Assembly (NCBI GenBank): GCA_015233115.1
Contig: JADFYJ010000002.1
Span: 38,016-102,015 of the forward strand
Origin: Candidatus Omnitrophota bacterium
GTDB lineage: Bacteria > Omnitrophota > Gorgyraeia > Zapsychrales > Zapsychraceae
Direction of reading: 5' to 3'
Length of the DNA: 64,000 bases
Shown here: piece after piece, positions 1 to 64,000 of the stretch
Layout: each line of letters opens with the position of its first letter
Numbering within the stretch: position 1 is the first letter of the stretch
The notes under the pieces: model-generated
What the model saw: only the letters and a program-made list of their open reading frames with translations
Database searches by the model: none
What the model was told of the DNA's origin: nothing
Program-made: the position numbers and the translations under genes

Positions 1-611
1 TCCGTTGCCATAACCCGATTCAAATTTCCCAATGAATCAATATTGACATAAATCACATTTTTTTTGGTTTCAAAATGAATCTGCTTAGCCAAAGCATGCG
101 CGTATGTGGAACTGCCAGTTTTTCTAACCGGGCTGTACACGGAAATAATCTTGCTCTCAAACGCAGCAGCGTGCCCTTTGACTCTTCGTCGTAAACGCCG
201 GGACAATGCTTCGGAAAATTCAACGCCGAGCTTGGGTATAGTTTTTAAAACCTGTTGAAATTCATCTTTAGGAATCTGCAAAATAACGGAATCATTAATT
301 GCTTCAAATGTCATCGAATGCGTCTTACCGGTTAAAGCGGAGATAATCCCGAAATACATGCCGCGGTGGATAAAATCGACATTTTCTTTTCGCCCGTCAT
401 CCGCCGTAACATAAGCACGGATCCGTCCAGAGACGACACAATAAAAATTATCCGCAGGATTACCTTCCTGCCGGATCAAATCGCCCTTCCGATATTCTAC
501 GACATAGGATTTTCTAGCAATTTTATGCAGTTCCAGCCAATTAAGACTCGCAAAAACCGGAAGCTGACGCACAATATTAAACTGGCTGAAAAACGCGTTA
601 AATCCTTCCAT
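1..611 (-). CDS. cyclic-nucleotide-binding domain protein with downstream P-loop-like region (partial, runs off window start)
   Basis: Minus-strand translation from ATG (revcomp of 609-611) gives MEGFNAFFSQ...YRKGDLIRQEGNPADNFYCVVSGRIRAY, a cNMP-binding beta-barrel signature. It continues into ISVYSPVRKTGSSTYAHALA, a deviant Walker-A-like segment. No stop occurs before position 1. It is absent from the ORF track because it is truncated. The start overlaps the stop of the upstream gene (TAATG). Confidence 0.5.
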   Translation of the reverse strand, partial: MEGFNAFFSQFNIVRQLPVFASLNWLELHKIARKSYVVEYRKGDLIRQEGNPADNFYCVVSGRIRAYVTADDGRKENVDFIHRGMYFGIISALTGKTHSMTFEAINDSVILQIPKDEFQQVLKTIPKLGVEFSEALSRRLRRRVKGHAAAFESKIISVYSPVRKTGSSTYAHALAKQIHFETKKNVIYVNIDSLGNLNRVMAT

Positions 612-1687
612 TAATGACCTCCAAATTTTAGATTGACCAATGTTTCGATATGTTTGGTCCTTGGAAAAAAATCAAAGGGGATTACTTTTTGAATCTGCCA
701 TCCGTGGGGCGTCAGATCATTTAAATCCCTCGCTAAAGTCTCCGGATTACAGGACAAATAAAAAATTTGATCAAATCCTGCTTCGATAAGCATTTGCCGC
801 GACTGAACACTTAAACCTCCACGGGGAGGATCTATCATGGCCACTTTAACCTGACCGGTATATTTTTTCAGCGCGGCGGACAAATGTTTTTCCACCCGTC
901 CTTCTATCACTTCACAATTGGTCAGATGATGATAATCTACATTATATCGTGCTACCTGAATTGAAGCGACACACTCTTCAATTAAAATCGCCTGATCAAC
1001 TAAGTCTGCCACACACAAGGTAAAAAAACCAACCCCGCCATAAAGATCAAAAAATACCGGTTTTTTAACCCAGACCTCAAAGGAACGCAGGACCTCAAAC
1101 AAACGCGGCAAAATAGAAGTGTTAGGTTGAAAAAACGTGTCTAAAGAATAAAATATCCGGCAACCATTAATTTCGGTCCAAAAATAATTTTCCGGTTTAA
1201 GACGGGTTGACAACTTACCTATGCCGCCCCACAACACCTTCCCCTCATCGCCAGCCCGCACGCTTAAATTCGCCATACGGTATTTAGGTGGTAATTTTGG
1301 TATAGCCTCTTTTTTCAAGCTGGAAAGAAATTGTGAAACAGGCTCCACCGCAATAGGGCATTGTGTCACTTCGACCACGCCCCGGCCTTCTACTGGAGTA
1401 AAACCGACTTCAATGTTTCCAGTCGATTTATATTTTTTTAATTGCAGATTTAAACGGTTTCGATAATGATAAATTTGCGGAGATGGTTCAATGGGCGAGA
1501 TTAATTGAGGATCAACCAGTCCCTTGGCGCACAGTAATTCACGAATTTTTCCATCTTTGATCTTCAATTCTTCTTCATATGAAATATCCTGATAACAACA
1601 TCCGCCGCAGTTGCCGAAAGCGGGACATAGGGGAATCGCCTTGATATCAGCCATGTCGATTTTATCTCGTAATTTTAAACGATTCAA
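611..1687 (-). CDS. 23S rRNA (uracil-5)-methyltransferase, RumA/RlmD (TrmA) family
   Basis: N-terminal Fe-S cysteine cluster CPAFGNCGGCC. SAM-MTase motifs DLYGGVGFF and IDPPRGG. C-terminal catalytic region SCNPETL. The true start is probably M of MADIKAI (~1654), which removes the overlap with the upstream ORF. Confidence 0.75.
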   Translation of the reverse strand: MNRLKLRDKIDMADIKAIPLCPAFGNCGGCCYQDISYEEELKIKDGKIRELLCAKGLVDPQLISPIEPSPQIYHYRNRLNLQLKKYKSTGNIEVGFTPVEGRGVVEVTQCPIAVEPVSQFLSSLKKEAIPKLPPKYRMANLSVRAGDEGKVLWGGIGKLSTRLKPENYFWTEINGCRIFYSLDTFFQPNTSILPRLFEVLRSFEVWVKKPVFFDLYGGVGFFTLCVADLVDQAILIEECVASIQVARYNVDYHHLTNCEVIEGRVEKHLSAALKKYTGQVKVAMIDPPRGGLSVQSRQMLIEAGFDQIFYLSCNPETLARDLNDLTPHGWQIQKVIPFDFFPRTKHIETLVNLKFGGH

Positions 1688-2255
1688 TCATCCGGTCATA
1701 TGAATCTGAATACAAATCAAACGTTGACACATTCCCTGCGCAAGTAAATTGATAACCTTTATTATTCACAATTGTCCAAATATGCTTCATCTTAAGGTTT
1801 CCTTTACCAGGAAATTTGACAATATAAGAAAATAAATACGCGGGTTGGCCTGATAATTGAGTAGGTTTTGATTCAATGACATCGATATTGTCTTTAAAAA
1901 CAACCCGTACCTGATTGATTGCCGTATCCGTATACTGATCTAATTGTTTGGGTGATTTTTCTAAATTATCAACCACAATATTAACTGATTCGGGAATAGG
2001 TAATGGCTTAGATCTCAAATTTTTAATCTTAGCTATAAACTGTGAACTCACACCAGGGACTGGGGGTGAAACAAGCCAATCCTCCGGATATATCAGGCTA
2101 TAATGATCTTTATCGCTTTTATAAATTTGGTACCCTTCAGGCGCGGTTTGAGTATTTCCCTTAAATAAAAAAAATCCAACAATGATAACAACAACCAGCC
2201 CTACTCCCAGCAAAATAAAAGTCAATTGATCTTTCTTTCTCATGTTATCCTCCAA
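1662..2255 (-). CDS. hypothetical membrane-anchored protein
   Basis: Single N-terminal TM helix (LTFILLGVGLVVVIIVGFFLF) followed by a ~165-aa soluble domain. No motif recognised. Confidence 0.4.
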   Translation of the reverse strand: MEDNMRKKDQLTFILLGVGLVVVIIVGFFLFKGNTQTAPEGYQIYKSDKDHYSLIYPEDWLVSPPVPGVSSQFIAKIKNLRSKPLPIPESVNIVVDNLEKSPKQLDQYTDTAINQVRVVFKDNIDVIESKPTQLSGQPAYLFSYIVKFPGKGNLKMKHIWTIVNNKGYQFTCAGNVSTFDLYSDSYDRMIESFKITR

Positions 2256-3022
2256 AATACCGCGTCGCCATCATGTTCAAAATTTTTGGGCGCGGTTAAT
2301 TTTTGAGCCGCGTCTTTATCTAAAAAATAATTGATTTTCCCCAGCCGAGGATGAACGCGTCCGGCAGGGACATCAATGTGGTCTTCGAGCATTTTCTTTA
2401 CAATATCTGCTTTCTGCCTTCCTGTTACCAAAAAACCAACTTGACTGGCGCTATTAATCGCAGAAAAAGTTAAAGAAATCCTTTTATGCTTGACCCGTGG
2501 ATCCTCAACGGCGCAAACCAAATCTTTTTTAATTTCATCCGGCAGATAATCAGGAAATAATGATGCGGTATGCCCGTCTTCTCCCAAGCCCAAAATGACC
2601 AAATCAAAATAGGGAGCAACACCTATTTTCTGAAAAAATTCCATCATATGCTTCTGAGATAAAGCCGCAGCTTGTAAAACATCTTTAGCTTCTGTAACAA
2701 AAGGATGAACATTCCCCTGAGGAATTGATAAAAAATCTAATAAACATTCCTTCTGTATCCGGTAATTGCTTTCTGAACTGTCTGGTGTAACAAACCGTTC
2801 ATCGGTCTGAAAAACCTGCACCCGGTTCCACAAATCCATATCACCAACACCGGCTAATTTCGAAAAAAACTCAATAGGGGTTTTACCGCCGGGCAAGGCC
2901 ACCATAAAACAGCCGCGGGCTTGAATAGCTTCTTCAGCCGCTTTAAGCCATAATTTCAGAAGATGATTGGTCAGCTTATGAGTATTATCAAAAATGAATA
3001 ATTCTTGAATGGGAAATGGCAT
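2240..3022 (-). CDS. pgl: 6-phosphogluconolactonase (NagB/6PGL family)
   Basis: ILGLGEDGHTASLFP motif, characteristic of 6PGL and glucosamine-6-P deaminase. Lies next to transketolase (pentose-phosphate context). Confidence 0.65.
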   Translation of the reverse strand: MPFPIQELFIFDNTHKLTNHLLKLWLKAAEEAIQARGCFMVALPGGKTPIEFFSKLAGVGDMDLWNRVQVFQTDERFVTPDSSESNYRIQKECLLDFLSIPQGNVHPFVTEAKDVLQAAALSQKHMMEFFQKIGVAPYFDLVILGLGEDGHTASLFPDYLPDEIKKDLVCAVEDPRVKHKRISLTFSAINSASQVGFLVTGRQKADIVKKMLEDHIDVPAGRVHPRLGKINYFLDKDAAQKLTAPKNFEHDGDAVFWRIT

Positions 3023-3035
3023 TCTTAATCTTGTC

Positions 3036-3117
3036 GTAGGGGCGATCTCCCGATCGCCCGCATAAAAATTATTAAAATTTTATATTTAATCGGACAGGTC
3101 GGGGACCAGTCCCTACG
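3036..3117. repeat. degenerate copy of GC-rich palindromic MITE-like element (family A)
   Basis: gtaggggcgatctcccgatcgcccgc, then an AT-rich spacer, then gtcggggaccagtccctacg. The left TIR is identical to those of the elements at ~4098 and ~38326. Confidence 0.55.
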
Positions 3118-3131
3118 CAAATCAATAAACA

Positions 3132-4073
3132 TTATTTTAATTTTCTCAAAACCGCTTTTTTTGCTGTATCGGCGATATTAACCGCTCTCAAGCCATATTT
3201 CGCCAACAATTCATCCGGCGAACCGGTTTCTCCGAAGGAATCATGGACCGCCACCATTTCCATTGGCACCGGATAATTTTGAACCACAACTTCAGCGACA
3301 GCGCTTCCTAAGCCGCCGGCCATCTGATGTTCTTCGCTGGTCACAATCGCGCCGGTTTCTTTGGCGGATTTGATAATTAAATCTTTATCAATAGGTTTGA
3401 TCGTATGCATATTAATCACTTTAGCCTGAATGCCTTGCTTGGCTAAAATTTCAGCAGCTTCCAAAGACTCGGAAACCATGAGCCCGCTTCCGATTAAAGT
3501 CACATCTTTCCCTTCGCGCATGACAATGCCTTTACCAATTTCGAAAGGTGTTTTTTCGTCTGTCAAAACCGGCACAGCATTGCGGCTTAGCCGTAAATAA
3601 AACGGTCCAAACTGTTCTGAAATAGCTTTGGTCGCTTTAGCTGCCTCGACAGTATCCACCGGACAAATGACCCGCATGTTCGGCAGGACGCGCATTAAGG
3701 CGAGATCTTCTAATGATTGGGCTGATGCCCCGTCTTCACCCACAGTCAACCCTGCATGCGTGCAAATAACCTTGACGTTTGTGTTGTTGTAACACACGTC
3801 CATGCGTAACATATCATACGCACGGTTAGTCATGAAAACAGCGAATGAATTAATGAATACTGTAAACCCTTGGAGAGCTAATCCAGCGGCAGTGCCGACC
3901 ATATCCTGTTCAGCGATACCAACGCTAAAAAACCGTCCAGGAAATTCTTTTTTAAAATATTCAGCGCGAGTCGCGTCTTCCAAATCCGCAGACACCATAA
4001 CAATTTTATCATTAACTTTCCCAAGCCTGACTAATTCTTCCCCAAATCCATCTCTTGTCGCAACTGGTTTCAT
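3132..4073 (-). CDS. transketolase, C-terminal subunit (pyrimidine-binding plus C-terminal domain)
   Basis: Sequence typical of the transketolase central and C-terminal domains (GIAEQDMVGTAAGLALQG, ICTHAGLTVGEDGASAQ). Split transketolase with the N-terminal subunit encoded directly upstream. Confidence 0.85.
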   Translation of the reverse strand: MKPVATRDGFGEELVRLGKVNDKIVMVSADLEDATRAEYFKKEFPGRFFSVGIAEQDMVGTAAGLALQGFTVFINSFAVFMTNRAYDMLRMDVCYNNTNVKVICTHAGLTVGEDGASAQSLEDLALMRVLPNMRVICPVDTVEAAKATKAISEQFGPFYLRLSRNAVPVLTDEKTPFEIGKGIVMREGKDVTLIGSGLMVSESLEAAEILAKQGIQAKVINMHTIKPIDKDLIIKSAKETGAIVTSEEHQMAGGLGSAVAEVVVQNYPVPMEMVAVHDSFGETGSPDELLAKYGLRAVNIADTAKKAVLRKLK

Positions 4074-4097
4074 TAATTTCTCCTGATAAAGTACTTT

Positions 4098-4227
4098 GTA
4101 GGGGCGATCTCCCGATCGCCCGCTTACAAAATATTCGCTTTTTTATTTCAATAAAACAAACAAAAAAACCTGAAATGTTAAATTTATAAATCTTTTATAG
4201 TGCGGGCGATCGGGAGATCGCCCCTAC
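4098..4227. mobile_element. MITE-like element, family A (~130 bp, 26-bp perfect terminal inverted repeats)
   Basis: gtaggggcgatctcccgatcgcccgc, then an ~80-bp AT-rich core, then gcgggcgatcgggagatcgcccctac. About 90% identical to the copy at ~38326-38468. Each TIR is itself internally palindromic. Confidence 0.7.
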
Positions 4228-4247
4228 TACAGCGTCATTATTTACTC

Positions 4248-5069
4248 TCAACTTAACTCTTTCAAAGCCGCAGCAAGTTGTTCATTATTCGGCGCTTTGC
4301 CGTGCCACGCTGATTTTAATTCCATAAATGATACGCCTTTACCTTTGATAGTATTAGCTATAATCACATAGGGTTTGCCGGCGTTTATTTTACCGAAATC
4401 CTGATATGCTTTTAAAACCTCTTCAATTTTATTTCCGTCGATTTCAGCGACCACCCATCCGAAACTTTCCCATTTGGCTTTCAAAGGTTCCAGATTCATG
4501 ATGTCATTGACCATGCCGTTTTCCTGAACCTTATTATAATCAACAATCGCGCACACATTATCGAGTTTAAACTGCGCCGCGCTCATGGCCGCTTCCCAAA
4601 CCGACCCTTCCTGAATTTCTCCGTCGCCCATCAAACAATACATTTTCTGGTCTTTTTTAAGCAATTTAGCGCCGATCGCCAAACCATTAGCCACAGCTAA
4701 ACCATGCCCTAAAGAACCCGTGTTGAATTCCACGCCCGGCGTTTTTGTGGTCACATGGCCTTGCAAAATCCCGCCTAATTTGCGGTATTTTTTATATTCA
4801 TCTTTGGAAAAATATCCCGCGTTTGCCAAAACCGAGTAAACAACCGGCGACACATGGCCTTTGGAAATAATCACCATATCGCGGCCCGGCCAGCGGGGAT
4901 TTTTCGGATCATGACGAAGCTGACAGTCATATAACGCGACTAATATTTCCACTGCGGATAAAGACCCACCCGGATGGCCTGAACCAGCCATATTCGTCAA
5001 TTCCAAAATCTCCTGACGCACTAACAGCGCCTTTTGTTTTAATGCGTTAATGTCACAACAATTTTGCAC
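4248..5069 (-). CDS. transketolase, N-terminal subunit (TPP-binding)
   Basis: GSGHPGGSLS and GDGE..EG TPP-binding motifs. 273 aa. Confidence 0.85.
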   Translation of the reverse strand: MQNCCDINALKQKALLVRQEILELTNMAGSGHPGGSLSAVEILVALYDCQLRHDPKNPRWPGRDMVIISKGHVSPVVYSVLANAGYFSKDEYKKYRKLGGILQGHVTTKTPGVEFNTGSLGHGLAVANGLAIGAKLLKKDQKMYCLMGDGEIQEGSVWEAAMSAAQFKLDNVCAIVDYNKVQENGMVNDIMNLEPLKAKWESFGWVVAEIDGNKIEEVLKAYQDFGKINAGKPYVIIANTIKGKGVSFMELKSAWHGKAPNNEQLAAALKELS

Positions 5070-5170
5070 AGTTTCACCTCATAAATATTAGGATTGATAT
5101 ACGATAAAATAGGACTTTAGGATACACCTTTTTGAAAGGAGCGTCAATGAGTTCTTATGAAAAAATTCAG

Positions 5171-5398
5171 GTCACAAGGACACAAAGTCACAAGGTCACA
5201 AATAAAAATAAAAGTACAAAATAAAAAAACGACTGGTAAGCAGTTAACACCGAAGATAACTCAAACTGGTGATAAAATTTTGTTACATGTTTGACAAGTT
5301 ATGACTTTGCGTATATTTTTTTTGGCATTATTATTCGTTTTTTCCGAATCTTTTCTATCCTTTGTGACCTTGTGACCTTGTGACTTTGTGACTTTGTC
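5171..5398. repeat. IR-flanked intergenic element, family B (TIRs are tandem gtcacaaR octamers)
   Basis: Left arm ggtcacaaggacacaaagtcacaaggtcacaa. Right arm cctttgtgaccttgtgaccttgtgactttgtgactttgtc. About 160-bp AT-rich core. The right arm supplies the stop codon of the large REC-domain gene. Confidence 0.6.
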
Positions 5399-8300
5399 TA
5401 CGCTTTACTTCCAGCCTTATCATTCATCAGTTCCGAGAAGATCGGCAGGCTGGAAGGCGCTATGGGTTTGATATCAATTATATACGGACTTAACCCGTCA
5501 ATTTTGATGCTATTGATATCCTGCATTTCCACGGGTAAAGGCACACCATTGCCATCGCGTTTAATCTGCATATTTAACATAGCCGCGTTTAAGTCGATAC
5601 CACCGACGTCGTCTCTTTTTAATTGCGCGCTATCGGATTCATTTTTCTTTTGAACAAATAAAGCGGCTATAGGATCTACCGCGGCATAAATGGCATTAAT
5701 ACCATCCAATTTAGAAACTAAGCCATCAATTTTTGCTCGCGATACCGCCAATTTAACTTCATCCGTATATGCGTTAGCACTTATAATAATTGATTTCACG
5801 GCGTCCATTCCAGGAATTTTCCGTATTGATTCAATCATTTGAACGCCAGTTTTATTTTTCATGTTATAATCCGAAAAAAGCAATTCAGGTTTAAATGCGC
5901 CATCTGATATTATTTTTTCAGCCTCTTCTGGAGAGCTGGCAAGAACAACTTCATAGCCTCTATCTTTTAAAACCATCTCATACAATTCTCTGGTAAATTG
6001 ATTATCATCCACCACCAAAACCTTCATGGCGCGATCAGCAGCACCGGCAGCAGCTAATTTAGGGCCAATAAGCCATGGTGTTTTTGGAGCAGTTGTAGCT
6101 TTAATATATTTAAATGTCATTTCAGCAATAGCCATAAAAAATTTTACGTTTGAATCAGAATCGAGATTTTTACCTTCAGGCGAATCCAAACGTTTTTGAA
6201 TATTTCCGATTGAAATATAAGAACTTCCGCCTTGCATTATTAGAGCAGCCCTAATTTGCGAATCTGTAGCATCAGCTAAGGCCACTACGTTTCCAGTCTT
6301 GGCTGCTTCCGCCGCTACCATAGGTTTTAAATACTTATTCACTTCATCAACTAATGTTTTGACAGTTTCATCCTTGATCGGTGTGAATGCACCCTTTTTC
6401 CCCAGCATAGCCTGATCTTGCTCTAATAGCCTCACAATTTCTTCCACAACCATATACCCAAACAAAGTTAAATCTTCTGTATCCTCCGGGTTTTCCCCAT
6501 AATTAAAAGTTTTGTAATTAACTATAATTTTTTCTCCCTTATCCTTCGCTTCTCGTAATCTCTTGGCTACAGCGAGTACAGCTTGTTCTTGTTTTTCTTC
6601 AGCACTATTATAATCTAAACCTGCTATATGAATTTCAAATTCTACCTGGGACTCTAATATACCGCTAATCGCTTTCGGCGAACGCATAAGCACCTTAAAT
6701 GCCTCAGCAAGTTCCCCTTCTTTCAAAGGTGCGGCTGTTAGCATAGCATTATCATTAAAAATGCCAGCTTGTATAACCGGCCTAAGCAAATCAGTCCCTT
6801 CTACATCTGTTTTTCCTTTTGCGTCAGTTACTAATCCTGATATAACATTTCGTCCATTGGCACTTAAATCAAAAAATACTTCAACTTTCGGATGCTTTAA
6901 TAGAAAATTTATAAAAGCTCTTATCTCTCTTTCATTTTCTTTGTTTGCTCCATTATTAAGGGCCGTTTGTAATTCATTAATCAATTTTTTATTATCCTGA
7001 ACGCCCGCCATATGATTGACAAAATTATGACCTTCTGTTTTCATAAATCGAACCAGTGAAGATGCCGCCTTCTTGATATCTCTTCCCGGATTCCGGCCGG
7101 TCAGCCCTTCATAAAGAAAAAAGTTCATAGCAGAAAATAAAATCAGAACCGCTAAGATCCGGGTTGTTCGGTTAAAATTAATCCCCTTATCAAGAGCACG
7201 AATTATAAAATCATCATCTTTATTTTCATTTTTCTGATAAGTCTCGTTAATGTGTTGAGCAATTGCAGTCGATAAAAGCTGGGGGGAATTTAAAATTTGC
7301 TCAAAAGTATAATATTTATTCTTATTTTGCGCATCCTTGACAAACTTCCCCTCACTTTTTTTTGATTCTTGATCAATTGCCAAACATGCTCCAATAATCA
7401 TTCCATCTAAACTAAATAGTACTGTCCTCACTACTGCGAGAGGTTCTTCACTCAATTGTTTTCTTACTGATTCCCGCACTAGCTCAGGGTCATTCGTCTT
7501 CAAAATTTCTTCCAACATGGCGCGATCTGCCTCATTAGGTATGAGGGCATTCAACTCAGTTTGTATACGCGGTTCTTCACCTGATGATTCAAACATTTTT
7601 GAATAACGAGTGATTAATTCCAATCCATTTGGTTTTTGAGAAATTCTTGACCGCTGACGATCCAAACTAATACCGACTTCATCGATCGTTCTTTTTGTTC
7701 CATATATCTCCAGCAATTCTCTCTCTCGGGCAGTTAAGCTATCTTCTCTTTTTACTAATAAAGCATTGTCCATCTTACCTATAACCCCACCTGAAAAATA
7801 TTTTCTGGGGATCACCTGCTGACTGGTTGGGTCGTATTCTTCCTTGATATAGTCGTACACGCCTTTTTTAAAGGCTTCTAAATACTGTTCATAAATTTTC
7901 TGATTGGCTTCTTTGTCCGTTAAATCCACACCTTTGACTTTGGTTTTATCCGCGTAAATTTTGCCTAAAAGGCTTTGTTTTAAAGTACGTTTATACCAAG
8001 CGGCTAAGATCATGGACTGATAGATCTGGCGCAATAAGGCGAAATGTTCTCCGGAATTAACTTCTTTTTCCAGGGCCGGAATAATGATTTCCCTCACGAC
8101 TTGAGTGGTTACTGTGCTGGACTGATCAAGTTCAGATGCCTGCATTTGATTCGCGCTAATGGCTTCATTATTTTTGTTTTTCTGCAGGGCAACATAATCT
8201 TTGTCCAACATCACTTTTAAACTGCTGTCTACAATCCAGGCCACATTGTCTTTTTCATAGACCACAGCTTTTTGCGGGACAATCCACACCTTATTAAAGG

Positions 8301-8832
8301 TATTCATCGGCAGTTCAGTCACGCCGTATTTTTGAGCAGCTTCTTTATAAACTTTTTCCCAAAATTTTTTACCTAATTCATCTTCCGGGTACATTAAAGA
8401 CGCGGTTAATTGCTTAAGAATGTAATCCTGGCTTAAAAGATCGCGGCCCATTTCTGTCTGGCCGAAATCCTGCGCAATAATGCGGTTATTTTCATAGGGC
8501 GACAAGTTGACCCATTGGTTATTTTCAGGGACAGTTAAAGAAGCCAAGAAATATTTGACTAATTTTTTATATTCATCTTCCTGTATGGAACCGGTTAAAG
8601 GCTTATCTCCGGCTTCAATAAGGAATTTCATCTGCAAAGGATTTTTGGTGTCAATTTCAATACCGCGCACTAAAGCAGGATTAAATACAGCGGATGATTT
8701 GACCATAGTTCCAGCTGGAGGCATGAACATAGCAACCTGCGCCATAGCCCGGGACTGGAAACACGAAGTCCAACCAAAGGTTATAATAAGAAAACTACAA
8801 ATAAATTTGAATAACAAAGTTTTTTTATACAT
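5398..8832 (-). CDS. large (~1144 aa) signal-peptide/TM-anchored protein with C-terminal response-regulator receiver (REC) domain
   Basis: The track ORF extends to 9015. The likely start is MYKKTLLFKF at ~8832, preceded by GGGGG. N-terminal hydrophobic segment, ~900 aa without a motif I recognise, then KVLVVDDNQFTRELYE...LLFSDYNM...SIIISAN...KIDGLVSKL (REC). Confidence 0.5.
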   Translation of the reverse strand: MYKKTLLFKFICSFLIITFGWTSCFQSRAMAQVAMFMPPAGTMVKSSAVFNPALVRGIEIDTKNPLQMKFLIEAGDKPLTGSIQEDEYKKLVKYFLASLTVPENNQWVNLSPYENNRIIAQDFGQTEMGRDLLSQDYILKQLTASLMYPEDELGKKFWEKVYKEAAQKYGVTELPMNTFNKVWIVPQKAVVYEKDNVAWIVDSSLKVMLDKDYVALQKNKNNEAISANQMQASELDQSSTVTTQVVREIIIPALEKEVNSGEHFALLRQIYQSMILAAWYKRTLKQSLLGKIYADKTKVKGVDLTDKEANQKIYEQYLEAFKKGVYDYIKEEYDPTSQQVIPRKYFSGGVIGKMDNALLVKREDSLTARERELLEIYGTKRTIDEVGISLDRQRSRISQKPNGLELITRYSKMFESSGEEPRIQTELNALIPNEADRAMLEEILKTNDPELVRESVRKQLSEEPLAVVRTVLFSLDGMIIGACLAIDQESKKSEGKFVKDAQNKNKYYTFEQILNSPQLLSTAIAQHINETYQKNENKDDDFIIRALDKGINFNRTTRILAVLILFSAMNFFLYEGLTGRNPGRDIKKAASSLVRFMKTEGHNFVNHMAGVQDNKKLINELQTALNNGANKENEREIRAFINFLLKHPKVEVFFDLSANGRNVISGLVTDAKGKTDVEGTDLLRPVIQAGIFNDNAMLTAAPLKEGELAEAFKVLMRSPKAISGILESQVEFEIHIAGLDYNSAEEKQEQAVLAVAKRLREAKDKGEKIIVNYKTFNYGENPEDTEDLTLFGYMVVEEIVRLLEQDQAMLGKKGAFTPIKDETVKTLVDEVNKYLKPMVAAEAAKTGNVVALADATDSQIRAALIMQGGSSYISIGNIQKRLDSPEGKNLDSDSNVKFFMAIAEMTFKYIKATTAPKTPWLIGPKLAAAGAADRAMKVLVVDDNQFTRELYEMVLKDRGYEVVLASSPEEAEKIISDGAFKPELLFSDYNMKNKTGVQMIESIRKIPGMDAVKSIIISANAYTDEVKLAVSRAKIDGLVSKLDGINAIYAAVDPIAALFVQKKNESDSAQLKRDDVGGIDLNAAMLNMQIKRDGNGVPLPVEMQDINSIKIDGLSPYIIDIKPIAPSSLPIFSELMNDKAGSKA

Positions 8833-8942
8833 ATTTTTGCCCCCTTCTATAATAATCGGCCTACACTGAAAATATATACTATATTTGGAGAAAAACAAGA
8901 GCTGTAGGAAGATTATAAGAAAGCGGTTACAATAAAAAGTTA

Positions 8943-8973
8943 TAAAGGTGGTAAAGGTATAAAGGTGATAAAG
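8943..8973. repeat. tandem nonamer repeat (taaaggtgR x3.5), family G
   Basis: ataaaggtggtaaaggtataaaggtgataaagg. The reverse complement recurs at ~61366-61395. Confidence 0.4.
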
Positions 8974-8983
8974 GAAAATAAAA

Positions 8984-9030
8984 CTAAAAATAAAAAAGCC
9001 GCAGGTTGTGAACAATTATCCAACCTGCGG
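8984..9030 (-). terminator. rho-independent terminator downstream of the SET/speH-like operon
   Basis: Perfect 10-bp stem ccgcaggttg/caacctgcgg, followed on the minus strand by cttttttatttttag. Confidence 0.5.
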
Positions 9031-9054
9031 TTTGAATGACTCGTTGACTGATCC

Positions 9055-9510
9055 TTATCTCGCAAAAGCCGGAGCTAACGCTTCTTCTCGGCTGGATACG
9101 TATCCGCGGCAATTAGGCGCGCCACAGGAACAGTTGAACGGCTTAAACAGCACATCTTCTGTTTGTAGGTAATCCATGGTGATCAGTTCGCCCGGGTTAA
9201 TCGCCTGCACAGCAATGAATTGCCGTGTTTCCATGTTGCAGTACGTATTAGGATTACAACAATGCAAAACTTTACCCATAAAAAATGGGTCGTGCACATG
9301 TAAACCATTGCGATAACGCAAGGAATACTGAGTGATCTCAGTGACTAAAAACCCTGTAAACGCGAACACAATGTCGCCAGGCAGAAATGACTTTAAAGCC
9401 ATAACGCCGTTGCCGACACTGTCACCGATTTTTTGAATACGGAAATCTCCTGGTTTAGGCTCATAAGGAAATTCAGGTAATGAATCTGGATAGAATCGAT
9501 TTTTTATCAT
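9055..9510 (-). CDS. SET-domain protein (putative protein-lysine methyltransferase)
   Basis: GNGVMA (GxG). HCCNPNTYC matches the NHSCxPN motif. GELITMDY matches ELTFDY. Post-SET CSCGAPNCRG is present. Confidence 0.8.
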   Translation of the reverse strand: MIKNRFYPDSLPEFPYEPKPGDFRIQKIGDSVGNGVMALKSFLPGDIVFAFTGFLVTEITQYSLRYRNGLHVHDPFFMGKVLHCCNPNTYCNMETRQFIAVQAINPGELITMDYLQTEDVLFKPFNCSCGAPNCRGYVSSREEALAPAFAR

Positions 9511-9884
9511 CTTAATAGCACCTGGTAATTTGTGGTTGTTGGTCCAAAAGTTTTTTTCAAGAAGTCAACTACGGCTTCTTCCGAAAAAGTCTTGCAACTA
9601 AAGACATCCAGATACATATCGCCCGCCTGGTCATTGGTATGCATGGTGATAGCGCTGGTCTCGATTAATTGTACGCCTGAGATACCGGTTTGCACTCCTT
9701 TGCCAAAACGTTCGACAACAGGGTCACCAAAGGCAACCATATCAATCAATTTGACAAGTTTCGTTATCCAACCTGAAATAACTTTTTTGTCCAAAATATT
9801 GTCATTGCAGCCACGGGCGGTAATGATCAAATGTTTGCCATAATAAACAACCCCATCATATTTAATACATCTATATTCCTGCAT
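9507..9884 (-). CDS. S-adenosylmethionine decarboxylase proenzyme-like protein (SpeH/AdoMetDC family)
   Basis: GKHLIITARGCN, VQLIETSAITMHT and YLDVFSCKTF align with SpeH GRHLxAEFYxCD, ESHxxIHTWPE and DxFTCG. The canonical ES|H processing site is replaced by E-T-S. 4-nt overlap (ATGA) with the SET gene. Confidence 0.6.
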   Translation of the reverse strand: MQEYRCIKYDGVVYYGKHLIITARGCNDNILDKKVISGWITKLVKLIDMVAFGDPVVERFGKGVQTGISGVQLIETSAITMHTNDQAGDMYLDVFSCKTFSEEAVVDFLKKTFGPTTTNYQVLLR

Positions 9885-10097
9885 TAGTTTTATTCATCCT
9901 CCATAACTAAAGTTAATTTTATATCGCAAATCCCTATTCATGCGTGTAAGGCATAAACAGAAAGTACTTTCTCATCTCCCTTTAAATATTTTAGCGTTAA
10001 ATACCTAACTAATTTACAACATTCGGATTATTAGTTGAGGTCCTTATCGATAAACCCTCCTTTTATTAGGTTAACCAAACCCGCAATCTGGGTCAAT

Positions 10098-10583
10098 TTA
10101 TTTTGCAGCCGGAGCCGGTTCTGTCATGCCTGTTGGAGCAGAATTAGCCGGTTCTTCTTTTGTTGTGTCTGATTTAGATATCATTTTCGCAGTTTTTTTA
10201 CCATTCAAATCCTGATATACTACTTCTATCACATCTCCCGCTTTAAGATCCGCCAACCCAGCGATGCCTTCATAGGCTGTTTCCGCATCAGCCACAGTTT
10301 CTGTGTCAGTAGCTTTTCCTGATACATCGTCTTGTTCTGTCACAACAATGGTATTTCCATTAATACTTTTTAAACTTCCAAAAGCGAATCCCAAATTTTC
10401 ATCTGTCGCGTCACCGCCTTGAGTCGTTTCTTCCGGAGCAGCGGCTGTATCAGGTGATTTATCTGCCGGCGCTGTTACCGCAGCCGCGTCAGGGGCAGCC
10501 GTTGGAGCAGTTTGAGCGAACAACAAAGAACCAGTCAAACACACACCCATCACTGCCATCCATAATATTGTCCATTTACGCAT
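10098..10583 (-). CDS. secreted low-complexity Ala/Pro/Thr-rich protein
   Basis: Signal peptide (MRKWTILWMAVMGVCLTGSLLFA) then an APT-rich acidic region. Confidence 0.45.
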   Translation of the reverse strand: MRKWTILWMAVMGVCLTGSLLFAQTAPTAAPDAAAVTAPADKSPDTAAAPEETTQGGDATDENLGFAFGSLKSINGNTIVVTEQDDVSGKATDTETVADAETAYEGIAGLADLKAGDVIEVVYQDLNGKKTAKMISKSDTTKEEPANSAPTGMTEPAPAAK

Positions 10584-11130
10584 ACCATCTTCTCCTTTGT
10601 TTGAAACGCATCACTTTAAAATTTCTATAACCCAAAATAAAAAACGCATCCGAATTTTTCAAAAGCCACTAAGCCCATCTGGTAAGCACAGGGTTAACAA
10701 CTTTAAAAAATTTAAATGCGTTCAACTTTCTTTCCTCGTCAGTCCCAAATATTTGTTTGGCCTGATACTAAGCATTACACCTAGATTTTTCGGGAACTTC
10801 GCTCCTTCTTCATCTTTATGATGTTATTAAAGCAAATTTAAAACTAATGTCAAAAAGAAATACATTTATTTTTAAAATATTTTCAATGCCATAATCACGG
10901 TCGAAAAGTAATTGGAAGTATAACATAAATTCAAAAAAAAACATCTTTTTTTAAAAAATAAATTTTGCGCGTTTTTTAAAGACACAGAAATATCTCGCGC
11001 CTTACGCATATTTTAAAAATTCACTTGCTTAACCAATCGCTTTATCGTAAAATTCCAACCTAAAGTGGAATGCACAGCATGAAATGGTGAGCGTAGTCGA
11101 ACCATTGAATGCGAAATCGGCAACAGACTG

Positions 11131-11142
11131 TTTGGTATATAG
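11131..11142 (+). promoter_or_regulatory. candidate extended -10 promoter element for the tRNA gene
   Basis: tggtatatag fits TGnTATAAT and lies ~10 nt upstream of the mature tRNA 5' end. No good -35 found. Confidence 0.25.
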
Positions 11143-11151
11143 TTTTTTCAT

Positions 11152-11227
11152 GGCGGGGTAGCTCAGCTGGTAGAGCATACGGTTCATACCCGTAGCGTCG
11201 AGAGTTCGATCCTCTCCCCCGCCACCA
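11152..11227 (+). tRNA. tRNA with CAT anticodon (Met elongator or Ile2-lysidine type), CCA encoded
   Basis: 76-nt cloverleaf. Acceptor ggcgggg/ccccgcc. D-arm gctcagctggtagagc. Anticodon stem tacgg/ccgta with loop ttCATac. T-arm gagagttcgatcctctc. G1:C72 argues against initiator tRNA. Confidence 0.85.
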
Positions 11228-11244
11228 TTTCTACGAGGGCTCTT

Positions 11245-11916
11245 ATGAAACTCTGGGGCGCAGTCGTCGCAATATTATATGTTTTTATTTTGCTATTCCT
11301 ATTTGCTCCGCTTTCGGCATTTCTGTTGTCTTCTAGTAATTCCCCCATTTCGGCACAAACTATTCTTTCCGTCTATAATTCAGCTGGTGTCAGTTTATGG
11401 TATTTCGCCGCAGTCATGCTTATCGCAGAAAGCGCACTCTTATCTATACCTGTCAGTATTAACGAAAACAGGCCCATAAATAAACGATCAATTATTCCCC
11501 TTGCCCTTGCCTCTTCACTAATGATGACCCTTTTATTGACCGGAATGCTGTTAACGCTATGTGAAGTTTTTGCACCAAAATTATCCGGTGGGACTCAAAA
11601 CGGAAGATTTTTTTTAATCTTATGCGCAGTGCTTTGGATTTTTTGGTCCATTATCTTTTTTCTTTGGAGCAAGAAAAATGAACCGATGCCCTTTATTAAA
11701 ACATTATGCCGGTTATTATACCGGGGAAGTATTTTAGAATTATTGATAGCTGTTCCATCTCATATCTATGTAAGACAAAGGAATGAATGTTGCGCCGGCA
11801 TTGGCACATTTATCGGAATAGCCGCGGGTATTTCCGTCATGCTCTTTTCGTTCGGTCCCGGTGTATTTTTTCTCTTTAAAGAACGATTAGAACATCTCAC
11901 CAAAAAATCTAAATAA
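11245..11916 (+). CDS. hypothetical polytopic membrane protein
   Basis: Several predicted TM helices, 17 nt downstream of the tRNA. No motif recognised. Confidence 0.45.
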   Translation: MKLWGAVVAILYVFILLFLFAPLSAFLLSSSNSPISAQTILSVYNSAGVSLWYFAAVMLIAESALLSIPVSINENRPINKRSIIPLALASSLMMTLLLTGMLLTLCEVFAPKLSGGTQNGRFFLILCAVLWIFWSIIFFLWSKKNEPMPFIKTLCRLLYRGSILELLIAVPSHIYVRQRNECCAGIGTFIGIAAGISVMLFSFGPGVFFLFKERLEHLTKKSK

Positions 11917-12034
11917 AAATTTAATTTTTTTGCTAATAATTTTCCATCTTCAACAGTTTTTTATGTATCGTAGGACTTTTTTAAATTGTCAATTGGTCAT
12001 TTTTATTTAGTTTTTGTCCCATCAATCGCTTTTT

Positions 12035-12069
12035 CTTTGTTACTCTGTTACTCTGTCACTCTGTTACTT
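12035..12069. repeat. solo arm of family C repeat (tandem gttactcN heptamers)
   Basis: ctttgttactctgttactctgtcactctgttactt, preceded by cccatcaatcgctttt as at ~14651. Overlaps the radC stop codon. Confidence 0.5.
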
Positions 12070-12755
12070 TATAACAATCCTTCATCCGCAAAACTGAAGT
12101 ACTTTTCTTCGGCAATAATGATATGGTCCAGAATTTTAACTTGGAGAGTCTCTCCTGCCATTTTAAGGCGCTCAGTAAAAACTTTGTCTTGTCTACTCGG
12201 AGTAGGATCGCCTGACGGGTGATTATGCGCGCAAATAACTGATGACGCGAAACACTCCATGGCTTTTTTATATATTTCACGAATAATAGGATTAACCTGA
12301 TTCACTGTTCCGGTTTGCTCTTCGCAAATATTTAAAATCCGGTTTTGGCTATCCAGATAAATAGTTTTAAAAATTTCAATTTTTAGATGACACACCTGTG
12401 GATAAATAATTTCAAATATTTGCTGTGATGATGAGATTTTAATTTTGTTATCCTGCCGCTCAACTTCCAAAAACCTGCGGCCGATTTCAATAGCCGCTTT
12501 AATCTGGGCTAATTTGGCCGGACCAATGCCTTTTATTTCTGTCCACTCTTTAACTGTCGCGCAACTCATATTACGGAAGGTTTTGAAGCGATCTAGTATG
12601 CTCCGGGATAAATCCAGCGCGGATTGCCCCCTAACACCTGTCCTCAATAAAATAGCCAAAAGTTCAGAACTTGATAGATTCTTTTCGCCGTATTTCGATA
12701 ATTTTTCCCGCGGACGGTCGTCAACAGGCCATTGATTAATTGGATAAACAGACAT
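12069..12755 (-). CDS. radC: RadC-like JAB-domain protein
   Basis: HNHPSGDPTPSRQDKVFTERL (JAMM/RadC motif). N-terminal helix-hairpin-helix-like region. Confidence 0.8.
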   Translation of the reverse strand: MSVYPINQWPVDDRPREKLSKYGEKNLSSSELLAILLRTGVRGQSALDLSRSILDRFKTFRNMSCATVKEWTEIKGIGPAKLAQIKAAIEIGRRFLEVERQDNKIKISSSQQIFEIIYPQVCHLKIEIFKTIYLDSQNRILNICEEQTGTVNQVNPIIREIYKKAMECFASSVICAHNHPSGDPTPSRQDKVFTERLKMAGETLQVKILDHIIIAEEKYFSFADEGLL

Positions 12756-12827
12756 ACTTCTCCCTTGTAATTCTAGGGAAGTATCTTGGTGGGGAAATGT
12801 GAGGAAAATTAATTATATCAAGTGAAA

Positions 12828-12981
12828 GGTCAGAAGTCAAACGTCAGACGATAAATAAGGGATGTGGGGCAAAAACGATTGCGTGAAAAACGATAATTTT
12901 GTTGCGGGAGATCAGGAGATCTCCCCTACGAAAAAAACGAATATCTTATTTCGCCTTTAAACTATTTTCCCTTTGTGACCT
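12828..12981. repeat. composite of repeat fragments (family B-like arms flanking a family A right TIR)
   Basis: ggtcagaagtcaaacgtcagacg ... gcgggagatcaggagatctcccctacg ... cctttgtgacc. Confidence 0.45.
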
Positions 12982-13006
12982 AAATAAGTTGGTTTCACAT
13001 ATACGA

Positions 13007-13309
13007 TTAGGTGAAAAAAATAACATATAACAAAATTAAAACAGCCACACCCATGGCCATATAAAAACGGTTATAATATATCAAATCCTGAATACGTTCT
13101 TGGGCGGAATATTCATACTGTACTGTTTCAACTTTAACAGAACCAACATTTTTTAAGTCCAAGACTTCTTCGTGCTTCAAACGCAAAAATTTATTCGCGA
13201 TTTTATATGCCTGTAATTTGCGTTCTTCAATCAGATCCATGACCTTGCGCTCGGTGACACCTAGCAATTGCGCGCTTTCCCGGACTGAAATATATTGAGG
13301 ACTATTCAT
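13007..13309 (-). CDS. excisionase/MerR-type HTH protein with C-terminal TM anchor
   Basis: The likely start is MNSPQYISVRESAQLLGVTERKVMDLIEERKL (HTH_17-like). C-terminal hydrophobic helix MAMGVAVLILLYVIFF. The track ORF begins earlier, at 13342. Confidence 0.45.
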   Translation of the reverse strand: MNSPQYISVRESAQLLGVTERKVMDLIEERKLQAYKIANKFLRLKHEEVLDLKNVGSVKVETVQYEYSAQERIQDLIYYNRFYMAMGVAVLILLYVIFFT

Positions 13310-13314
13310 GTTTA

Positions 13315-13842
13315 TTAAGCTACTTTCGCTGATCCTGCCCAAATCTCAATTTTTTGCTTTTCAAAAAGCCACGCGCGTCCGCTTTTAATGCCCGGTATCT
13401 CTCCCGTATTCGCCATGCGTTCAATTTCTTCTCCGTCAATCTCCAAATAATGCGCGACTTCCTCCATGGATAAAAGACCTTCAACCATTTGGCATTTACC
13501 GTTAAAAATCGCGCCTTCGACAATATTCACCTTAGGCGAGACAATGTTTCCCAAAACAACTGCCGTCGGCAACAAAACCAACATTTTATGCGCCAGCACA
13601 TCGCCGGTGACTTTTCCGGCAATAATGACATTGTCACTGATAATGTTTGCATCCACTTCCGAAGTTTCGCCAATAGCTAGAGAACCATGGGTATCCAGAC
13701 TTCCGATAAATTTCCCGTTAATCTTCAAATTGACCGGGTCTTTAAATACCAAATTGCCCTGCATTTCCGCATTGATCTCGATGTTACGGCCCATTTCTTC
13801 AGAAGCATTATTCTTATCATCTCTACGCGGACGTAAACCCAT
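13315..13842 (-). CDS. bactofilin-domain protein with C-terminal excisionase-type HTH
   Basis: Beta-helical repeat region ending in EGAIFNGKCQM, which matches the bactofilin consensus EEGARFNGRCRM. C-terminal SMEEVAHYLEIDGEEIERMANTGEIPGIKSGRAWLFEKQKI resembles an HTH_17 domain. Confidence 0.7.
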   Translation of the reverse strand: MGLRPRRDDKNNASEEMGRNIEINAEMQGNLVFKDPVNLKINGKFIGSLDTHGSLAIGETSEVDANIISDNVIIAGKVTGDVLAHKMLVLLPTAVVLGNIVSPKVNIVEGAIFNGKCQMVEGLLSMEEVAHYLEIDGEEIERMANTGEIPGIKSGRAWLFEKQKIEIWAGSAKVA

Positions 13843-13859
13843 ACCAACTTCCTTTATTC

Positions 13860-14312
13860 TTATTGATGACTTTTATGTTTTTCTTTAAGTTTTGTTTCGA
13901 ACGGTTTAATTAAAATCAAAACAGAAGCCACGGCCGCCGTAATAAACATCGCCGTTTGATACATGCCGCATCCGACGGCAATACCTATTCCGGCTACAAT
14001 CCATAATGATGCCGCAGTGGTCAGCCCCATCACATGCGAATCACCCCGGAAAATCGCCCCGCCGCATAAAAAACCTATACCAGTAATAATTCCCGTGATA
14101 ATCCGGGCCGGATCCCCTTTAGTTGTCCCATTGTATATATCAGAAAGGTAAAAGGAAGTCAATACGAGGAGTGTCGTACTGACTCCGACCAAGATATGAG
14201 TGCGCAAACCCGCGTCTTTGAATTTCAGTTCGCGTTCTATTCCGATGACTCCGGACAAGAACATAATCAATCCCACCTTAGACATCACCTGCAAAATAGG
14301 CATTTCCGTCAT
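13860..14312 (-). CDS. mgtC: MgtC/SapB family membrane protein
   Basis: LIMFLSGVIGIERE..AGLRTHILVGVSTTLL is typical of the MgtC N-terminal domain. Confidence 0.65.
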   Translation of the reverse strand: MTEMPILQVMSKVGLIMFLSGVIGIERELKFKDAGLRTHILVGVSTTLLVLTSFYLSDIYNGTTKGDPARIITGIITGIGFLCGGAIFRGDSHVMGLTTAASLWIVAGIGIAVGCGMYQTAMFITAAVASVLILIKPFETKLKEKHKSHQ

Positions 14313-14324
14313 TGGTAACCTCCC

Positions 14325-14697
14325 TTATAGTAACCGAGTAACAAAGTAACAGAGCAAAAGCAAAAAACTATTGGTTTAAAAAACATAAAACCAAAAAGCC
14401 AGATTAACCGAATAACAAAGAAACCGAGCGAAAGTAGAAAACGATTGGTTTAAAACATACAAAACAAAAAAATCATAACTAAAAATTAATTTGAAAAAAT
14501 CAAATAAAGTAACATAAAAATCGTATTGAAAAACTTTGATAAAACAACTCGTAAACATCACTGTCTTTTATCTTTTAAAACCAATATTCCCATTCGTATT
14601 TAAATTTTTTCACCAATCTTTTTTTTCGCTGCCACTTTGACACGTTTTGTTTTTCACCCATCGCTTTTACTCTGTTACTCGGTTACTCGGTCACTTT
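14325..14697. mobile_element. IR-flanked element, family C (~370 bp)
   Basis: Left arm agtaaccgagtaacaaagtaacagag. Right arm ctctgttactcggttactcggtcact. Internal direct repeats aacNattggtttaaaa(a)cataNaaaac. The right arm encodes the last 6 codons and stop of tsaD. Confidence 0.6.
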
Positions 14698-15649
14698 TAA
14701 AATAGTATGCCAATCCCGCCACCATGGCCGCATTGTCTGTGCACAAGATCATGGGCGGAAAAAATACTTTAATCCCGCGCGTCTTTGCCTCTTCCGTCAA
14801 ATGATGACGCAAACACGAGTTAGCCGCAACGCCGCCGCCGATCACAATCGCCTTATTTTTTGTCTTTAAACACGCGTCAATGGTTTTACGAGTTATCACT
14901 TCAATAATACTTTCCTGAAATGAAAAAGCAAGGTCTGCTTTATTAAAATCAGGATCATGGCTGTGAGCTTTCAAATAATACAAAACCGCGGTCTTGATCC
15001 CGCTGAAACTAAAATCAAAACTATCCGGAAATGCCGCGCACTTTAAAGGGATACGTTGACCTTTGGACTGCTTTGCCAATTTATCAATCAAAGGGCCGCC
15101 CGGATATCCCAGCTCAAGAATCTTGGCCACTTTATCAAAGGCTTCGCCGACCGCATCGTCGCGCGACTGGCCCAGTAACTTAAAATTTTTAAAATCCTTA
15201 ATCTGGTAAATATTGGAATGCCCGCCGGAAACAACTAACCCGATACACGGCAAATCAGGGATTTCTTGCTTTTGTCCTTTAAAGGTAAGAAAATTCGCGT
15301 ATAAATGCGCCTTAATATGATCAATCAGAATAAGCGGTTTATTTAAGGCCAAACTTAAACCTTGGGCAAATGAGATGCCAACTAAAAGCGAGCCGATCAA
15401 ACCCGGATGCGAGGTCACGCTGAACGCGTCAATATCCGTCCAACGCAAACCAGCCTGCGACAAGCTTTCCTGTACCACGATATTAATGAATTCCAACTGG
15501 CGGCGGGAAGCGATCTCCGGAATCACTCCTCCGTACTTGGCGTGATCTTTAAGACTGGATGCTATCACGTTGGAATGGATTATTCTTCCATCTTCAACGA
15601 TCGAACATCCAGTCTCATCACACGAAGTTTCAATGCCTAAAATATACAT
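14675..15649 (-). CDS. tsaD: tRNA N6-adenosine threonylcarbamoyltransferase
   Basis: MYILGIETSCDETGCSIV N-terminus plus Kae1/TsaD family sequence throughout. Confidence 0.9.
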   Translation of the reverse strand: MYILGIETSCDETGCSIVEDGRIIHSNVIASSLKDHAKYGGVIPEIASRRQLEFINIVVQESLSQAGLRWTDIDAFSVTSHPGLIGSLLVGISFAQGLSLALNKPLILIDHIKAHLYANFLTFKGQKQEIPDLPCIGLVVSGGHSNIYQIKDFKNFKLLGQSRDDAVGEAFDKVAKILELGYPGGPLIDKLAKQSKGQRIPLKCAAFPDSFDFSFSGIKTAVLYYLKAHSHDPDFNKADLAFSFQESIIEVITRKTIDACLKTKNKAIVIGGGVAANSCLRHHLTEEAKTRGIKVFFPPMILCTDNAAMVAGLAYYFKSDRVTE

Positions 15650-15652
15650 TTT

Positions 15653-16972
15653 CTATTTTTCGAATTTTTTATACACCTTGATTCCATTCAATACATTGAT
15701 CGCGCCTTGAACCTGATTATCATTCAAAAGCTCGTCATGAATTTCAGCCGCGCGTTTTTTGGCCGCGTCTTGCTCCTGAACCGGAGCAGGCTTATTCGTC
15801 TTCTCTACATTTTCAAAAATAGAATCCACATCTTTTTCATTCGGATCTTTTTTCTTGGCATCTTCATCATCCTTCTTAGGATAAATCCGTTCGATCACCA
15901 CATCCGGAATAATACCCTTTTCATGGATCGAAACACCAGAAGGAGTAAAATACTTTGCCGTCGTTAAACGAAGACCGGAACCATCCGGCATCGGAATCAC
16001 GGACTGCACAGACCCTTTTCCGAATGATTTTGTACCTAAAAGAACCGCTCGTTTATTATCTTTTAATGCACCGGCTAAAATCTCGCTTCCGGAGGCGCTT
16101 CCCTGATTGATCATAACCACTGTCGGCCAAGGGACCACATGGTCTTTGTTCGTCGACAAAGCGATTGAATTCTGACTTTCTCTGCGTCCTTTGGTTGAAA
16201 CAATAGTCTTGCCTTCAGGTAAAAACTCTTCGGTAATGGCAATGGCTACATTCAACAGACCGCCCGGATTATTACGGAGATCCAGAATCAACCCTTCCGC
16301 TCCCTGAGTTTTTAACTGCTCAACTGCTTTATGAAATTCCTTATATGAATCTTCACGGAATTCCGTTAAACGGATGTATCCGATATTATCCTTTAAAATT
16401 TGGGTATTTTTAATGTCCTGGATATGTATGATTTCACGGGTTAACGTGAATTCCAAAATTTTCGAATCACTCTCCCTCAAAACCGTAATCGTGACTTTTG
16501 TGCCGGGTTCTCCGCGCAACTTTTTGACAGCGTCATTCAAGGTCATATCACGGGTGATAACATTTTCAATCTTAACAATACGATCGCCGGATTTAACACC
16601 TGCCCGCCATGCCGGCGTGTCTTCGATCGGAGTAATAATCGTCAACAAACCATCTTTGACCGTAATCTCAATTCCCAAACCTCCAAATTTTCCTTCTGTC
16701 TCGGTTTTCAAATCTTTGTACTCATCTGGATCAAGAAATTGACTGTGCGGATCCAGAGATGATAATAGACCTTTCAGCGAGCCATAGATCAAATCTTTCG
16801 GCTTAACATCATCCACATATTCCGTCTTGACCGTGGTTAACGCGTAGCTGAACAACTCGATTTGCGTGAACAAATCATCTTTAACCGCGCGGTCCATTTG
16901 TGAAACAGCCAATGTCCCTATCGATAAAACACCGACAATACCGATAATGGCTATAAAAATTTTCTTACGCAT
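15653..16972 (-). CDS. ctpA: carboxyl-terminal processing protease (S41 family, PDZ domain)
   Basis: Signal/TM N-terminus, PDZ domain (GDRIVKIENV) and S41 catalytic region (GSASGSEILAGAL...SFGKGSVQ). Confidence 0.85.
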   Translation of the reverse strand: MRKKIFIAIIGIVGVLSIGTLAVSQMDRAVKDDLFTQIELFSYALTTVKTEYVDDVKPKDLIYGSLKGLLSSLDPHSQFLDPDEYKDLKTETEGKFGGLGIEITVKDGLLTIITPIEDTPAWRAGVKSGDRIVKIENVITRDMTLNDAVKKLRGEPGTKVTITVLRESDSKILEFTLTREIIHIQDIKNTQILKDNIGYIRLTEFREDSYKEFHKAVEQLKTQGAEGLILDLRNNPGGLLNVAIAITEEFLPEGKTIVSTKGRRESQNSIALSTNKDHVVPWPTVVMINQGSASGSEILAGALKDNKRAVLLGTKSFGKGSVQSVIPMPDGSGLRLTTAKYFTPSGVSIHEKGIIPDVVIERIYPKKDDEDAKKKDPNEKDVDSIFENVEKTNKPAPVQEQDAAKKRAAEIHDELLNDNQVQGAINVLNGIKVYKKFEK

Positions 16973-18401
16973 CTAAAATCCTCCTTTTGATGATCTCCCC
17001 AATCATTTTAGGGTTTGCTTTCCCTTGAGTTTTTTTCATGGTTTGTCCAACCAAAAAACCTAATACATTTTCTTTTCCCGATTTTATTTCCCCTACTGCT
17101 TTAGGATTTTCTTTAATGATTTCGTCAACAATTCTAGTCAACGATTCCTGGTCTGACACCTGCGCCAGACCATTTTCCTGAATGATCTGTTCCGCGCTTT
17201 TGCCGGTATCCAACATAATTTTGAGGACATCTTTTCCAACTAAGTTGCTGACTACGCCGTCCTCAACCATTTTGATCAATCCAGCCAGAGAAGCTGGGAC
17301 TAATTTAAGTTCTGCCAAACTGGATTTGCGGTCACTGATTTCCCGTAGAAGTGGACCGTTAAGCCAATTAGCAATTTTTTTCGCCTCCGGATATAAAGCA
17401 ACGCATTCTTCAAAAAATTGCGCAATTGTTTGATCCAGTACTAAGATGAAAGCGTCATACCCATTTAAATTATATTGATTTTTAAACCGTTCTAATTTCG
17501 CATACGGAAGCTCAGGCAATGACTGACGGATCTCTTTAATCTTGTCCGCTTTAACCACAAACGGCACTAAATCCGGGTCAGGAAAATAACGGTAATCATG
17601 CGCCTCTTCTTTACTGCGCATAGAAAGCGTCATTTGTTTGTTATCGTCCCACAGCCGGGTTTCCTGCACTATTTTTTCGCCCGATAAAATAACTTGCGTA
17701 TGACGAATCACTTCATATTCCAAAGCCGCTTTGACAGCTTTAAAAGAATTCATGTTTTTTATTTCCGACTTGGTGCCCAGCTTGGTCTCTTCTCTAGGCC
17801 GGATCGAAACATTCGCGTCGCAACGTAAACTCCCTTTTTCCATGTCGCAATCAGACACATTCAAATATTGCAGCGTCAATTTCAAAACCTGCAGATAATC
17901 ATACGCTTCCTGCGGCGACCGCATATCTGCTTCAGTCACGATTTCTAACAGCGGCGTACCTGTGCGATTATAATCGACCAGAGTTCCGTCCGCTTCATGC
18001 GTTAATTTCCCGGCGTCTTCTTCTAAATGCGCGCGATTAACCCGAATTTTTTTTAACTCGCCTTTTTCCATCGGGATCATTACCAAACCATTTTTCGCAA
18101 CTGGAAAATCATATTGCGAGATTTGATACGCTTTAGGCAAGTCAGGATAATAATAATTCTTGCGGTCAAATTTGATGTACGGATTAATTTCACAGCCCAG
18201 GGCCAAACCAACCTTAATCCCATACTCCAAAACTTTTTTATTCAAAACCGGTAAAGTCCCGGGTAATCCCAAACAGACTGGGCAGGTCAAAGAATTTGGC
18301 TGTTCACCAAATTGATTCGCGCAAGCGCAAAATATCTTCGTCGCTGTTTTCAGCTGAAGATGCACTTCCAACCCAATAACTGTTTCAAAATCCATTGACA
18401 T
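16965..18401 (-). CDS. gatB: Asp/Glu-tRNA(Asn/Gln) amidotransferase subunit B
   Basis: MSMDFETVIGLEVHLQLKT and overall GatB architecture. Confidence 0.9.
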   Translation of the reverse strand: MSMDFETVIGLEVHLQLKTATKIFCACANQFGEQPNSLTCPVCLGLPGTLPVLNKKVLEYGIKVGLALGCEINPYIKFDRKNYYYPDLPKAYQISQYDFPVAKNGLVMIPMEKGELKKIRVNRAHLEEDAGKLTHEADGTLVDYNRTGTPLLEIVTEADMRSPQEAYDYLQVLKLTLQYLNVSDCDMEKGSLRCDANVSIRPREETKLGTKSEIKNMNSFKAVKAALEYEVIRHTQVILSGEKIVQETRLWDDNKQMTLSMRSKEEAHDYRYFPDPDLVPFVVKADKIKEIRQSLPELPYAKLERFKNQYNLNGYDAFILVLDQTIAQFFEECVALYPEAKKIANWLNGPLLREISDRKSSLAELKLVPASLAGLIKMVEDGVVSNLVGKDVLKIMLDTGKSAEQIIQENGLAQVSDQESLTRIVDEIIKENPKAVGEIKSGKENVLGFLVGQTMKKTQGKANPKMIGEIIKRRILDA

Positions 18402-18420
18402 ATTTAGCCTTAAAAATTAA

Positions 18421-18680
18421 TTGTAACAATGTGCGCCGTCCGCAGGAGCTCCCGGCACTACTCGGACATTACGTCCTCGGTCGCAGTGTAACAATGCCAA
18501 AAAAACTTGAAAAACAAATCTATTAACCGCGTGCCCAAACTCAAGGTTGGCGTTAAAACCGAATCCCCGAGCGAGTTTCCTTGGCGCTTCGCCAAGGTTG
18601 TTTGAGCGAAGGATTTGGTTTAAATGCAAACCGCCCTCCCACGCGCTTCATTAAAAAATAACAATGTAGCATTGTTACGT
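18421..18680. repeat. structured intergenic insert between gatB and gatA carrying a family E repeat unit
   Basis: ggagctcccggcactactcggacattacgtcc is the reverse complement of the gacgYaatgtccg..agtagtgccg..agctccc units at 38476-38558. tgtaacaatg direct repeats, an aacaatgtagcattgtt palindrome, and a ccttggcgcttcgccaagg hairpin. Confidence 0.5.
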
Positions 18681-18682
18681 TT

Positions 18683-20092
18683 TTATCGATTTTGCTCATA
18701 CGTATAGCCAATTCGAAACAGTGTTTCTTCCGCGAAGGGTTTGGCCATAATCTGCAAACCAATCGGTAATCTGTTTTTTGAAAACCCACACGGAATCGAG
18801 ATGGCCGGGATACCGCTTAAATTCGCGGGTGTTGTAAAAATATCGTTTAAATACATACTGATCGGATCATTCATTTTCTCACCTAATTTAAACGCAGTCG
18901 TTGGCGCAGTCGGCGTAATAATCGCGTCCACCTCTTCAAACGCCCGATCAAAATCCATTTTAATCATGGTACGGACTTTTAAACCTTTCAAATAATACGC
19001 GTCATAATAACCTGACGATAATGAATACGTTCCCAGCATAATCCGACGTTTAGCTTCATTCCCAAAACCCTGATCGCGCGTTTCTTCATACATGTCCACC
19101 AGATTCGTTTTCCTCACCTGTGACGGCTGCGCGCGCAAACCATATTGCACACCGTCAAACCGCCCCAAATTAGAACTCGCTTCAGCTGTCGCCACAATGT
19201 AATAACACGCGATCGCGAACTTGCTATGTGGCAAAGAAATTTCTTTAAACTCAGCACCGCAAGATTTCAAAAGCAGAACAGCATCCATGACTTTTGTTTT
19301 AACTTCCGCGTCTAAGCCTTCGATAAAATATTCTTTAGGCAGGCCGATCTTTAAACCCTTCACGTTCTTGACCAAAGCCTTGGTATAATCCGGGTTGGGC
19401 ACATTAGCGGACGTCGAATCTTTAGGATCATAACCGGAAATAATATTCATGAGCAGAGCTGAATCAGTCACATCTTTAGTAATAGGACCAATCTGATCCA
19501 AACTCGACGCGAACGCTATTAAACCAAAGCGGGAAACCCTGCCGTAAGTGGGTTTAAGCCCAACCACACCGCAATAAGCGGCAGGCTGACGTATAGAACC
19601 GCCAGTATCTGAACCCAACGCCCATATGGCTTCGTTCCCTGCTACAGCCGCCGCTGAACCACCGCTTGATCCACCCGGAACTCGCGACAAATCCCAGGGA
19701 TTTCTGGTTGGACCATAACATGACGTCTCTGTTGACGAGCCAAAAGCAAACTCATCCATATTCGCGTGTCCGACAAAAATCGCGCCGGACTGTTTTAATT
19801 TTCCAATAACTGTCGCGTCATAAGGCGCTATAAAATTTTTTAAAATTTTAGAACAGCAAGTTGTTTCTGTGTCCTTGATGCAAATATTATCTTTAATCGC
19901 AATCGGGATAGGAATATTCTTCCCATTAAATGCTGGAAGCTTATCCCCAGAAAATACTTGCGCATAAGCGTGGATATCTTTTTCACTCTGGCTAATTTGC
20001 TCCAGCACAGAACCAACTACGTCGACAACCTTAAGCTGTTGCGCGGCGTATTGATCTAAAATTTCATGAGCGGTAAGCTGAGCTATTTTCAT
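18683..20092 (-). CDS. gatA: Glu-tRNA(Gln) amidotransferase subunit A (amidase signature)
   Basis: [12 protein letters not shown] amidase signature. 469 aa. Confidence 0.9.
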
Positions 20093-20376
20093 TACTCAAT
20101 AACTTTCGGAACTTTGTAACAGCCCTTGTCTTTCTGGACAGAAAATTGCAATGCTTCATCTTGGGACAAAGAGGGATTGACCACATCTTCCCTGAACACA
20201 TTTTGGAGAGGCAAAGCATGGCTAGTCGGCTTGACATCCGTGACATCAAGTTCGTTTAATTGGTCAATATATTTTAATATACATTCCAAATCATTTGCCA
20301 ATAACTGCGCTTCCTCCTCTTTGAGGTGAATCCGCGACAAACTGGCAATTTTTAAGGCGTGTTCTTTAGTAATCAT
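20092..20376 (-). CDS. gatC: Glu-tRNA(Gln) amidotransferase subunit C
   Basis: 94 aa. [22 protein letters not shown]. Start/stop overlap with gatA. Confidence 0.8.
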
Positions 20377-20489
20377 AATTCAAGTCTCATGGTCACAAAA
20401 ACAAAAAAAATTAATGAAAAAACGGATGAAAATTAGTCCATATCATAACATCGGGATACCGGATTGACAAGAAAAAGTAAAATAGAAAA

Positions 20490-20855
20490 TTAAACTAACT
20501 TCACTTTTATATCATCTGGAATAACGGCTGGTTTAAAATCATGAGTCAAGCAGACCAACGTAACTTCCGCTTCTACCAAAAGACGACCATCAGATTTGGC
20601 AATAATATTTTGTTGAAAAAAAATCTGCGCGGCTGTGACTTTTTTTACTTCAGCAGAACAAACAATAATATCCCCATACCGGGCCGGGGAACGGTACTTC
20701 ACATGGCATTGACGCACAGCGTAAAGAAAGGCGCCTAATGGAATTTCCCGATCCAATAAATATTGAGTCCGTGCCTCTTCCATATATTTCAAATAATTAG
20801 CATAATAAACCACACCGCCCGCGTCAGTATCGTGGTAATAAATCCGTTTTTCCAT
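20490..20855 (-). CDS. acyl-CoA thioesterase, 4HBT/YbgC family
   Basis: YYHDTDAGGVVYYANYLKYMEEART (hot-dog fold thioesterase N-terminus). Confidence 0.7.
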   Translation of the reverse strand: MEKRIYYHDTDAGGVVYYANYLKYMEEARTQYLLDREIPLGAFLYAVRQCHVKYRSPARYGDIIVCSAEVKKVTAAQIFFQQNIIAKSDGRLLVEAEVTLVCLTHDFKPAVIPDDIKVKLV

Positions 20856-20926
20856 AAAAATCCTTTCTCTGTGAATTTGATTTTATTTCATTTGAATCAT
20901 TTTCGCCACATGTATTTAAAATATTA

Positions 20927-21047
20927 GGCCTGTTGAAAAATGTCCAGATGCAAGGCATTCCCGAGTGAACGCGGAGACGTACTGTAGATGTACGTCGCAC
21001 AAGCGAACGAGGGAATAACGCCGCAGATGGGCATTTAGCAACAGGCC
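20927..21047. other. nested three-stem inverted-repeat element (candidate structured RNA or regulatory site) in divergent promoter region
   Basis: P1 ggcctgttg/caacaggcc. P2 attccc/gggaat. P3 gacgtac-tgtagat-gtacgtc. cagatg half-sites lie in both inter-stem linkers. Confidence 0.3.
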
Positions 21048-21204
21048 ATTCGTATTTTTCTTAAAATACCCGAAATACTACTTGCACGATGCATAGTCCG
21101 GTGCTATATTCACAATTGCCACGGAAACTTAAATTTATAGAAGTTAATGTGGCTTTTTTTATGCATTCACATTAACTCGAACCATTGAATGAGGGGGACA
21201 TGAA

Positions 21205-21627
21205 ATGGAAAGAGCAGAAAAACCACAATCTGGACTTATGCGTGATTCCGACGACCGCTATTTGCCTCGGTGGGAAGTCGAGAATAAAGTTCTATATCAA
21301 ATAGACGACGATATAGGAATCCGCGAAGCTGCGACCAAAGATCTCAATTGCGCAGGCACTTGCCTCCGCACTCAAAATGAATTTCATACTGATCAAAAAG
21401 TCAAATTAACGATCTATCTTGATGACAATACGCCGGTCACGATTCACGGGCAAATCCGCTGGATTAAAGATTCAGACCACAAACACCCGCAAGAAAAAGA
21501 AGTTGGTATCAGTTTTTTCAATACTCCAGAGACAGTACAAAACCTGATCTTGCAATACGCGTTTGAACTGAATGAAAAAAAGCTGGCTAATTATTGGTTT
21601 AAAGATTGGAATGGCTCAGCTAAATAA
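21205..21627 (+). CDS. PilZ-domain protein (putative c-di-GMP receptor)
   Basis: RYLPRWEV (RxxxR) and DLNCAG (D-x-S/N-x-x-G) spaced as in PilZ domains. One of the few plus-strand genes. Confidence 0.5.
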   Translation: MERAEKPQSGLMRDSDDRYLPRWEVENKVLYQIDDDIGIREAATKDLNCAGTCLRTQNEFHTDQKVKLTIYLDDNTPVTIHGQIRWIKDSDHKHPQEKEVGISFFNTPETVQNLILQYAFELNEKKLANYWFKDWNGSAK

Positions 21628-22408
21628 CTCTTAGCGCCTCTGCGATTTGGATAAATTGCCCTAAGTTCACATCTTCGGCCCTATCCTGTGGATCAATTCC
21701 TAAACCCTTAAAAATCTGCTCAAGCGTTCTTTTATCAGCAAAAATATTTAATGAATTAAGAATTGTTTTCCGGCGCTGTTGAAACGCGGTTCGGATGACG
21801 TGAAAGAGCTGTTTTTCATCCGCAGTTTTCCAGGGAAGATTAGAATACAAGTCATACTTGATAAAACATGATTGCACTTTCGGCATCGGCTGAAACGCCG
21901 ATCGGCCTATTTGAAACAAAATATCCGGCTTCCCATAATATTGAACGAAACAACTGAACGATCCATAGGCTTTCGTGTCAGGAACAGCACATATCCTCTG
22001 TCCATACTCCCATTGCACCATCATAAAAAACTGAGTAAATTTTAAACGATATCCGATAACTTTTTCAATAATGGGTGTGGCGATATTATACGGCAAGTTG
22101 CTGATAATCTTGATGCCATCCGGCAATTGCTCAAACGGAAACTTCAGGATATCCGCGTCGTAAACCGTCACGTTACGATCTTTAAATTGCATTTTTAAAT
22201 GATCCGCCAATACCCGATCCGTTTCCACAGCAAAAACCTGTTTGACCCGCTTCGCAATCCCCTCTGTGATCGCACCCTTCCCCGGCCCGATTTCTAAAAC
22301 AATATCGTCACTCTTCAATTCACAAACATCAATAATCTTTTGAATAATATTCCGGTTGATTAAAAAATTTTGCCCCAGAGATTTTCGTGGTTTATGGGCA
22401 GGAATCAT
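21620..22408 (-). CDS. rsmA: 16S rRNA (adenine1518/1519-N6)-dimethyltransferase
   Basis: SLGQNFLINRNIIQKI and LEIGPGKGAITE. KsgA family. Confidence 0.9.
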   Translation of the reverse strand: MIPAHKPRKSLGQNFLINRNIIQKIIDVCELKSDDIVLEIGPGKGAITEGIAKRVKQVFAVETDRVLADHLKMQFKDRNVTVYDADILKFPFEQLPDGIKIISNLPYNIATPIIEKVIGYRLKFTQFFMMVQWEYGQRICAVPDTKAYGSFSCFVQYYGKPDILFQIGRSAFQPMPKVQSCFIKYDLYSNLPWKTADEKQLFHVIRTAFQQRRKTILNSLNIFADKRTLEQIFKGLGIDPQDRAEDVNLGQFIQIAEALRVI

Positions 22409-23349
22409 GAGGATAATTCAAATGCCAGTTTAATTGCTTCACACATTGACGCCGGATCCGCCATATTTTTCCCGGCAATATCAAATGCGGTTCCGTGCGC
22501 GGTTGATGTCCGGATAAACGGCAGACCAATCGTCAAATTAACCAGATTAGGAAAAAATAAAGCTTTAATCGGACCTAAACCTTGATCATGGTACAAAGAA
22601 ATAATCGCGTCATATTTTTTCGCGTTATGAGGCACAAACAACGTATCCGCGGCAAACGGACCGCAAATTTTCATTTTTTGTTTTTGAGCCGCTAAGATAG
22701 CCGGCAAAACCACCTTAATATCTTCCTTGCCAATCCGTCCGCCTTCACCCGCATGCGGATTCAAACCGCAAACCGCGATTTGCGGATCTTTAATCTTAAA
22801 CATACTCTTAAGAATATGATGAGTCATGGCAATGGTCCCGCCTAAATTTTTCCTGGTTACTGCCGTCGGCACTTGTGACAAAGGAATATGCCGCGTCGCA
22901 ATAATCACCCGCCATGTTCCAGCTACAAAAAGCATTTCCACATTCTTCACGCCAAAAGCTTCCGCTAAATATTCCGTATGTCCATGGAATCCGGGTAGAC
23001 TAAAAGAAACCCATTCTTTACTCAAGGGCCCAGTCACCAGCGCATCAATTTTTTTGGCTTGAATCAATTCAACACTGGTTTTTAAATATTCCAACGATGC
23101 TTGACCACTCTCCAAAGATGGCTTCCCCAATTTCCATTTATTTTTAGGCAATAAATTCACGTCTAAAAAAGTACAATTTTTCAAATTGCGGATCGGAAAA
23201 TGTTCCATCACAAAATAATCACCGATAATAACAAAATGGCCAAGCCGCTGAATATCCGGCCGGCTCAAAGCTTGGGCGGTTATCTCCGGGCCAACGCCGC
23301 AGGGATCGCCTAACGTGATTCCGATAATTTTATTTTTTGATTTCAACAT
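22405..23349 (-). CDS. pdxA: 4-hydroxythreonine-4-phosphate dehydrogenase
   Basis: IGITLGDPCGVGPEI and PdxA family sequence throughout. Classic surA-pdxA-ksgA arrangement. Confidence 0.85.
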   Translation of the reverse strand: MLKSKNKIIGITLGDPCGVGPEITAQALSRPDIQRLGHFVIIGDYFVMEHFPIRNLKNCTFLDVNLLPKNKWKLGKPSLESGQASLEYLKTSVELIQAKKIDALVTGPLSKEWVSFSLPGFHGHTEYLAEAFGVKNVEMLFVAGTWRVIIATRHIPLSQVPTAVTRKNLGGTIAMTHHILKSMFKIKDPQIAVCGLNPHAGEGGRIGKEDIKVVLPAILAAQKQKMKICGPFAADTLFVPHNAKKYDAIISLYHDQGLGPIKALFFPNLVNLTIGLPFIRTSTAHGTAFDIAGKNMADPASMCEAIKLAFELSS

Positions 23350-24265
23350 ACGTTTTCGCTTTTAATTTCAGTAACCATTTTTCAAACTTTTCTTTAAATT
23401 TTCGGCGGTAAACCACTTCATAGGCAAAATTTTTCACATCTTCATACGCCGCTATTTTTTCCGGCGAATGTCCTAGCAATTTAAAAATAAAATACCCATT
23501 TTCAACTTCAAATATGTCAGACGTCTCATCCATTTTAAGGGCCAATAATTTTGTTTCAATATCATCCCTTAATTGGCCGCGCTCAATCGTGCCAATGGAC
23601 GGCGTATCTGAATAATCCGCAGCAATCTTTTTAAAATCATCCCCTTTTTTGACTCTATCCAACGCCGCTTCAATCTTTTTCCGGGCCGCTTGTTTATTCG
23701 TGCCGAAAGCGATGTAAATCGAATCTAAACTTAACGATTCTTTGCGTTTAAATTGATCTTTGTTAGATGAAAAAAAATCTTCAACTTCTTTTGGGTTTAC
23801 GGTAATTTTTTCCCTTATTTCATTATCTATTATATATTTAATCTTTAGCTGATCTCGAATTTTATGGCGTAAATCTGTTAAATTGGACCCATTACTGACC
23901 AGATCCGTCATAAAATCCGCTTCTGAACGGTACTGAGATTTTAACTGATCAACCCGCTCATCTACTCCAGATTCTCGTATTTCCATTTTCTTTTCATTGG
24001 CATAACTCAAAATGATTTTATCTTCAATCATTTTTTCAATCCCATTCGCTTCCAAATCCTTCATCACCGCATCAATCTGCCGGGGATCCATACCATCCGC
24101 TACTAAACTGACATAGGTTGAATGTAGATAATCTTTAAGATCTTTCATGGTGATCAACTCTTTATTGACCACCGCGACAATCGCGTCATCCACCGCCTGA
24201 GCAGACGAAACCCAACCTCCTAGCAAAAATAAAATAACAAAAAAATATTTAAAAAAAGTTTTCAT
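23330..24265 (-). CDS. periplasmic chaperone/peptidyl-prolyl isomerase, SurA/PrsA-like
   Basis: Signal peptide, SurA-N-like region, degenerate parvulin domain. Conserved position upstream of pdxA. Confidence 0.6.
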   Translation of the reverse strand: MKTFFKYFFVILFLLGGWVSSAQAVDDAIVAVVNKELITMKDLKDYLHSTYVSLVADGMDPRQIDAVMKDLEANGIEKMIEDKIILSYANEKKMEIRESGVDERVDQLKSQYRSEADFMTDLVSNGSNLTDLRHKIRDQLKIKYIIDNEIREKITVNPKEVEDFFSSNKDQFKRKESLSLDSIYIAFGTNKQAARKKIEAALDRVKKGDDFKKIAADYSDTPSIGTIERGQLRDDIETKLLALKMDETSDIFEVENGYFIFKLLGHSPEKIAAYEDVKNFAYEVVYRRKFKEKFEKWLLKLKAKTYVEIKK

Positions 24266-24291
24266 GGTTAATCCTCAGTATTGTTAATTAA

Positions 24292-24450
24292 ACGTATATA
24301 GTATGTGGTATGTGGTATGTGGTATATCGTAAAAACGAGAATTAATAATTTTGATCAAACGACAAAAAAAACGTATTTTATTCCTAATAAATTCTTAATT
24401 TGTCTCACCAATCGTTTTTCACCACATACGACATACCACATACTACATGC
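24292..24450. repeat. IR-flanked element, family D (TIRs are tandem gtatgtR heptamers), empty copy
   Basis: Left arm gtatgtggtatgtggtatgtggtat. Right arm accacatacgacataccacatactacatg. About 95-bp AT-rich core. The right arm supplies the mfd stop and last codon. Confidence 0.6.
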
Positions 24451-26341
24451 CATTTTTATTAATTGTAACGTTTTTCTTCAAGTTTTCCACCGATTCTTTT
24501 AATAATCGGCAGTACAAATCAAACCCTATGCTGGCAATATATCCATGCTGTTCCTGTCCCAAAAGATTCCCCGCTCCCCTCAATTGCATATCTTCAAACG
24601 CAATCTTAAACCCTGCTCCTAATTCACTGTATTTTTCGATCGCGTCAATTCTCGCTTGGCTTTCCTGGCTTAATGATTTATAGGCCGGGATCAAAAAATA
24701 AGCATAGGCTTCGCGAGTGAATCTTCCAACGCGCCCGCGTAATTGATGCAAATCAGCCAAGCCAAAGTGATCAGCCCGGTTAATAATTAGCGTATTAGCA
24801 TTAGGAATATCTATTCCTGATTCGATAATAGTGGTCGAAACCAAAACATCAATCGAGCCATCTAAAAATTGCAGCATAATTTTTTCCAAATCACGCGCGG
24901 ACATTTGCCCATGCCCAATGGCTATCCTCGCTTGCGGGACCAAACGTTTGATGATTGCTCCTATGTGCGCAATATCTTCCACCCGGTTATGAATAAAAAA
25001 CATCTGCCCATGCCGTTTTAATTCCCTTTCAATAGCTTCTTTAATTAAATCTTCGTCAAATTCTCGGACAAACGTTTTAACCGGTAGACGTTTTTGCGGC
25101 GGCGTTGTGATCACAGACATATCTTTTGCCCCGACTAAAGACATATGCAAGGTTCGCGGAATAGGAGTCGCGCTTAATGTCAACACATCAGCCAAAAGGC
25201 GGAAATGTTTGAGCCGTTCTTTAGCCTTAACTCCAAAACGCTGTTCCTCATCAATAATAATCAATCCCAAATCTTTAAACGCGATATCTTTGGACAAAAG
25301 CCGGTGCGTCCCAATGACGACGTCAACCTGGCCATCCGCTAATTCAATAACCGTTTTTTGCTGTTCAGCTTTAGTCCTAAAACGGCTCAACATAGCCACG
25401 CGAACTGGATATTTTTCCATGCGTTTGACAAAATTATAATAATGCTGTTCCGCTAAAATCGTGGTTGGAACCAAAATGGCGACTTGTTTGTGGTCCATCA
25501 CGGCTTTAAAAACCGCCCGCATCGCTACTTCGGTTTTTCCAAAACCGACATCCCCGCACAGAAGCCGGTCCATGGGCAGTTCAGACTCCATATCTTTTTT
25601 AACATCCGTTATGGCTTTTTTTTGATCATCCGTCTCTTCAAAAGGAAAACCTTTTTCAAAATCTTTTTGCCATGGAGTATCAAGAGAAAATGAATGTCCA
25701 CGCAAACTGGCACGCATAGCTTGAGTATGCAATAATTCCGCCGCCATTCTCTGCAAACGTTTTTGAATCTGTTGTTTAAGCCTTTTCCATTCCGGACTGC
25801 CGAGTTTATAAATCCGCGGCGGCCGTTTGTTAAAACTTAAGTATTTTTGAATCAGATGAATATCATGTTTGGGGACGAATAATTTATCTCCTCCCTGATA
25901 CTCAATAACAAAATGTTCTTTAACTTCATCACGGATCTCAATGGTTTGCAAACCGATGAAGCGGCCAATACCGTGATAATTATGGACAACATAATCGCCT
26001 TTTTGAATATCGACAAAATTATTAAGAGGAACGTCTTCAGAAAAAACCGCATTTTTGTTTTCAGGTTTATGAGGCAGGATAATCGCGATCTTGTGTTCCC
26101 AGATCACCTTACCGGAACGGATATTGACACTGGCAATTTTTTGGATCTTCTCATCATCAAAATCAACTCGGATAGGACCGTCAAAATTGACGGGATATAT
26201 TTGCAGAATTTCACCGTGGTGGGCATACTCGCCTTCCTTTAAGGCGTGCCGCACATGCTGGTAATGCATGGCCGCCAAATTGTTGAGGACAATATCCAGG
26301 GCAATCGTCTGTCCAACGAAAAGTTCGAGTGATTGGAACAT
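24443..26341 (-). CDS. mfd: transcription-repair coupling factor, short form lacking UvrB-homology module
   Basis: CarD/TRCF RNAP-interaction domain (GDYVVHNYHGIGRF). SF2 helicase motifs (GDVGFGKTEVAMRA, DEEQRFGV). C-terminal TRCF domain. 632 aa, with only 44 nt to the upstream gene. Confidence 0.8.
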   Translation of the reverse strand: MFQSLELFVGQTIALDIVLNNLAAMHYQHVRHALKEGEYAHHGEILQIYPVNFDGPIRVDFDDEKIQKIASVNIRSGKVIWEHKIAIILPHKPENKNAVFSEDVPLNNFVDIQKGDYVVHNYHGIGRFIGLQTIEIRDEVKEHFVIEYQGGDKLFVPKHDIHLIQKYLSFNKRPPRIYKLGSPEWKRLKQQIQKRLQRMAAELLHTQAMRASLRGHSFSLDTPWQKDFEKGFPFEETDDQKKAITDVKKDMESELPMDRLLCGDVGFGKTEVAMRAVFKAVMDHKQVAILVPTTILAEQHYYNFVKRMEKYPVRVAMLSRFRTKAEQQKTVIELADGQVDVVIGTHRLLSKDIAFKDLGLIIIDEEQRFGVKAKERLKHFRLLADVLTLSATPIPRTLHMSLVGAKDMSVITTPPQKRLPVKTFVREFDEDLIKEAIERELKRHGQMFFIHNRVEDIAHIGAIIKRLVPQARIAIGHGQMSARDLEKIMLQFLDGSIDVLVSTTIIESGIDIPNANTLIINRADHFGLADLHQLRGRVGRFTREAYAYFLIPAYKSLSQESQARIDAIEKYSELGAGFKIAFEDMQLRGAGNLLGQEQHGYIASIGFDLYCRLLKESVENLKKNVTINKNGM

Positions 26342-26385
26342 ATGAAGAAGTCATCCCGCCGTTGGCGGGATGACTTTCAAAACTT

Positions 26386-28599
26386 TTAGATTTTTTTCTT
26401 TCCCGTATTTTCTTCCCAAGCAATAACAATGGAAGATGCTATGAATATGCTGGAATAAGTACCGAAAATGAAACCTACCATTAAACAGAAAGAAAACGCA
26501 TTTAACACTTCCCCTCCTTTAAAAAACAAAGCCAACACGACCAAGGTAGTCGCAAAAGAAGTCAAAATAGTCCGGCTTAAAGTTTCATTGACGCTGGTAT
26601 TAATCAATTGCGCCAAAGGTACTTTTTGTTTCTTAGTCATATTCTCACGAATCCGGTCATAAACCACAATCGTATCATTGATCGAATAACCAGCAATCGT
26701 CATAAGCGCGGTCACGACCAACAGATCAATTTGCCGACCAGACATAAGTAATACACCGAAAGATACAATAACATCATGGAATAAAGCAATAACACCAGCT
26801 GTCGCAAAATCAAAATGTTTAAACCGGAATCCGATATAGATCAAAATCCCAACCATGGCCAGCACAATAGCCCAAACCGCAGCCTGACGCAAAGCCTTTC
26901 CGACTACCGGGCCAACCTTTTCAATTCTTAAAACTTGAAATTGATTGTCTTTGAAATCTTTTTTAAATATACCAGAAACAGCATTAAAAGTATCATCTGC
27001 CGTACGGATCATAACTGTTTCCGGATTCTTCGCAAACTGTTGAATAACGGCATCTTTAATATTCGCGTCCTTTAATGCTTTACGAATTTCTTCAGCATTC
27101 ACTGCCTTAGCAAAACGATATTGCTGAATCTGTCCACCTGAAAAATCAATTCCATACGCGCTCTCACCTTTTTTATATAAAACGACTAAGCTGGTAATGA
27201 CCAAAATCGCGGAAAAAATCAACATGATATAGCGCAAGCCAACAAAATTAAAATTTGTATGCTTGAACAAATTACGCATTTTTAAAGATTTTATCCAGCC
27301 TCGCTGCATGGCTAATTCAAATAAATCACGGCTAACTAATACCGAAGTAAATAAACTGGCAGCCAGCCCGATGGATAAAGTCACAGCAAATCCCTTAATC
27401 GGACCAGAGCCAAATTGAAACAACATGAAAGCGGCAATAAAATTCGTAATATGGGTATCGATAATCGTGGTGATCGCCCGTTTAAAACCCGCGCTGACTG
27501 CCGCAGGCAAAGGACGGCCATTGCCCAACTCTTCTCTAATACGTTCGTTGATCAGAATGTTACCGTCAACCGCCATACCTAAGGTCAAAATAACACCGGC
27601 TATACCCGGCAAAGTCAATGTCAATGGTGATCCGGGCATCATTTTATTGATAAAACCCATGATCCCAAAAAGCATAATTAAATTAATGAGTAACGCGATG
27701 TTCGCGATAATACCGGATTCCCAGTAATACAACAGCATAAAAAAGAATACCGCCAAGCCGCCGATAATTGCCGCTGTAATACCATCACGAATAGAATCTT
27801 TACCAAGCAACGGCCCTATGGTTCGTTCTTCCTCAATACTCATAGGAGCAGGAAGGGCGCCGGAACGAAGTGATAATGACAGCACAGACGCTTCTTCAAA
27901 TGAAAATTGCCCATCAATACGGGCTGTCCCGCCCATGATTGGTTCTTTAATATTTGGCGCGGATAATACTTCGCCGTCCATGACAATAGCCAGCCTGCGG
28001 TTCACATTTTGCTGAGTTAAAGTCCCAAAATTTTTAGCCCCTTCCGCATTAAATTTAAGCGAAATATTCGGAGCGCCTAAATTCTGCGAATCATAATCCA
28101 CTCGCGCGTCGGCAACAGTATCACCCTTTAAGGCGACAGACTTTTCGATCAAAACCGGCGGAGCGCCGCCTTCTTTCTTGATATATTTCAGTTCAAAGCC
28201 TTCAGGAATATTACCTTTTAATGCTTCGCTGAGCTTGGTCGGGTCATCATTCACCAGATGAAATTCCAGTTGCGCAACTTTCCCAATAATCGCTAATGCT
28301 TTCTCCCGTTCGGTGACTCCAGGCAGCTGCACTAAAATCTCATTCTCGCCCTGACGCTGAATAACAGTTTCGCCTACGCCCAAACTGTCAATACGGTTGC
28401 GTAAAATTTCAATAGCCCGCAGTACCGCGTCATTTTTGGCATTAGCTTCAATTTTGCTGGAATCGACCAGCAAAACCAAATGCATACCGCCTTTAAGGTC
28501 AAGACCAAGATTAATATTTTTTTCTACCGGAAAAGTCAAAAACAAAGATACCGCAATAATCGCAGCGACAAATAAAAGTCTGTTACGCAAACTCTTCAT
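26386..28599 (-). CDS. secDF: protein translocase subunit SecDF (fused)
   Basis: SecD N-terminus LGLDLKGGMHLVL. 12-TM fused SecD plus SecF. 737 aa. Confidence 0.9.
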   Translation of the reverse strand: MKSLRNRLLFVAAIIAVSLFLTFPVEKNINLGLDLKGGMHLVLLVDSSKIEANAKNDAVLRAIEILRNRIDSLGVGETVIQRQGENEILVQLPGVTEREKALAIIGKVAQLEFHLVNDDPTKLSEALKGNIPEGFELKYIKKEGGAPPVLIEKSVALKGDTVADARVDYDSQNLGAPNISLKFNAEGAKNFGTLTQQNVNRRLAIVMDGEVLSAPNIKEPIMGGTARIDGQFSFEEASVLSLSLRSGALPAPMSIEEERTIGPLLGKDSIRDGITAAIIGGLAVFFFMLLYYWESGIIANIALLINLIMLFGIMGFINKMMPGSPLTLTLPGIAGVILTLGMAVDGNILINERIREELGNGRPLPAAVSAGFKRAITTIIDTHITNFIAAFMLFQFGSGPIKGFAVTLSIGLAASLFTSVLVSRDLFELAMQRGWIKSLKMRNLFKHTNFNFVGLRYIMLIFSAILVITSLVVLYKKGESAYGIDFSGGQIQQYRFAKAVNAEEIRKALKDANIKDAVIQQFAKNPETVMIRTADDTFNAVSGIFKKDFKDNQFQVLRIEKVGPVVGKALRQAAVWAIVLAMVGILIYIGFRFKHFDFATAGVIALFHDVIVSFGVLLMSGRQIDLLVVTALMTIAGYSINDTIVVYDRIRENMTKKQKVPLAQLINTSVNETLSRTILTSFATTLVVLALFFKGGEVLNAFSFCLMVGFIFGTYSSIFIASSIVIAWEENTGKKKI

Positions 28600-28627
28600 G
28601 TTGGTCCTCTCCTTTAAATGAGTGCCT

Positions 28628-28909
28628 TTATTTTTTCACGACACTGACAATAGCGTCTTTTTCAAATTCAATTTTCACATTTTCATCCACCCGCAAAACA
28701 ATGGTGCGGTCTTTAATTAATGTTACAATACCATGAATTCCCGACGAAGTAATGACTTCATCATTCTTCTGCAAGCTCTTGCGCTGCTTATCGAGATCCT
28801 TCTGGCGTTGATTCTGCGGACGGATCACTAAAAAATAAAAAATAAAAAAAACCGCAATAAACGGCACAATCTGGACCATAGGATTTGCTGCAGTCTGACC
28901 TGTAGGCAT
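28628..28909 (-). CDS. yajC: preprotein translocase subunit YajC
   Basis: 93 aa, single TM, LVIRPQNQRQKDLDKQ matches the YajC consensus. Downstream of secDF. Confidence 0.8.
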   Translation of the reverse strand: MPTGQTAANPMVQIVPFIAVFFIFYFLVIRPQNQRQKDLDKQRKSLQKNDEVITSSGIHGIVTLIKDRTIVLRVDENVKIEFEKDAIVSVVKK

Positions 28910-28937
28910 AGTTTCTCCTTTATATTATAAAACCACC

Positions 28938-28975
28938 GCGTCGGTGGTCCAAGGACCACCGATGCGGTGTTCCAT
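28938..28975 (-). terminator. stem-loop (17-bp stem) between rpsP and yajC, possible terminator/attenuator
   Basis: caccgcgtcggtggtcc-aagg-accaccgatgcggtg (one mismatch). On the minus strand it is followed by gttttat, then the yajC RBS aaggag. Confidence 0.4.
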
Positions 28976-28979
28976 GGGT

Positions 28980-29240
28980 TTATTTTGGAACTGCGGCCTT
29001 TTTATCTTTGCTGACGAGTGATTTGACTGTATCAGACATTCTCGCGCCTTGTTTAAGCCATTTCTCAACTTTTTCATGACGAATGACTAATTCAGCCGGT
29101 TTCTTGGTCGGATTATAGTGACCGAGGATCTCCAGATTTGCTGAATCGCGGCTTTGAGATTTGCTGATAGCCACAATACGGAAACAATTAGATAATTTGG
29201 TAATTTTGCCGATCTTCTGTAAACGAATACTGACTTCCAT
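28980..29240 (-). CDS. rpsP: 30S ribosomal protein S16
   Basis: VSIRLQKIGKITKLSNCFRIVAISKSQSRD...LGHYNP matches the S16 consensus. Confidence 0.85.
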   Translation of the reverse strand: MEVSIRLQKIGKITKLSNCFRIVAISKSQSRDSANLEILGHYNPTKKPAELVIRHEKVEKWLKQGARMSDTVKSLVSKDKKAAVPK

Positions 29241-29293
29241 GAATCTGTTTCTCCTGTTAATGTTGACTTAAACGATATATTTTTAAGGTCTCA

Positions 29294-29322
29294 ATAATAT
29301 ATTATATATAGATGGTTGTCAA
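29294..29322 (-). promoter_or_regulatory. sigma70-type promoter for rpsP
   Basis: Minus strand reads TTGACA, then a 17-nt spacer, then TATTAT, ~45 nt upstream of the rpsP ATG. Confidence 0.5.
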
Positions 29323-29344
29323 TTTTTTATTTTACACAAAAAGC

Positions 29345-31357
29345 TTAAGGGTGAATTTTTTTTATTTTGCTCAGCAAATCCAATAACTGAGGATTCTGCG
29401 GATTCAGGTTCAAACCAGCCTGCACAGCCGTAACGGCATCATCGTAACGGTTCATATGCTCCAAAAATTTAACGAGTTTTATATAGGCAGGCACATAAGA
29501 CTGATCGATCTTAAGTGCCTGGATATAAAAGTCAAATGCACAGACAGCCTTTTTTGCTGTTACACAAATATCTCCCGCATTTACTAAATTTTTTTTATCC
29601 TTCAATTCCCGCAATAGTTGTTGCGACCAATTTTGAAATTGCTCCTCATGCCCGGTAAGATAAAACATTCTTAATAAATTCAATTTGGTTAACTCATCAG
29701 CTGGCTCGATGTCCAAACTTTTTTCATACATTTGGGCCGCTTTTATAAAATTTTTTTCTTTTTCATAAATAGAGGCTAAATTATCAACGACTATCTTTTG
29801 ATCTGGGTCCAAAGCCATCGCTTTTTCAAATTCAATTTTTGCCATTTCATTGTTTTCCAAATCACGGTACGCGGCGCCCAAGTTGCTATAACTAATAGCT
29901 TGATGAGGTTCCACTGCTATGGCTTTTTTAAAATAAGTTACGGCTAAATCAATTTTTTTTTCGTTAGCCGCGATGACTCCCAAATTAACTAAATATTTCC
30001 ACTGATTAGGTAAATCGCCCAAAGATTTATTGAACAATTCATAAGATTCAGAATAATTTTTTTTATTAAAATAAGCGTTAGCCTGAAAACCATCAATCAA
30101 ATCAAATTTTTTAGTTAAAATATGTGACCGCCAAAAATTACAATAGTTAATTTCATCGCTCCAAATATTGTTCATAACCCACGACTGACTGATCAGAGCC
30201 ACCACCATGCTTGCGATCAAACCAGGCGTTAAAATTGTTGAAACTTTCTTCCCTAAATTATCCAATAACCATGCGGTTAATGCAAAAAAACCAATAGAAT
30301 TAAAAAATAACCAATGAGGCTCCAAAACGATTCCAACACGGCTAAACGACAAAGACGCCAAAAAAACCGGAATAATCCCTAGAATAAAAAATAAAAGCAA
30401 AAAACCATATACGTATATCTGCTGCTGCATCCATTTAATAATCATCCAACCCATTATGATAAAAAAGAACAACAACGCGGTAATCCACGCTGGCGCCCCT
30501 TGGACTACAACCGGCGTTCCCCAGATTAATACCACTCCCCTGGGATAAAATAATTGGCTCACATACCAAAACCAAGCTTTAGAAACCGTTGCTATAAACT
30601 GCCACGGAGAAATCCCCATAGTTTGATATATTTTCCAATACGAACCGCCCACGTCAGAAAATCTCATCCGGAATAATAAAATAAATCCTAAGATAATAAA
30701 AAATAAAGCACAATATTTAAATGTTTGGCGGATGGATAAGCGGTGAACCATCAAACACAACGCGGCCGCGTAAAATGGTAAAAAATACGCTGTTTCATGA
30801 CACAAGCAGGATAACAAATAAAAAATTCCCGCTAACCCCATCATGCCCCACTTAACCAGCCCTTTCCCCGAATATATGATACTTTTATGCATCAGCCACA
30901 AAGATGCCGCCATAAAAATCAACTGAACAATCAGCACGTTAGCCGTTATGTAATTCACTAACATCCCATTAATGGGGTGAACACAAAACAAAATTGCCGT
31001 GACCCCTGCCACCCAAAATTGGCGGGTCAAAGTCGACAAAAAAATGAAAATAAAAATACAAAGAATGGCAAAAAGGAAACAATTTAAAACATGATAACCA
31101 GTAGGATTATAGTGGAACAACGCAAAATATCCGACTTGCAGCACACTCCGTAAGGGACGAAAATGAGCAGAACCGCTGCTATCAGCTAATCCCTTGCCAG
31201 AAGCAAAAGCAAAAAATAAATTTTTGATATTATGCGTATGATAATTTGCTACAAAATGATTACCATCATCCATCATAAAGGCATTATGCAAACTATTGAA
31301 ATACGTCAAAAACGAAAGAAACAACAGCGTTACGATTATACCAATATTTTTTTTCAT
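29345..31357 (-). CDS. TMTC-like membrane protein: N-terminal GT-C (PMT/DUF1736-like) polytopic domain plus C-terminal TPR repeats, paralog 1
   Basis: LTYFNSLHNAFMMDDGNHFVANY..HFRPLRSV matches the YxNSLxNxFVWDD..HxRPL pattern of TMTC/PMT_2 family proteins. About 10 TM segments, then TPR motifs. Confidence 0.55.
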   Translation of the reverse strand: MKKNIGIIVTLLFLSFLTYFNSLHNAFMMDDGNHFVANYHTHNIKNLFFAFASGKGLADSSGSAHFRPLRSVLQVGYFALFHYNPTGYHVLNCFLFAILCIFIFIFLSTLTRQFWVAGVTAILFCVHPINGMLVNYITANVLIVQLIFMAASLWLMHKSIIYSGKGLVKWGMMGLAGIFYLLSCLCHETAYFLPFYAAALCLMVHRLSIRQTFKYCALFFIILGFILLFRMRFSDVGGSYWKIYQTMGISPWQFIATVSKAWFWYVSQLFYPRGVVLIWGTPVVVQGAPAWITALLFFFIIMGWMIIKWMQQQIYVYGFLLLFFILGIIPVFLASLSFSRVGIVLEPHWLFFNSIGFFALTAWLLDNLGKKVSTILTPGLIASMVVALISQSWVMNNIWSDEINYCNFWRSHILTKKFDLIDGFQANAYFNKKNYSESYELFNKSLGDLPNQWKYLVNLGVIAANEKKIDLAVTYFKKAIAVEPHQAISYSNLGAAYRDLENNEMAKIEFEKAMALDPDQKIVVDNLASIYEKEKNFIKAAQMYEKSLDIEPADELTKLNLLRMFYLTGHEEQFQNWSQQLLRELKDKKNLVNAGDICVTAKKAVCAFDFYIQALKIDQSYVPAYIKLVKFLEHMNRYDDAVTAVQAGLNLNPQNPQLLDLLSKIKKIHP

Positions 31358-33393
31358 TTATTATGTATTTTACTCTCGGCCTGCCATTGCCGTATTTCAC
31401 GCATCAATTGCAATAGCTGAGAATGGTTCGGATTCATTTTTAATCCCATTCGGACAGTCATTAAAGCGTCATCAAACCTCCCCATATTTCCCAATAACTT
31501 TCCAAACTCGACATATACCAAGGCATACGCCGGATCAACCTTCACGGCCTTTGTATAAAAATCCACGGCCAACATAACCTGGTTTGCCAATGCGCAAACA
31601 TCTCCAGCGGAAACGAGATTATTTTTATCATTCACTTCTTTTATCAGCTGTTCAGAATAACTTTTAAATTTTTCAATATTTTTTTCATTATAATACAATT
31701 TTAATAAATTTAATTTTAAGCCCTCTTCAGCCGGTTCAATCTCTAACGCTTTTTCATAAAGTTTTTCCGCCGCTTTAAAATTTTTCTCCTTCACATAACA
31801 AAGCGCCAAATCTTCAACTGTAGCCATTTCATTTGGATCCAAATCAAAAGCTCTTTCAAAGGCCAACCTGGCTTGATCATTCTTTCCTAACTCCCGATAG
31901 GCAACACCCAAATTCGTATAGATAGCAGCTTTATTAGGTTCCAAATCAATAGCTTTTTTAAAATAAGTTATGGCCACATCAAATTTTTTCTCATTAAGCT
32001 CAATTAAGCCTAAATTCACTAAACTTTTCCACTGATAAGGCAAATCAGCCAATGATTTTTCAAATAATGGCCGGGATTTGGAATAAAACTTTTTTTTAAA
32101 ATATGCCGTGGCTTGAAAAAAATCTATCAAATAAAAATTTCGGACTAAAATATTTGATCGCCAAAAATCACAATATTTTATTTCATCCCCCCATATACTG
32201 TTCATCACCCACGTCTGGCTTAACAGAGCAAAAACAATACTTGCGATTAACCCGAATGTTAATATTTTAGAAACTTTTTTCGTCAAACGAACCAACAACC
32301 ATGCCGCCACCACAAAAAAACCAATAGTATTAAAATAGACCCAATGCGGTTCCATAACAATACCTATGTCACGGAATAACATCGCAGCCAAAAACGTAGG
32401 AACAAAACCCAATGTCAATAACAGAACAAAAAAACCAAAAACATTTTTTTGATCACGAATTAATTTTAAAATCGCGAAAATAATCCCCCCCCAAAAAAGC
32501 ATTAACGCCGCGATCCAGACCCATACCATGCCAGAGACCACAGCAGGTGTGGCCCATATCAACACTACTCCTTGAGGATATAACAATTGGCCTAAATACC
32601 AAAACCAAACTTTTGAAACTGAAGCAAAATACTGCCCTGGATTTATTCCCATGCTTTGATATGTCTGCCATAACGAACCACCCACGTCAAAATACTTAAC
32701 CCGGAATAACAAAATTAAACCTAATACAAGAAAAAGAACAAAACAGTATTTTATAGTTTGACGAATAGATAATCGATGAACAACCAAACAAAGTGCTGCC
32801 GCATAAAAAGGAAGGAAATATGCCGTCTCATGACACAAACAAGACAATAAATATAAAAACCCAGCTAATCCAAGCAACCCACACTTAACAAATGTTACTG
32901 ACGAAGAAACAATACTCCGCTGGACTAAACCCAAAGATGCCATCATAAAAATCAACTGCACGATAAGTCCATTTGCCGTAATATAATTCACCAACATCCC
33001 ATTGATCGGATGAACACAAAATAATACCGCGGTTACTGCTGACACCCAGAAATCTTTGGTGAGATCCAGCGAAAAAAAGAAGATAAAAACACAAAAAATA
33101 AAGAAAAGAATGCAGTTTAAAACATGATAACCAAAAGAGTTATATTGGAATAAAACGAAGTTGATGACTATGATAATACTATGTAGGGGACGAAAATGCG
33201 TTGCCCCGGTTTCAATCACTGATCCCTTACTGGAGGTAAAAACTGAAAATAAATTTTTGATATTATGCGTATTATAATTTGACACAAAGTGACTAGCATC
33301 ATCCATCATAAACGCATTATGCAAACTGTTAAAATAAGTCAGAAAGGACACCAGCAGCAAAGCTAATATCAAAAAAATATTTTTTTTCGACAT
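31354..33393 (-). CDS. TMTC-like GT-C/TPR membrane protein, paralog 2 (tandem duplicate)
   Basis: Same architecture. By alignment with paralog 1 the likely start is MSKKNIFLIL (~33393); the track ORF begins at 33462. Stretches of >80% nucleotide identity to paralog 1 near the 5' ends. Confidence 0.55.
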   Translation of the reverse strand: MSKKNIFLILALLLVSFLTYFNSLHNAFMMDDASHFVSNYNTHNIKNLFSVFTSSKGSVIETGATHFRPLHSIIIVINFVLFQYNSFGYHVLNCILFFIFCVFIFFFSLDLTKDFWVSAVTAVLFCVHPINGMLVNYITANGLIVQLIFMMASLGLVQRSIVSSSVTFVKCGLLGLAGFLYLLSCLCHETAYFLPFYAAALCLVVHRLSIRQTIKYCFVLFLVLGLILLFRVKYFDVGGSLWQTYQSMGINPGQYFASVSKVWFWYLGQLLYPQGVVLIWATPAVVSGMVWVWIAALMLFWGGIIFAILKLIRDQKNVFGFFVLLLTLGFVPTFLAAMLFRDIGIVMEPHWVYFNTIGFFVVAAWLLVRLTKKVSKILTFGLIASIVFALLSQTWVMNSIWGDEIKYCDFWRSNILVRNFYLIDFFQATAYFKKKFYSKSRPLFEKSLADLPYQWKSLVNLGLIELNEKKFDVAITYFKKAIDLEPNKAAIYTNLGVAYRELGKNDQARLAFERAFDLDPNEMATVEDLALCYVKEKNFKAAEKLYEKALEIEPAEEGLKLNLLKLYYNEKNIEKFKSYSEQLIKEVNDKNNLVSAGDVCALANQVMLAVDFYTKAVKVDPAYALVYVEFGKLLGNMGRFDDALMTVRMGLKMNPNHSQLLQLMREIRQWQAESKIHNK

Positions 33394-33400
33394 AATATTA

Positions 33401-33757
33401 TCATTGGAGCGGTATGGTTCTATAAAAACACGATCTTTGATTAGTGTGACATGCGGCATCAACTTGTTCTACTTTAATTAAAAGGCAATCGCAGTCGCAG
33501 TCATAGCAGACTTCTTTGACAAATTGAAAATGCCCGGACGTCATGCCTTTAACCCAAAATTCCTGCCGAGAACGGGACCAATAGCACGCTTTTTTATCTG
33601 TTAACGTCCGACGAAGTGATTCATTATTCATCCAGGCCATCATCAAAACATCACCGTTCTTGACATCCTGAACGATAACCGGAATGAGCCCTTCTCGAGA
33701 ATATTTAAGCTGTTCAAGACTATCTATCGTAATTATTAATTCTTCAGGTTTGGTCAT
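33401..33757 (-). CDS. hisI: phosphoribosyl-AMP cyclohydrolase
   Basis: [30 protein letters not shown] and a Cys-rich metal site. Confidence 0.85.
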
Positions 33758-34509
33758 GATCTGATATTAATCCCTTCTTTATTTAAATACTGTTTAACCT
33801 GATTTATTGTCAATTCTCCATAATGAAAAACCGATGCCGCCAAAGCCGCATCAGCGGAGGTACGTTTAAAAATATCAGCAAAATCTTGCAATTTTCCTGC
33901 GCCGCCAGAGGCAATAACAGGAATGTTAACCGCCCGGCATACAGCGTCTGTCAACGCGACATCGAAACCATCTTTAGTGCCGTCCGCATCCATACTGGTC
34001 AAAAGTAGCTCACCTGCTCCCAATTCCTCAACCTGTCTAGCCCATTGCACAGCATCTTTTCCAGTTGGAATACGGCCTCCGTTTATGAACACTTCCCAAT
34101 GATCTCCCTGTTTCTTCGCGTCTATCGCGACCACGATGCACTGACTGCCAAATTTTTCTGCCGACTGACGAATCAAATCCGGATTTTTAATAGCCGCGGA
34201 ATTCATGGATACCTTATCCGTTCCGGCATTCAAAAGAACACGAATATCGTCAATAGAATTAATCCCGCCCCCCACGGTTAGAGGCATAAACACTTTCTCA
34301 GCCGTCCGCTTGACAACATCAATAATAATCGACCGTTTTTCGTGGCTCGCCGTGATATCCAAAAAAACAATTTCGTCGGCCCCAGCACGATCATACCCTT
34401 CCGCGATCTCAACCGGATCTCCGGCATCACGCAGATTAACAAAATTCACGCCTTTGACCACGCGGCCATCTTTGACATCTAAACAGGGGATAATACGTTT
34501 GGTTAACAT
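33754..34509 (-). CDS. hisF: imidazole glycerol phosphate synthase, cyclase subunit
   Basis: [20 protein letters not shown] and HisF TIM-barrel sequence. Confidence 0.9.
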
Positions 34510-34517
34510 AACAAACT

Positions 34518-35243
34518 CTACCTTATTTCCTGAGTCGCTTTCTTTAAATCAATCTTTCCTTCATAAATCGCCTTGCCTGTAATCGCACCAACCACACCCT
34601 TAAGCTCCAATGTTTTAATTTGTTTCAGGTCTTCGAGCGATGATACGCCGCCTGAAGCAATAATATTGACATGTTGAACACTTTCAGCTATAGCTTCCAA
34701 TGCGGCCATATTCGGGCCAGTCATCATTCCGTCGCGGGCGATATCTGTAAATATAATCCATTTAACACCGATTTGTTCTAATTCTTTGGCAAAAACAGTC
34801 GCTTTAACATCGGATGTGCTAACCCACCCATGCTGAGCCACCATTCCATTATGACAATCCAGGCTCACCGCGATTTTGTCTCCCCAGATGCCAACGATTT
34901 CTTTTAAAAAATTTAAGTCCTGAATAACCTTTGTTCCTAAAATCACCCGGCTCACTCCGCCGTCGATCAAACTTTTAATATCTTCTTTGGTGCGGATTCC
35001 TCCGCCCATCTCAATTGGTATTTTTACAGTCCGGGCGATTTGCAAAATAATATTTTTATTCCGGATCACTCCATCTTTAGCGCCATCTAAGTCCACAATA
35101 TGCAGCCACTCGGCGCCTTCAGTTTCCCAAAAACGCGCCATGACCACTGGGTCACGACCATATTCTGTTACCTGGTCAAACTTGCCTTGAACCAACCGAA
35201 CAACTTTGCCGTCTTTAATATCTATTGCGGGAAAAATGATCAT
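34518..35243 (-). CDS. hisA: ProFAR isomerase
   Basis: [20 protein letters not shown]. Confidence 0.9.
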
Positions 35244-35839
35244 ATTTTTATAAAATTTTCTAAAATTTTTATACCGATTGCCTGGCTTTTTTCCGGGTGA
35301 AATTGTACGCCAAACACATTGTGACTACACATTGATGAACAATAATCAATCCCGTAATTCGTTGTGGCCGCAACAATGGTTTCATCATTTGGTTTGACAT
35401 AATATGAGTGACACAAATATACGTTCGAACTGTTTGGCACATCCTTAAATAAAACACAATCTTTTTGCTGTATCTGAATTTGATTCCAGCCCATTTGCGG
35501 CACTTTTAACTGGGTGAATTTTTCAACTGTCCCTTTAAAAATGCCCAATCCTTTGACTTCTCCGCCTTCATAACTGGTTTCGAACAACAACTGAAAACCT
35601 AGACAGATACCTAAAAACGACTTACCACTTTTAATCGCATTCTTAATAACCGATATTAAACCAAGTTCAGTTAACTTGTCCATGGCTGGACGCATAGCCC
35701 CAACACCCGGAAGAACAATTTTCTTCGCGTTTTCAATATCTGAAATATTTTGGGTCACTATGGCAGCCGAACCGGCTTTTTCAAAAGCCTTCTGCACACT
35801 GCGCAAGTTCCCCATTCCATAATCGATAATGGCAATCAT
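35240..35839 (-). CDS. hisH: imidazole glycerol phosphate synthase, glutamine amidotransferase subunit
   Basis: MIAIIDYGMGNLRSVQKA and a GICLGFQ catalytic Cys. Confidence 0.9.
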   Translation of the reverse strand: MIAIIDYGMGNLRSVQKAFEKAGSAAIVTQNISDIENAKKIVLPGVGAMRPAMDKLTELGLISVIKNAIKSGKSFLGICLGFQLLFETSYEGGEVKGLGIFKGTVEKFTQLKVPQMGWNQIQIQQKDCVLFKDVPNSSNVYLCHSYYVKPNDETIVAATTNYGIDYCSSMCSHNVFGVQFHPEKSQAIGIKILENFIKI

Positions 35840-35866
35840 AATTTAATCCGAATTTTGATGGTTCAC

Positions 35867-36002
35867 GTATGTCGTACGTAGTATGTGGTATGTAGCGAAA
35901 AAAATCAAAATAATATTTTTAAAAAACTGGATTCCCACCTTCGCGGGAATGACAAGTCTAATCGTTTTTCGCTCTACATACGCATACCACATACTACATA
36001 CC
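35867..36002. repeat. IR-flanked element, family D, empty copy between hisH and hisB
   Basis: Left arm gtatgtcgtacgtagtatgtggtatgtagc. Right arm ctctacatacgcataccacatactacatacc. Internal attccc-acct-tcgc-gggaat hairpin. Confidence 0.6.
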
Positions 36003-36007
36003 ATTTT

Positions 36008-36619
36008 TTAATCAATTATTCCCTTCGTCGACGGGATCATATTGGGTCTGGAGGGATTGATACGGGTCGCTTCATGTAAAGCCAGACCCAAAGCCTTAAA
36101 AGCGGCTTCCATATTTGTATGCAGATCTTCGCTGGTTCCCTCGATCTTGACATTGATCGTCGCGCCAAGGTTATGCGCAAAAGATTCGAGGAAATGTTCC
36201 AGGTAAGCCATGGCGTAGCCATCTTCATTCTTAATATTAACTTTTTCCAAATTATCAATAACCAGGGTTAAATATCCCCGACCGCTGATATCCACAACTG
36301 CGCGGCCCAACGTCGATTCCATAGGCGCGAACGCGGAACCAAAACGTTTGATGCCTTGCATGTCGCCTAAAGCTTTTTTAAATAATTTACCCAGCACAAT
36401 TCCAATATCTTCATTGGTGTGATGAATATCAATTTCCAAATCAGCTTTTTTAACTGCCAAGTCTAAATCAAAACACGCGTGAAAAGCGAAAAGGTCCAAC
36501 ATATGATCTAACAAACCAATGTTAGTTTTAACTTGAGTCTTCCCTTGCCCGTCGATATTCAACGATGCAATAATCTCAGTTTCTTTGCTTTTTCTCTCAA
36601 TCTGTGCTGTTCGATTCAT
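36008..36619 (-). CDS. hisB: imidazoleglycerol-phosphate dehydratase
   Basis: RTAQIERKSKETEI...HH..ED IGPD motifs. 203 aa, monofunctional. Confidence 0.9.
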   Translation of the reverse strand: MNRTAQIERKSKETEIIASLNIDGQGKTQVKTNIGLLDHMLDLFAFHACFDLDLAVKKADLEIDIHHTNEDIGIVLGKLFKKALGDMQGIKRFGSAFAPMESTLGRAVVDISGRGYLTLVIDNLEKVNIKNEDGYAMAYLEHFLESFAHNLGATINVKIEGTSEDLHTNMEAAFKALGLALHEATRINPSRPNMIPSTKGIID

Positions 36620-36637
36620 ATGTTTTGTCCTATAAAA

Positions 36638-37073
36638 GTATGTGGTATGTAGTATGTCGTATGTAGTAAAAACTACAATTTTTTAATCAAAGCCTTTGTC
36701 ATTTTAGATACAGATTCGAGATCTTGCAATATCGGTTTCGATAATTCAGATTTTAAAAAACCTAATTCTACTGAAATTATAACCTGTGTTTCTAACTCAG
36801 CAACTGAACCCATAACAATATATAAAAACTGTCGATTTTTTTATTATGATATCTTCTAAAACCTTCTGCGATATTTGATGGTATCGAGATGGCTGCCCTT
36901 CGCATTTGAGATACTAATCCAAACTGTTCTTCTTGAGGATAATTTTTTGTGACTTTATAAATATTTTTTACTATTTCAACACCAAACTTCCAAATTCTTA
37001 AATCCTGATAAGTTGTTATCTTTTCGTCCATTGCTTTCCCACCACATACGACATACCACATACTACATACTAT
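36638..37073. mobile_element. IR-flanked element, family D, loaded copy carrying a four-helix-bundle protein gene
   Basis: Left arm gtatgtggtatgtagtatgtcgtatgtagta. Right arm accacatacgacataccacatactacatact. Same TIR family as the empty copies at ~24292 and ~35867. Confidence 0.6.
36680..37061 (-). pseudogene. four-helix-bundle protein (23S rRNA intervening-sequence protein family), frameshifted
   Basis: The track ORF 36792-37061 ends at ...AISIPSNIAEGFRRYHNKKIDSFYILLWVQLLS. The +2 frame continues QFLYIVMGSVAELETQVIISVELGFL...KMTKALIKKL, which is the conserved C-terminal half (GSxxELETQ). A single-nucleotide indel lies in the aaaaaaatcgacagttttt tract. Confidence 0.7.
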
Positions 37074-37075
37074 TT

Positions 37076-38299
37076 TTACTTAAATCTCACTTTAATCGAT
37101 TCTGAATGTTTATTTAAGCCTTCCAAAGTCGCAATTTGGATTATAGCATCTTTTACTTTGTCCAAAGCCTTTTTTGAATAAGAAATCACGTGGCTTTTTT
37201 TGACAAAATGATCTGTTCCTAAACCGGAAAAATATTTGGCTGAACCCATGGTAGGAAGAACATGACTGGGGCCTGCCGCGTAATCGCCCAAAGCTGTCGG
37301 GCTATAAGGCCCTAAAAATATTGCCCCAGCATTCACAATCTTCTTGGCAATCACATTCGGGTTGTTAGTCATAATTTCCAAATGTTCCGGCGCGATCTTG
37401 TTCGCGATTTCAATAGCTTCGTCCATATTTTTGGCATAAACCCCATATCCGGATGGAACACGGTTGCGTAATTGCTTTAATAATTGTTTTGACGTAGAAA
37501 TTAAAACTGCCAACCCTCCTAAATGTTCAATCTGCCCTTCCATATCTGCCGCGACAAAATCCGGATTAGAGCAGCGGTTAGCAATAATCGCTAATTCAGA
37601 CGGGCCGGCTAACATATCAATATCGACAAACCCAAAAACCTGTCGCTTGGCTTCAGTCACATAAATATTTCCCGGCCCAACCACTTTATGGACGCGGGGA
37701 ACAGTTTTTGTGCCAAGAGCCAACGCCGCAATCGCCTGAGCTCCGCCCACTTTGTATATCTCATTAACCTTCAACAAATTCGCGACCGCCAAAACGTATG
37801 GATTCACCTGACCATTTTTATTCGGCGGAGTCATGATGACAATCCGTTTAACGCCAGCTACCTTAGCCGGGATCACAGTCATGTATACGGTTGATACCAA
37901 GGGCGCGGTTCCTGCCGGAATATAAATGCCCACAGATTCCAGAGGCTGAATTGTTTCTTTTAAAATAACCCCTTCGTCAGCTTTCACAAAACACGGTCGT
38001 TGTCTTTGTGTTTTATAAAAAGTCGTCACATTTTTGATGATCATCTTCAAATTATCAACGAAATCATTGGTGATATTCTGAAACGCGGCGCTGATTTCAC
38101 CTTCAGGCACGCGCAGATCTTTGGCGGTTAATTTAACGCCGTCAAATTTCTTCGTGTATTTCAAAACCGCCTCGTCGCCATCTAACCTGACATCTTCAAT
38201 AATTTGGCGCACTTTATCGCTGACACTTTTTTTGTGCACCTGCGAATCACGATTATAAATATCCAGTAAACTTTTGCCGGTCTGTGTTAATATTTTCAT
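37076..38299 (-). CDS. hisD: histidinol dehydrogenase
   Basis: 407 aa, HisD family sequence throughout (VGPGNIYV, GPSHVLPT). Confidence 0.9.
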   Translation of the reverse strand: MKILTQTGKSLLDIYNRDSQVHKKSVSDKVRQIIEDVRLDGDEAVLKYTKKFDGVKLTAKDLRVPEGEISAAFQNITNDFVDNLKMIIKNVTTFYKTQRQRPCFVKADEGVILKETIQPLESVGIYIPAGTAPLVSTVYMTVIPAKVAGVKRIVIMTPPNKNGQVNPYVLAVANLLKVNEIYKVGGAQAIAALALGTKTVPRVHKVVGPGNIYVTEAKRQVFGFVDIDMLAGPSELAIIANRCSNPDFVAADMEGQIEHLGGLAVLISTSKQLLKQLRNRVPSGYGVYAKNMDEAIEIANKIAPEHLEIMTNNPNVIAKKIVNAGAIFLGPYSPTALGDYAAGPSHVLPTMGSAKYFSGLGTDHFVKKSHVISYSKKALDKVKDAIIQIATLEGLNKHSESIKVRFK

Positions 38300-38325
38300 T
38301 GTCTTGGAAATCCTTGTAAAGTGTT

Positions 38326-38468
38326 GTAGGGGCGATCTCCCGATCGCCCGCTTACAAAATATACGCTTTTTTATCTAGATAAAACAAACAAAAAAACTAA
38401 ACCTAAAAACCCTGGAATGTTAAATTTGTAAATCTTTTTGGTACGGGCGATCAGGAGATCGCCCCTAC
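38326..38468. mobile_element. MITE-like element, family A (~143 bp, 26-bp TIRs)
   Basis: gtaggggcgatctcccgatcgcccgc, then an AT-rich core, then gtacgggcgatcaggagatcgcccctac. Sibling of the copy at ~4098. Confidence 0.7.
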
Positions 38469-38475
38469 GACCAAG

Positions 38476-38558
38476 GACGCAATGTCCGCAGTAGTGCCGT
38501 AAGCTCCCTCGAACGGCCGACCGACGACGCAATGTCCGACCTAGTGCTGGAAGCTCCC
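38476..38558. repeat. two direct 33-bp family E units spaced 50 bp
   Basis: gacgcaatgtccgcagtagtgccgtaagctccc and gacgcaatgtccgacctagtgctggaagctccc. An inverted copy of this unit lies in the gatB-gatA spacer. The track ORF 38371-38589 is made of these repeats and is spurious. Confidence 0.5.
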
Positions 38559-38592
38559 GTGAGCAGGGCAACAGCATCCCATCTGTCATTCT

Positions 38593-41253
38593 CTATTCTG
38601 TACTTAATTTATCCTTCACTGTTCTATAAATCATATCAACCGCCTGATCTAAATTTTTGATTTCCTTGCTTCCCGCTTGGGCCATTTGCGGGCGGCCGCC
38701 GCCATTTCCTTTAATAAGTTCCGCAGCTTTCACGATCAATTCATGGGCATGAATGCCTTTTTTAACCAGATCGTCCGAAACCACTGCCAATATAAACGCG
38801 TTGCCATCATATCTTGAGCCAAAAATGGAAACCGCGGAACGGGCTTTTTGCTTAACAATATCCGAAAGTTTTTTTAACACATTGATGTCCACATCTTCAA
38901 AAACATGCACCACAATGCGGCTGTCTTTAATCTGATCCCCACGCTGAATGATCTGATCCATCATCCCTTTAACAGCTTCAAATTTAAATTGCTCAAGTTG
39001 TTTTTCTAATTCTTTAATGCGGTTCACCTGCGCCGCAGTTTTATCCGCCAATTCCCCAACCGGACATTTTAATAAACTGGAAATTTTATCCAAGGCTGTT
39101 TCCTGGACTTCAACAAATTCAAGCGCCCCTAAACCAGTCTTAGCTTCAATTCGCCGTATACCTTGAGCAATCGCGTTCTCCCCAATGATCTTAAACAAGC
39201 CGATTTCACCAGTAGAATCCAAATGAGTTCCTCCGCAAAATTCTTTAGAATAATCTCCGACGGATATAACTCTAACCACGTCTCCGTATTTTTCCGCAAA
39301 AAATGCCAGAGCCCCGGTTGATTTCGCTTCTTCAATTGGCAAATATTCTTTGGCAACGCCATCACAATCTAAAACCAATTCATTCACCCGGCGTTCCACC
39401 TTAGTCAATTCTTCTCTCGTGACTGCTTTGTGATGAGTAAAATCCAGCCGCAAACGATCTTCTGAAACATATGACCCCTGCTGTTGAACATGTGATCCTA
39501 ATACTTCCCGCAAAGCTGACTGCAAAAGATGAGTTGCGGTATGATTGCGCATAATCGCTAATCGTCGCTGAATATCAATTTCAGCCGCCACTAAATCTCC
39601 GACGCCGAATCTTCCTTTTTCCACTACGCCGACATGCAAAAATACCTCAGAAATTTTCTGCGTATCTGTGACTTTAATCGCGTTCTCCCCTTTTCGGATA
39701 TATCCCACATCGCCCACTTGACCACCGGATTCCGCGTAAAACGGAGAGCGGTCTAACACCACTTTAACCGCATCGCCTTCTTTCACTTCATGAACAGGCT
39801 TGTTGTCCTTAAATACCCGCAAAATCGTATCAGTCGTTTTAAACTGTTTATAACCGGTAAATTCAGTTTTAGGAATATTCAATTCCAAATTATTATTTGT
39901 AAAAACATCCCCGGTCATTTTACTCGACGCGCGGGACTTATCCTGCTGTTCTTTCATCAAAGAGTCAAATTCACTTTTCGCGGAGGTAAAAATTGTCTCA
40001 TTTGCGCCAAAAATTTTAATCACTGGTTCTTTCATAGTCTCTAATGTCAAACCAAATGTGTCACGAAAATTAAAAAGTACATTTCCGATATCTTTGCACG
40101 TTTGAACAGTTGCCAATTTTTTATCTTTGATAGCCGTCAATTCTTTTTCAAATTCCGGAATGCGTTCTTTGCGCAATTTGATATATGCCAGCTCAATGTT
40201 TTTAACCGCAGATTCGATATCCTTTTGTTTTAATTTAATATCCGGGTATTGTTCACCCATAGCCGCGATAACAGCCGGAATTAATTGATACACACACGGT
40301 TCACTTTTGCCGATACGGATCGCGATATCAGAGACATTAATAATTAATTTCTTCATCACATAACCGCGGCCTTCATTAGACGGGATAACACCGTCGGAAA
40401 TGCCGAAGGTGACAGCGCGGACATGATCTGCCATAATCCGTTTGTCCCGAAGCGGCAAATCTTTGCTGATATTCTGGTCAATCGCCTGCAATATAGGCGT
40501 GAACAATGTGGTTTCGAAATTATTATGTTTTCCCTGCATAACCGCAGTTAAACGTTCCAGTCCCATCCCGGTATCAATATTCTTACTGGGCAAAGCATCC
40601 AACACGCCGCCGTCTTTGCGGTCAAACTGCGTAAACACTAAATTCCAAATTTCTGAAAACCGGCCCATTTCATCATCCGGATCTTTCGGCGCGTCTTTGG
40701 TCCCGCGTTTTTCCCATTCATAATCATAAAATATTTCCGAACACGGACCGCACGGACCATTAGGGCCGTTAACCCTAGCATTCGATGGCCAAAAATTACT
40801 TTTATCACCCAAGCGGAATAATTTTATATCCGGGATTCCCACTGTTTTTAACCAAATTTGTTCCGCTTCTTTATCTTCTTTGTTGACCGATACCCACAAG
40901 CGTTCAGCTGGAATGCCTAATTCTTTGGTTAAAAATTCCCATGCCCAAGCAATGGCTTCGGGTTTGAAATAATCCCCAAACGAAAAATTACCCAGCATTT
41001 CAAAAAAAGTATGGTGAAAATCCGTTTTGCCGACTTCGTCCAGATCATCCGTGCGCAAACATTTCTGCGCGGTGGTGGCTCTGTGGAAATCGTCAATTTG
41101 CCCCAAAAATTGACGTTTAAATTGCTGCATGCCTGCGGTCGTAAATAATACCGTAGGGTCATCTTTGGGCACTAATGAATCACTGGATATAATTTTATGG
41201 CCTTTTGAAGCGAAAAAATTAAGATATTTTTTGCGGATCTCATTGGTGGTCAT
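38593..41253 (-). CDS. alaS: alanine--tRNA ligase
   Basis: 886 aa, MTTNEIRKKYLNFFASKGH, class II aaRS core plus editing domain (HTATHLL). Confidence 0.95.
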   Translation of the reverse strand: MTTNEIRKKYLNFFASKGHKIISSDSLVPKDDPTVLFTTAGMQQFKRQFLGQIDDFHRATTAQKCLRTDDLDEVGKTDFHHTFFEMLGNFSFGDYFKPEAIAWAWEFLTKELGIPAERLWVSVNKEDKEAEQIWLKTVGIPDIKLFRLGDKSNFWPSNARVNGPNGPCGPCSEIFYDYEWEKRGTKDAPKDPDDEMGRFSEIWNLVFTQFDRKDGGVLDALPSKNIDTGMGLERLTAVMQGKHNNFETTLFTPILQAIDQNISKDLPLRDKRIMADHVRAVTFGISDGVIPSNEGRGYVMKKLIINVSDIAIRIGKSEPCVYQLIPAVIAAMGEQYPDIKLKQKDIESAVKNIELAYIKLRKERIPEFEKELTAIKDKKLATVQTCKDIGNVLFNFRDTFGLTLETMKEPVIKIFGANETIFTSAKSEFDSLMKEQQDKSRASSKMTGDVFTNNNLELNIPKTEFTGYKQFKTTDTILRVFKDNKPVHEVKEGDAVKVVLDRSPFYAESGGQVGDVGYIRKGENAIKVTDTQKISEVFLHVGVVEKGRFGVGDLVAAEIDIQRRLAIMRNHTATHLLQSALREVLGSHVQQQGSYVSEDRLRLDFTHHKAVTREELTKVERRVNELVLDCDGVAKEYLPIEEAKSTGALAFFAEKYGDVVRVISVGDYSKEFCGGTHLDSTGEIGLFKIIGENAIAQGIRRIEAKTGLGALEFVEVQETALDKISSLLKCPVGELADKTAAQVNRIKELEKQLEQFKFEAVKGMMDQIIQRGDQIKDSRIVVHVFEDVDINVLKKLSDIVKQKARSAVSIFGSRYDGNAFILAVVSDDLVKKGIHAHELIVKAAELIKGNGGGRPQMAQAGSKEIKNLDQAVDMIYRTVKDKLSTE

Positions 41254-41717
41254 AGATTGTCAATTACCTTCTTGATTGCGGAGTAAGAAAATCCTCTGCG
41301 TAATAAAAAATTATAAATGCGCGGTTTGATTTTTTCAGGACTGATACGCGAAGAATGAGCAAGCTTCCGTTCCACCAGAGAACGGATAACCGGCAGTTCA
41401 TCATATTCGCCGCTTAGGGCTTGCAGTACTGATCCTACAGTCTCTTTGTCGATACCTTTTTCATAAAGTTCGCGTTTGATGCGCACTGCCCCAAAAGGCT
41501 TGTTCAACCGTGACGTAACCCACGCCTTAGCAAAATCCCGGTCATTAACCAAGCCAATCTTTTTAAAATATTCAATGACCTGGTCAACGACTTCGATTTC
41601 AAACTGCTTTTCTTTAAGCTTAACCCTCAACTCATATTCAGTCCGCGGCCGGTATTGCAACAGCCTAAACACCGCGGTTTTTCCTTCCTGCAACGATTTT
41701 ATCGTCGAAGGACTCAT
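41250..41717 (-). CDS. recX: regulatory protein RecX
   Basis: 155 aa helical repeat protein downstream of recA (AVFRLLQYRPRTEYELRVKL). Confidence 0.8.
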   Translation of the reverse strand: MSPSTIKSLQEGKTAVFRLLQYRPRTEYELRVKLKEKQFEIEVVDQVIEYFKKIGLVNDRDFAKAWVTSRLNKPFGAVRIKRELYEKGIDKETVGSVLQALSGEYDELPVIRSLVERKLAHSSRISPEKIKPRIYNFLLRRGFSYSAIKKVIDNL

Positions 41718-41720
41718 GTT

Positions 41721-42770
41721 TTATTTCAGTCCTAATTTGGACTTGATCTCTTTCTCGATCTTAGCCAAAATTTTCGGGTTTTCTTTCAGGAATTTCCGGG
41801 AATTTTCTTTCCCCTGCCCGATTTTTTCATTCTCAAACGCGAACCAAGCGCCGGATTTCACCACCACATTATTCTTCACCCCTAATTCCAGGAGATCTGA
41901 TTCACGAGAAATCCCTTCAGAAAAATAAGTCTCAAATTCCGCTTCTTTAAACGGTGCCGCGACTTTATTTTTTACAATCTTGGCTTTAACCAAATTCCCG
42001 ATAAACTCATCGCCCTGCTTCAAACTTTCAATTTTGCGGAGTTCAATACGCACAGACGAATAAAATTTTAAAGCCCGTCCGCCGGTCGTGGTTTCCGGAT
42101 TACCAAACATCACGCCGATCTTCATCCGAATTTGATTGATAAAAATGATACAGGTATTAGATTTACTAATCGCGGCCGTTAATTTTCTTAAAGCCTGCGA
42201 CATCAAACGCGCATGTAAGCCCATGTGTGAATCGCCCATTTCCCCTTCAATCTCAGCCCGCGGAGTTAATGCCGCTACAGAGTCAATGACGACCAAATCC
42301 AAAGCACTGGAACGTACCAAAGTTTCCGCGATTTCTAACGCCTGTTCCCCTGTGTCCGGCTGAGAAATGAGCAGATCTTCTAATTTAATACCTAACTTTT
42401 GAGCGTAATTCGCGTCAAATGCGTGTTCAGCATCAATGAATGCCGCTGTTCCGCCTGATTTTTGAACTTGTTTAATAATACTTAATGTCAATGTGGTTTT
42501 TCCCGAAGACTCCTGCCCAAAGATTTCAACCACCCGGCCGCGGGGCACGCCGCCCACGCCTAACGCGCAATCCAAGGTCAATGATCCCGTAGGTATGGCT
42601 GCGATATCCAAACACACACTGCCATCGAGCTTCATAATCGAGCCCTTACCAAACTGCTTTTCAATCGAGGCTAACGCCAACTCCAACGCTTTTTTCTTAT
42701 TTTCTACTTCCGCATTGGATTTTTTCTCTTCCGCCACATTGGATTTCTTTTCTTCCGCCACTTTAAACAT
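41721..42770 (-). CDS. recA: recombinase RecA
   Basis: [20 protein letters not shown], Walker [14 protein letters not shown]1/L2 loops. The N-terminus carries a tandem 8-aa repeat (VAEEKKSN x2), so the true start is uncertain. Confidence 0.95.
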
Positions 42771-42922
42771 CCTTTCCTACCTAAGGGGATTGCAGGGAAA
42801 TTTGAAATGGATTATACCCCACCCCCAAAATGTTGTCAACATATTCGGGACAGGCGCAATTACCGACGGAAAAATTTAAAATATTTTATAGCTTAAAGCT
42901 TAAATAATCTTATAATGCTTAT

Positions 42923-44710
42923 ATGAATTTCGCTAAAAATAAAAAAATCCAGTCTGTTTTCGCCGCGGCCCTGCTAGCCATCCTATGTTTTGTTGCCTAT
43001 AGTCCGACTTTAACCCATCAATTTATGATTGATGACTATTTATATACCACAAAACAAGTCTCTCATACATTCAACCAAATGTCGGATTATTTCACTAAAA
43101 CCGCGTCACATCATTATGAACCATTGAATATTTTTATCAATGTCACGCTATTTAAATTTTTAAAAACGCCCCCCCTGCTTTACCTGACGAATATAGGATT
43201 ATTTAGTTTAAACTGTTTCCTGTTTTTCATCTTAATTTTGCGCTTATCAAAAAATTTTATGCTGGCCCTTATTTCTGCTTTACTTTTTTGCCTTCACCCA
43301 TATAACGCGGATATGATACAACATATTACGTTTAACATTATCTTTGTGACTTTTACTTTTATGAGCTTAAGCCTCATCACGCTTGATCTCTCCTTAAACG
43401 ATCGACTGCTCAAACGATATTATTTCATCAGTTTATTTTTTTGCGTCTTAGCCGCACTCTCCCAGGAAATTTCCATAATATTTCCTGCTTATGTCGCCAT
43501 CCTTTTATACTACAAAAAAACTCCTCTAAAAAAAATTTTTATTCTTGCTCTGCCTTATTTTTTGATGAGTCTGATCCAATTTTCACTATGGTTTTTTCTG
43601 GCCAAACCGAAATTAATGATCATGAACCATGCCCATCGCTTCCAGTTAACTTTTGAAGCAAATATCGCCAACTTTTGTCACACTATCCAATGGTATTTAA
43701 GCAATTTTATCTATCCTCAGTCCATTGTCTTTATGTATAGTTTTGATCCTATAAAAAGTCATATCGGTTTATATTGTCTATGGTTTTTTGTTATCGCTGT
43801 TATTGTTATCATAACCCTTTTTCTTTTTCGAAAACGTTTTTATTCCTTCGCCCTACTTTTTTTCCTGACTGGTTTTATAATTGTTTTTCCTGCCTCCCGT
43901 TCCCGCCCTATTTATGGAATCCTCATGGAACCTTACTGGCTCTATTTTTCTTCCATCGGAATTTTTACCCTTACCGCTTTATTGATCACGTCCGTTTATA
44001 AAAAAATTAACAAAACTTTATATTGGCTGTTTTTATTAACCCTATGCGCTTTTCTTTTTTATCACTCACAAAAACAACTTGCTGTCGGCCGCGATGAATT
44101 AACTTATACGGAATACTGGTTAAAAAAATCTCCGGATAACCTTTTAGCCAGAGGCATCCTGGGAGAACTTTATATTTACAATCCCATCCCCATTTCAAAT
44201 GATTTGATTCTCCCTATGATCAATAACACTAAAATTTATGTCAGAGATAACCATCAAGATCTGGCGTTAAAATTGGGAGAAAAAATTTTATTGAAAACTC
44301 TTCCCACTGAACAACGCATTGATATGCTTAGCCTAATGGCGGCCGCCCATGAAAAAAATGGCGACCCCATAAAATCCCGTAAAATAGTCAATCAACTCAT
44401 CACCACAAATTCTAACCCAAACATTTACATTCAAATCAGTTCAATCTTCGACCAAGTGGCCATGCCGGATGAAGCTATAAAAATACTCGATCAATGTTTG
44501 AATGTTTATCCCCAATTTAAAGAAGCATATTTGTTAAAAGGAATTATTCTAGGCAATCAGGACAAATATGAAGCAAGCATCAAAGTATGGGAAAAAGGAC
44601 TCGAGGTTGACTCCAAAGATACTCGATTTATGCGGCTTATCGAAGATGCCCAAAAACTCTATTCTTTAAGGGAAGGACAAAGTTCGTCTCCGAAGGCTAT
44701 GCGCCAGTAA
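42923..44710 (+). CDS. TMTC-like GT-C/TPR membrane protein, paralog 3
   Basis: YSPTLTHQFMIDDY..HHYEPLN is the same N-terminal signature as the 29345 and 31354 genes. Polytopic domain plus C-terminal TPRs. 52-nt convergent overlap with rsmE. Confidence 0.5.
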   Translation: MNFAKNKKIQSVFAAALLAILCFVAYSPTLTHQFMIDDYLYTTKQVSHTFNQMSDYFTKTASHHYEPLNIFINVTLFKFLKTPPLLYLTNIGLFSLNCFLFFILILRLSKNFMLALISALLFCLHPYNADMIQHITFNIIFVTFTFMSLSLITLDLSLNDRLLKRYYFISLFFCVLAALSQEISIIFPAYVAILLYYKKTPLKKIFILALPYFLMSLIQFSLWFFLAKPKLMIMNHAHRFQLTFEANIANFCHTIQWYLSNFIYPQSIVFMYSFDPIKSHIGLYCLWFFVIAVIVIITLFLFRKRFYSFALLFFLTGFIIVFPASRSRPIYGILMEPYWLYFSSIGIFTLTALLITSVYKKINKTLYWLFLLTLCAFLFYHSQKQLAVGRDELTYTEYWLKKSPDNLLARGILGELYIYNPIPISNDLILPMINNTKIYVRDNHQDLALKLGEKILLKTLPTEQRIDMLSLMAAAHEKNGDPIKSRKIVNQLITTNSNPNIYIQISSIFDQVAMPDEAIKILDQCLNVYPQFKEAYLLKGIILGNQDKYEASIKVWEKGLEVDSKDTRFMRLIEDAQKLYSLREGQSSSPKAMRQ

Positions 44711-45420
44711 GCCAAAACACTTAATGCTGCCGTTTCAACTCGTAAAATAGTTGATCCCAGCGTGACCGGAGTACAACCTTTCTGAAATGCAAAATCATAT
44801 TCACCCGGAGTAAAATCCCCTTCCGGTCCAATCAAAAAAGAAAAATTATTTTGTTTAGCGGGTAATGACAACGCCTCTTTTAAAAGTTTCCGGTTACCTC
44901 TCAAGCTGGGAATAATGACAGTCGAACGGCTGATCAAAAAATCAATGGCAGGTTCAAATTTCATGAAATTGTGAATAATCGGCACACGGGCTCTTTGACA
45001 TTGTTTGCAAGCATTAATCGCTACTGTTTGATAACGTTCTAACTTATGCTCTGCTCCATTTTTATAGGCTGAGAATTCGGTTCTTTGAGTCAATAAAGGC
45101 ACAATTTCCGCAACGCCTAACTCTGTTGCCTTTTCAATAATCAGTTCAAACTTACTCTTTTTAGGGATGGCACAGGCTAAAATAGTCCGCGGTTTCGTTT
45201 CCTCTTGAATAGCTGAAAATTCTTTGATTTGGAAAGCAATCGCCGCAGGTTTAATTTGAGTAATAATCCCAATAGCTTCAACACCCTGGCCATTAAAAAG
45301 ACGGATTTCTTCTCCAGCCTTAACCCGCAAAACATTTTTTAAATGGTGGATTTCCTCGGAATTAATAATCTGATAAGTATTTTGTTCTAAAACCAAATTG
45401 GGCGTGAAGCTACTTTTCAT
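44659..45420 (-). CDS. rsmE: 16S rRNA (uracil1498-N3)-methyltransferase
   Basis: PUA-like N-terminus and SPOUT C-terminus, LIGPEGDFTPGE. Confidence 0.8.
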   Translation of the reverse strand: MKSSFTPNLVLEQNTYQIINSEEIHHLKNVLRVKAGEEIRLFNGQGVEAIGIITQIKPAAIAFQIKEFSAIQEETKPRTILACAIPKKSKFELIIEKATELGVAEIVPLLTQRTEFSAYKNGAEHKLERYQTVAINACKQCQRARVPIIHNFMKFEPAIDFLISRSTVIIPSLRGNRKLLKEALSLPAKQNNFSFLIGPEGDFTPGEYDFAFQKGCTPVTLGSTILRVETAALSVLAYWRIAFGDELCPSLKE

Positions 45421-45432
45421 ATTTAACCGGGG

Positions 45433-46005
45433 TTAAGAACAACTCTGCGCCTCTGGATAAGAACTCATATTAATTGCTGCTCGCGGATTCTTAATCGGAT
45501 CCCATGGATGAGTAGCATCTATAACTTGTGTCGGGTCTGCCTGCAAAGTTAAATCAATGCGAATTTTGCAACCCGTCCATTGAAGAGAAGCCGTCACTAC
45601 TTTCTTGGAAAGTATTTCCGCTCCTGCTACCGCGCAATTAGCCGGATTCTGAGTAGCCGAATTATCAAATCTACAAATTGTATTCTTTGTACTTCCGCTG
45701 GCATCATAACGGTAAACGACCCACTTTGAAACAGAAGCATCTTTTTGAAACGATATTTGATTGGCAGAAGCAACAATTGTAGGTGATTCTCCAACATTCC
45801 CTTGGGTCTCTAAAGCATCCTTACTAATCCGCGCTGCTATAGTCATAGCTTCAATTTTCAATGTCGCAGAAGTTTGTGTGGTAACGCCGAAACGTCTCAT
45901 GGAGATATCAAACCCAATGATACCAAGCATAACCACGCCGATCAAAGTCGTTGCGATTAGAAGCTCCGCTAGTGTAATCCCTTGTTTATTAAATTTTTTT
46001 ACCAC
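45433..46005 (-). CDS. minor pseudopilin with prepilin-type N-terminal domain (PilW/GspJ-like), copy 2
   Basis: KQG|ITLAELLIATTLIGVV prepilin cleavage/methylation motif with E+5. 190 aa. Confidence 0.6.
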   Translation of the reverse strand: MVKKFNKQGITLAELLIATTLIGVVMLGIIGFDISMRRFGVTTQTSATLKIEAMTIAARISKDALETQGNVGESPTIVASANQISFQKDASVSKWVVYRYDASGSTKNTICRFDNSATQNPANCAVAGAEILSKKVVTASLQWTGCKIRIDLTLQADPTQVIDATHPWDPIKNPRAAINMSSYPEAQSCS

Positions 46006-46029
46006 CTTTACCTCCTCATCCTCATTTTA

Positions 46030-46389
46030 TCAATTCGGCCAGGACACATTCATGTAAATATTTCTGGCTTTAGACGAATCATCTACCACATAATAATTGA
46101 TGGTACAGCTGGTATTTGAATCAGCGTTATATACTATCGTATGCGTGCCACTAGGCTTGAGTGGATTGCTGTTGTCATTCCAAATAGTGGCATCAATCGA
46201 TGTCCGGAATGTCGCTAAAATATATTTTGCCGCGTATAAACATCGCGTCTCGCTCGATGATTGGGTGACTTTAGGACGAAGCATAGTCGTGGTCGCCATT
46301 ATCCCTGCCGCAGCGATCAAAAAAATAACCGCTGTTATAACCACTTCGACCATGGATGCTGCTCCGCGCCTTTTAACAGATTTTAACAT
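46030..46389 (-). CDS. small pseudopilin-like protein (PilV/GspI-like), copy 2
   Basis: RRGAASMVEVVITAVIFLIAAAGI hydrophobic N-terminal helix. Paralog of 47007-47351. Confidence 0.5.
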   Translation of the reverse strand: MLKSVKRRGAASMVEVVITAVIFLIAAAGIMATTTMLRPKVTQSSSETRCLYAAKYILATFRTSIDATIWNDNSNPLKPSGTHTIVYNADSNTSCTINYYVVDDSSKARNIYMNVSWPN

Positions 46390-46440
46390 TTTATTAACCT
46401 ATTTTTACTCAAATTTCTGTACTATCTATTCATTATCTCT

Positions 46441-47019
46441 TCAAAAAGAACTCAACACACAACTAAACCCTCCGCTTGAAGTATAACGCGGATTTTTCAT
46501 GATATCAACTACATATCCTGGACTCATATCATAGACCAGAGTAATGGTCACTGAGACAGCATTTTGTTGCTGGACAATATTATATGCTTCAACATTGTCG
46601 AGTAATACCTCTGCCGTAGCCAGATTACACACGCCAGTATTGTCCGATGGGATACATCTTAACAGCCGATGATCATTCGTAAACCAATAAGTGATCCAAG
46701 TATCATCAGCATAGGTCGGAGTTGGGGTTGGGTTGCGGTCTACCCTCACAGTTAATTTGGAGGGCGGAAATACTTGCAAACCTTTATCTAATTTGGAGCC
46801 TATAGCCCGATAAACATTTCGGGACATATCCGCAAAAACACTATCTGCTCTAATGCGAAGAATGGAACTTCTTTGTTGAGTGGATTGAAACCTTTGGAGG
46901 GTCAAACTAAAGCCCATAACGCCTAACAAGATCACGCTGACTAAAACCGTAGCTGTGAGAAGTTCAGAAAGAGTCAGGCCTTTTTTTTGAGGTGCAAAAT
47001 TCATAATTAATCCGGCCAA
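46441..47019 (-). CDS. minor pseudopilin with prepilin-type N-terminal domain (PilW/GspJ-like), copy 1
   Basis: KKG|LTLSELLTATVLVSVILLGVMGF. Paralog of 45433-46005. Confidence 0.6.
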   Translation of the reverse strand: MAGLIMNFAPQKKGLTLSELLTATVLVSVILLGVMGFSLTLQRFQSTQQRSSILRIRADSVFADMSRNVYRAIGSKLDKGLQVFPPSKLTVRVDRNPTPTPTYADDTWITYWFTNDHRLLRCIPSDNTGVCNLATAEVLLDNVEAYNIVQQQNAVSVTITLVYDMSPGYVVDIMKNPRYTSSGGFSCVLSSF

Positions 47020-47351
47020 GTAGCGTTCAGATAAACATTTCTAGCGCCCGTCGTAGCATCATTTATGATCAGATAACTAATCGTGCAGCCGTCTATTGTT
47101 TTACTATATTTTCCTGGATATAAAGGATTGGTAGAACTGTCCCATGTGCTGGCATCAACATTAAACCGTAAAGAAGACAATATATTTTTGGCCGCATACA
47201 TGCATTCTACCTCTTTTGACGATTGAACAGCTTTAGGCCGCAACATAGAGGTTGTCCCAATAATCGCTCCGGCCGCGACCAAAAAAATAACCGCGGTAAT
47301 GACTATCTCAACCATAGACACTGTGCCGCGATTTTTAAGAGATTTTAACAT
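47007..47351 (-). CDS. small pseudopilin-like protein (PilV/GspI-like), copy 1
   Basis: NRGTVSMVEIVITAVIFLVAAGAI. 114 aa. Confidence 0.5.
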   Translation of the reverse strand: MLKSLKNRGTVSMVEIVITAVIFLVAAGAIIGTTSMLRPKAVQSSKEVECMYAAKNILSSLRFNVDASTWDSSTNPLYPGKYSKTIDGCTISYLIINDATTGARNVYLNATWPD

Positions 47352-47420
47352 ATTGCTTTTCTATAAATTTGGGGCTCTTTTTTATAAGGGTACACCTTCC
47401 GGAACCACTCGTTTTCTTTA

Positions 47421-47858
47421 CTAATTCGTCGGGCAATTACCACCCGTGCTGACACAGCCCGGATTTGCGGCCGTTATATCCCCATCCGTTAAAGTAAAAT
47501 CACAAATGTTAGCTCCTGACCTATGACTTAATCTTGCAGTATATCCTGGGTTATTATAAATATAAAAGGTTCCCGCAGTCGGGACCATATTGTTTATATT
47601 CAAATTCAAAACCATGTTAGTGTTTATAGTGGCAATGTCTGCCGTCGTGGCTGGATAAAACGTTCCTGCTTCCGAATGATAAATGGTGTTCGCGCCGCTA
47701 AACGCGATTAACTGGGCTTTGGCATTTCGACAGTCATTATTCCGGGAAGTTTTTTGATATCCGGGAATAGCAATCGTGGCCAATATTCCGATTATCACCA
47801 CCACGATCATCATTTCCATGAGGGTAAAAGCTAATTTATTTTTCATATGCCCTGCCAT
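47421..47858 (-). CDS. type IV pilin-like protein (third pilin)
   Basis: LA|FTLMEMMIVVVIIGILATIAIPGY class III signal sequence. 145 aa. Confidence 0.65.
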   Translation of the reverse strand: MAGHMKNKLAFTLMEMMIVVVIIGILATIAIPGYQKTSRNNDCRNAKAQLIAFSGANTIYHSEAGTFYPATTADIATINTNMVLNLNINNMVPTAGTFYIYNNPGYTARLSHRSGANICDFTLTDGDITAANPGCVSTGGNCPTN

Positions 47859-47916
47859 ATTCGCGCAAATTACTTGCCATCATAAACGCCGTTCAAGTCA
47901 TGCGCTCCTTTAAAAA

Positions 47917-48351
47917 TTAATGAGTACCCGCAAAGAAACCAGTCCCTGAACGGGTGATTCCCGTAGCTGTGGCAGTTAAAACAACTGTCCCTGTTTGACC
48001 ATTTTCAACTGTCGTATCGCGAGTGGCCGTAATGGTTACATTTTGCGCTGTATCAAGATTAGCTACTGCATACGTCCAATGTCTCCCTGCCACCCCATTT
48101 ACATTACCAATATCTAAGTTGGTCCCCCAGCTGGTGCTGGTCATACAGACAGCGGCCGTATTCCCCGTTATCACACACCGATGAAGCGAATTGCGGAGAC
48201 CATCAAAAGTTGCAAAAGCCTCTGCTGTACGGGATCTTTCGACAGTATTAAATAAATTCGGTAAAGCTAAACTGGCCAAAACACCGATAATAATAACTAC
48301 AATAATCAATTCTAATAGTGTAAATCCATTAATTTTTTTCATAGTTGTCAT
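47917..48351 (-). CDS. pilA: type IVa major pilin, copy B
   Basis: NG|FTLLELIIVVIIIGVLASLALPNL. About 90% identical to the adjacent copy. Confidence 0.75.
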   Translation of the reverse strand: MTTMKKINGFTLLELIIVVIIIGVLASLALPNLFNTVERSRTAEAFATFDGLRNSLHRCVITGNTAAVCMTSTSWGTNLDIGNVNGVAGRHWTYAVANLDTAQNVTITATRDTTVENGQTGTVVLTATATGITRSGTGFFAGTH

Positions 48352-48355
48352 TTTT

Positions 48356-48392
48356 TAAAAAGGGGAGAGCATGACCCTCCCCTCATAATTAA
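48356..48392 (-). terminator. rho-independent terminator between the two pilA copies
   Basis: Minus strand reads ggggagggtcatgctctcccc followed by ttttttaaaa. Confidence 0.5.
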
Positions 48393-48402
48393 CAAAATAG
48401 TT

Positions 48403-48834
48403 TTAATGAGTACCAGAAAAGAAACCAGTCCCTGAACGGGTGATGCCCGTAGCTGTGGCAGTTAAAACAACTGTCCCTGCTTGACCATTTTCAACTGTGG
48501 TATCGCGAGTAGCTGTAATAGTTACATTCTGCGCTGTATCAAGATTAGCGGCTGCATACGTCCAATGTTTCCCAGCTACAGTATTAACGTCGCCAATATC
48601 TAAGTTGGTTGCCCAGCTAGTGCTGGTCATACAGAGAGCAGCCGTATTCCCCGTCGTCACACACCGATTAAGAGAACTACGGAGACCATCAAAAGTCGCA
48701 AAAGCCTCTGCTGTACGGGACCTTTCTACAGTATTAAACAAATTCGGCAAAGCTAAACTGGCCAAAACACCAATAATAATAACTACAATAATCAATTCCA
48801 ACAATGTAAACCCTTTTTTATTCCTCATTTTCAT
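48403..48834 (-). CDS. pilA: type IVa major pilin, copy A (promoter-proximal)
   Basis: KG|FTLLELIIVVIIIGVLASLALPNL. 143 aa. Confidence 0.75.
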   Translation of the reverse strand: MKMRNKKGFTLLELIIVVIIIGVLASLALPNLFNTVERSRTAEAFATFDGLRSSLNRCVTTGNTAALCMTSTSWATNLDIGDVNTVAGKHWTYAAANLDTAQNVTITATRDTTVENGQAGTVVLTATATGITRSGTGFFSGTH

Positions 48835-48930
48835 TTAAAACTCCTTTCTTCTGTTTGACAGCGTTCATTCCTATTAAAACTATAACATATTCCTTTTAGA
48901 CAGTCAAAATAGTATTCTTATTAAATATGT

Positions 48931-50163
48931 TTACCCTCCTGTTGACATTTTAAACAAAGGCAAAAACATTGCCACTACAATGGTCCCTATGACTGCACCC
49001 ATAAAAACAATCATTACGGGTTCTATCATCGTTGAAACCCTTTTAATATATACTTCAACCAATTCTTGATAATATTTAGAAACATGTTTCAACATCTTAC
49101 TTAACTCACCTGTCTCTTCCCCTACACTAATAAGCTGAACACACATGGCAGGAAAAAAACCACTTTTTTCCATCGGTGTCACTATGAGTTCGCCCTTTTT
49201 TACTCCTTCTTTTATGCTCCTCACAATTTTCGAACAGGTAATATTATCCACTAATTTTTCGGCAATATCCAATGCCGCTAAAATAGGCACCCCCGCTTCG
49301 ATTAAAATAGCCATTTGCCCAGAAAATCGTTCCACGACTATGAGCCGAAATACTTGACCCACACTAGGAACTTTAAATAAAAAATGTTCAAACCCTTCTT
49401 TCCCATGCGGAGTTTTAATAAATTGAAGAAATAAATATCCTGCCACCCCGATACCCGCGACAATAAACATAAAATAATTCCTGACAAAAGCGAATATGGA
49501 TAACAAAATGATCGTAATCATGGGCAGTTTTATATTCATAGATTTAAATATAGACTCAAAACGTGGTCCAACAAACAAAGCGAAAAAGGCAATTGCTCCG
49601 CACGCGACACAAAATAATAAAATGGGATATATGAGACTGGATACAATGGTCGTCCTAAACCCATTTTGCTGATCCATGTAGAAAGTCAATTTATTCAAAA
49701 CAGTCGGCAAAGAGCCTGAAGCTTCTCCAACCTCAACCAAACTCACCCAAAATTGATTAAACGCCTTAGGATGCTTGGCCAAGGCTTGGCTTAAAGAAAG
49801 ACCTTTTTCCACATCTTCTTTAATCTTAGCGACAATCTTGCTCAAACGTTCACTTTCCACTTGGCCACTGATGACTTCCAAACTGCGCATGAGCGATACC
49901 CCAGCCTCGAGCATGGTGGCTAACTGACGGGCAAAAACAATAAGATCCTGAAGTTTAATGACTTTATGTTTGTGTTTGACTGTAACCCGATGAAGCGGCG
50001 CGCCTCTTTTCTGGCCTGCTTGCAAAGAGAATTCCGTAATACTAATAACAAAATATCCCTGCCGCTGTAACAAATCAGACGCAGTAATACGATCTGAAGC
50101 ATCAACAAAGTTCTCCACAGATCTACCATTTTTATCTTTAGCAATAAAACTAAAACGAGGCAA
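48931..50163 (-). CDS. pilC: type IV pilus assembly platform protein PilC (GspF family)
   Basis: MPRFSFIAKDKNGRSVE start. Two GspF repeats, 3 TM. Confidence 0.9.
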   Translation of the reverse strand: MPRFSFIAKDKNGRSVENFVDASDRITASDLLQRQGYFVISITEFSLQAGQKRGAPLHRVTVKHKHKVIKLQDLIVFARQLATMLEAGVSLMRSLEVISGQVESERLSKIVAKIKEDVEKGLSLSQALAKHPKAFNQFWVSLVEVGEASGSLPTVLNKLTFYMDQQNGFRTTIVSSLIYPILLFCVACGAIAFFALFVGPRFESIFKSMNIKLPMITIILLSIFAFVRNYFMFIVAGIGVAGYLFLQFIKTPHGKEGFEHFLFKVPSVGQVFRLIVVERFSGQMAILIEAGVPILAALDIAEKLVDNITCSKIVRSIKEGVKKGELIVTPMEKSGFFPAMCVQLISVGEETGELSKMLKHVSKYYQELVEVYIKRVSTMIEPVMIVFMGAVIGTIVVAMFLPLFKMSTGG

Positions 50164-50215
50164 TTTTAACTCCTGCTTAATGATTAAATTTTTCTTTGTG
50201 ACCCTGTGACTTTGC

Positions 50216-51958
50216 TTAGTCTACACTGACACAAATATTACAGACTTCTTCATAACTGGTGATGCCTTTTTCAACTAATTTTAAACCCGAATCAAATAAA
50301 GTGTCCATACCATTTTTTCTAGCCGCGTCTTTTATGTCTTGATATCCCGCGCTTTTCGCGATCAGGGAACGGATTTCTTGGTTAACTTCCAAAACTTCGC
50401 CAATGACAATACGACCTTTATAACCAGTATGATTGCATAATTGACATCCTTTGGCCTTATAAATCAAATCACTTTTAAATTTAATGTTCCCGTGGGTTAA
50501 CACATCCGGCTCATACGCCTCTTTACAGTTTTGACACAACCGTTTAGCCAAACGTTGAGCTAAGATCATAACCAATGACGGGGTCAGCAAATAATTAGGC
50601 ACTCCGATATCGATCAAACGGGTAATGGCTGACGGCGCGTCATTCGTATGCAAGGTACTCATAACAAGGTGCCCGGTTAAAGCCGCGCGCACGCAAATCT
50701 GTGCGGTTTCCAAATCGCGGGTTTCCCCTACCATCATAATATCCGGATCTTGCCGGAGAAACGCTTTAAGCGCAGTCGCGAATGTTAATCCGATATCGGG
50801 TTTTACGTTCACCTGATTAATCCCGTCTAATTTATATTCCACGGGATCTTCGACCGTGACTATATTCTTCCGCGGATCGCGGGTTTCATTCACCGCCGCG
50901 TAAAGTGTAGTTGACTTACCGCTTCCGGTCGGCCCCGTCACAAAAAATAATCCGAACGGCATTTTTAAAGACTTTTTCATCAAATCAACTTGCTTAGTAT
51001 CAAAACCTAACCCGGATAAAGCTAAAGGCACAGCGCCTTTATCCAAAATACGCATAACAACTTTTTCACCCCAAATCGTCGGAATAGTTGAAACTCTGAG
51101 ATCAACAGTGCGATCTTCCAATTTAGCAGAAATAGCTCCGTCTTGCGGTAGACGTTTTTCCGCGATGTCCATTTTCGAAAGAATCTTAATCCTGGAAACA
51201 ATCGGCAACAATAAATGCGGAGCAGGCGGCGGCAAATCAACTAAACTGCCATCAATACGATACCTTAATTTAATCTTGCTTTCAAAAGGTTCAATATGAA
51301 TATCACTGGCTTTTGAATCAATGGCTTGACGGATTATAAGATCTACCAGTTTAATAACCGGGGCTTCTCCGGCTTTGGCAATAATCTTATCCATGCTCAA
51401 TTCAGCCGCCATTGACTTGGGCATAACGGATGAATTATCTTCCGATTCCTCGGAATAAGAGTTTTCAACCGCCCGGTCCAGCATGCTCTGATCTGAAGCA
51501 TAACCCGAAACGCTGGGAAAAAGTTCGCTAATCGCTTTTTGTATCGACGTTTTAGTCGCAATAACTAAATTTAGTTCACATCCAGTCATGCGCCGTAAAT
51601 TATCAATCAAAAGCAGGTCTAACGGATCAGCCACAGCGCAGGTTAAAGACTTAAGATGGCGGGATAAAGGAATAATATCATTCTTACGGGCAAAAGTTTC
51701 CGAAATCAGTTTTTTTAAATCTTCCCGCTGATCTTCCTCAGGCAAAAGCAATTGATTGTTATCCGAAGAATAAAACGGTATCCCCAGTTGAGAACCAATG
51801 GCTTGGGTCATATTCTCTTCCGTCACAAAACCCAAACGGACCAGAATTTCCCCGATCCTGCCTTTCTCAACTTTCTGCACCTGAATGGCTTTATCCAATT
51901 GATCTTTAACGATAAAGCCTTGATTAATTAAAATCTCACCTAATTTTAACCGCGTCAT
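50216..51958 (-). CDS. pilB: type IV pilus assembly ATPase PilB (GspE family) with N-terminal MshEN/GspII_E domain
   Basis: Walker A GPTGSGKSTT, Asp/His boxes, tetracysteine CQNC..CQLC. N-terminal LGEILINQGFIVKDQLDKAIQ domain. Confidence 0.9.
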   Translation of the reverse strand: MTRLKLGEILINQGFIVKDQLDKAIQVQKVEKGRIGEILVRLGFVTEENMTQAIGSQLGIPFYSSDNNQLLLPEEDQREDLKKLISETFARKNDIIPLSRHLKSLTCAVADPLDLLLIDNLRRMTGCELNLVIATKTSIQKAISELFPSVSGYASDQSMLDRAVENSYSEESEDNSSVMPKSMAAELSMDKIIAKAGEAPVIKLVDLIIRQAIDSKASDIHIEPFESKIKLRYRIDGSLVDLPPPAPHLLLPIVSRIKILSKMDIAEKRLPQDGAISAKLEDRTVDLRVSTIPTIWGEKVVMRILDKGAVPLALSGLGFDTKQVDLMKKSLKMPFGLFFVTGPTGSGKSTTLYAAVNETRDPRKNIVTVEDPVEYKLDGINQVNVKPDIGLTFATALKAFLRQDPDIMMVGETRDLETAQICVRAALTGHLVMSTLHTNDAPSAITRLIDIGVPNYLLTPSLVMILAQRLAKRLCQNCKEAYEPDVLTHGNIKFKSDLIYKAKGCQLCNHTGYKGRIVIGEVLEVNQEIRSLIAKSAGYQDIKDAARKNGMDTLFDSGLKLVEKGITSYEEVCNICVSVD

Positions 51959-53523
51959 TTTTGGTCGCCTAGCTGTTCAATTGAAGCCAAATCACGATTA
52001 ATATTGTCTAACCGGGAAACAGGAATATCCTGTTCCCGCACTAATTGATCATAGCCATTCGCTTTCGCTAATTGTGGAGATTCGCGAATAATGTGCGGCG
52101 TTAAAAAAACCACCAGCTCTCTATCTGTCACTTTTTTATCCTTATGCCTGAAGGCCGCGCCTATAATAGGAATCTTACTTAAAACAGGCAAACTATTATT
52201 GGTAACAGATTCATCTTTTCGAAGCAATCCCCCTAAAACAATAGTATCCCCATCTTTAACCCTTAAAGTGGATTTTGTGCCACGCTCTTCCGGATCTTTA
52301 AAAGATACAGTTAAAGGATTTTTCGGATCTGAGGAATCAGTGATAGTATCAATTTTAGTGTCTACTACTCTCGGCCTGATCGCCATAGTCACTTCATTGG
52401 TTTCCAAATTAATTTGCGGAGTTACTTTTAAAGAAACTCCCGTCTCATAACGTTCAGCAGTGGTAGCACTGCTCCCTCCTGTTACAGATGCCGTACTGCT
52501 GGAAACCCCAATGGCTTCCTGCGTGGTGATTTTTATTTCAGCCATTTCATTATTCAGTGTAATAATGCGCGGCCTAGCCAAACTTTTGGTGTCCGATTTT
52601 GATCGTAAAAGATTTAACGTCGTCGGAACACTATTCCCTAAGGTCAACGTACCCTCATTCCCTTGCAAAAGTTGGCCCACATTCGCCGTTGGAGTCAAAA
52701 AAAACGGAAACCGGATACTATTAGGAAGCGAAGGCAGACCCGCCGAAACCAAAGGATTACCCCAATTCACACCCAATGAATCAGATACTTGTTTCGAAAT
52801 ATCCAATAATTCCGCTTCTATTAAAACTTCCGGAACAGACACATCCAACTTAGCAATGGCCGCATCAATGATCGGCATTTGCGAAGCAATATCAGAGATA
52901 ATGATGCTATTAGTCCGCGGATCTTGCGCGACAGTTCCATCTTTAGTCAGCATAGATTTCACGATCATAATGATATCACTATTTTCTTTAGCTCCAGCCA
53001 AATTGTCTGTACTCCCGCCACTTGAGCTTGCAGATGAAGATGCGGATGAAGATCCGGATGAACTCGTTTCATTTTGATCGATCGAATACGTTGATTTTAT
53101 TTTGGATGATGGTAATGTCGCGTATTTCAAAGTATATACTTTAGTGACAACCTCTTTTTCCGGTTTAGGAATATTTTTTACAATAAAAATATTACTTCCG
53201 GATTTTAACTCATAGGTCAATCCGTTCGCAGCCAAAATCCGCTCTAATGCCTGCTCAACTGGAACTTTATCCAAATAAATATCAACATTCTTATCCGCGA
53301 TCGCTGAATCCGCGATAAAATTTAATCCTGACTGCTGTGAAAAAATCTTCAGCACATCATTTAAGCTGGCTTTTTTAAAATCCAAAGATATGGTTTTACT
53401 TTGATCCACATCCATTAAGCGCTTGATATCATTATCAATTTCATAATAAGACGCTTGACACAAATATGGCAAACACCCGATCAACAGGGTCACTGCCAAA
53501 ATAATAAATTTTTTATTTATCAT
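51955..53523 (-). CDS. pilQ: type IV pilus secretin PilQ
   Basis: C-terminal secretin signature VLGGLLRKDESVTNNSLPVLSKIPIIGAAF..VFLTPHII. Ser-rich linker. AMIN-like N-terminus. Confidence 0.85.
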   Translation of the reverse strand: MINKKFIILAVTLLIGCLPYLCQASYYEIDNDIKRLMDVDQSKTISLDFKKASLNDVLKIFSQQSGLNFIADSAIADKNVDIYLDKVPVEQALERILAANGLTYELKSGSNIFIVKNIPKPEKEVVTKVYTLKYATLPSSKIKSTYSIDQNETSSSGSSSASSSASSSGGSTDNLAGAKENSDIIMIVKSMLTKDGTVAQDPRTNSIIISDIASQMPIIDAAIAKLDVSVPEVLIEAELLDISKQVSDSLGVNWGNPLVSAGLPSLPNSIRFPFFLTPTANVGQLLQGNEGTLTLGNSVPTTLNLLRSKSDTKSLARPRIITLNNEMAEIKITTQEAIGVSSSTASVTGGSSATTAERYETGVSLKVTPQINLETNEVTMAIRPRVVDTKIDTITDSSDPKNPLTVSFKDPEERGTKSTLRVKDGDTIVLGGLLRKDESVTNNSLPVLSKIPIIGAAFRHKDKKVTDRELVVFLTPHIIRESPQLAKANGYDQLVREQDIPVSRLDNINRDLASIEQLGDQK

Positions 53524-53535
53524 AAAACACTCCTT

Positions 53536-54030
53536 TTATGGTTTAAGTGTGTAAGTCTCGCCTTGAAAAGAAACAGCCACGCCTTCTTTTGTTATCGATA
53601 GAATCTTAATAATTAAATCTTCCGAAGTCGATTGTTCAGAACCTTCTGGTATTCCCACATTATTTTTTGGGGCAGACGTCGATATCGTTGACGTATAGGG
53701 TAACACATCGCCCACATTATATACTTTATTGTCAATAATAGCTTGAGGCCGATCTGAATTCCAAACTAAACCTTTCACCACAAAAGGTGGCAAAGAAAGC
53801 TTCACCGGAGGAGGTGGAGGCGGAGTCGGTTCCGGAGCAGGTGTTGGCTCCGGATTCAGGTTCGGGTTCGGCGTTGGAGCCAGATTCGGTTCAGGCGCGA
53901 GAATTGGTTTCTCTGCTATAGGCATTTGAACCTCAAAAGGATCTTTTTCAAATTCAATTTCTTCAGCCCAAGAAATAACCGGCCAAATTAAAATCATTAC
54001 TGAAATTATAAAAATAATTTTCTTATTCAT
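53536..54030 (-). CDS. PilP-like pilus assembly lipoprotein (putative)
   Basis: Signal peptide, Pro-rich linker, C-terminal beta domain. Assignment by position between the PilO-like gene and pilQ. Confidence 0.4.
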   Translation of the reverse strand: MNKKIIFIISVMILIWPVISWAEEIEFEKDPFEVQMPIAEKPILAPEPNLAPTPNPNLNPEPTPAPEPTPPPPPPVKLSLPPFVVKGLVWNSDRPQAIIDNKVYNVGDVLPYTSTISTSAPKNNVGIPEGSEQSTSEDLIIKILSITKEGVAVSFQGETYTLKP

Positions 54031-54622
54031 TGTGTAACGTGATTGTCCTTAAAGAAACGGTTGCCCGGATATAAGGCTCTGCCCCTTTAGAATCCCGTCC
54101 TTGATCATAATTAACCGGAGTACAACTCATTCTATCTACAAGAACGGTATATTCTGTTTTTTCTAACGCTTTAATAAATTCACCTAAATTTTTATAACGG
54201 GCAGCGGTTAATTCCAACTGCATCGAATCTGTATAATAATAAGTGCTATCATTTTTTTGCCACGGAGAAAACGTGGTAATATCAATTCCATTTTTCAAAG
54301 CCAGACCAGAAACAAGACTGGTTAAAAGATCAGTATTACCGATTTTGTGAAAATTCTTTTTAATATCATCTCGTTTTTTTTCAATCACCTTTAGCTTATC
54401 TAATAAATCTTTCTTTTTTTCACCTTCCGTAATTAACGATCGAGTCCCTTGTATTTCCTGTTTAGGCCCCGAACTTGAATTCAGACAAAAAAACAACCCC
54501 ACCACAATGATAGCAACATTGATCAAAATATCCGGACGCCGTCTCAAATATTCTTTGACCATTGCCGGATCAATGTTCTTCAAATCATCCATGGAAACAT
54601 TTTTTAAACTGTTTAGATCCAT
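54023..54622 (-). CDS. PilO-like protein (putative)
   Basis: Single TM, coiled coil, C-terminal alpha/beta domain. Positional call. Confidence 0.45.
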   Translation of the reverse strand: MDLNSLKNVSMDDLKNIDPAMVKEYLRRRPDILINVAIIVVGLFFCLNSSSGPKQEIQGTRSLITEGEKKKDLLDKLKVIEKKRDDIKKNFHKIGNTDLLTSLVSGLALKNGIDITTFSPWQKNDSTYYYTDSMQLELTAARYKNLGEFIKALEKTEYTVLVDRMSCTPVNYDQGRDSKGAEPYIRATVSLRTITLHNE

Positions 54623-54626
54623 AAAA

Positions 54627-56180
54627 TTATTTCTTCATCTTGATTGAAAAGGCCGTTACTTTGCGGCCATTAAGTTCTCTTGATGTCATATCTTCCCTAT
54701 ATATCGCATTCGGCTGAAAATATGATGTTAATTTAGGACTAGTTTTAAGATTTTGCAAATATTCCGAAATCAAACTGATCTGGTTGGCTCCAGACTCGTC
54801 ATACACATAACCCGCAATCGATATATTCGGCACATAAGCTTTTTCTTTTTCCTGATTGATATCTAATGATCGGCCGGTTTCGTAATCAACCGCAATGCTC
54901 GTGAGCCAAACACCCTTATTGGGCAGAGCAGAAGGAATCGCATTAATAAAAGAATACACATTACTTTTAATCGGCACTCGCTCTAAACCAGCAAGAGTAT
55001 CTTCAGCATCCTTTTTTTTCTTTTCTAAATTGTCAACAGTCAAAGATGAAGACGATCCCAATGTTTGGTTAAGTAAACGGATATCCGCTCTGGCTTTTTC
55101 CAAAGGAATCCGTTGAGAAATTTTTACCAAAATACAAAGCGCTAACGCAATGATCCCTAAGATAGCGGTTATTTTATAATTAGGCGGTTTAATGGCCCCA
55201 AACTCAAACTTAATATCCTCATCATTTTTTATATCGATCTCTTTGATTGCTAAATTAAAGACGGCGGGTAAATTGACATCTAAACATGTTCCCACCGCAT
55301 TTAAATATGATAAATTTTCAATAATTTGATCATCAAAAATTGTGCGCGACTGACAACTGCGCACCGCGATACCTAAATCCGTCGTAAGGGCATTTTGCAG
55401 CGGCCCTTCCTCGGCGGAAGATATCAATACCGCTTCTTTGACTGGAATGCTATTATCTTGGCGGGAAAAATAATCTAACGACACTCTGGTCTCATTAATA
55501 AATTTCTGGACAGTGTCCGCCTTCTCTGTGCCGGAACTAACCGCCACATGGAAATCACGGACAAATAACGGAATTCCTTTGTCAACCACCGTAATTTTTC
55601 CATTTTCTCCATCACATTCAATCAACGCCACAGTTTTTTCTGCGGTCACCTTATTTTTTGTAATCAAAATTTTTAAGAGACTATTGACGGATGGCTCAGT
55701 CAAATTAATACTGATCCCGATCTTATGAAACAAATTTTCATATTTTTGTAATGTGGAATACCGGATCGCGACGAAAATCACTTGAATTTTTTTCATCCCG
55801 CCGATATTTACCGGACTCCAATGATAGACGTGCCGTAATTCTTCGATCCGGAATGGAATATATTTATTAACCTCAAATTGTATAACGCCATCCAATTCAT
55901 TCGGCTGCATCCACGGAACAATAAAAGAACGGAAGATAATATCTTTTCCCGGCAAAGACAAGTTTGCGTCTTTAGTGGTAATTTGATGTTCCGCCAAACA
56001 GACGTTAATCTTGTCAGCTAAATTATGCGAAGGTGACAAAAGCTGGCTGGTTTCAAGTTCGTTGAAATCATCTTGAGTTAAAGGCAAGACAAAAGATTGC
56101 GCAATTCTTCCGCTGGAAACTTCCGCAAAATAGACGGAATCCTGGCCGAAATAAATGCCGAGTTGTTTTTTCTCCCCCAT
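54627..56180 (-). CDS. PilM-PilN fusion protein (actin-like ATPase domain, TM, periplasmic PilN-like domain)
   Basis: The likely start is MGEKKQLGIYFG, preceded by ggggagag. About 340-aa PilM/FtsA-like domain, a TM helix (ITAILGIIALALCILV), then an ~160-aa C-terminal region. Confidence 0.6.
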   Translation of the reverse strand: MGEKKQLGIYFGQDSVYFAEVSSGRIAQSFVLPLTQDDFNELETSQLLSPSHNLADKINVCLAEHQITTKDANLSLPGKDIIFRSFIVPWMQPNELDGVIQFEVNKYIPFRIEELRHVYHWSPVNIGGMKKIQVIFVAIRYSTLQKYENLFHKIGISINLTEPSVNSLLKILITKNKVTAEKTVALIECDGENGKITVVDKGIPLFVRDFHVAVSSGTEKADTVQKFINETRVSLDYFSRQDNSIPVKEAVLISSAEEGPLQNALTTDLGIAVRSCQSRTIFDDQIIENLSYLNAVGTCLDVNLPAVFNLAIKEIDIKNDEDIKFEFGAIKPPNYKITAILGIIALALCILVKISQRIPLEKARADIRLLNQTLGSSSSLTVDNLEKKKKDAEDTLAGLERVPIKSNVYSFINAIPSALPNKGVWLTSIAVDYETGRSLDINQEKEKAYVPNISIAGYVYDESGANQISLISEYLQNLKTSPKLTSYFQPNAIYREDMTSRELNGRKVTAFSIKMKK

Positions 56181-56422
56181 ACTCTCCCCGAATCTTTTAT
56201 ACACGGAACACAACACAAATTTCAGTGGCTGATTTTTAGTTTTTGGTTTTTAGAAAAAAATATATTTGATTAGCAACAACAACCAACCAACGACCAACAA
56301 CCAGTATTACTGTATTGTGCCCCAAGTTTTAAGATTGCATATGTATCTTATGTAAAAAAAAACAATAAGTCTATAATATTCTAAAAAATTTTTTGCTTTG
56401 TGCAAATGAATCCTCCTACTCA

Positions 56423-56851
56423 TTATGGATTACATACCACACTTATCGGAAATGTTCCCTCAGCATTAGCGACTGAACTCTTGGTGAGCCTGAGCAGATA
56501 CGAAAATGTAACAGGAGTTCCGCCCGCCATATCTGTTGTAGCCGTTAATGGAATCGTATACTCTTTACAATAATCAAGTTTTAGTGCCGCGTTATAAGCA
56601 AGCCCCGGGCACGACCACGATCCAGCCGCAGGATACAATGGAACAACTTTGGTTGTGTATTGGGATTGAAATAAATTCAAAATTCCTTCGGTCATTAATT
56701 CGCATTTTAATTTTTTATTTTCTTCTTTACTAACCACACTTTGGCTGACGTTTAAACTAATCATACTAACGACCAAAATCATCATAACCGTAATTATAAT
56801 AATAACTGTGACGAGAACAATCCCAGAATCATTTTTTAATTTTTTAATCAT
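56423..56851 (-). CDS. PilX-N-like minor pilin/pseudopilin (putative)
   Basis: The likely start is MIKKLKNDSGIVLVTVIIIITVMMILV, which resembles the PilX N-terminal domain. The track ORF begins at 56956. Confidence 0.35.
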   Translation of the reverse strand: MIKKLKNDSGIVLVTVIIIITVMMILVVSMISLNVSQSVVSKEENKKLKCELMTEGILNLFQSQYTTKVVPLYPAAGSWSCPGLAYNAALKLDYCKEYTIPLTATTDMAGGTPVTFSYLLRLTKSSVANAEGTFPISVVCNP

Positions 56852-56861
56852 GGCTTTACCC

Positions 56862-57089
56862 CTATTGAGCGTTAATAAAACATTCACATAATGGACAGCG
56901 CATAAAAGCCGCACGACCTGCTTCCTTATTAAAAAATACATGCCCGCAATATTCACACTGACAGAAACAGTTTACTGGTCTCACAACTTTCCTTCTTTTT
57001 AAAGTATAAAATAGAGGAAAAACAAACACAAGAATTAACATTAAAATAACCAAAACAACGACTGCACTGTCAAATCGGATAGGGATCAT
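56862..57089 (-). CDS. small membrane protein with C-terminal Cys-rich zinc-ribbon-like motif
   Basis: TM helix, then CFCQCEYCGHVF..CPLCEC. Confidence 0.35.
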   Translation of the reverse strand: MIPIRFDSAVVVLVILMLILVFVFPLFYTLKRRKVVRPVNCFCQCEYCGHVFFNKEAGRAAFMRCPLCECFINAQ

Positions 57090-57517
57090 TTTAAATCCAG
57101 CCGTAAAGGTTTATATGGTTCGACAGATATTTTTTCCATATCAAGGTCAGCTCTAGGTAAAGCTGACTTTTTTTCCAAAGCAGAACGTTCAAACATCGCA
57201 ACCGCGGATACCTGCGGATTATTTTTAATTTTAGGCAAGGATGGTTTATTCCGCGGTTTATCCTCCGTTGGTGGACGATCAAACACAGAATTAACAGAAA
57301 CCAGATCAACATTTGACACTGACCCAGTTGATTTGGAATTTATCGTCTTTGGATCCAAAATACCCCCGATAGAAATCAAAATCGGACGCAACGCTGACGC
57401 GTGATTCGGAATAATAATAGTAAAAAAACATGCCAGACAAATGTGGATGCCCAAGGCCAACAGCAAAGCTTTGGTAAAAAATAAGCCAGAAGATATTGTT
57501 ATGTTTGGAAATCGCAT
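57086..57517 (-). CDS. TolA/TonB-like TM plus Pro-rich protein (putative, positional)
   Basis: N-terminal TM, RPPTEDKPRNKPSLPKIKNNPQ Pro/Lys-rich stretch. Directly downstream of tolR. Confidence 0.3.
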   Translation of the reverse strand: MRFPNITISSGLFFTKALLLALGIHICLACFFTIIIPNHASALRPILISIGGILDPKTINSKSTGSVSNVDLVSVNSVFDRPPTEDKPRNKPSLPKIKNNPQVSAVAMFERSALEKKSALPRADLDMEKISVEPYKPLRLDLK

Positions 57518-57586
57518 TTCATTTGGAATATTTGGTTTTTAATTTTTAACACCAATCATTTTTTTGACTTTATGACTTTACGTTTT

Positions 57587-57994
57587 TCATTTAATGATCT
57601 GCGTTGTCGCGATATTCACCTTCTCTATTCCTAGATCCCGGCATAAATCCCAAATATCAATAACGCGCCCCACTGATGCGCGGCGGTCAGATTTAATCAA
57701 AAAGGATCGATTCTGCAAATTTTTCTCTTTGAGCTCCCGCCCCAACTCTTTAATTGTAAAAATCTTGTTATTAAAATAAATAACATTCTCGCCGGTAATC
57801 ATGACCACCATGCTGTCTTCTTTGACAATGCGACTGGTCACGGCCTTCGCAAGTTTCACATTAATTCGGGCAGCGGATGTAAATAAAGGAAGCAAAAAAA
57901 CAAAGACGGCTAAAAGTAACGCGACATTGATCAAGGGAACAACCGTGATCCATCCTAACCCGTATTCACAATTTAAATTCTGTTTAAATTTCAT
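57587..57994 (-). CDS. tolR: biopolymer transport protein ExbD/TolR
   Basis: 135 aa, single TM, ExbD-like periplasmic domain. Confidence 0.75.
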   Translation of the reverse strand: MKFKQNLNCEYGLGWITVVPLINVALLLAVFVFLLPLFTSAARINVKLAKAVTSRIVKEDSMVVMITGENVIYFNNKIFTIKELGRELKEKNLQNRSFLIKSDRRASVGRVIDIWDLCRDLGIEKVNIATTQIIK

Positions 57995-58043
57995 AGTATA
58001 AAAATAAACTTAATAGCTTTTGACTTTTAGTTTTTGGTTTTCT

Positions 58044-58706
58044 TTATTCTGCGTACTCTCTATTCTGCCCTTTACCCATGATACTGCTCATCAAATCCAT
58101 CAATTCTGACGCGGCACGCTGCATTTCCAGAACAAAAAACCTGACTCTCTGTACACAATAATTATACGCAACAACCGCGCCAATTGCGACTAGCAACCCC
58201 GCCCCCGTTGTTATCAACGCTTGCCAAATTCCTCCTGCCAAATCACCCATAGTTAATAAACTCAGGGCATTAATTTTCATCTCAATACCACGAAAAGAAA
58301 TAACCAGACCGGCGACGGTTCCTAATAAACCCAAGAGTGTGCTGATTTGCGCCATAGCCGGCAGGATCGTTAAATTGGTTTCCAATTGAGATACAACTAA
58401 TAAACTTTCGCTTTCCATTGATTCTTTGGCTTCCTGACGGGAAAATCCTAATTTAGACAATCCTGCCATCATAATTTTTGCCGTTGGCGAATTGTTGGTT
58501 TCACACAACACATAGGCCTCTTTGATTTTGTTCTGGCGGATCAGATCAAAAACCCGGTCTTTTAATAATTGGACATCGCAGCGGACTGAATTAAAATAAA
58601 AAATCCGTTCAAGCACGATCGTTAAGACCAAAATAGAACAAAAAATAATCGGCACCATAAGTAACCCACCGAGTTTGATTAAATCAAAAATGTTTAATGA
58701 CATGTT
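58044..58706 (-). CDS. tolQ: MotA/TolQ/ExbB proton-channel protein
   Basis: The likely start is MSLNIFDLIKLGGLLMVPI. Three TM helices and a conserved TolQ C-terminal region. The track N-terminal extension (to 58781) is encoded by a family C repeat. Confidence 0.75.
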   Translation of the reverse strand, partial: NMSLNIFDLIKLGGLLMVPIIFCSILVLTIVLERIFYFNSVRCDVQLLKDRVFDLIRQNKIKEAYVLCETNNSPTAKIMMAGLSKLGFSRQEAKESMESESLLVVSQLETNLTILPAMAQISTLLGLLGTVAGLVISFRGIEMKINALSLLTMGDLAGGIWQALITTGAGLLVAIGAVVAYNYCVQRVRFFVLEMQRAASELMDLMSSIMGKGQNREYAE

Positions 58707-58790
58707 GTTATCCTTTTGAAAGTAACCGAGTAACAGAGTAGCAGAGAAACAAAGCAAAAAAATAAAGTATCTAAAAACCAACCACTATTT
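58707..58790. repeat. solo left arm of family C repeat
   Basis: agtaaccgagtaacagagtagcagagaaacaaagcaaaaaa, which matches agtaaccgagtaacaaagtaacagagcaaaagcaaaaaa at 14331. Confidence 0.55.
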
Positions 58791-61275
58791 ATTGATTAGT
58801 CATTACTTTATTATTGATCCATTCCAGCCGCTCTTGAGCGAATTTTTTTTCTTCGGTGTTATAATTCAGGACTTTTTGATATATCTGCTTCGCCTTAATC
58901 CAATCGTCCTGATCTTCGAAAATACGGGCCACGCGTAAATAGGCCTTGACCGCCCAACTCGGCTGATCGGCGTATAAGTAAGGGATTTTTAAATATTCGT
59001 CGAGGGCCTTATCCGTATTATTTAACAACTCAAAATTATCCGCTAAACTAAAACAAATTTCAGCGTCAGATATCCTGCCTTGCCCTTTAATGGCTTTGAG
59101 TGCCTTATCATAATATTGGGTGGCTTTTTGATAATCATTTTGATTTTTGTAAATCTCCGCAATTTTAAATAAAGCGTCTTTCGCGAAGCCTGGAACTTTT
59201 TCTAGCAAGGTTTGATACGTCGCAATGGCCGCTTCAGGCTCCATTTTCTGTGAAAGGATCTCCGCAATGGCAGTCTTGGCTTTCACAAAAATATCGGGCG
59301 AACCATCTTGGGAAATATTTTTGAATGCCCCAATCGCGGCGGTATAATCATTGTTCGCCTTATATGCCTGCCCCAATGAATAATATACTTCTACCAACTT
59401 TTTACTGCCTGGAAATTTTTTAATAAATTCCTGATAATGATCAATGGCATAATTATAATCACCCGCTTCCAAATAATGATCGCCTAACCAAAACAAAGCT
59501 TCTTGGGCGGCATCAGAATCAGGATATTTCGTCGCAATCAAACGAAAGCGCTTCAACGCCTCATTTATGTTTCCGTTTTTATAAAAACATTTGGCCACAT
59601 GCAACTCGGAATTCTTAATAATATTAGATTCGCCGGGATATTCCTTAATAATTTTTTGAAACACCGGCATTGCCTCGGAATATTTTGACAAATTAAAATA
59701 TGACAGCCCCAAAATATAGTAGGCTTCAGAACGAAATTCATTTCCATCGCCGGATTCTTTAAGAAACGCGTTAGACTGTTCAATAGCTGTTTGCCACTGA
59801 TTTTGTTTAAAATACGCGACCGCTAAATAATATTTAGCATCTTTTAAATATTTACTATGAGGAAAATTTGACTGTAAACTTTGAAAAGATAACGTCGCTG
59901 CGTCGATCTTATTCTGTTTTAACAAAGCAATCGCCTGGCGGTACTGCACATAATCCGTGTAAGGACTTTCAGGAAATTGCTCCAAAACTTTATCATAAAC
60001 ATCGACCGCTTTATCCCACTGGCCAGCGTCTTGATATGCGTCACCAATCTGTGTCATAGCACTGATCCGGACAGTATTATTCGCCGTTTTAGTTTTAAGC
60101 GTCTCAAAGGTATGAATGGACAAGTCCAACGCTCCTGCTTTGAGATAACTCCAGCCTAAAGCAAAATAAGCTTTTTCCACAATTTCCATAGCATCAGCTG
60201 TGGAGTCATATTTATTGATGATCATCCGATAATCTTTGATAGCTGCGTCATAATTTTGTTTCTGATAATAAATATTCCCCCTGCCTAGTAAGGCTTCCGG
60301 GACCCGCTGGCTGTCCTGATATTTCGTAATAACATCTGTATACGCTGACACCGCTTTGTCAGAATTATCCGTCTCTGAATATAAGGATGCCAGCCCCACA
60401 TAAACATCATCCGGGGTCAAACCTTTACTCTGCGCAAAAGTTAAGGCGTCATTAAAATTCTTCTCGGATAATTCATATTTCCCAAGTTTTAAATAACACC
60501 AGCCCAGGCTGATTTTAGAAGCGAAAATCGTTTTGTTATCATAAGATATATCGGCGGATTTGGCATAAAAACTAATCGCGTCCAAGGGGCGGCTCAAATA
60601 ATAATACGACTCACCAATATAAAAATATGCTTCGGGGTGCTTAACCGAATCCGGGTAAGTTTTAATATATTTTATGAAAAGATCAGCTGCCTTTTCATAA
60701 TTTTTTTGAGTATAAAGGATCTCGCTAATTTTAAACGCCGCATCTTCGGCCAATTGATGCTCAGGAAACTTTTTCAAAATTTTTTCAAACGTCGCTTGTG
60801 CCTTTTCAAAATCATTTTGTGAATAATATGTCCATCCCAGCGAATAATAAGCCTGCGGGGTATAGGTGGAATCAGGATACGCATCAATGACCTGTTTATA
60901 CATCTCTTCAGCTTGTTTGTAATCTGACCCTTTCAGATAAGTCTCCCCCAGCCAAAACAACGTCGCGTCTTTAAATTGAGGATATTGCAGGGTTTCTTTA
61001 AAAAAATTATAGGCCTTCAAATATTCACTTTTAAAAAAATAACATTGACCTAAAAGTAATTTTGATTCAATAATCTTGGTCGTTTGAGGATATTCCTTCA
61101 TCAGCTGTTCGATATAACGAATCGATATATCATAAAACCCGTCGTCAAACGCCTTTTGCGCGACTAGAAAAAGTTCTTCATCACTGTTAGCGGCAAAAGT
61201 GCTGGTCGGATGATTTAATAGACAGCAGCCAGCTAAAACAATTATAAACATTAAGGACAAGAGTTTTTTTTTCAT
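58789..61275 (-). CDS. periplasmic tetratricopeptide-repeat protein (828 aa)
   Basis: Signal peptide, then about 20 TPR-like repeats. Sits upstream of tolQ/tolR, as CpoB/YbgF-type TPR proteins associate with Tol systems. Confidence 0.7.
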   Translation of the reverse strand: MKKKLLSLMFIIVLAGCCLLNHPTSTFAANSDEELFLVAQKAFDDGFYDISIRYIEQLMKEYPQTTKIIESKLLLGQCYFFKSEYLKAYNFFKETLQYPQFKDATLFWLGETYLKGSDYKQAEEMYKQVIDAYPDSTYTPQAYYSLGWTYYSQNDFEKAQATFEKILKKFPEHQLAEDAAFKISEILYTQKNYEKAADLFIKYIKTYPDSVKHPEAYFYIGESYYYLSRPLDAISFYAKSADISYDNKTIFASKISLGWCYLKLGKYELSEKNFNDALTFAQSKGLTPDDVYVGLASLYSETDNSDKAVSAYTDVITKYQDSQRVPEALLGRGNIYYQKQNYDAAIKDYRMIINKYDSTADAMEIVEKAYFALGWSYLKAGALDLSIHTFETLKTKTANNTVRISAMTQIGDAYQDAGQWDKAVDVYDKVLEQFPESPYTDYVQYRQAIALLKQNKIDAATLSFQSLQSNFPHSKYLKDAKYYLAVAYFKQNQWQTAIEQSNAFLKESGDGNEFRSEAYYILGLSYFNLSKYSEAMPVFQKIIKEYPGESNIIKNSELHVAKCFYKNGNINEALKRFRLIATKYPDSDAAQEALFWLGDHYLEAGDYNYAIDHYQEFIKKFPGSKKLVEVYYSLGQAYKANNDYTAAIGAFKNISQDGSPDIFVKAKTAIAEILSQKMEPEAAIATYQTLLEKVPGFAKDALFKIAEIYKNQNDYQKATQYYDKALKAIKGQGRISDAEICFSLADNFELLNNTDKALDEYLKIPYLYADQPSWAVKAYLRVARIFEDQDDWIKAKQIYQKVLNYNTEEKKFAQERLEWINNKVMTNQ

Positions 61276-61365
61276 ATAAGTTCTTTCTCAAATTTTTATT
61301 CAGGAGGGTCGGGGACCCTCCCCTACGCTTTCTTTTCTCACTAATCGTTTTTTATCATTTTTTTT

Positions 61366-61395
61366 TCCTTTACCACCTTTATACCCTTACCACCT
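61366..61395. repeat. family G tandem nonamer repeat (reverse complement of the 8943 copy)
   Basis: cctttaccacctttatacccttaccaccttta. Overlaps the uvrA stop and the last codons. Confidence 0.4.
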
Positions 61396-64000
61396 TTAGC
61401 ACTTTTTTCAAATACTGTCCTGTATAAGATTTCGGACATTGCGCGACTTCTTCAGGTGTTCCGGTCGCCATGACTTCCCCACCTCGATCTCCGCCTTCCG
61501 GACCGAGATCAATAATATAATCGGCATTTTTAACTACATCCAAATTGTGCTCGATAATTAAAACTGTATTTCCCAGCCCAACTAACCTTTGCAGGACCTC
61601 CAATAATTTTTCTACGTCCGCGAAATGCAAACCTGTGGTTGGCTCATCTAAAATATAAAACGTCTGCCCGGTCGAATGCTTACATAATTCGCTGGCCAGC
61701 TTAACCCGCTGGGCTTCTCCGCCGGATAAGGTGGTCGCGCTCTGACCGAGTTTAATATACCCTAAACCCACATCATTCAAAGTTTCCAGAACCCGTCGTA
61801 TCTTAGGAACATTTTCAAATATAGCAAGACCTTCCGTCACCGATGTATTAAGGATATCATTAATGTTTTTCCCTTTAAACTGAACTTCCAAAGTCTGATC
61901 ATTAAACCGGCGGCCGCCGCACACTTCGCATTGAACATAAACATCCGGCAAAAAATGCATCTCAATTTTTTTAATTCCGTCGCCGTTACATGCTTCGCAC
62001 CGCCCCCCTTTGACATTAAAACTGAAACGTCCCGGTTTATATCCCCGCAATTTTGATTCGGGCATCATGGTAAAAACATTACGGATATGGTCAAAAACAC
62101 CGGTGTAAGTGGCTGGATTGGAGCGCGGGGTCCGTCCGATCGGCGACTGGTCCACTACAATAAATTTATCAATCCATTCCATGCCGGTTATTTTCTTTAC
62201 CTTGCCTGGCTGGTCTTTTGACCCATAAAATTTCTGCGCAAGTGATTTATGAATAATATCATCCACCAACGTCGATTTTCCAGAACCGGATACTCCGGTA
62301 ATACACGTAAAAGTTCCTAAAGGAATCGATAGATTAATATCTTTAAGATTATGTTCCGCTGCCCCCAATATTTTTAATTGTTTCTTTGGATCAATCGGGC
62401 GCCGTGTAGCAGGAGTTGAAATAAATTTTTTACCGCTTAAATACTGGCCAGTCAAAGAAGTTTCCGATTTCAGCAAAGCAGGAACATCTCCTTCAAAGAT
62501 AATCTCGCCTCCAAATTCACCGGCACCCGGACCTAGGTCAATCACATGATCAGAACGACGAATGGTTTCTTCATCATGCTCAACCACGATCAAACTATTG
62601 CCCATATCCCGCAAGGCATGCAAAGTTGATAATAAACGGTCATTATCCCGTTGGTGCAAACCAATACTCGGTTCATCCAAAATATATATCACGCCAACCA
62701 GCCCTGACCCCACTTGAGTAGCTAAACGGATCCGTTCTGCTTCCCCGCCTGATAATGTACCGCTCCGACGGTCTAAGGTTAAATAGTCAAGCCCAACATT
62801 AATGCAAAAATCCAAACGGCGGATGATCTCTTTTAAAATCTGAGCGCTGATAATCTGCTGATCTTTGGTCAGCTTTAGTTCCTGGAAAAATTTTTTCGCT
62901 TCCTTGATTGAAAGCTGAGATACTTCCGAAATATTCTTATCATTAATTCTAACCGCCAAAGATTCTTTTTTTAAACGAGCGCCGCCGCAAGAAGGACATG
63001 GCTTTAAGGACATATACTGGCTAATTTCGTCCTGCAGCCATTCACTGTCAGTATCCTGAAACATCCGTTCCAGATAACGTAAAATACCCTCAAATTGCCT
63101 GCCCCAGATTTCATCATCTGAACCGTGCAATATAATTTTCTTAAACGCCGGTTTCAAATCTTGATATGGAGTATAAGGATCAAACCCATGCAATCCGGCA
63201 ATTTCCCGCATCACAGCACGGTAATACATTAAATAATTACGCCGGCCCCGTTTCGAGGGCGCGATCGCGTTGATCCAGGGCTTGGTTTCATCTGGAATTA
63301 AAATATCCGGATCGATTTCCATGCGCGTGCCTAACCCGTTACAGGTCGGACAAGCACCGTAAGGAGAATTAAATGAAAAGGTACGCGGTTCGATCTCCAC
63401 AATACTAATCCCACAGTCGACACAGGCAAAATGTTCACTAAAAATTCGATCAGCCAGCTTACCTTGTTCTTCGACGGACACAATAATCAACCCCTTGCCC
63501 GCGTCCAAAGCAGTTTCAATCGAATCAGTCAGACGCTTGCGGGTTTCAGGTTTTATCGTGATGCGGTCAACAACTACTTCAATATTATGGACTTTAAATT
63601 TGTCCATCTTAATTTCATCTTCAGTTGTGTATATCTGCCCGTCTACCCGCAAACGTGAATAACCCGCTTTCGTGACCTCAGAAGCAATCTTGCGATATTC
63701 CCCTTTGCGTCCACGAATTAAAGGCGCCAAAATAACAATCTTGGTTCCTTCTTTATAGGAAAATAATTGTTCCACAATTTCTTGTGAATGCTGACGCTCG
63801 ATTTTTTTACCGCAATTCGGGCAATACGCTGTCCCGATACGCGCGAATAATAAACGCAGATAATCATTAATCTCAGTCTGAGTCGCTACGGTAGAACGGG
63901 GATTCTTACTGGTGGTCTTTTGTTCGATGGAAATTGTCGGAGATAATCCGTCAATAGATTCAATATTCGGTTTCTGCAATTGTTCCAAAAACTGCCGGGC
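61379..64000 (-). CDS. uvrA: excinuclease ABC subunit A (C-terminal ~870 aa; N-terminus beyond window end)
   Basis: Zn-finger CPNCG, ABC signatures LSGGEAERIRLA and LSGGEAQRVKLA, Walker A GVSGSGKSTL. The track assigns the start to an in-frame TTG; the gene runs off the window. Confidence 0.95.
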   Translation of the reverse strand, partial: ARQFLEQLQKPNIESIDGLSPTISIEQKTTSKNPRSTVATQTEINDYLRLLFARIGTAYCPNCGKKIERQHSQEIVEQLFSYKEGTKIVILAPLIRGRKGEYRKIASEVTKAGYSRLRVDGQIYTTEDEIKMDKFKVHNIEVVVDRITIKPETRKRLTDSIETALDAGKGLIIVSVEEQGKLADRIFSEHFACVDCGISIVEIEPRTFSFNSPYGACPTCNGLGTRMEIDPDILIPDETKPWINAIAPSKRGRRNYLMYYRAVMREIAGLHGFDPYTPYQDLKPAFKKIILHGSDDEIWGRQFEGILRYLERMFQDTDSEWLQDEISQYMSLKPCPSCGGARLKKESLAVRINDKNISEVSQLSIKEAKKFFQELKLTKDQQIISAQILKEIIRRLDFCINVGLDYLTLDRRSGTLSGGEAERIRLATQVGSGLVGVIYILDEPSIGLHQRDNDRLLSTLHALRDMGNSLIVVEHDEETIRRSDHVIDLGPGAGEFGGEIIFEGDVPALLKSETSLTGQYLSGKKFISTPATRRPIDPKKQLKILGAAEHNLKDINLSIPLGTFTCITGVSGSGKSTLVDDIIHKSLAQKFYGSKDQPGKVKKITGMEWIDKFIVVDQSPIGRTPRSNPATYTGVFDHIRNVFTMMPESKLRGYKPGRFSFNVKGGRCEACNGDGIKKIEMHFLPDVYVQCEVCGGRRFNDQTLEVQFKGKNINDILNTSVTEGLAIFENVPKIRRVLETLNDVGLGYIKLGQSATTLSGGEAQRVKLASELCKHSTGQTFYILDEPTTGLHFADVEKLLEVLQRLVGLGNTVLIIEHNLDVVKNADYIIDLGPEGGDRGGEVMATGTPEEVAQCPKSYTGQYLKKVLKVVRV

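Follow-up and report, generated by a model that had tools for sequence, protein, structure and literature searches.

Intervening sequences (IVSs) that carry an open reading frame (ORF) for an S23p/four-helix-bundle protein have been described in the 23S rRNA of Leptospira, Coxiella burnetii and Xanthomonas (Warrier et al. 2016, PMC4990558). The Coxiella IVS is 428 nt long and resides in helix 45 of 23S rRNA; its inverted repeats form a stem, and the S23p ORF is held in the loop (PMC4990558). Directly upstream of this ORF lie three to four tandem GACAGAT heptamers, the number of which varies between strains, and RNase III cleaves at the first repeat (PMC4990558). According to the account given in the same paper, Ralph and McClelland proposed in 1993 that an IVS is a mobile element and that its ORF serves mobility. 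Proteins matching PF05635 are termed functionally uncharacterised in the searchable open-access literature, and this very large orphan family (PF05635/TIGR02436) has been discussed almost solely as an oddity of rRNA IVSs or as a relative of the Avd protein of DGRs.

Short, multi-copy intergenic repeats with inverted ends, such as the Neisseria Correia elements, ERIC, RUP and REP/BIME, are co-transcribed and form long RNA stems, and the stems of Correia elements are RNase III substrates. Tandem arrays with a period of 7 have been described separately, as the cyanobacterial STRR and the TAACTGA repeats of marine Beggiatoaceae; the latter form direct arrays, with one inverted case among 170 sets in a Beggiatoa genome (PMC4679880). 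That period-7 arrays can be protein-binding lattices is demonstrated by the omega protein of pSM19035, a ribbon-helix-helix ParB that occupies at least four contiguous 7-bp units, direct or inverted, with one protein unit on each (PMC9499535). Here we describe elements from a 64-kb stretch of a Candidatus Omnitrophota MAG, referred to below as the window, that share features with each of these systems.

Three heptamer-armed elements in the window

The first-pass annotation of this DNA had located inverted tandem-heptamer arrays at three loci, all of which we recovered. With up to 3 mismatches allowed, GTATGTRGTATGTRGTATGT gave 12 matches in the window compared to 0.02 expected from shuffles, and all 12 fell within 24294-24327/24424-24450, 35867-35893/35982-36001 and 36638-36664/37044-37070. 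Each of the six arms has a period of 7 and contains 3.6-4.6 copies of the unit, as determined with Tandem Repeats Finder. The arms are 28-34 nt in length and 82-95% complementary within pairs, and the elements they delimit measure 135-435 bp. While the period-7 inverted arrays were correctly described, the unit originally given as GTATGTR has to be written GTATGTN, since its position 7 can be G, A or C. One pair of arms encloses a 119-codon gene of the four-helix-bundle (4HB) family, and the other two pairs enclose unrelated cores of 80-95 nt.

The loaded cassette lies between hisD (histidinol dehydrogenase; 37076..38299, minus strand), the host gene upstream, which was assigned from the ORF list and by orthology to annotated relatives and encodes a product 100% identical to an NCBI Omnitrophica protein, and hisB (imidazoleglycerol-phosphate dehydratase; 36008..36619, minus strand), the orthologues of which carry PF00475. 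Its 5' arm (37041..37070, minus strand) consists of approximately 4.3 tandem NGTATGT units and begins 5 nt past the hisD stop codon. The 3' arm (36637..36668, minus strand), built of ACATACN units when read on the sense strand, ends 18 nt upstream of the hisB start and leaves the AGGA ribosome-binding site free. On the other side of hisB, an ORF-less hairpin with a 5' arm at 35974..36001 and a 3' arm at 35867..35895 (both minus strand) separates hisB from hisH (glutamine amidotransferase subunit, by orthology; 35240..35839, minus strand), which is followed by hisA, hisF and hisI. The core of this hairpin holds a GC hairpin that resembles a terminator in being trailed by a T run (35931..35950, minus strand); it was called from a consensus match only and also forms an inner stem of the predicted fold. 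The third element, likewise ORF-less, has the Mfd-like gene (24443-26341, minus strand) as its upstream and the SurA-like gene (23330-24265, minus strand) as its downstream neighbour. The first heptamer of its 5' arm (24421..24452, minus strand) contains the TAG that ends the Mfd-like ORF, and its 3' arm maps to 24294..24327 (minus strand); this 3' arm and both arms of the hisB/hisH hairpin were delimited by the heptamer pattern, Tandem Repeats Finder and the fold.

The initial identification of these neighbours was upheld for the SurA-like and Mfd-like genes and, by orthology to annotated relatives, for hisD, hisB and hisH. Genes around all three elements are encoded on the minus strand throughout, and since the his genes all share one strand, the two elements inside the his operon do not split it, as had been stated. 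The 64-kb window contains no rRNA, with an Rfam search returning one tRNA only and no match to known RNA families at the three array loci.

On the sense strand, all three copies have an outer AAAAATRG directly next to the stop codon of the upstream gene. The two ORF-less copies additionally share an inner motif of roughly 12 nt (GAAAAACGATTRG; GAAAAACGATTGGT where it adjoins the 5' arm at 24407..24420, minus strand), which recurs at 35957-35970. Arrays with a period of 8 or 9 also occur in the window, and GAAAAACGATTGGT with up to 2 mismatches adjoins octamer arrays at 5224, 14362, 14436 and 14612. In local alignments, comparisons of the ORF-less cores with the loaded interior and of the two cores with one another scored at shuffle level. 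The ORF-less copies had been regarded as empty siblings of the loaded one, which is true of the common arms and not of the dissimilar cores. Their derivation from the loaded copy by internal deletion is unsupported, given this shuffle-level similarity of the cores. Copies that share only their ends are compatible with a MITE-like relationship.

We additionally folded the elements as RNA and scored them against dinucleotide shuffles. In the his sense, the loaded element reaches -111 kcal/mol compared to -81 for the shuffles (z = -5.35), and its ends are predicted to pair into a stem of ~35-40 bp with the ORF in the loop. Long hairpins are also predicted for the ORF-less elements (z = -7.55 for the hisB/hisH copy and z = -8.43 for the Mfd-like/SurA-like copy). 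When arm mismatches were examined for selection on the sense-strand RNA, G-U mismatches numbered 75 and A-C mismatches 57 (p = 0.14).

An interrupted gene of a conserved protein family

The 4HB gene in the loaded cassette (36673..37031, minus strand) is a member of the 23S rRNA IVS protein family and is interrupted by a frameshift. As sequenced, it consists of two ORF pieces of 89 and 46 aa, with the start ATG at 37031 and the stop at 36673, in place of an intact ORF of ~115-130 codons. A run of seven A residues (T7 on the plus strand; 36836..36842, minus strand) is one base short of the intact frame, and adding one A to it joins the pieces into a single protein of 119 aa. The consensus of homologues is continuous across the repair site (RRYHNKEYKQFLY versus RRYHNKKNRQFLY), in agreement with the single-base frameshift in an A/T homopolymer that had been noted from the letters. 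We considered programmed frameshifting at the A run but did not retain it: the run-forming KKN codons are specific to this copy, where the consensus reads NKEYK, and the break is accordingly interpreted as either a mutation or a homopolymer error. The window copy is thus either a fresh pseudogene or an intact gene with a homopolymer sequencing error.

The first-pass annotation had also assigned the gene to the IVS-type four-helix-bundle proteins. The repaired protein indeed matches PF05635 over model positions 1-105 of 106 (2.2e-35, 121.5 bits, cut-off 33.8) and TIGR02436 (1.5e-33, 115.2 bits, cut-off 24), placing it in this family, and it marginally exceeds the cut-off of NF008911 (137.9 bits, cut-off 137). 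The closest solved structure is XCC0516 (2GSC, 1.5e-22). The Avd proteins of DGRs (bAvd, PF22296/NF033474) have a homologous four-helix-bundle fold and form a pentameric ring, and Avd acts in concert with nucleic acid and a reverse transcriptase. The window protein, however, scores under both Avd cut-offs (24.7 versus 40 bits for PF22296; 25 versus 80 bits for NF033474), and hisD and hisB as flanking neighbours leave no space for a reverse transcriptase next to the gene; neither a reverse transcriptase nor a template/variable repeat was noticed beside it.

A single query retrieved 4259 homologues, the best of which are ~63% identical and most of which are exactly 119 aa long. A six-frame phmmer search detected no second 4HB copy or remnant in the window, viral contigs scanned with the 4HB alignment yielded no relatives, and promoter-like matches around the cassette did not rise above shuffles. 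Among the surveyed 4HB genes described below, pairwise dN/dS was 0.10-0.19, and in syntenic pairs the 4HB gene retained 88-91% nucleotide identity compared to 72-87% for its flanks. The 4HB protein is under purifying selection, and its low dN/dS together with its greater conservation relative to the flanks indicates that it is functional.

Heptamer-array brackets as the packaging of a mobile gene family

To place the cassette in the context of its family, we surveyed 80 metagenome loci obtained from a contig scan with an alignment of 32 homologues. In 69 of these, the 4HB gene was accompanied by 130 nt on both sides and could be tested for inverted repeats in its flanks. A score of at least 15 (the mean of shuffle maxima being ~9.7) was reached by 46/69 4HB genes and a score of at least 12 by 59/69, compared to 1/109 and 3/109, respectively, of control genes from the same loci. 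The heptamer-array bracket is therefore the normal packaging of this 4HB family and is specific to it, and the 4HB gene is the signature gene of the cassette. In contrast, the gene had first been described as cargo, a notion that is incompatible with so nearly obligate an association and with an arm type that follows the gene lineage.

The arms of the 46 strong loci follow a common rule. Their best 5'-arm period is 7 in every case, and the 5'-arm consensus unit contains GT in 46/46 loci and AC in 7/46. Phasing the units on GT gives the pattern G-T-A(30/46)-N-N-K-M. Differences between units and between arms amount to ~29% at phases 3-5 versus 3-7% at the G and T, such that perfect pairing of the arms is not the conserved feature, whereas the periodic GT core is. 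Arms have a median length of 4.8 units (IQR 4.0-5.6), and the GT array is on the 5' side in 46/46 loci. Because an inverted repeat is identical on both strands, this GT-5'/AC-3' rule reflects a true polarity of the element rather than a by-product of gene orientation. The same architecture is found with other units, as in L116 (CGTGCGT/GATGCGT), L125 (GAGTATT), L136 (CGAAGAC) and L079 (AGTAAGT), and distant 4HB genes from Nonlabens, a Deltaproteobacteria MAG and Bacteroidales, the products of which are 27-36% identical to the window protein, are also armed. The cassettes are embedded among closely packed genes of the same orientation: the nearest long ORF had the same orientation in 58/62 cases upstream and 55/64 downstream, and the median gaps to the neighbours (61 nt upstream and 43 nt downstream) barely exceed the arms. 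An ORF-poor, rRNA-like flank was seen at 1/80 loci, a possible exception, indicating that the surveyed subfamily is essentially not resident in rRNA. In this subfamily at least, the gene normally resides in a heptamer-array hairpin within protein-coding operons.

The first-pass annotation had anticipated array-flanked copies beyond the window, and we examined this with a census in which one genome per species was scanned for (GTATGTN)2GTATGT. At least 115 GTATGT-array loci were found in Omnitrophota, Sedimentisphaerales, Pirellulales, Bacteroidales, Flavobacteriia, Peregrinibacteria, other CPR groups and more, and for at least 15 of the loci an inverted partner array lies no more than 1.5 kb away. 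Among the matches listed, paired arrays enclose a 4HB gene in L013 (Sedimentisphaerales), the protein of which matches that of the window with E = 6e-42, and in L079 (Bacteroidales); the other paired arrays among the matches listed form hairpins with loops of 5-100 nt. Solo arrays were also found, for example L068 in the genome of the closest relative (GCA_015233195.1, which also contributes L135), and a 4HB gene adjoins the array at ~6 of the 115 GTATGT loci listed. Copies outside the window are thus paired or solo and occur with and without the gene, in Omnitrophota, Sedimentisphaerales, Bacteroidales, Peregrinibacteria and others. 4HB genes elsewhere have the same arm architecture and not the unrelated flanks that would have pointed to a chance insertion into a pre-existing repeat.

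Related Omnitrophota his operons differ in where they carry such elements. The window has its loaded cassette at hisD/hisB and a 165-nt ORF-less hairpin at hisB/hisH, and its third element separates mfd and surA. The hisB/hisH junction of L135 (hisD 89% identical) is reduced to TAA-3 nt-ATG, and unrelated repeats occupy its hisD/hisB junction. L136 (hisD 78% identical) has a solo (AGTACTA)4 array at hisD/hisB and, at hisH/hisA, a 4HB cassette whose arms consist of CGAAGAC units, and in L137 (hisD 73% identical) elements are absent from every junction and mfd and surA overlap. Furthermore, four pairs of 4HB genes with 87-92% identity and a shared arm type were found between unrelated flanks (L196/L210, L150/L182, L150/L173 and L150/L160); for L196/L210, where both flanks were inspected, the similarity begins at the outer edge of the arms. 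Arm type also tracks protein identity (Spearman -0.39; 0/2000 Mantel permutations as extreme). On one Nonlabens contig, two 4HB paralogues that are 50% identical have different arms, and one of them matches the arm type of its 76%-identical orthologue in another Nonlabens genome.

Since the arm type follows the gene lineage and near-identical units recur in unrelated contexts, the arms and the gene travel together. Taken with the occurrence at different his junctions, these comparisons demonstrate, at the level of sequence, that arms and gene form one evolutionarily mobile unit. The initial reading as a mobile element accordingly stands insofar as elements have been gained at different junctions in relatives and near-identical units occupy unrelated contexts, and fails insofar as the gene is not incidental to the element. 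No direct repeat indicative of a target-site duplication was visible at the three copies, a comparison limited by A/T-rich flanks and fuzzy arm ends, and alignment of the hisB/hisH element with empty orthologous junctions (TAA + 0-9 nt + ATG) revealed no duplicated bases. At the compared hisB/hisH junction, no recombinase or transposase was linked.

Possible processing, recognition and spread of the cassette

The closest parallel is the 23S rRNA IVS. In both cases a PF05635 protein is encoded in the loop of a terminal-inverted-repeat stem in the sense of the host transcript, which in the window corresponds to a sense-strand fold and a same-strand ORF; tandem heptamers lie upstream of the ORF in Coxiella, and IVSs have been proposed to be selfish or mobile. 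Unlike an IVS, the window element occupies the mRNA operon spacer between hisD and hisB rather than helix 25 or 45, and rRNA-like surroundings are essentially absent from the 80 surveyed loci. The heptamers here have a GT core, which is lacking in the GACAGAT of Coxiella, and RNase III excision is demonstrated for the IVS, whereas for the window element it is suggested by analogy. On balance we favour, with slightly better than even confidence, the view that the window element is an IVS-type hairpin cassette, in which inverted NGTATGT arrays of 4-5 units enclose a promoterless 4HB gene and fit exactly between hisD and hisB. The cassette would be transcribed within the his mRNA from the his-coding strand, and its arms would pair in the RNA to give the modelled 35-40 bp stem, the loop of which would contain the ORF. 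RNase III would then cut the stem, as it does in 23S rRNA IVSs encoding the same protein family, and cleavage could free a small 4HB mRNA and separate the flanking his cistrons. By the same analogy, the two ORF-less hairpins with the same arms may be handled likewise.

The rRNA IVS design with the same protein family is known already, and what appears to be new is its extra-ribosomal, operon-spacer form. The relationship between the repeats and the IVS-type gene had been put forward as undescribed. Indeed, the searchable full-text literature yielded no description of 4HB genes outside rRNA with inverted heptamer arrays, of the generality of this arrangement, of the period-7 rule or of the GT core, and the operon-spacer version appears to be unreported there; the 1993 mobile-IVS proposal and the Coxiella heptamers, as presented in PMC4990558, nevertheless precede it. 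The likeness of the arms to other period-7 arrays is similarly partial. STRR and TAACTGA repeats are also intergenic, near start codons, lineage-specific in sequence and spread over several phyla, but they are described as direct-repeat arrays without an associated gene (PMC4679880). The omega protein of pSM19035 differs in its ribbon-helix-helix fold, its fixed WATCACW unit and its roles in plasmid partition and repression (PMC9499535). Compared to Correia, ERIC, RUP and REP elements, the ends in the window are tandem 7-nt arrays with a conserved core of 2-3 nt, no target-site duplication is visible and the loaded form regularly holds a specific small protein gene.

A plain RNase III stem does not account for three features: the GT core is conserved and periodic, the polarity is fixed and mismatches are tolerated in the spacer positions. 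Together these point to recognition by a protein, and the periodic core and fixed polarity resemble a recognition code more than a simple stem. Since the arms comprise about five units, the pentameric 4HB ring is the obvious candidate. The arrays might accordingly be periodic binding sites for the 4HB protein on single-stranded RNA, single-stranded DNA or duplex DNA, with the gene placed between its own sites for autoregulation or self-propagation, and ORF-less and solo arrays at other operon junctions serving as sites acted on in trans. We consider this explanation unlikely as a complete account, although it overlaps with the IVS-type cassette and could supply its missing mechanism. It would account for a GT core that is kept in every unit while 3-4 spacer positions are free and often unpaired, for the position of the GT array on the 5' side in 46/46 loci and for arms with a median of 4.8 units (IQR 4.0-5.6), given that five four-helix bundles make up the ring of XCC0516 (2GSC; Lin et al. 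2006, as cited in PMC4990558). It would also fit the observation that arrays far outnumber genes (~6 of the 115 listed GTATGT loci have an adjoining 4HB gene), and omega/ParB of pSM19035 offers a precedent for the reading of four or more contiguous 7-bp units, direct or inverted (PMC9499535). That arm type follows the gene lineage rather than the host is expected under recognition, but shared descent of arms and gene yields the same correlation without it. Arrays of period 8 and 9 in the same window count against the idea, and a tight protein-specific reading of the variable positions is disfavoured by GTATGT also flanking 4HB proteins that are 27-36% identical and come from other phyla. A more specific version, in which 4HB "IVS proteins" would be sequence-periodic nucleic-acid binders, each pentamer subunit reading one GT-core heptamer and approximately five units making up one site, can be offered only tentatively because the GTATGT unit accompanies very divergent proteins. 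Gene and arrays would then constitute a self-recognising module that spreads through operon spacers and rRNA helices and leaves behind ORF-less or solo arrays acted on in trans.

Two further explanations dispense with any special role of the protein. In a classical MITE, the arrays would be the terminal inverted repeats (TIRs) of a family of DNA transposons, mobilised by a transposase whose gene lies elsewhere, and the 4HB gene would be a passenger of one copy. The window elements have TIRs, are small and contain no internal transposase, the sole internal ORF being the 4HB gene. They are present in several copies per genome, with unrelated cores in the ORF-less ones, and they display presence/absence polymorphism at orthologous sites (L135, L136 and L137) as well as copies in unrelated contexts (L196/L210 and L150/L182). 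Many MITE families share just their ends with autonomous partners, which also speaks for such a relationship. A passenger gene, however, would not be expected to have arms at 67-86% of its homologues compared to 1-3% of control genes, nor would paralogues on one contig be expected to keep their own arm types. In addition, the arm sequence varies widely between lineages while the period and GT core are fixed, which is unlike transposase-specific ends; target-site duplications are not visible, and the part of the window's ORFs that was screened contained no identifiable transposase partner, nor did one come up incidentally among the 217 related loci. We regard the MITE explanation as improbable, since the 4HB gene is the regular content of the element. 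Operon-internal processing or stabilising hairpins that grew in place by replication slippage, with the 4HB gene present by chance, are highly improbable. Tandem heptamers are prone to slippage and, according to background cited in PMC4679880, are more common in many bacterial genomes than any other class of 5-11 nt repeat; heptamer copy number in Coxiella differs between strains (PMC4990558), and solo arrays exist. Such local growth is nonetheless difficult to reconcile with a gene and arms that recur as a sharp-bordered unit in unrelated contexts, with the bare TAA-ATG junction of relatives where the window has a 165-nt element, and with inverted repeats in the flanks of 67% of 4HB genes versus 0.9% of other genes. 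The pairs in unrelated contexts and the control-gene rate largely refute it.

The IVS-type cassette that we favour would offer a common origin for rRNA IVSs and widespread intergenic hairpin repeats, and brings the function of a large orphan family within reach of experiment. If the periodic-binder proposal were true, it would provide a function for this family and define a new protein-guided hairpin element that is neither a transposase-based MITE nor a retroelement. In uncultivated phyla, the arrays may split or attenuate operon transcripts. The arrays also break assemblies, as many of the homologues lie on contigs shorter than 2 kb.

Hairpins without a gene and their period-8 counterparts

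Two hairpins share the heptamer arms of the loaded cassette but carry no open reading frame (ORF). The core of the hisB/hisH hairpin (35867-36002) contains a terminator-like GC hairpin followed by a T run (35931-35950, minus strand), which is a consensus match only and points in the his-sense direction; it could attenuate read-through into hisH. In the element between the genes for the Mfd-like and SurA-like proteins, the stop codon of the Mfd-like ORF is a TAG within the first heptamer (24443-24452), so that this gene owes its final codons to the insertion, either as an addition or as a replacement. The related Omnitrophota locus L137 lacks a spacer here, its mfd and surA genes overlapping.

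Inverted arrays of tandem octamers also occur in the window. GTCACAAR arrays of 4-4.5 copies (5171-5225 and 5338-5397) enclose a 112-nt core between the gene for the transketolase N-terminal subunit (4248-5069) and a response-regulator ORF (5398-9015), forming an element that has the design of the heptamer hairpins, but a period of 8, and that contains the AAAAAACGACTGGT motif. Between an MgtC-family gene and tsaD, AGTAACMG arrays (14329-14361 and 14663-14695) flank a 300-nt core with a 74-nt tandem duplication (14331-14471), in which array and motif are repeated; no remnant of the four-helix-bundle (4HB) gene was detected in this element (14329-14695).

Solo arrays and a second repeat family

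Unpaired arrays with the conserved G-T of each repeat unit, and with a period of 7, 8 or 9, were found at 12038-12068, 58721-58751, 61367-61406, 57561-57580, 12820-12848 and 8936-8974. These solo arrays lie immediately 3' of stop codons or 5' of start codons, with examples downstream of radC and upstream of an ExbB/MotA-like gene, and roughly a dozen intergenic spacers in the 64 kb hold one. A second, GC-rich and internally palindromic repeat family, GTAGGGGCGATCTCCCGATCGCCCGC, is present at 3032-3062, 4098-4123, 4201-4231, 38323-38350 and 38444-38471, with inverted pairs enclosing cores of about 78-93 nt. Copies stand on both flanks of the gene for the transketolase C-terminal subunit, and one inverted pair occupies the alaS-hisD spacer, bringing to three the repeat elements within or adjoining the his operon.

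Operon junctions in related genomes

In the lineage of the window, operon junctions are colonised by other small genes too. The his operon of the closest relative (L135) carries a gene for a DUF559 (Vsr-like) endonuclease between hisH and hisA (12702-13187), flanked by GGGGAGAGGG-type inverted sequences, and a 499-aa ORF without Pfam hits between hisA and hisF (13909-15408). In a second relative (L136), a solo (AGTACTA)4 array (3317-3356) fills the 40-nt hisD/hisB spacer, where the window has its loaded cassette, and may represent a footprint or a landing site. A single spacer of another Omnitrophota locus (L073, 4560-4850) contains four or five different heptamer arrays side by side, of the ACGAACC, CGTCCAT, TAGTCTN and ACATACN types.

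Array length and conservation of the 4HB gene

Two loci have strongly asymmetric arms (L075, 17-99; L087, 7626-7700), with 7-13 perfect ACCACAT units on the 3' side and a short, degenerate array on the 5' side, which suggests that array length is quickly altered by slippage. The arrays also appear to break short-read assemblies: an N run begins within the 3' arm of one 4HB cassette (L101, about 6180-6240), and contigs shorter than 2 kb are the sole source of many of the 120 best homologues.

Finally, we compared five syntenic pairs (L152/L169, L141/L193, L149/L154, L151/L155 and L167/L175), in which the 4HB gene shares 88-91% nucleotide identity, whereas the flanking host genes share 72-83%. 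This higher conservation fits either strong constraint or homogenisation between copies.
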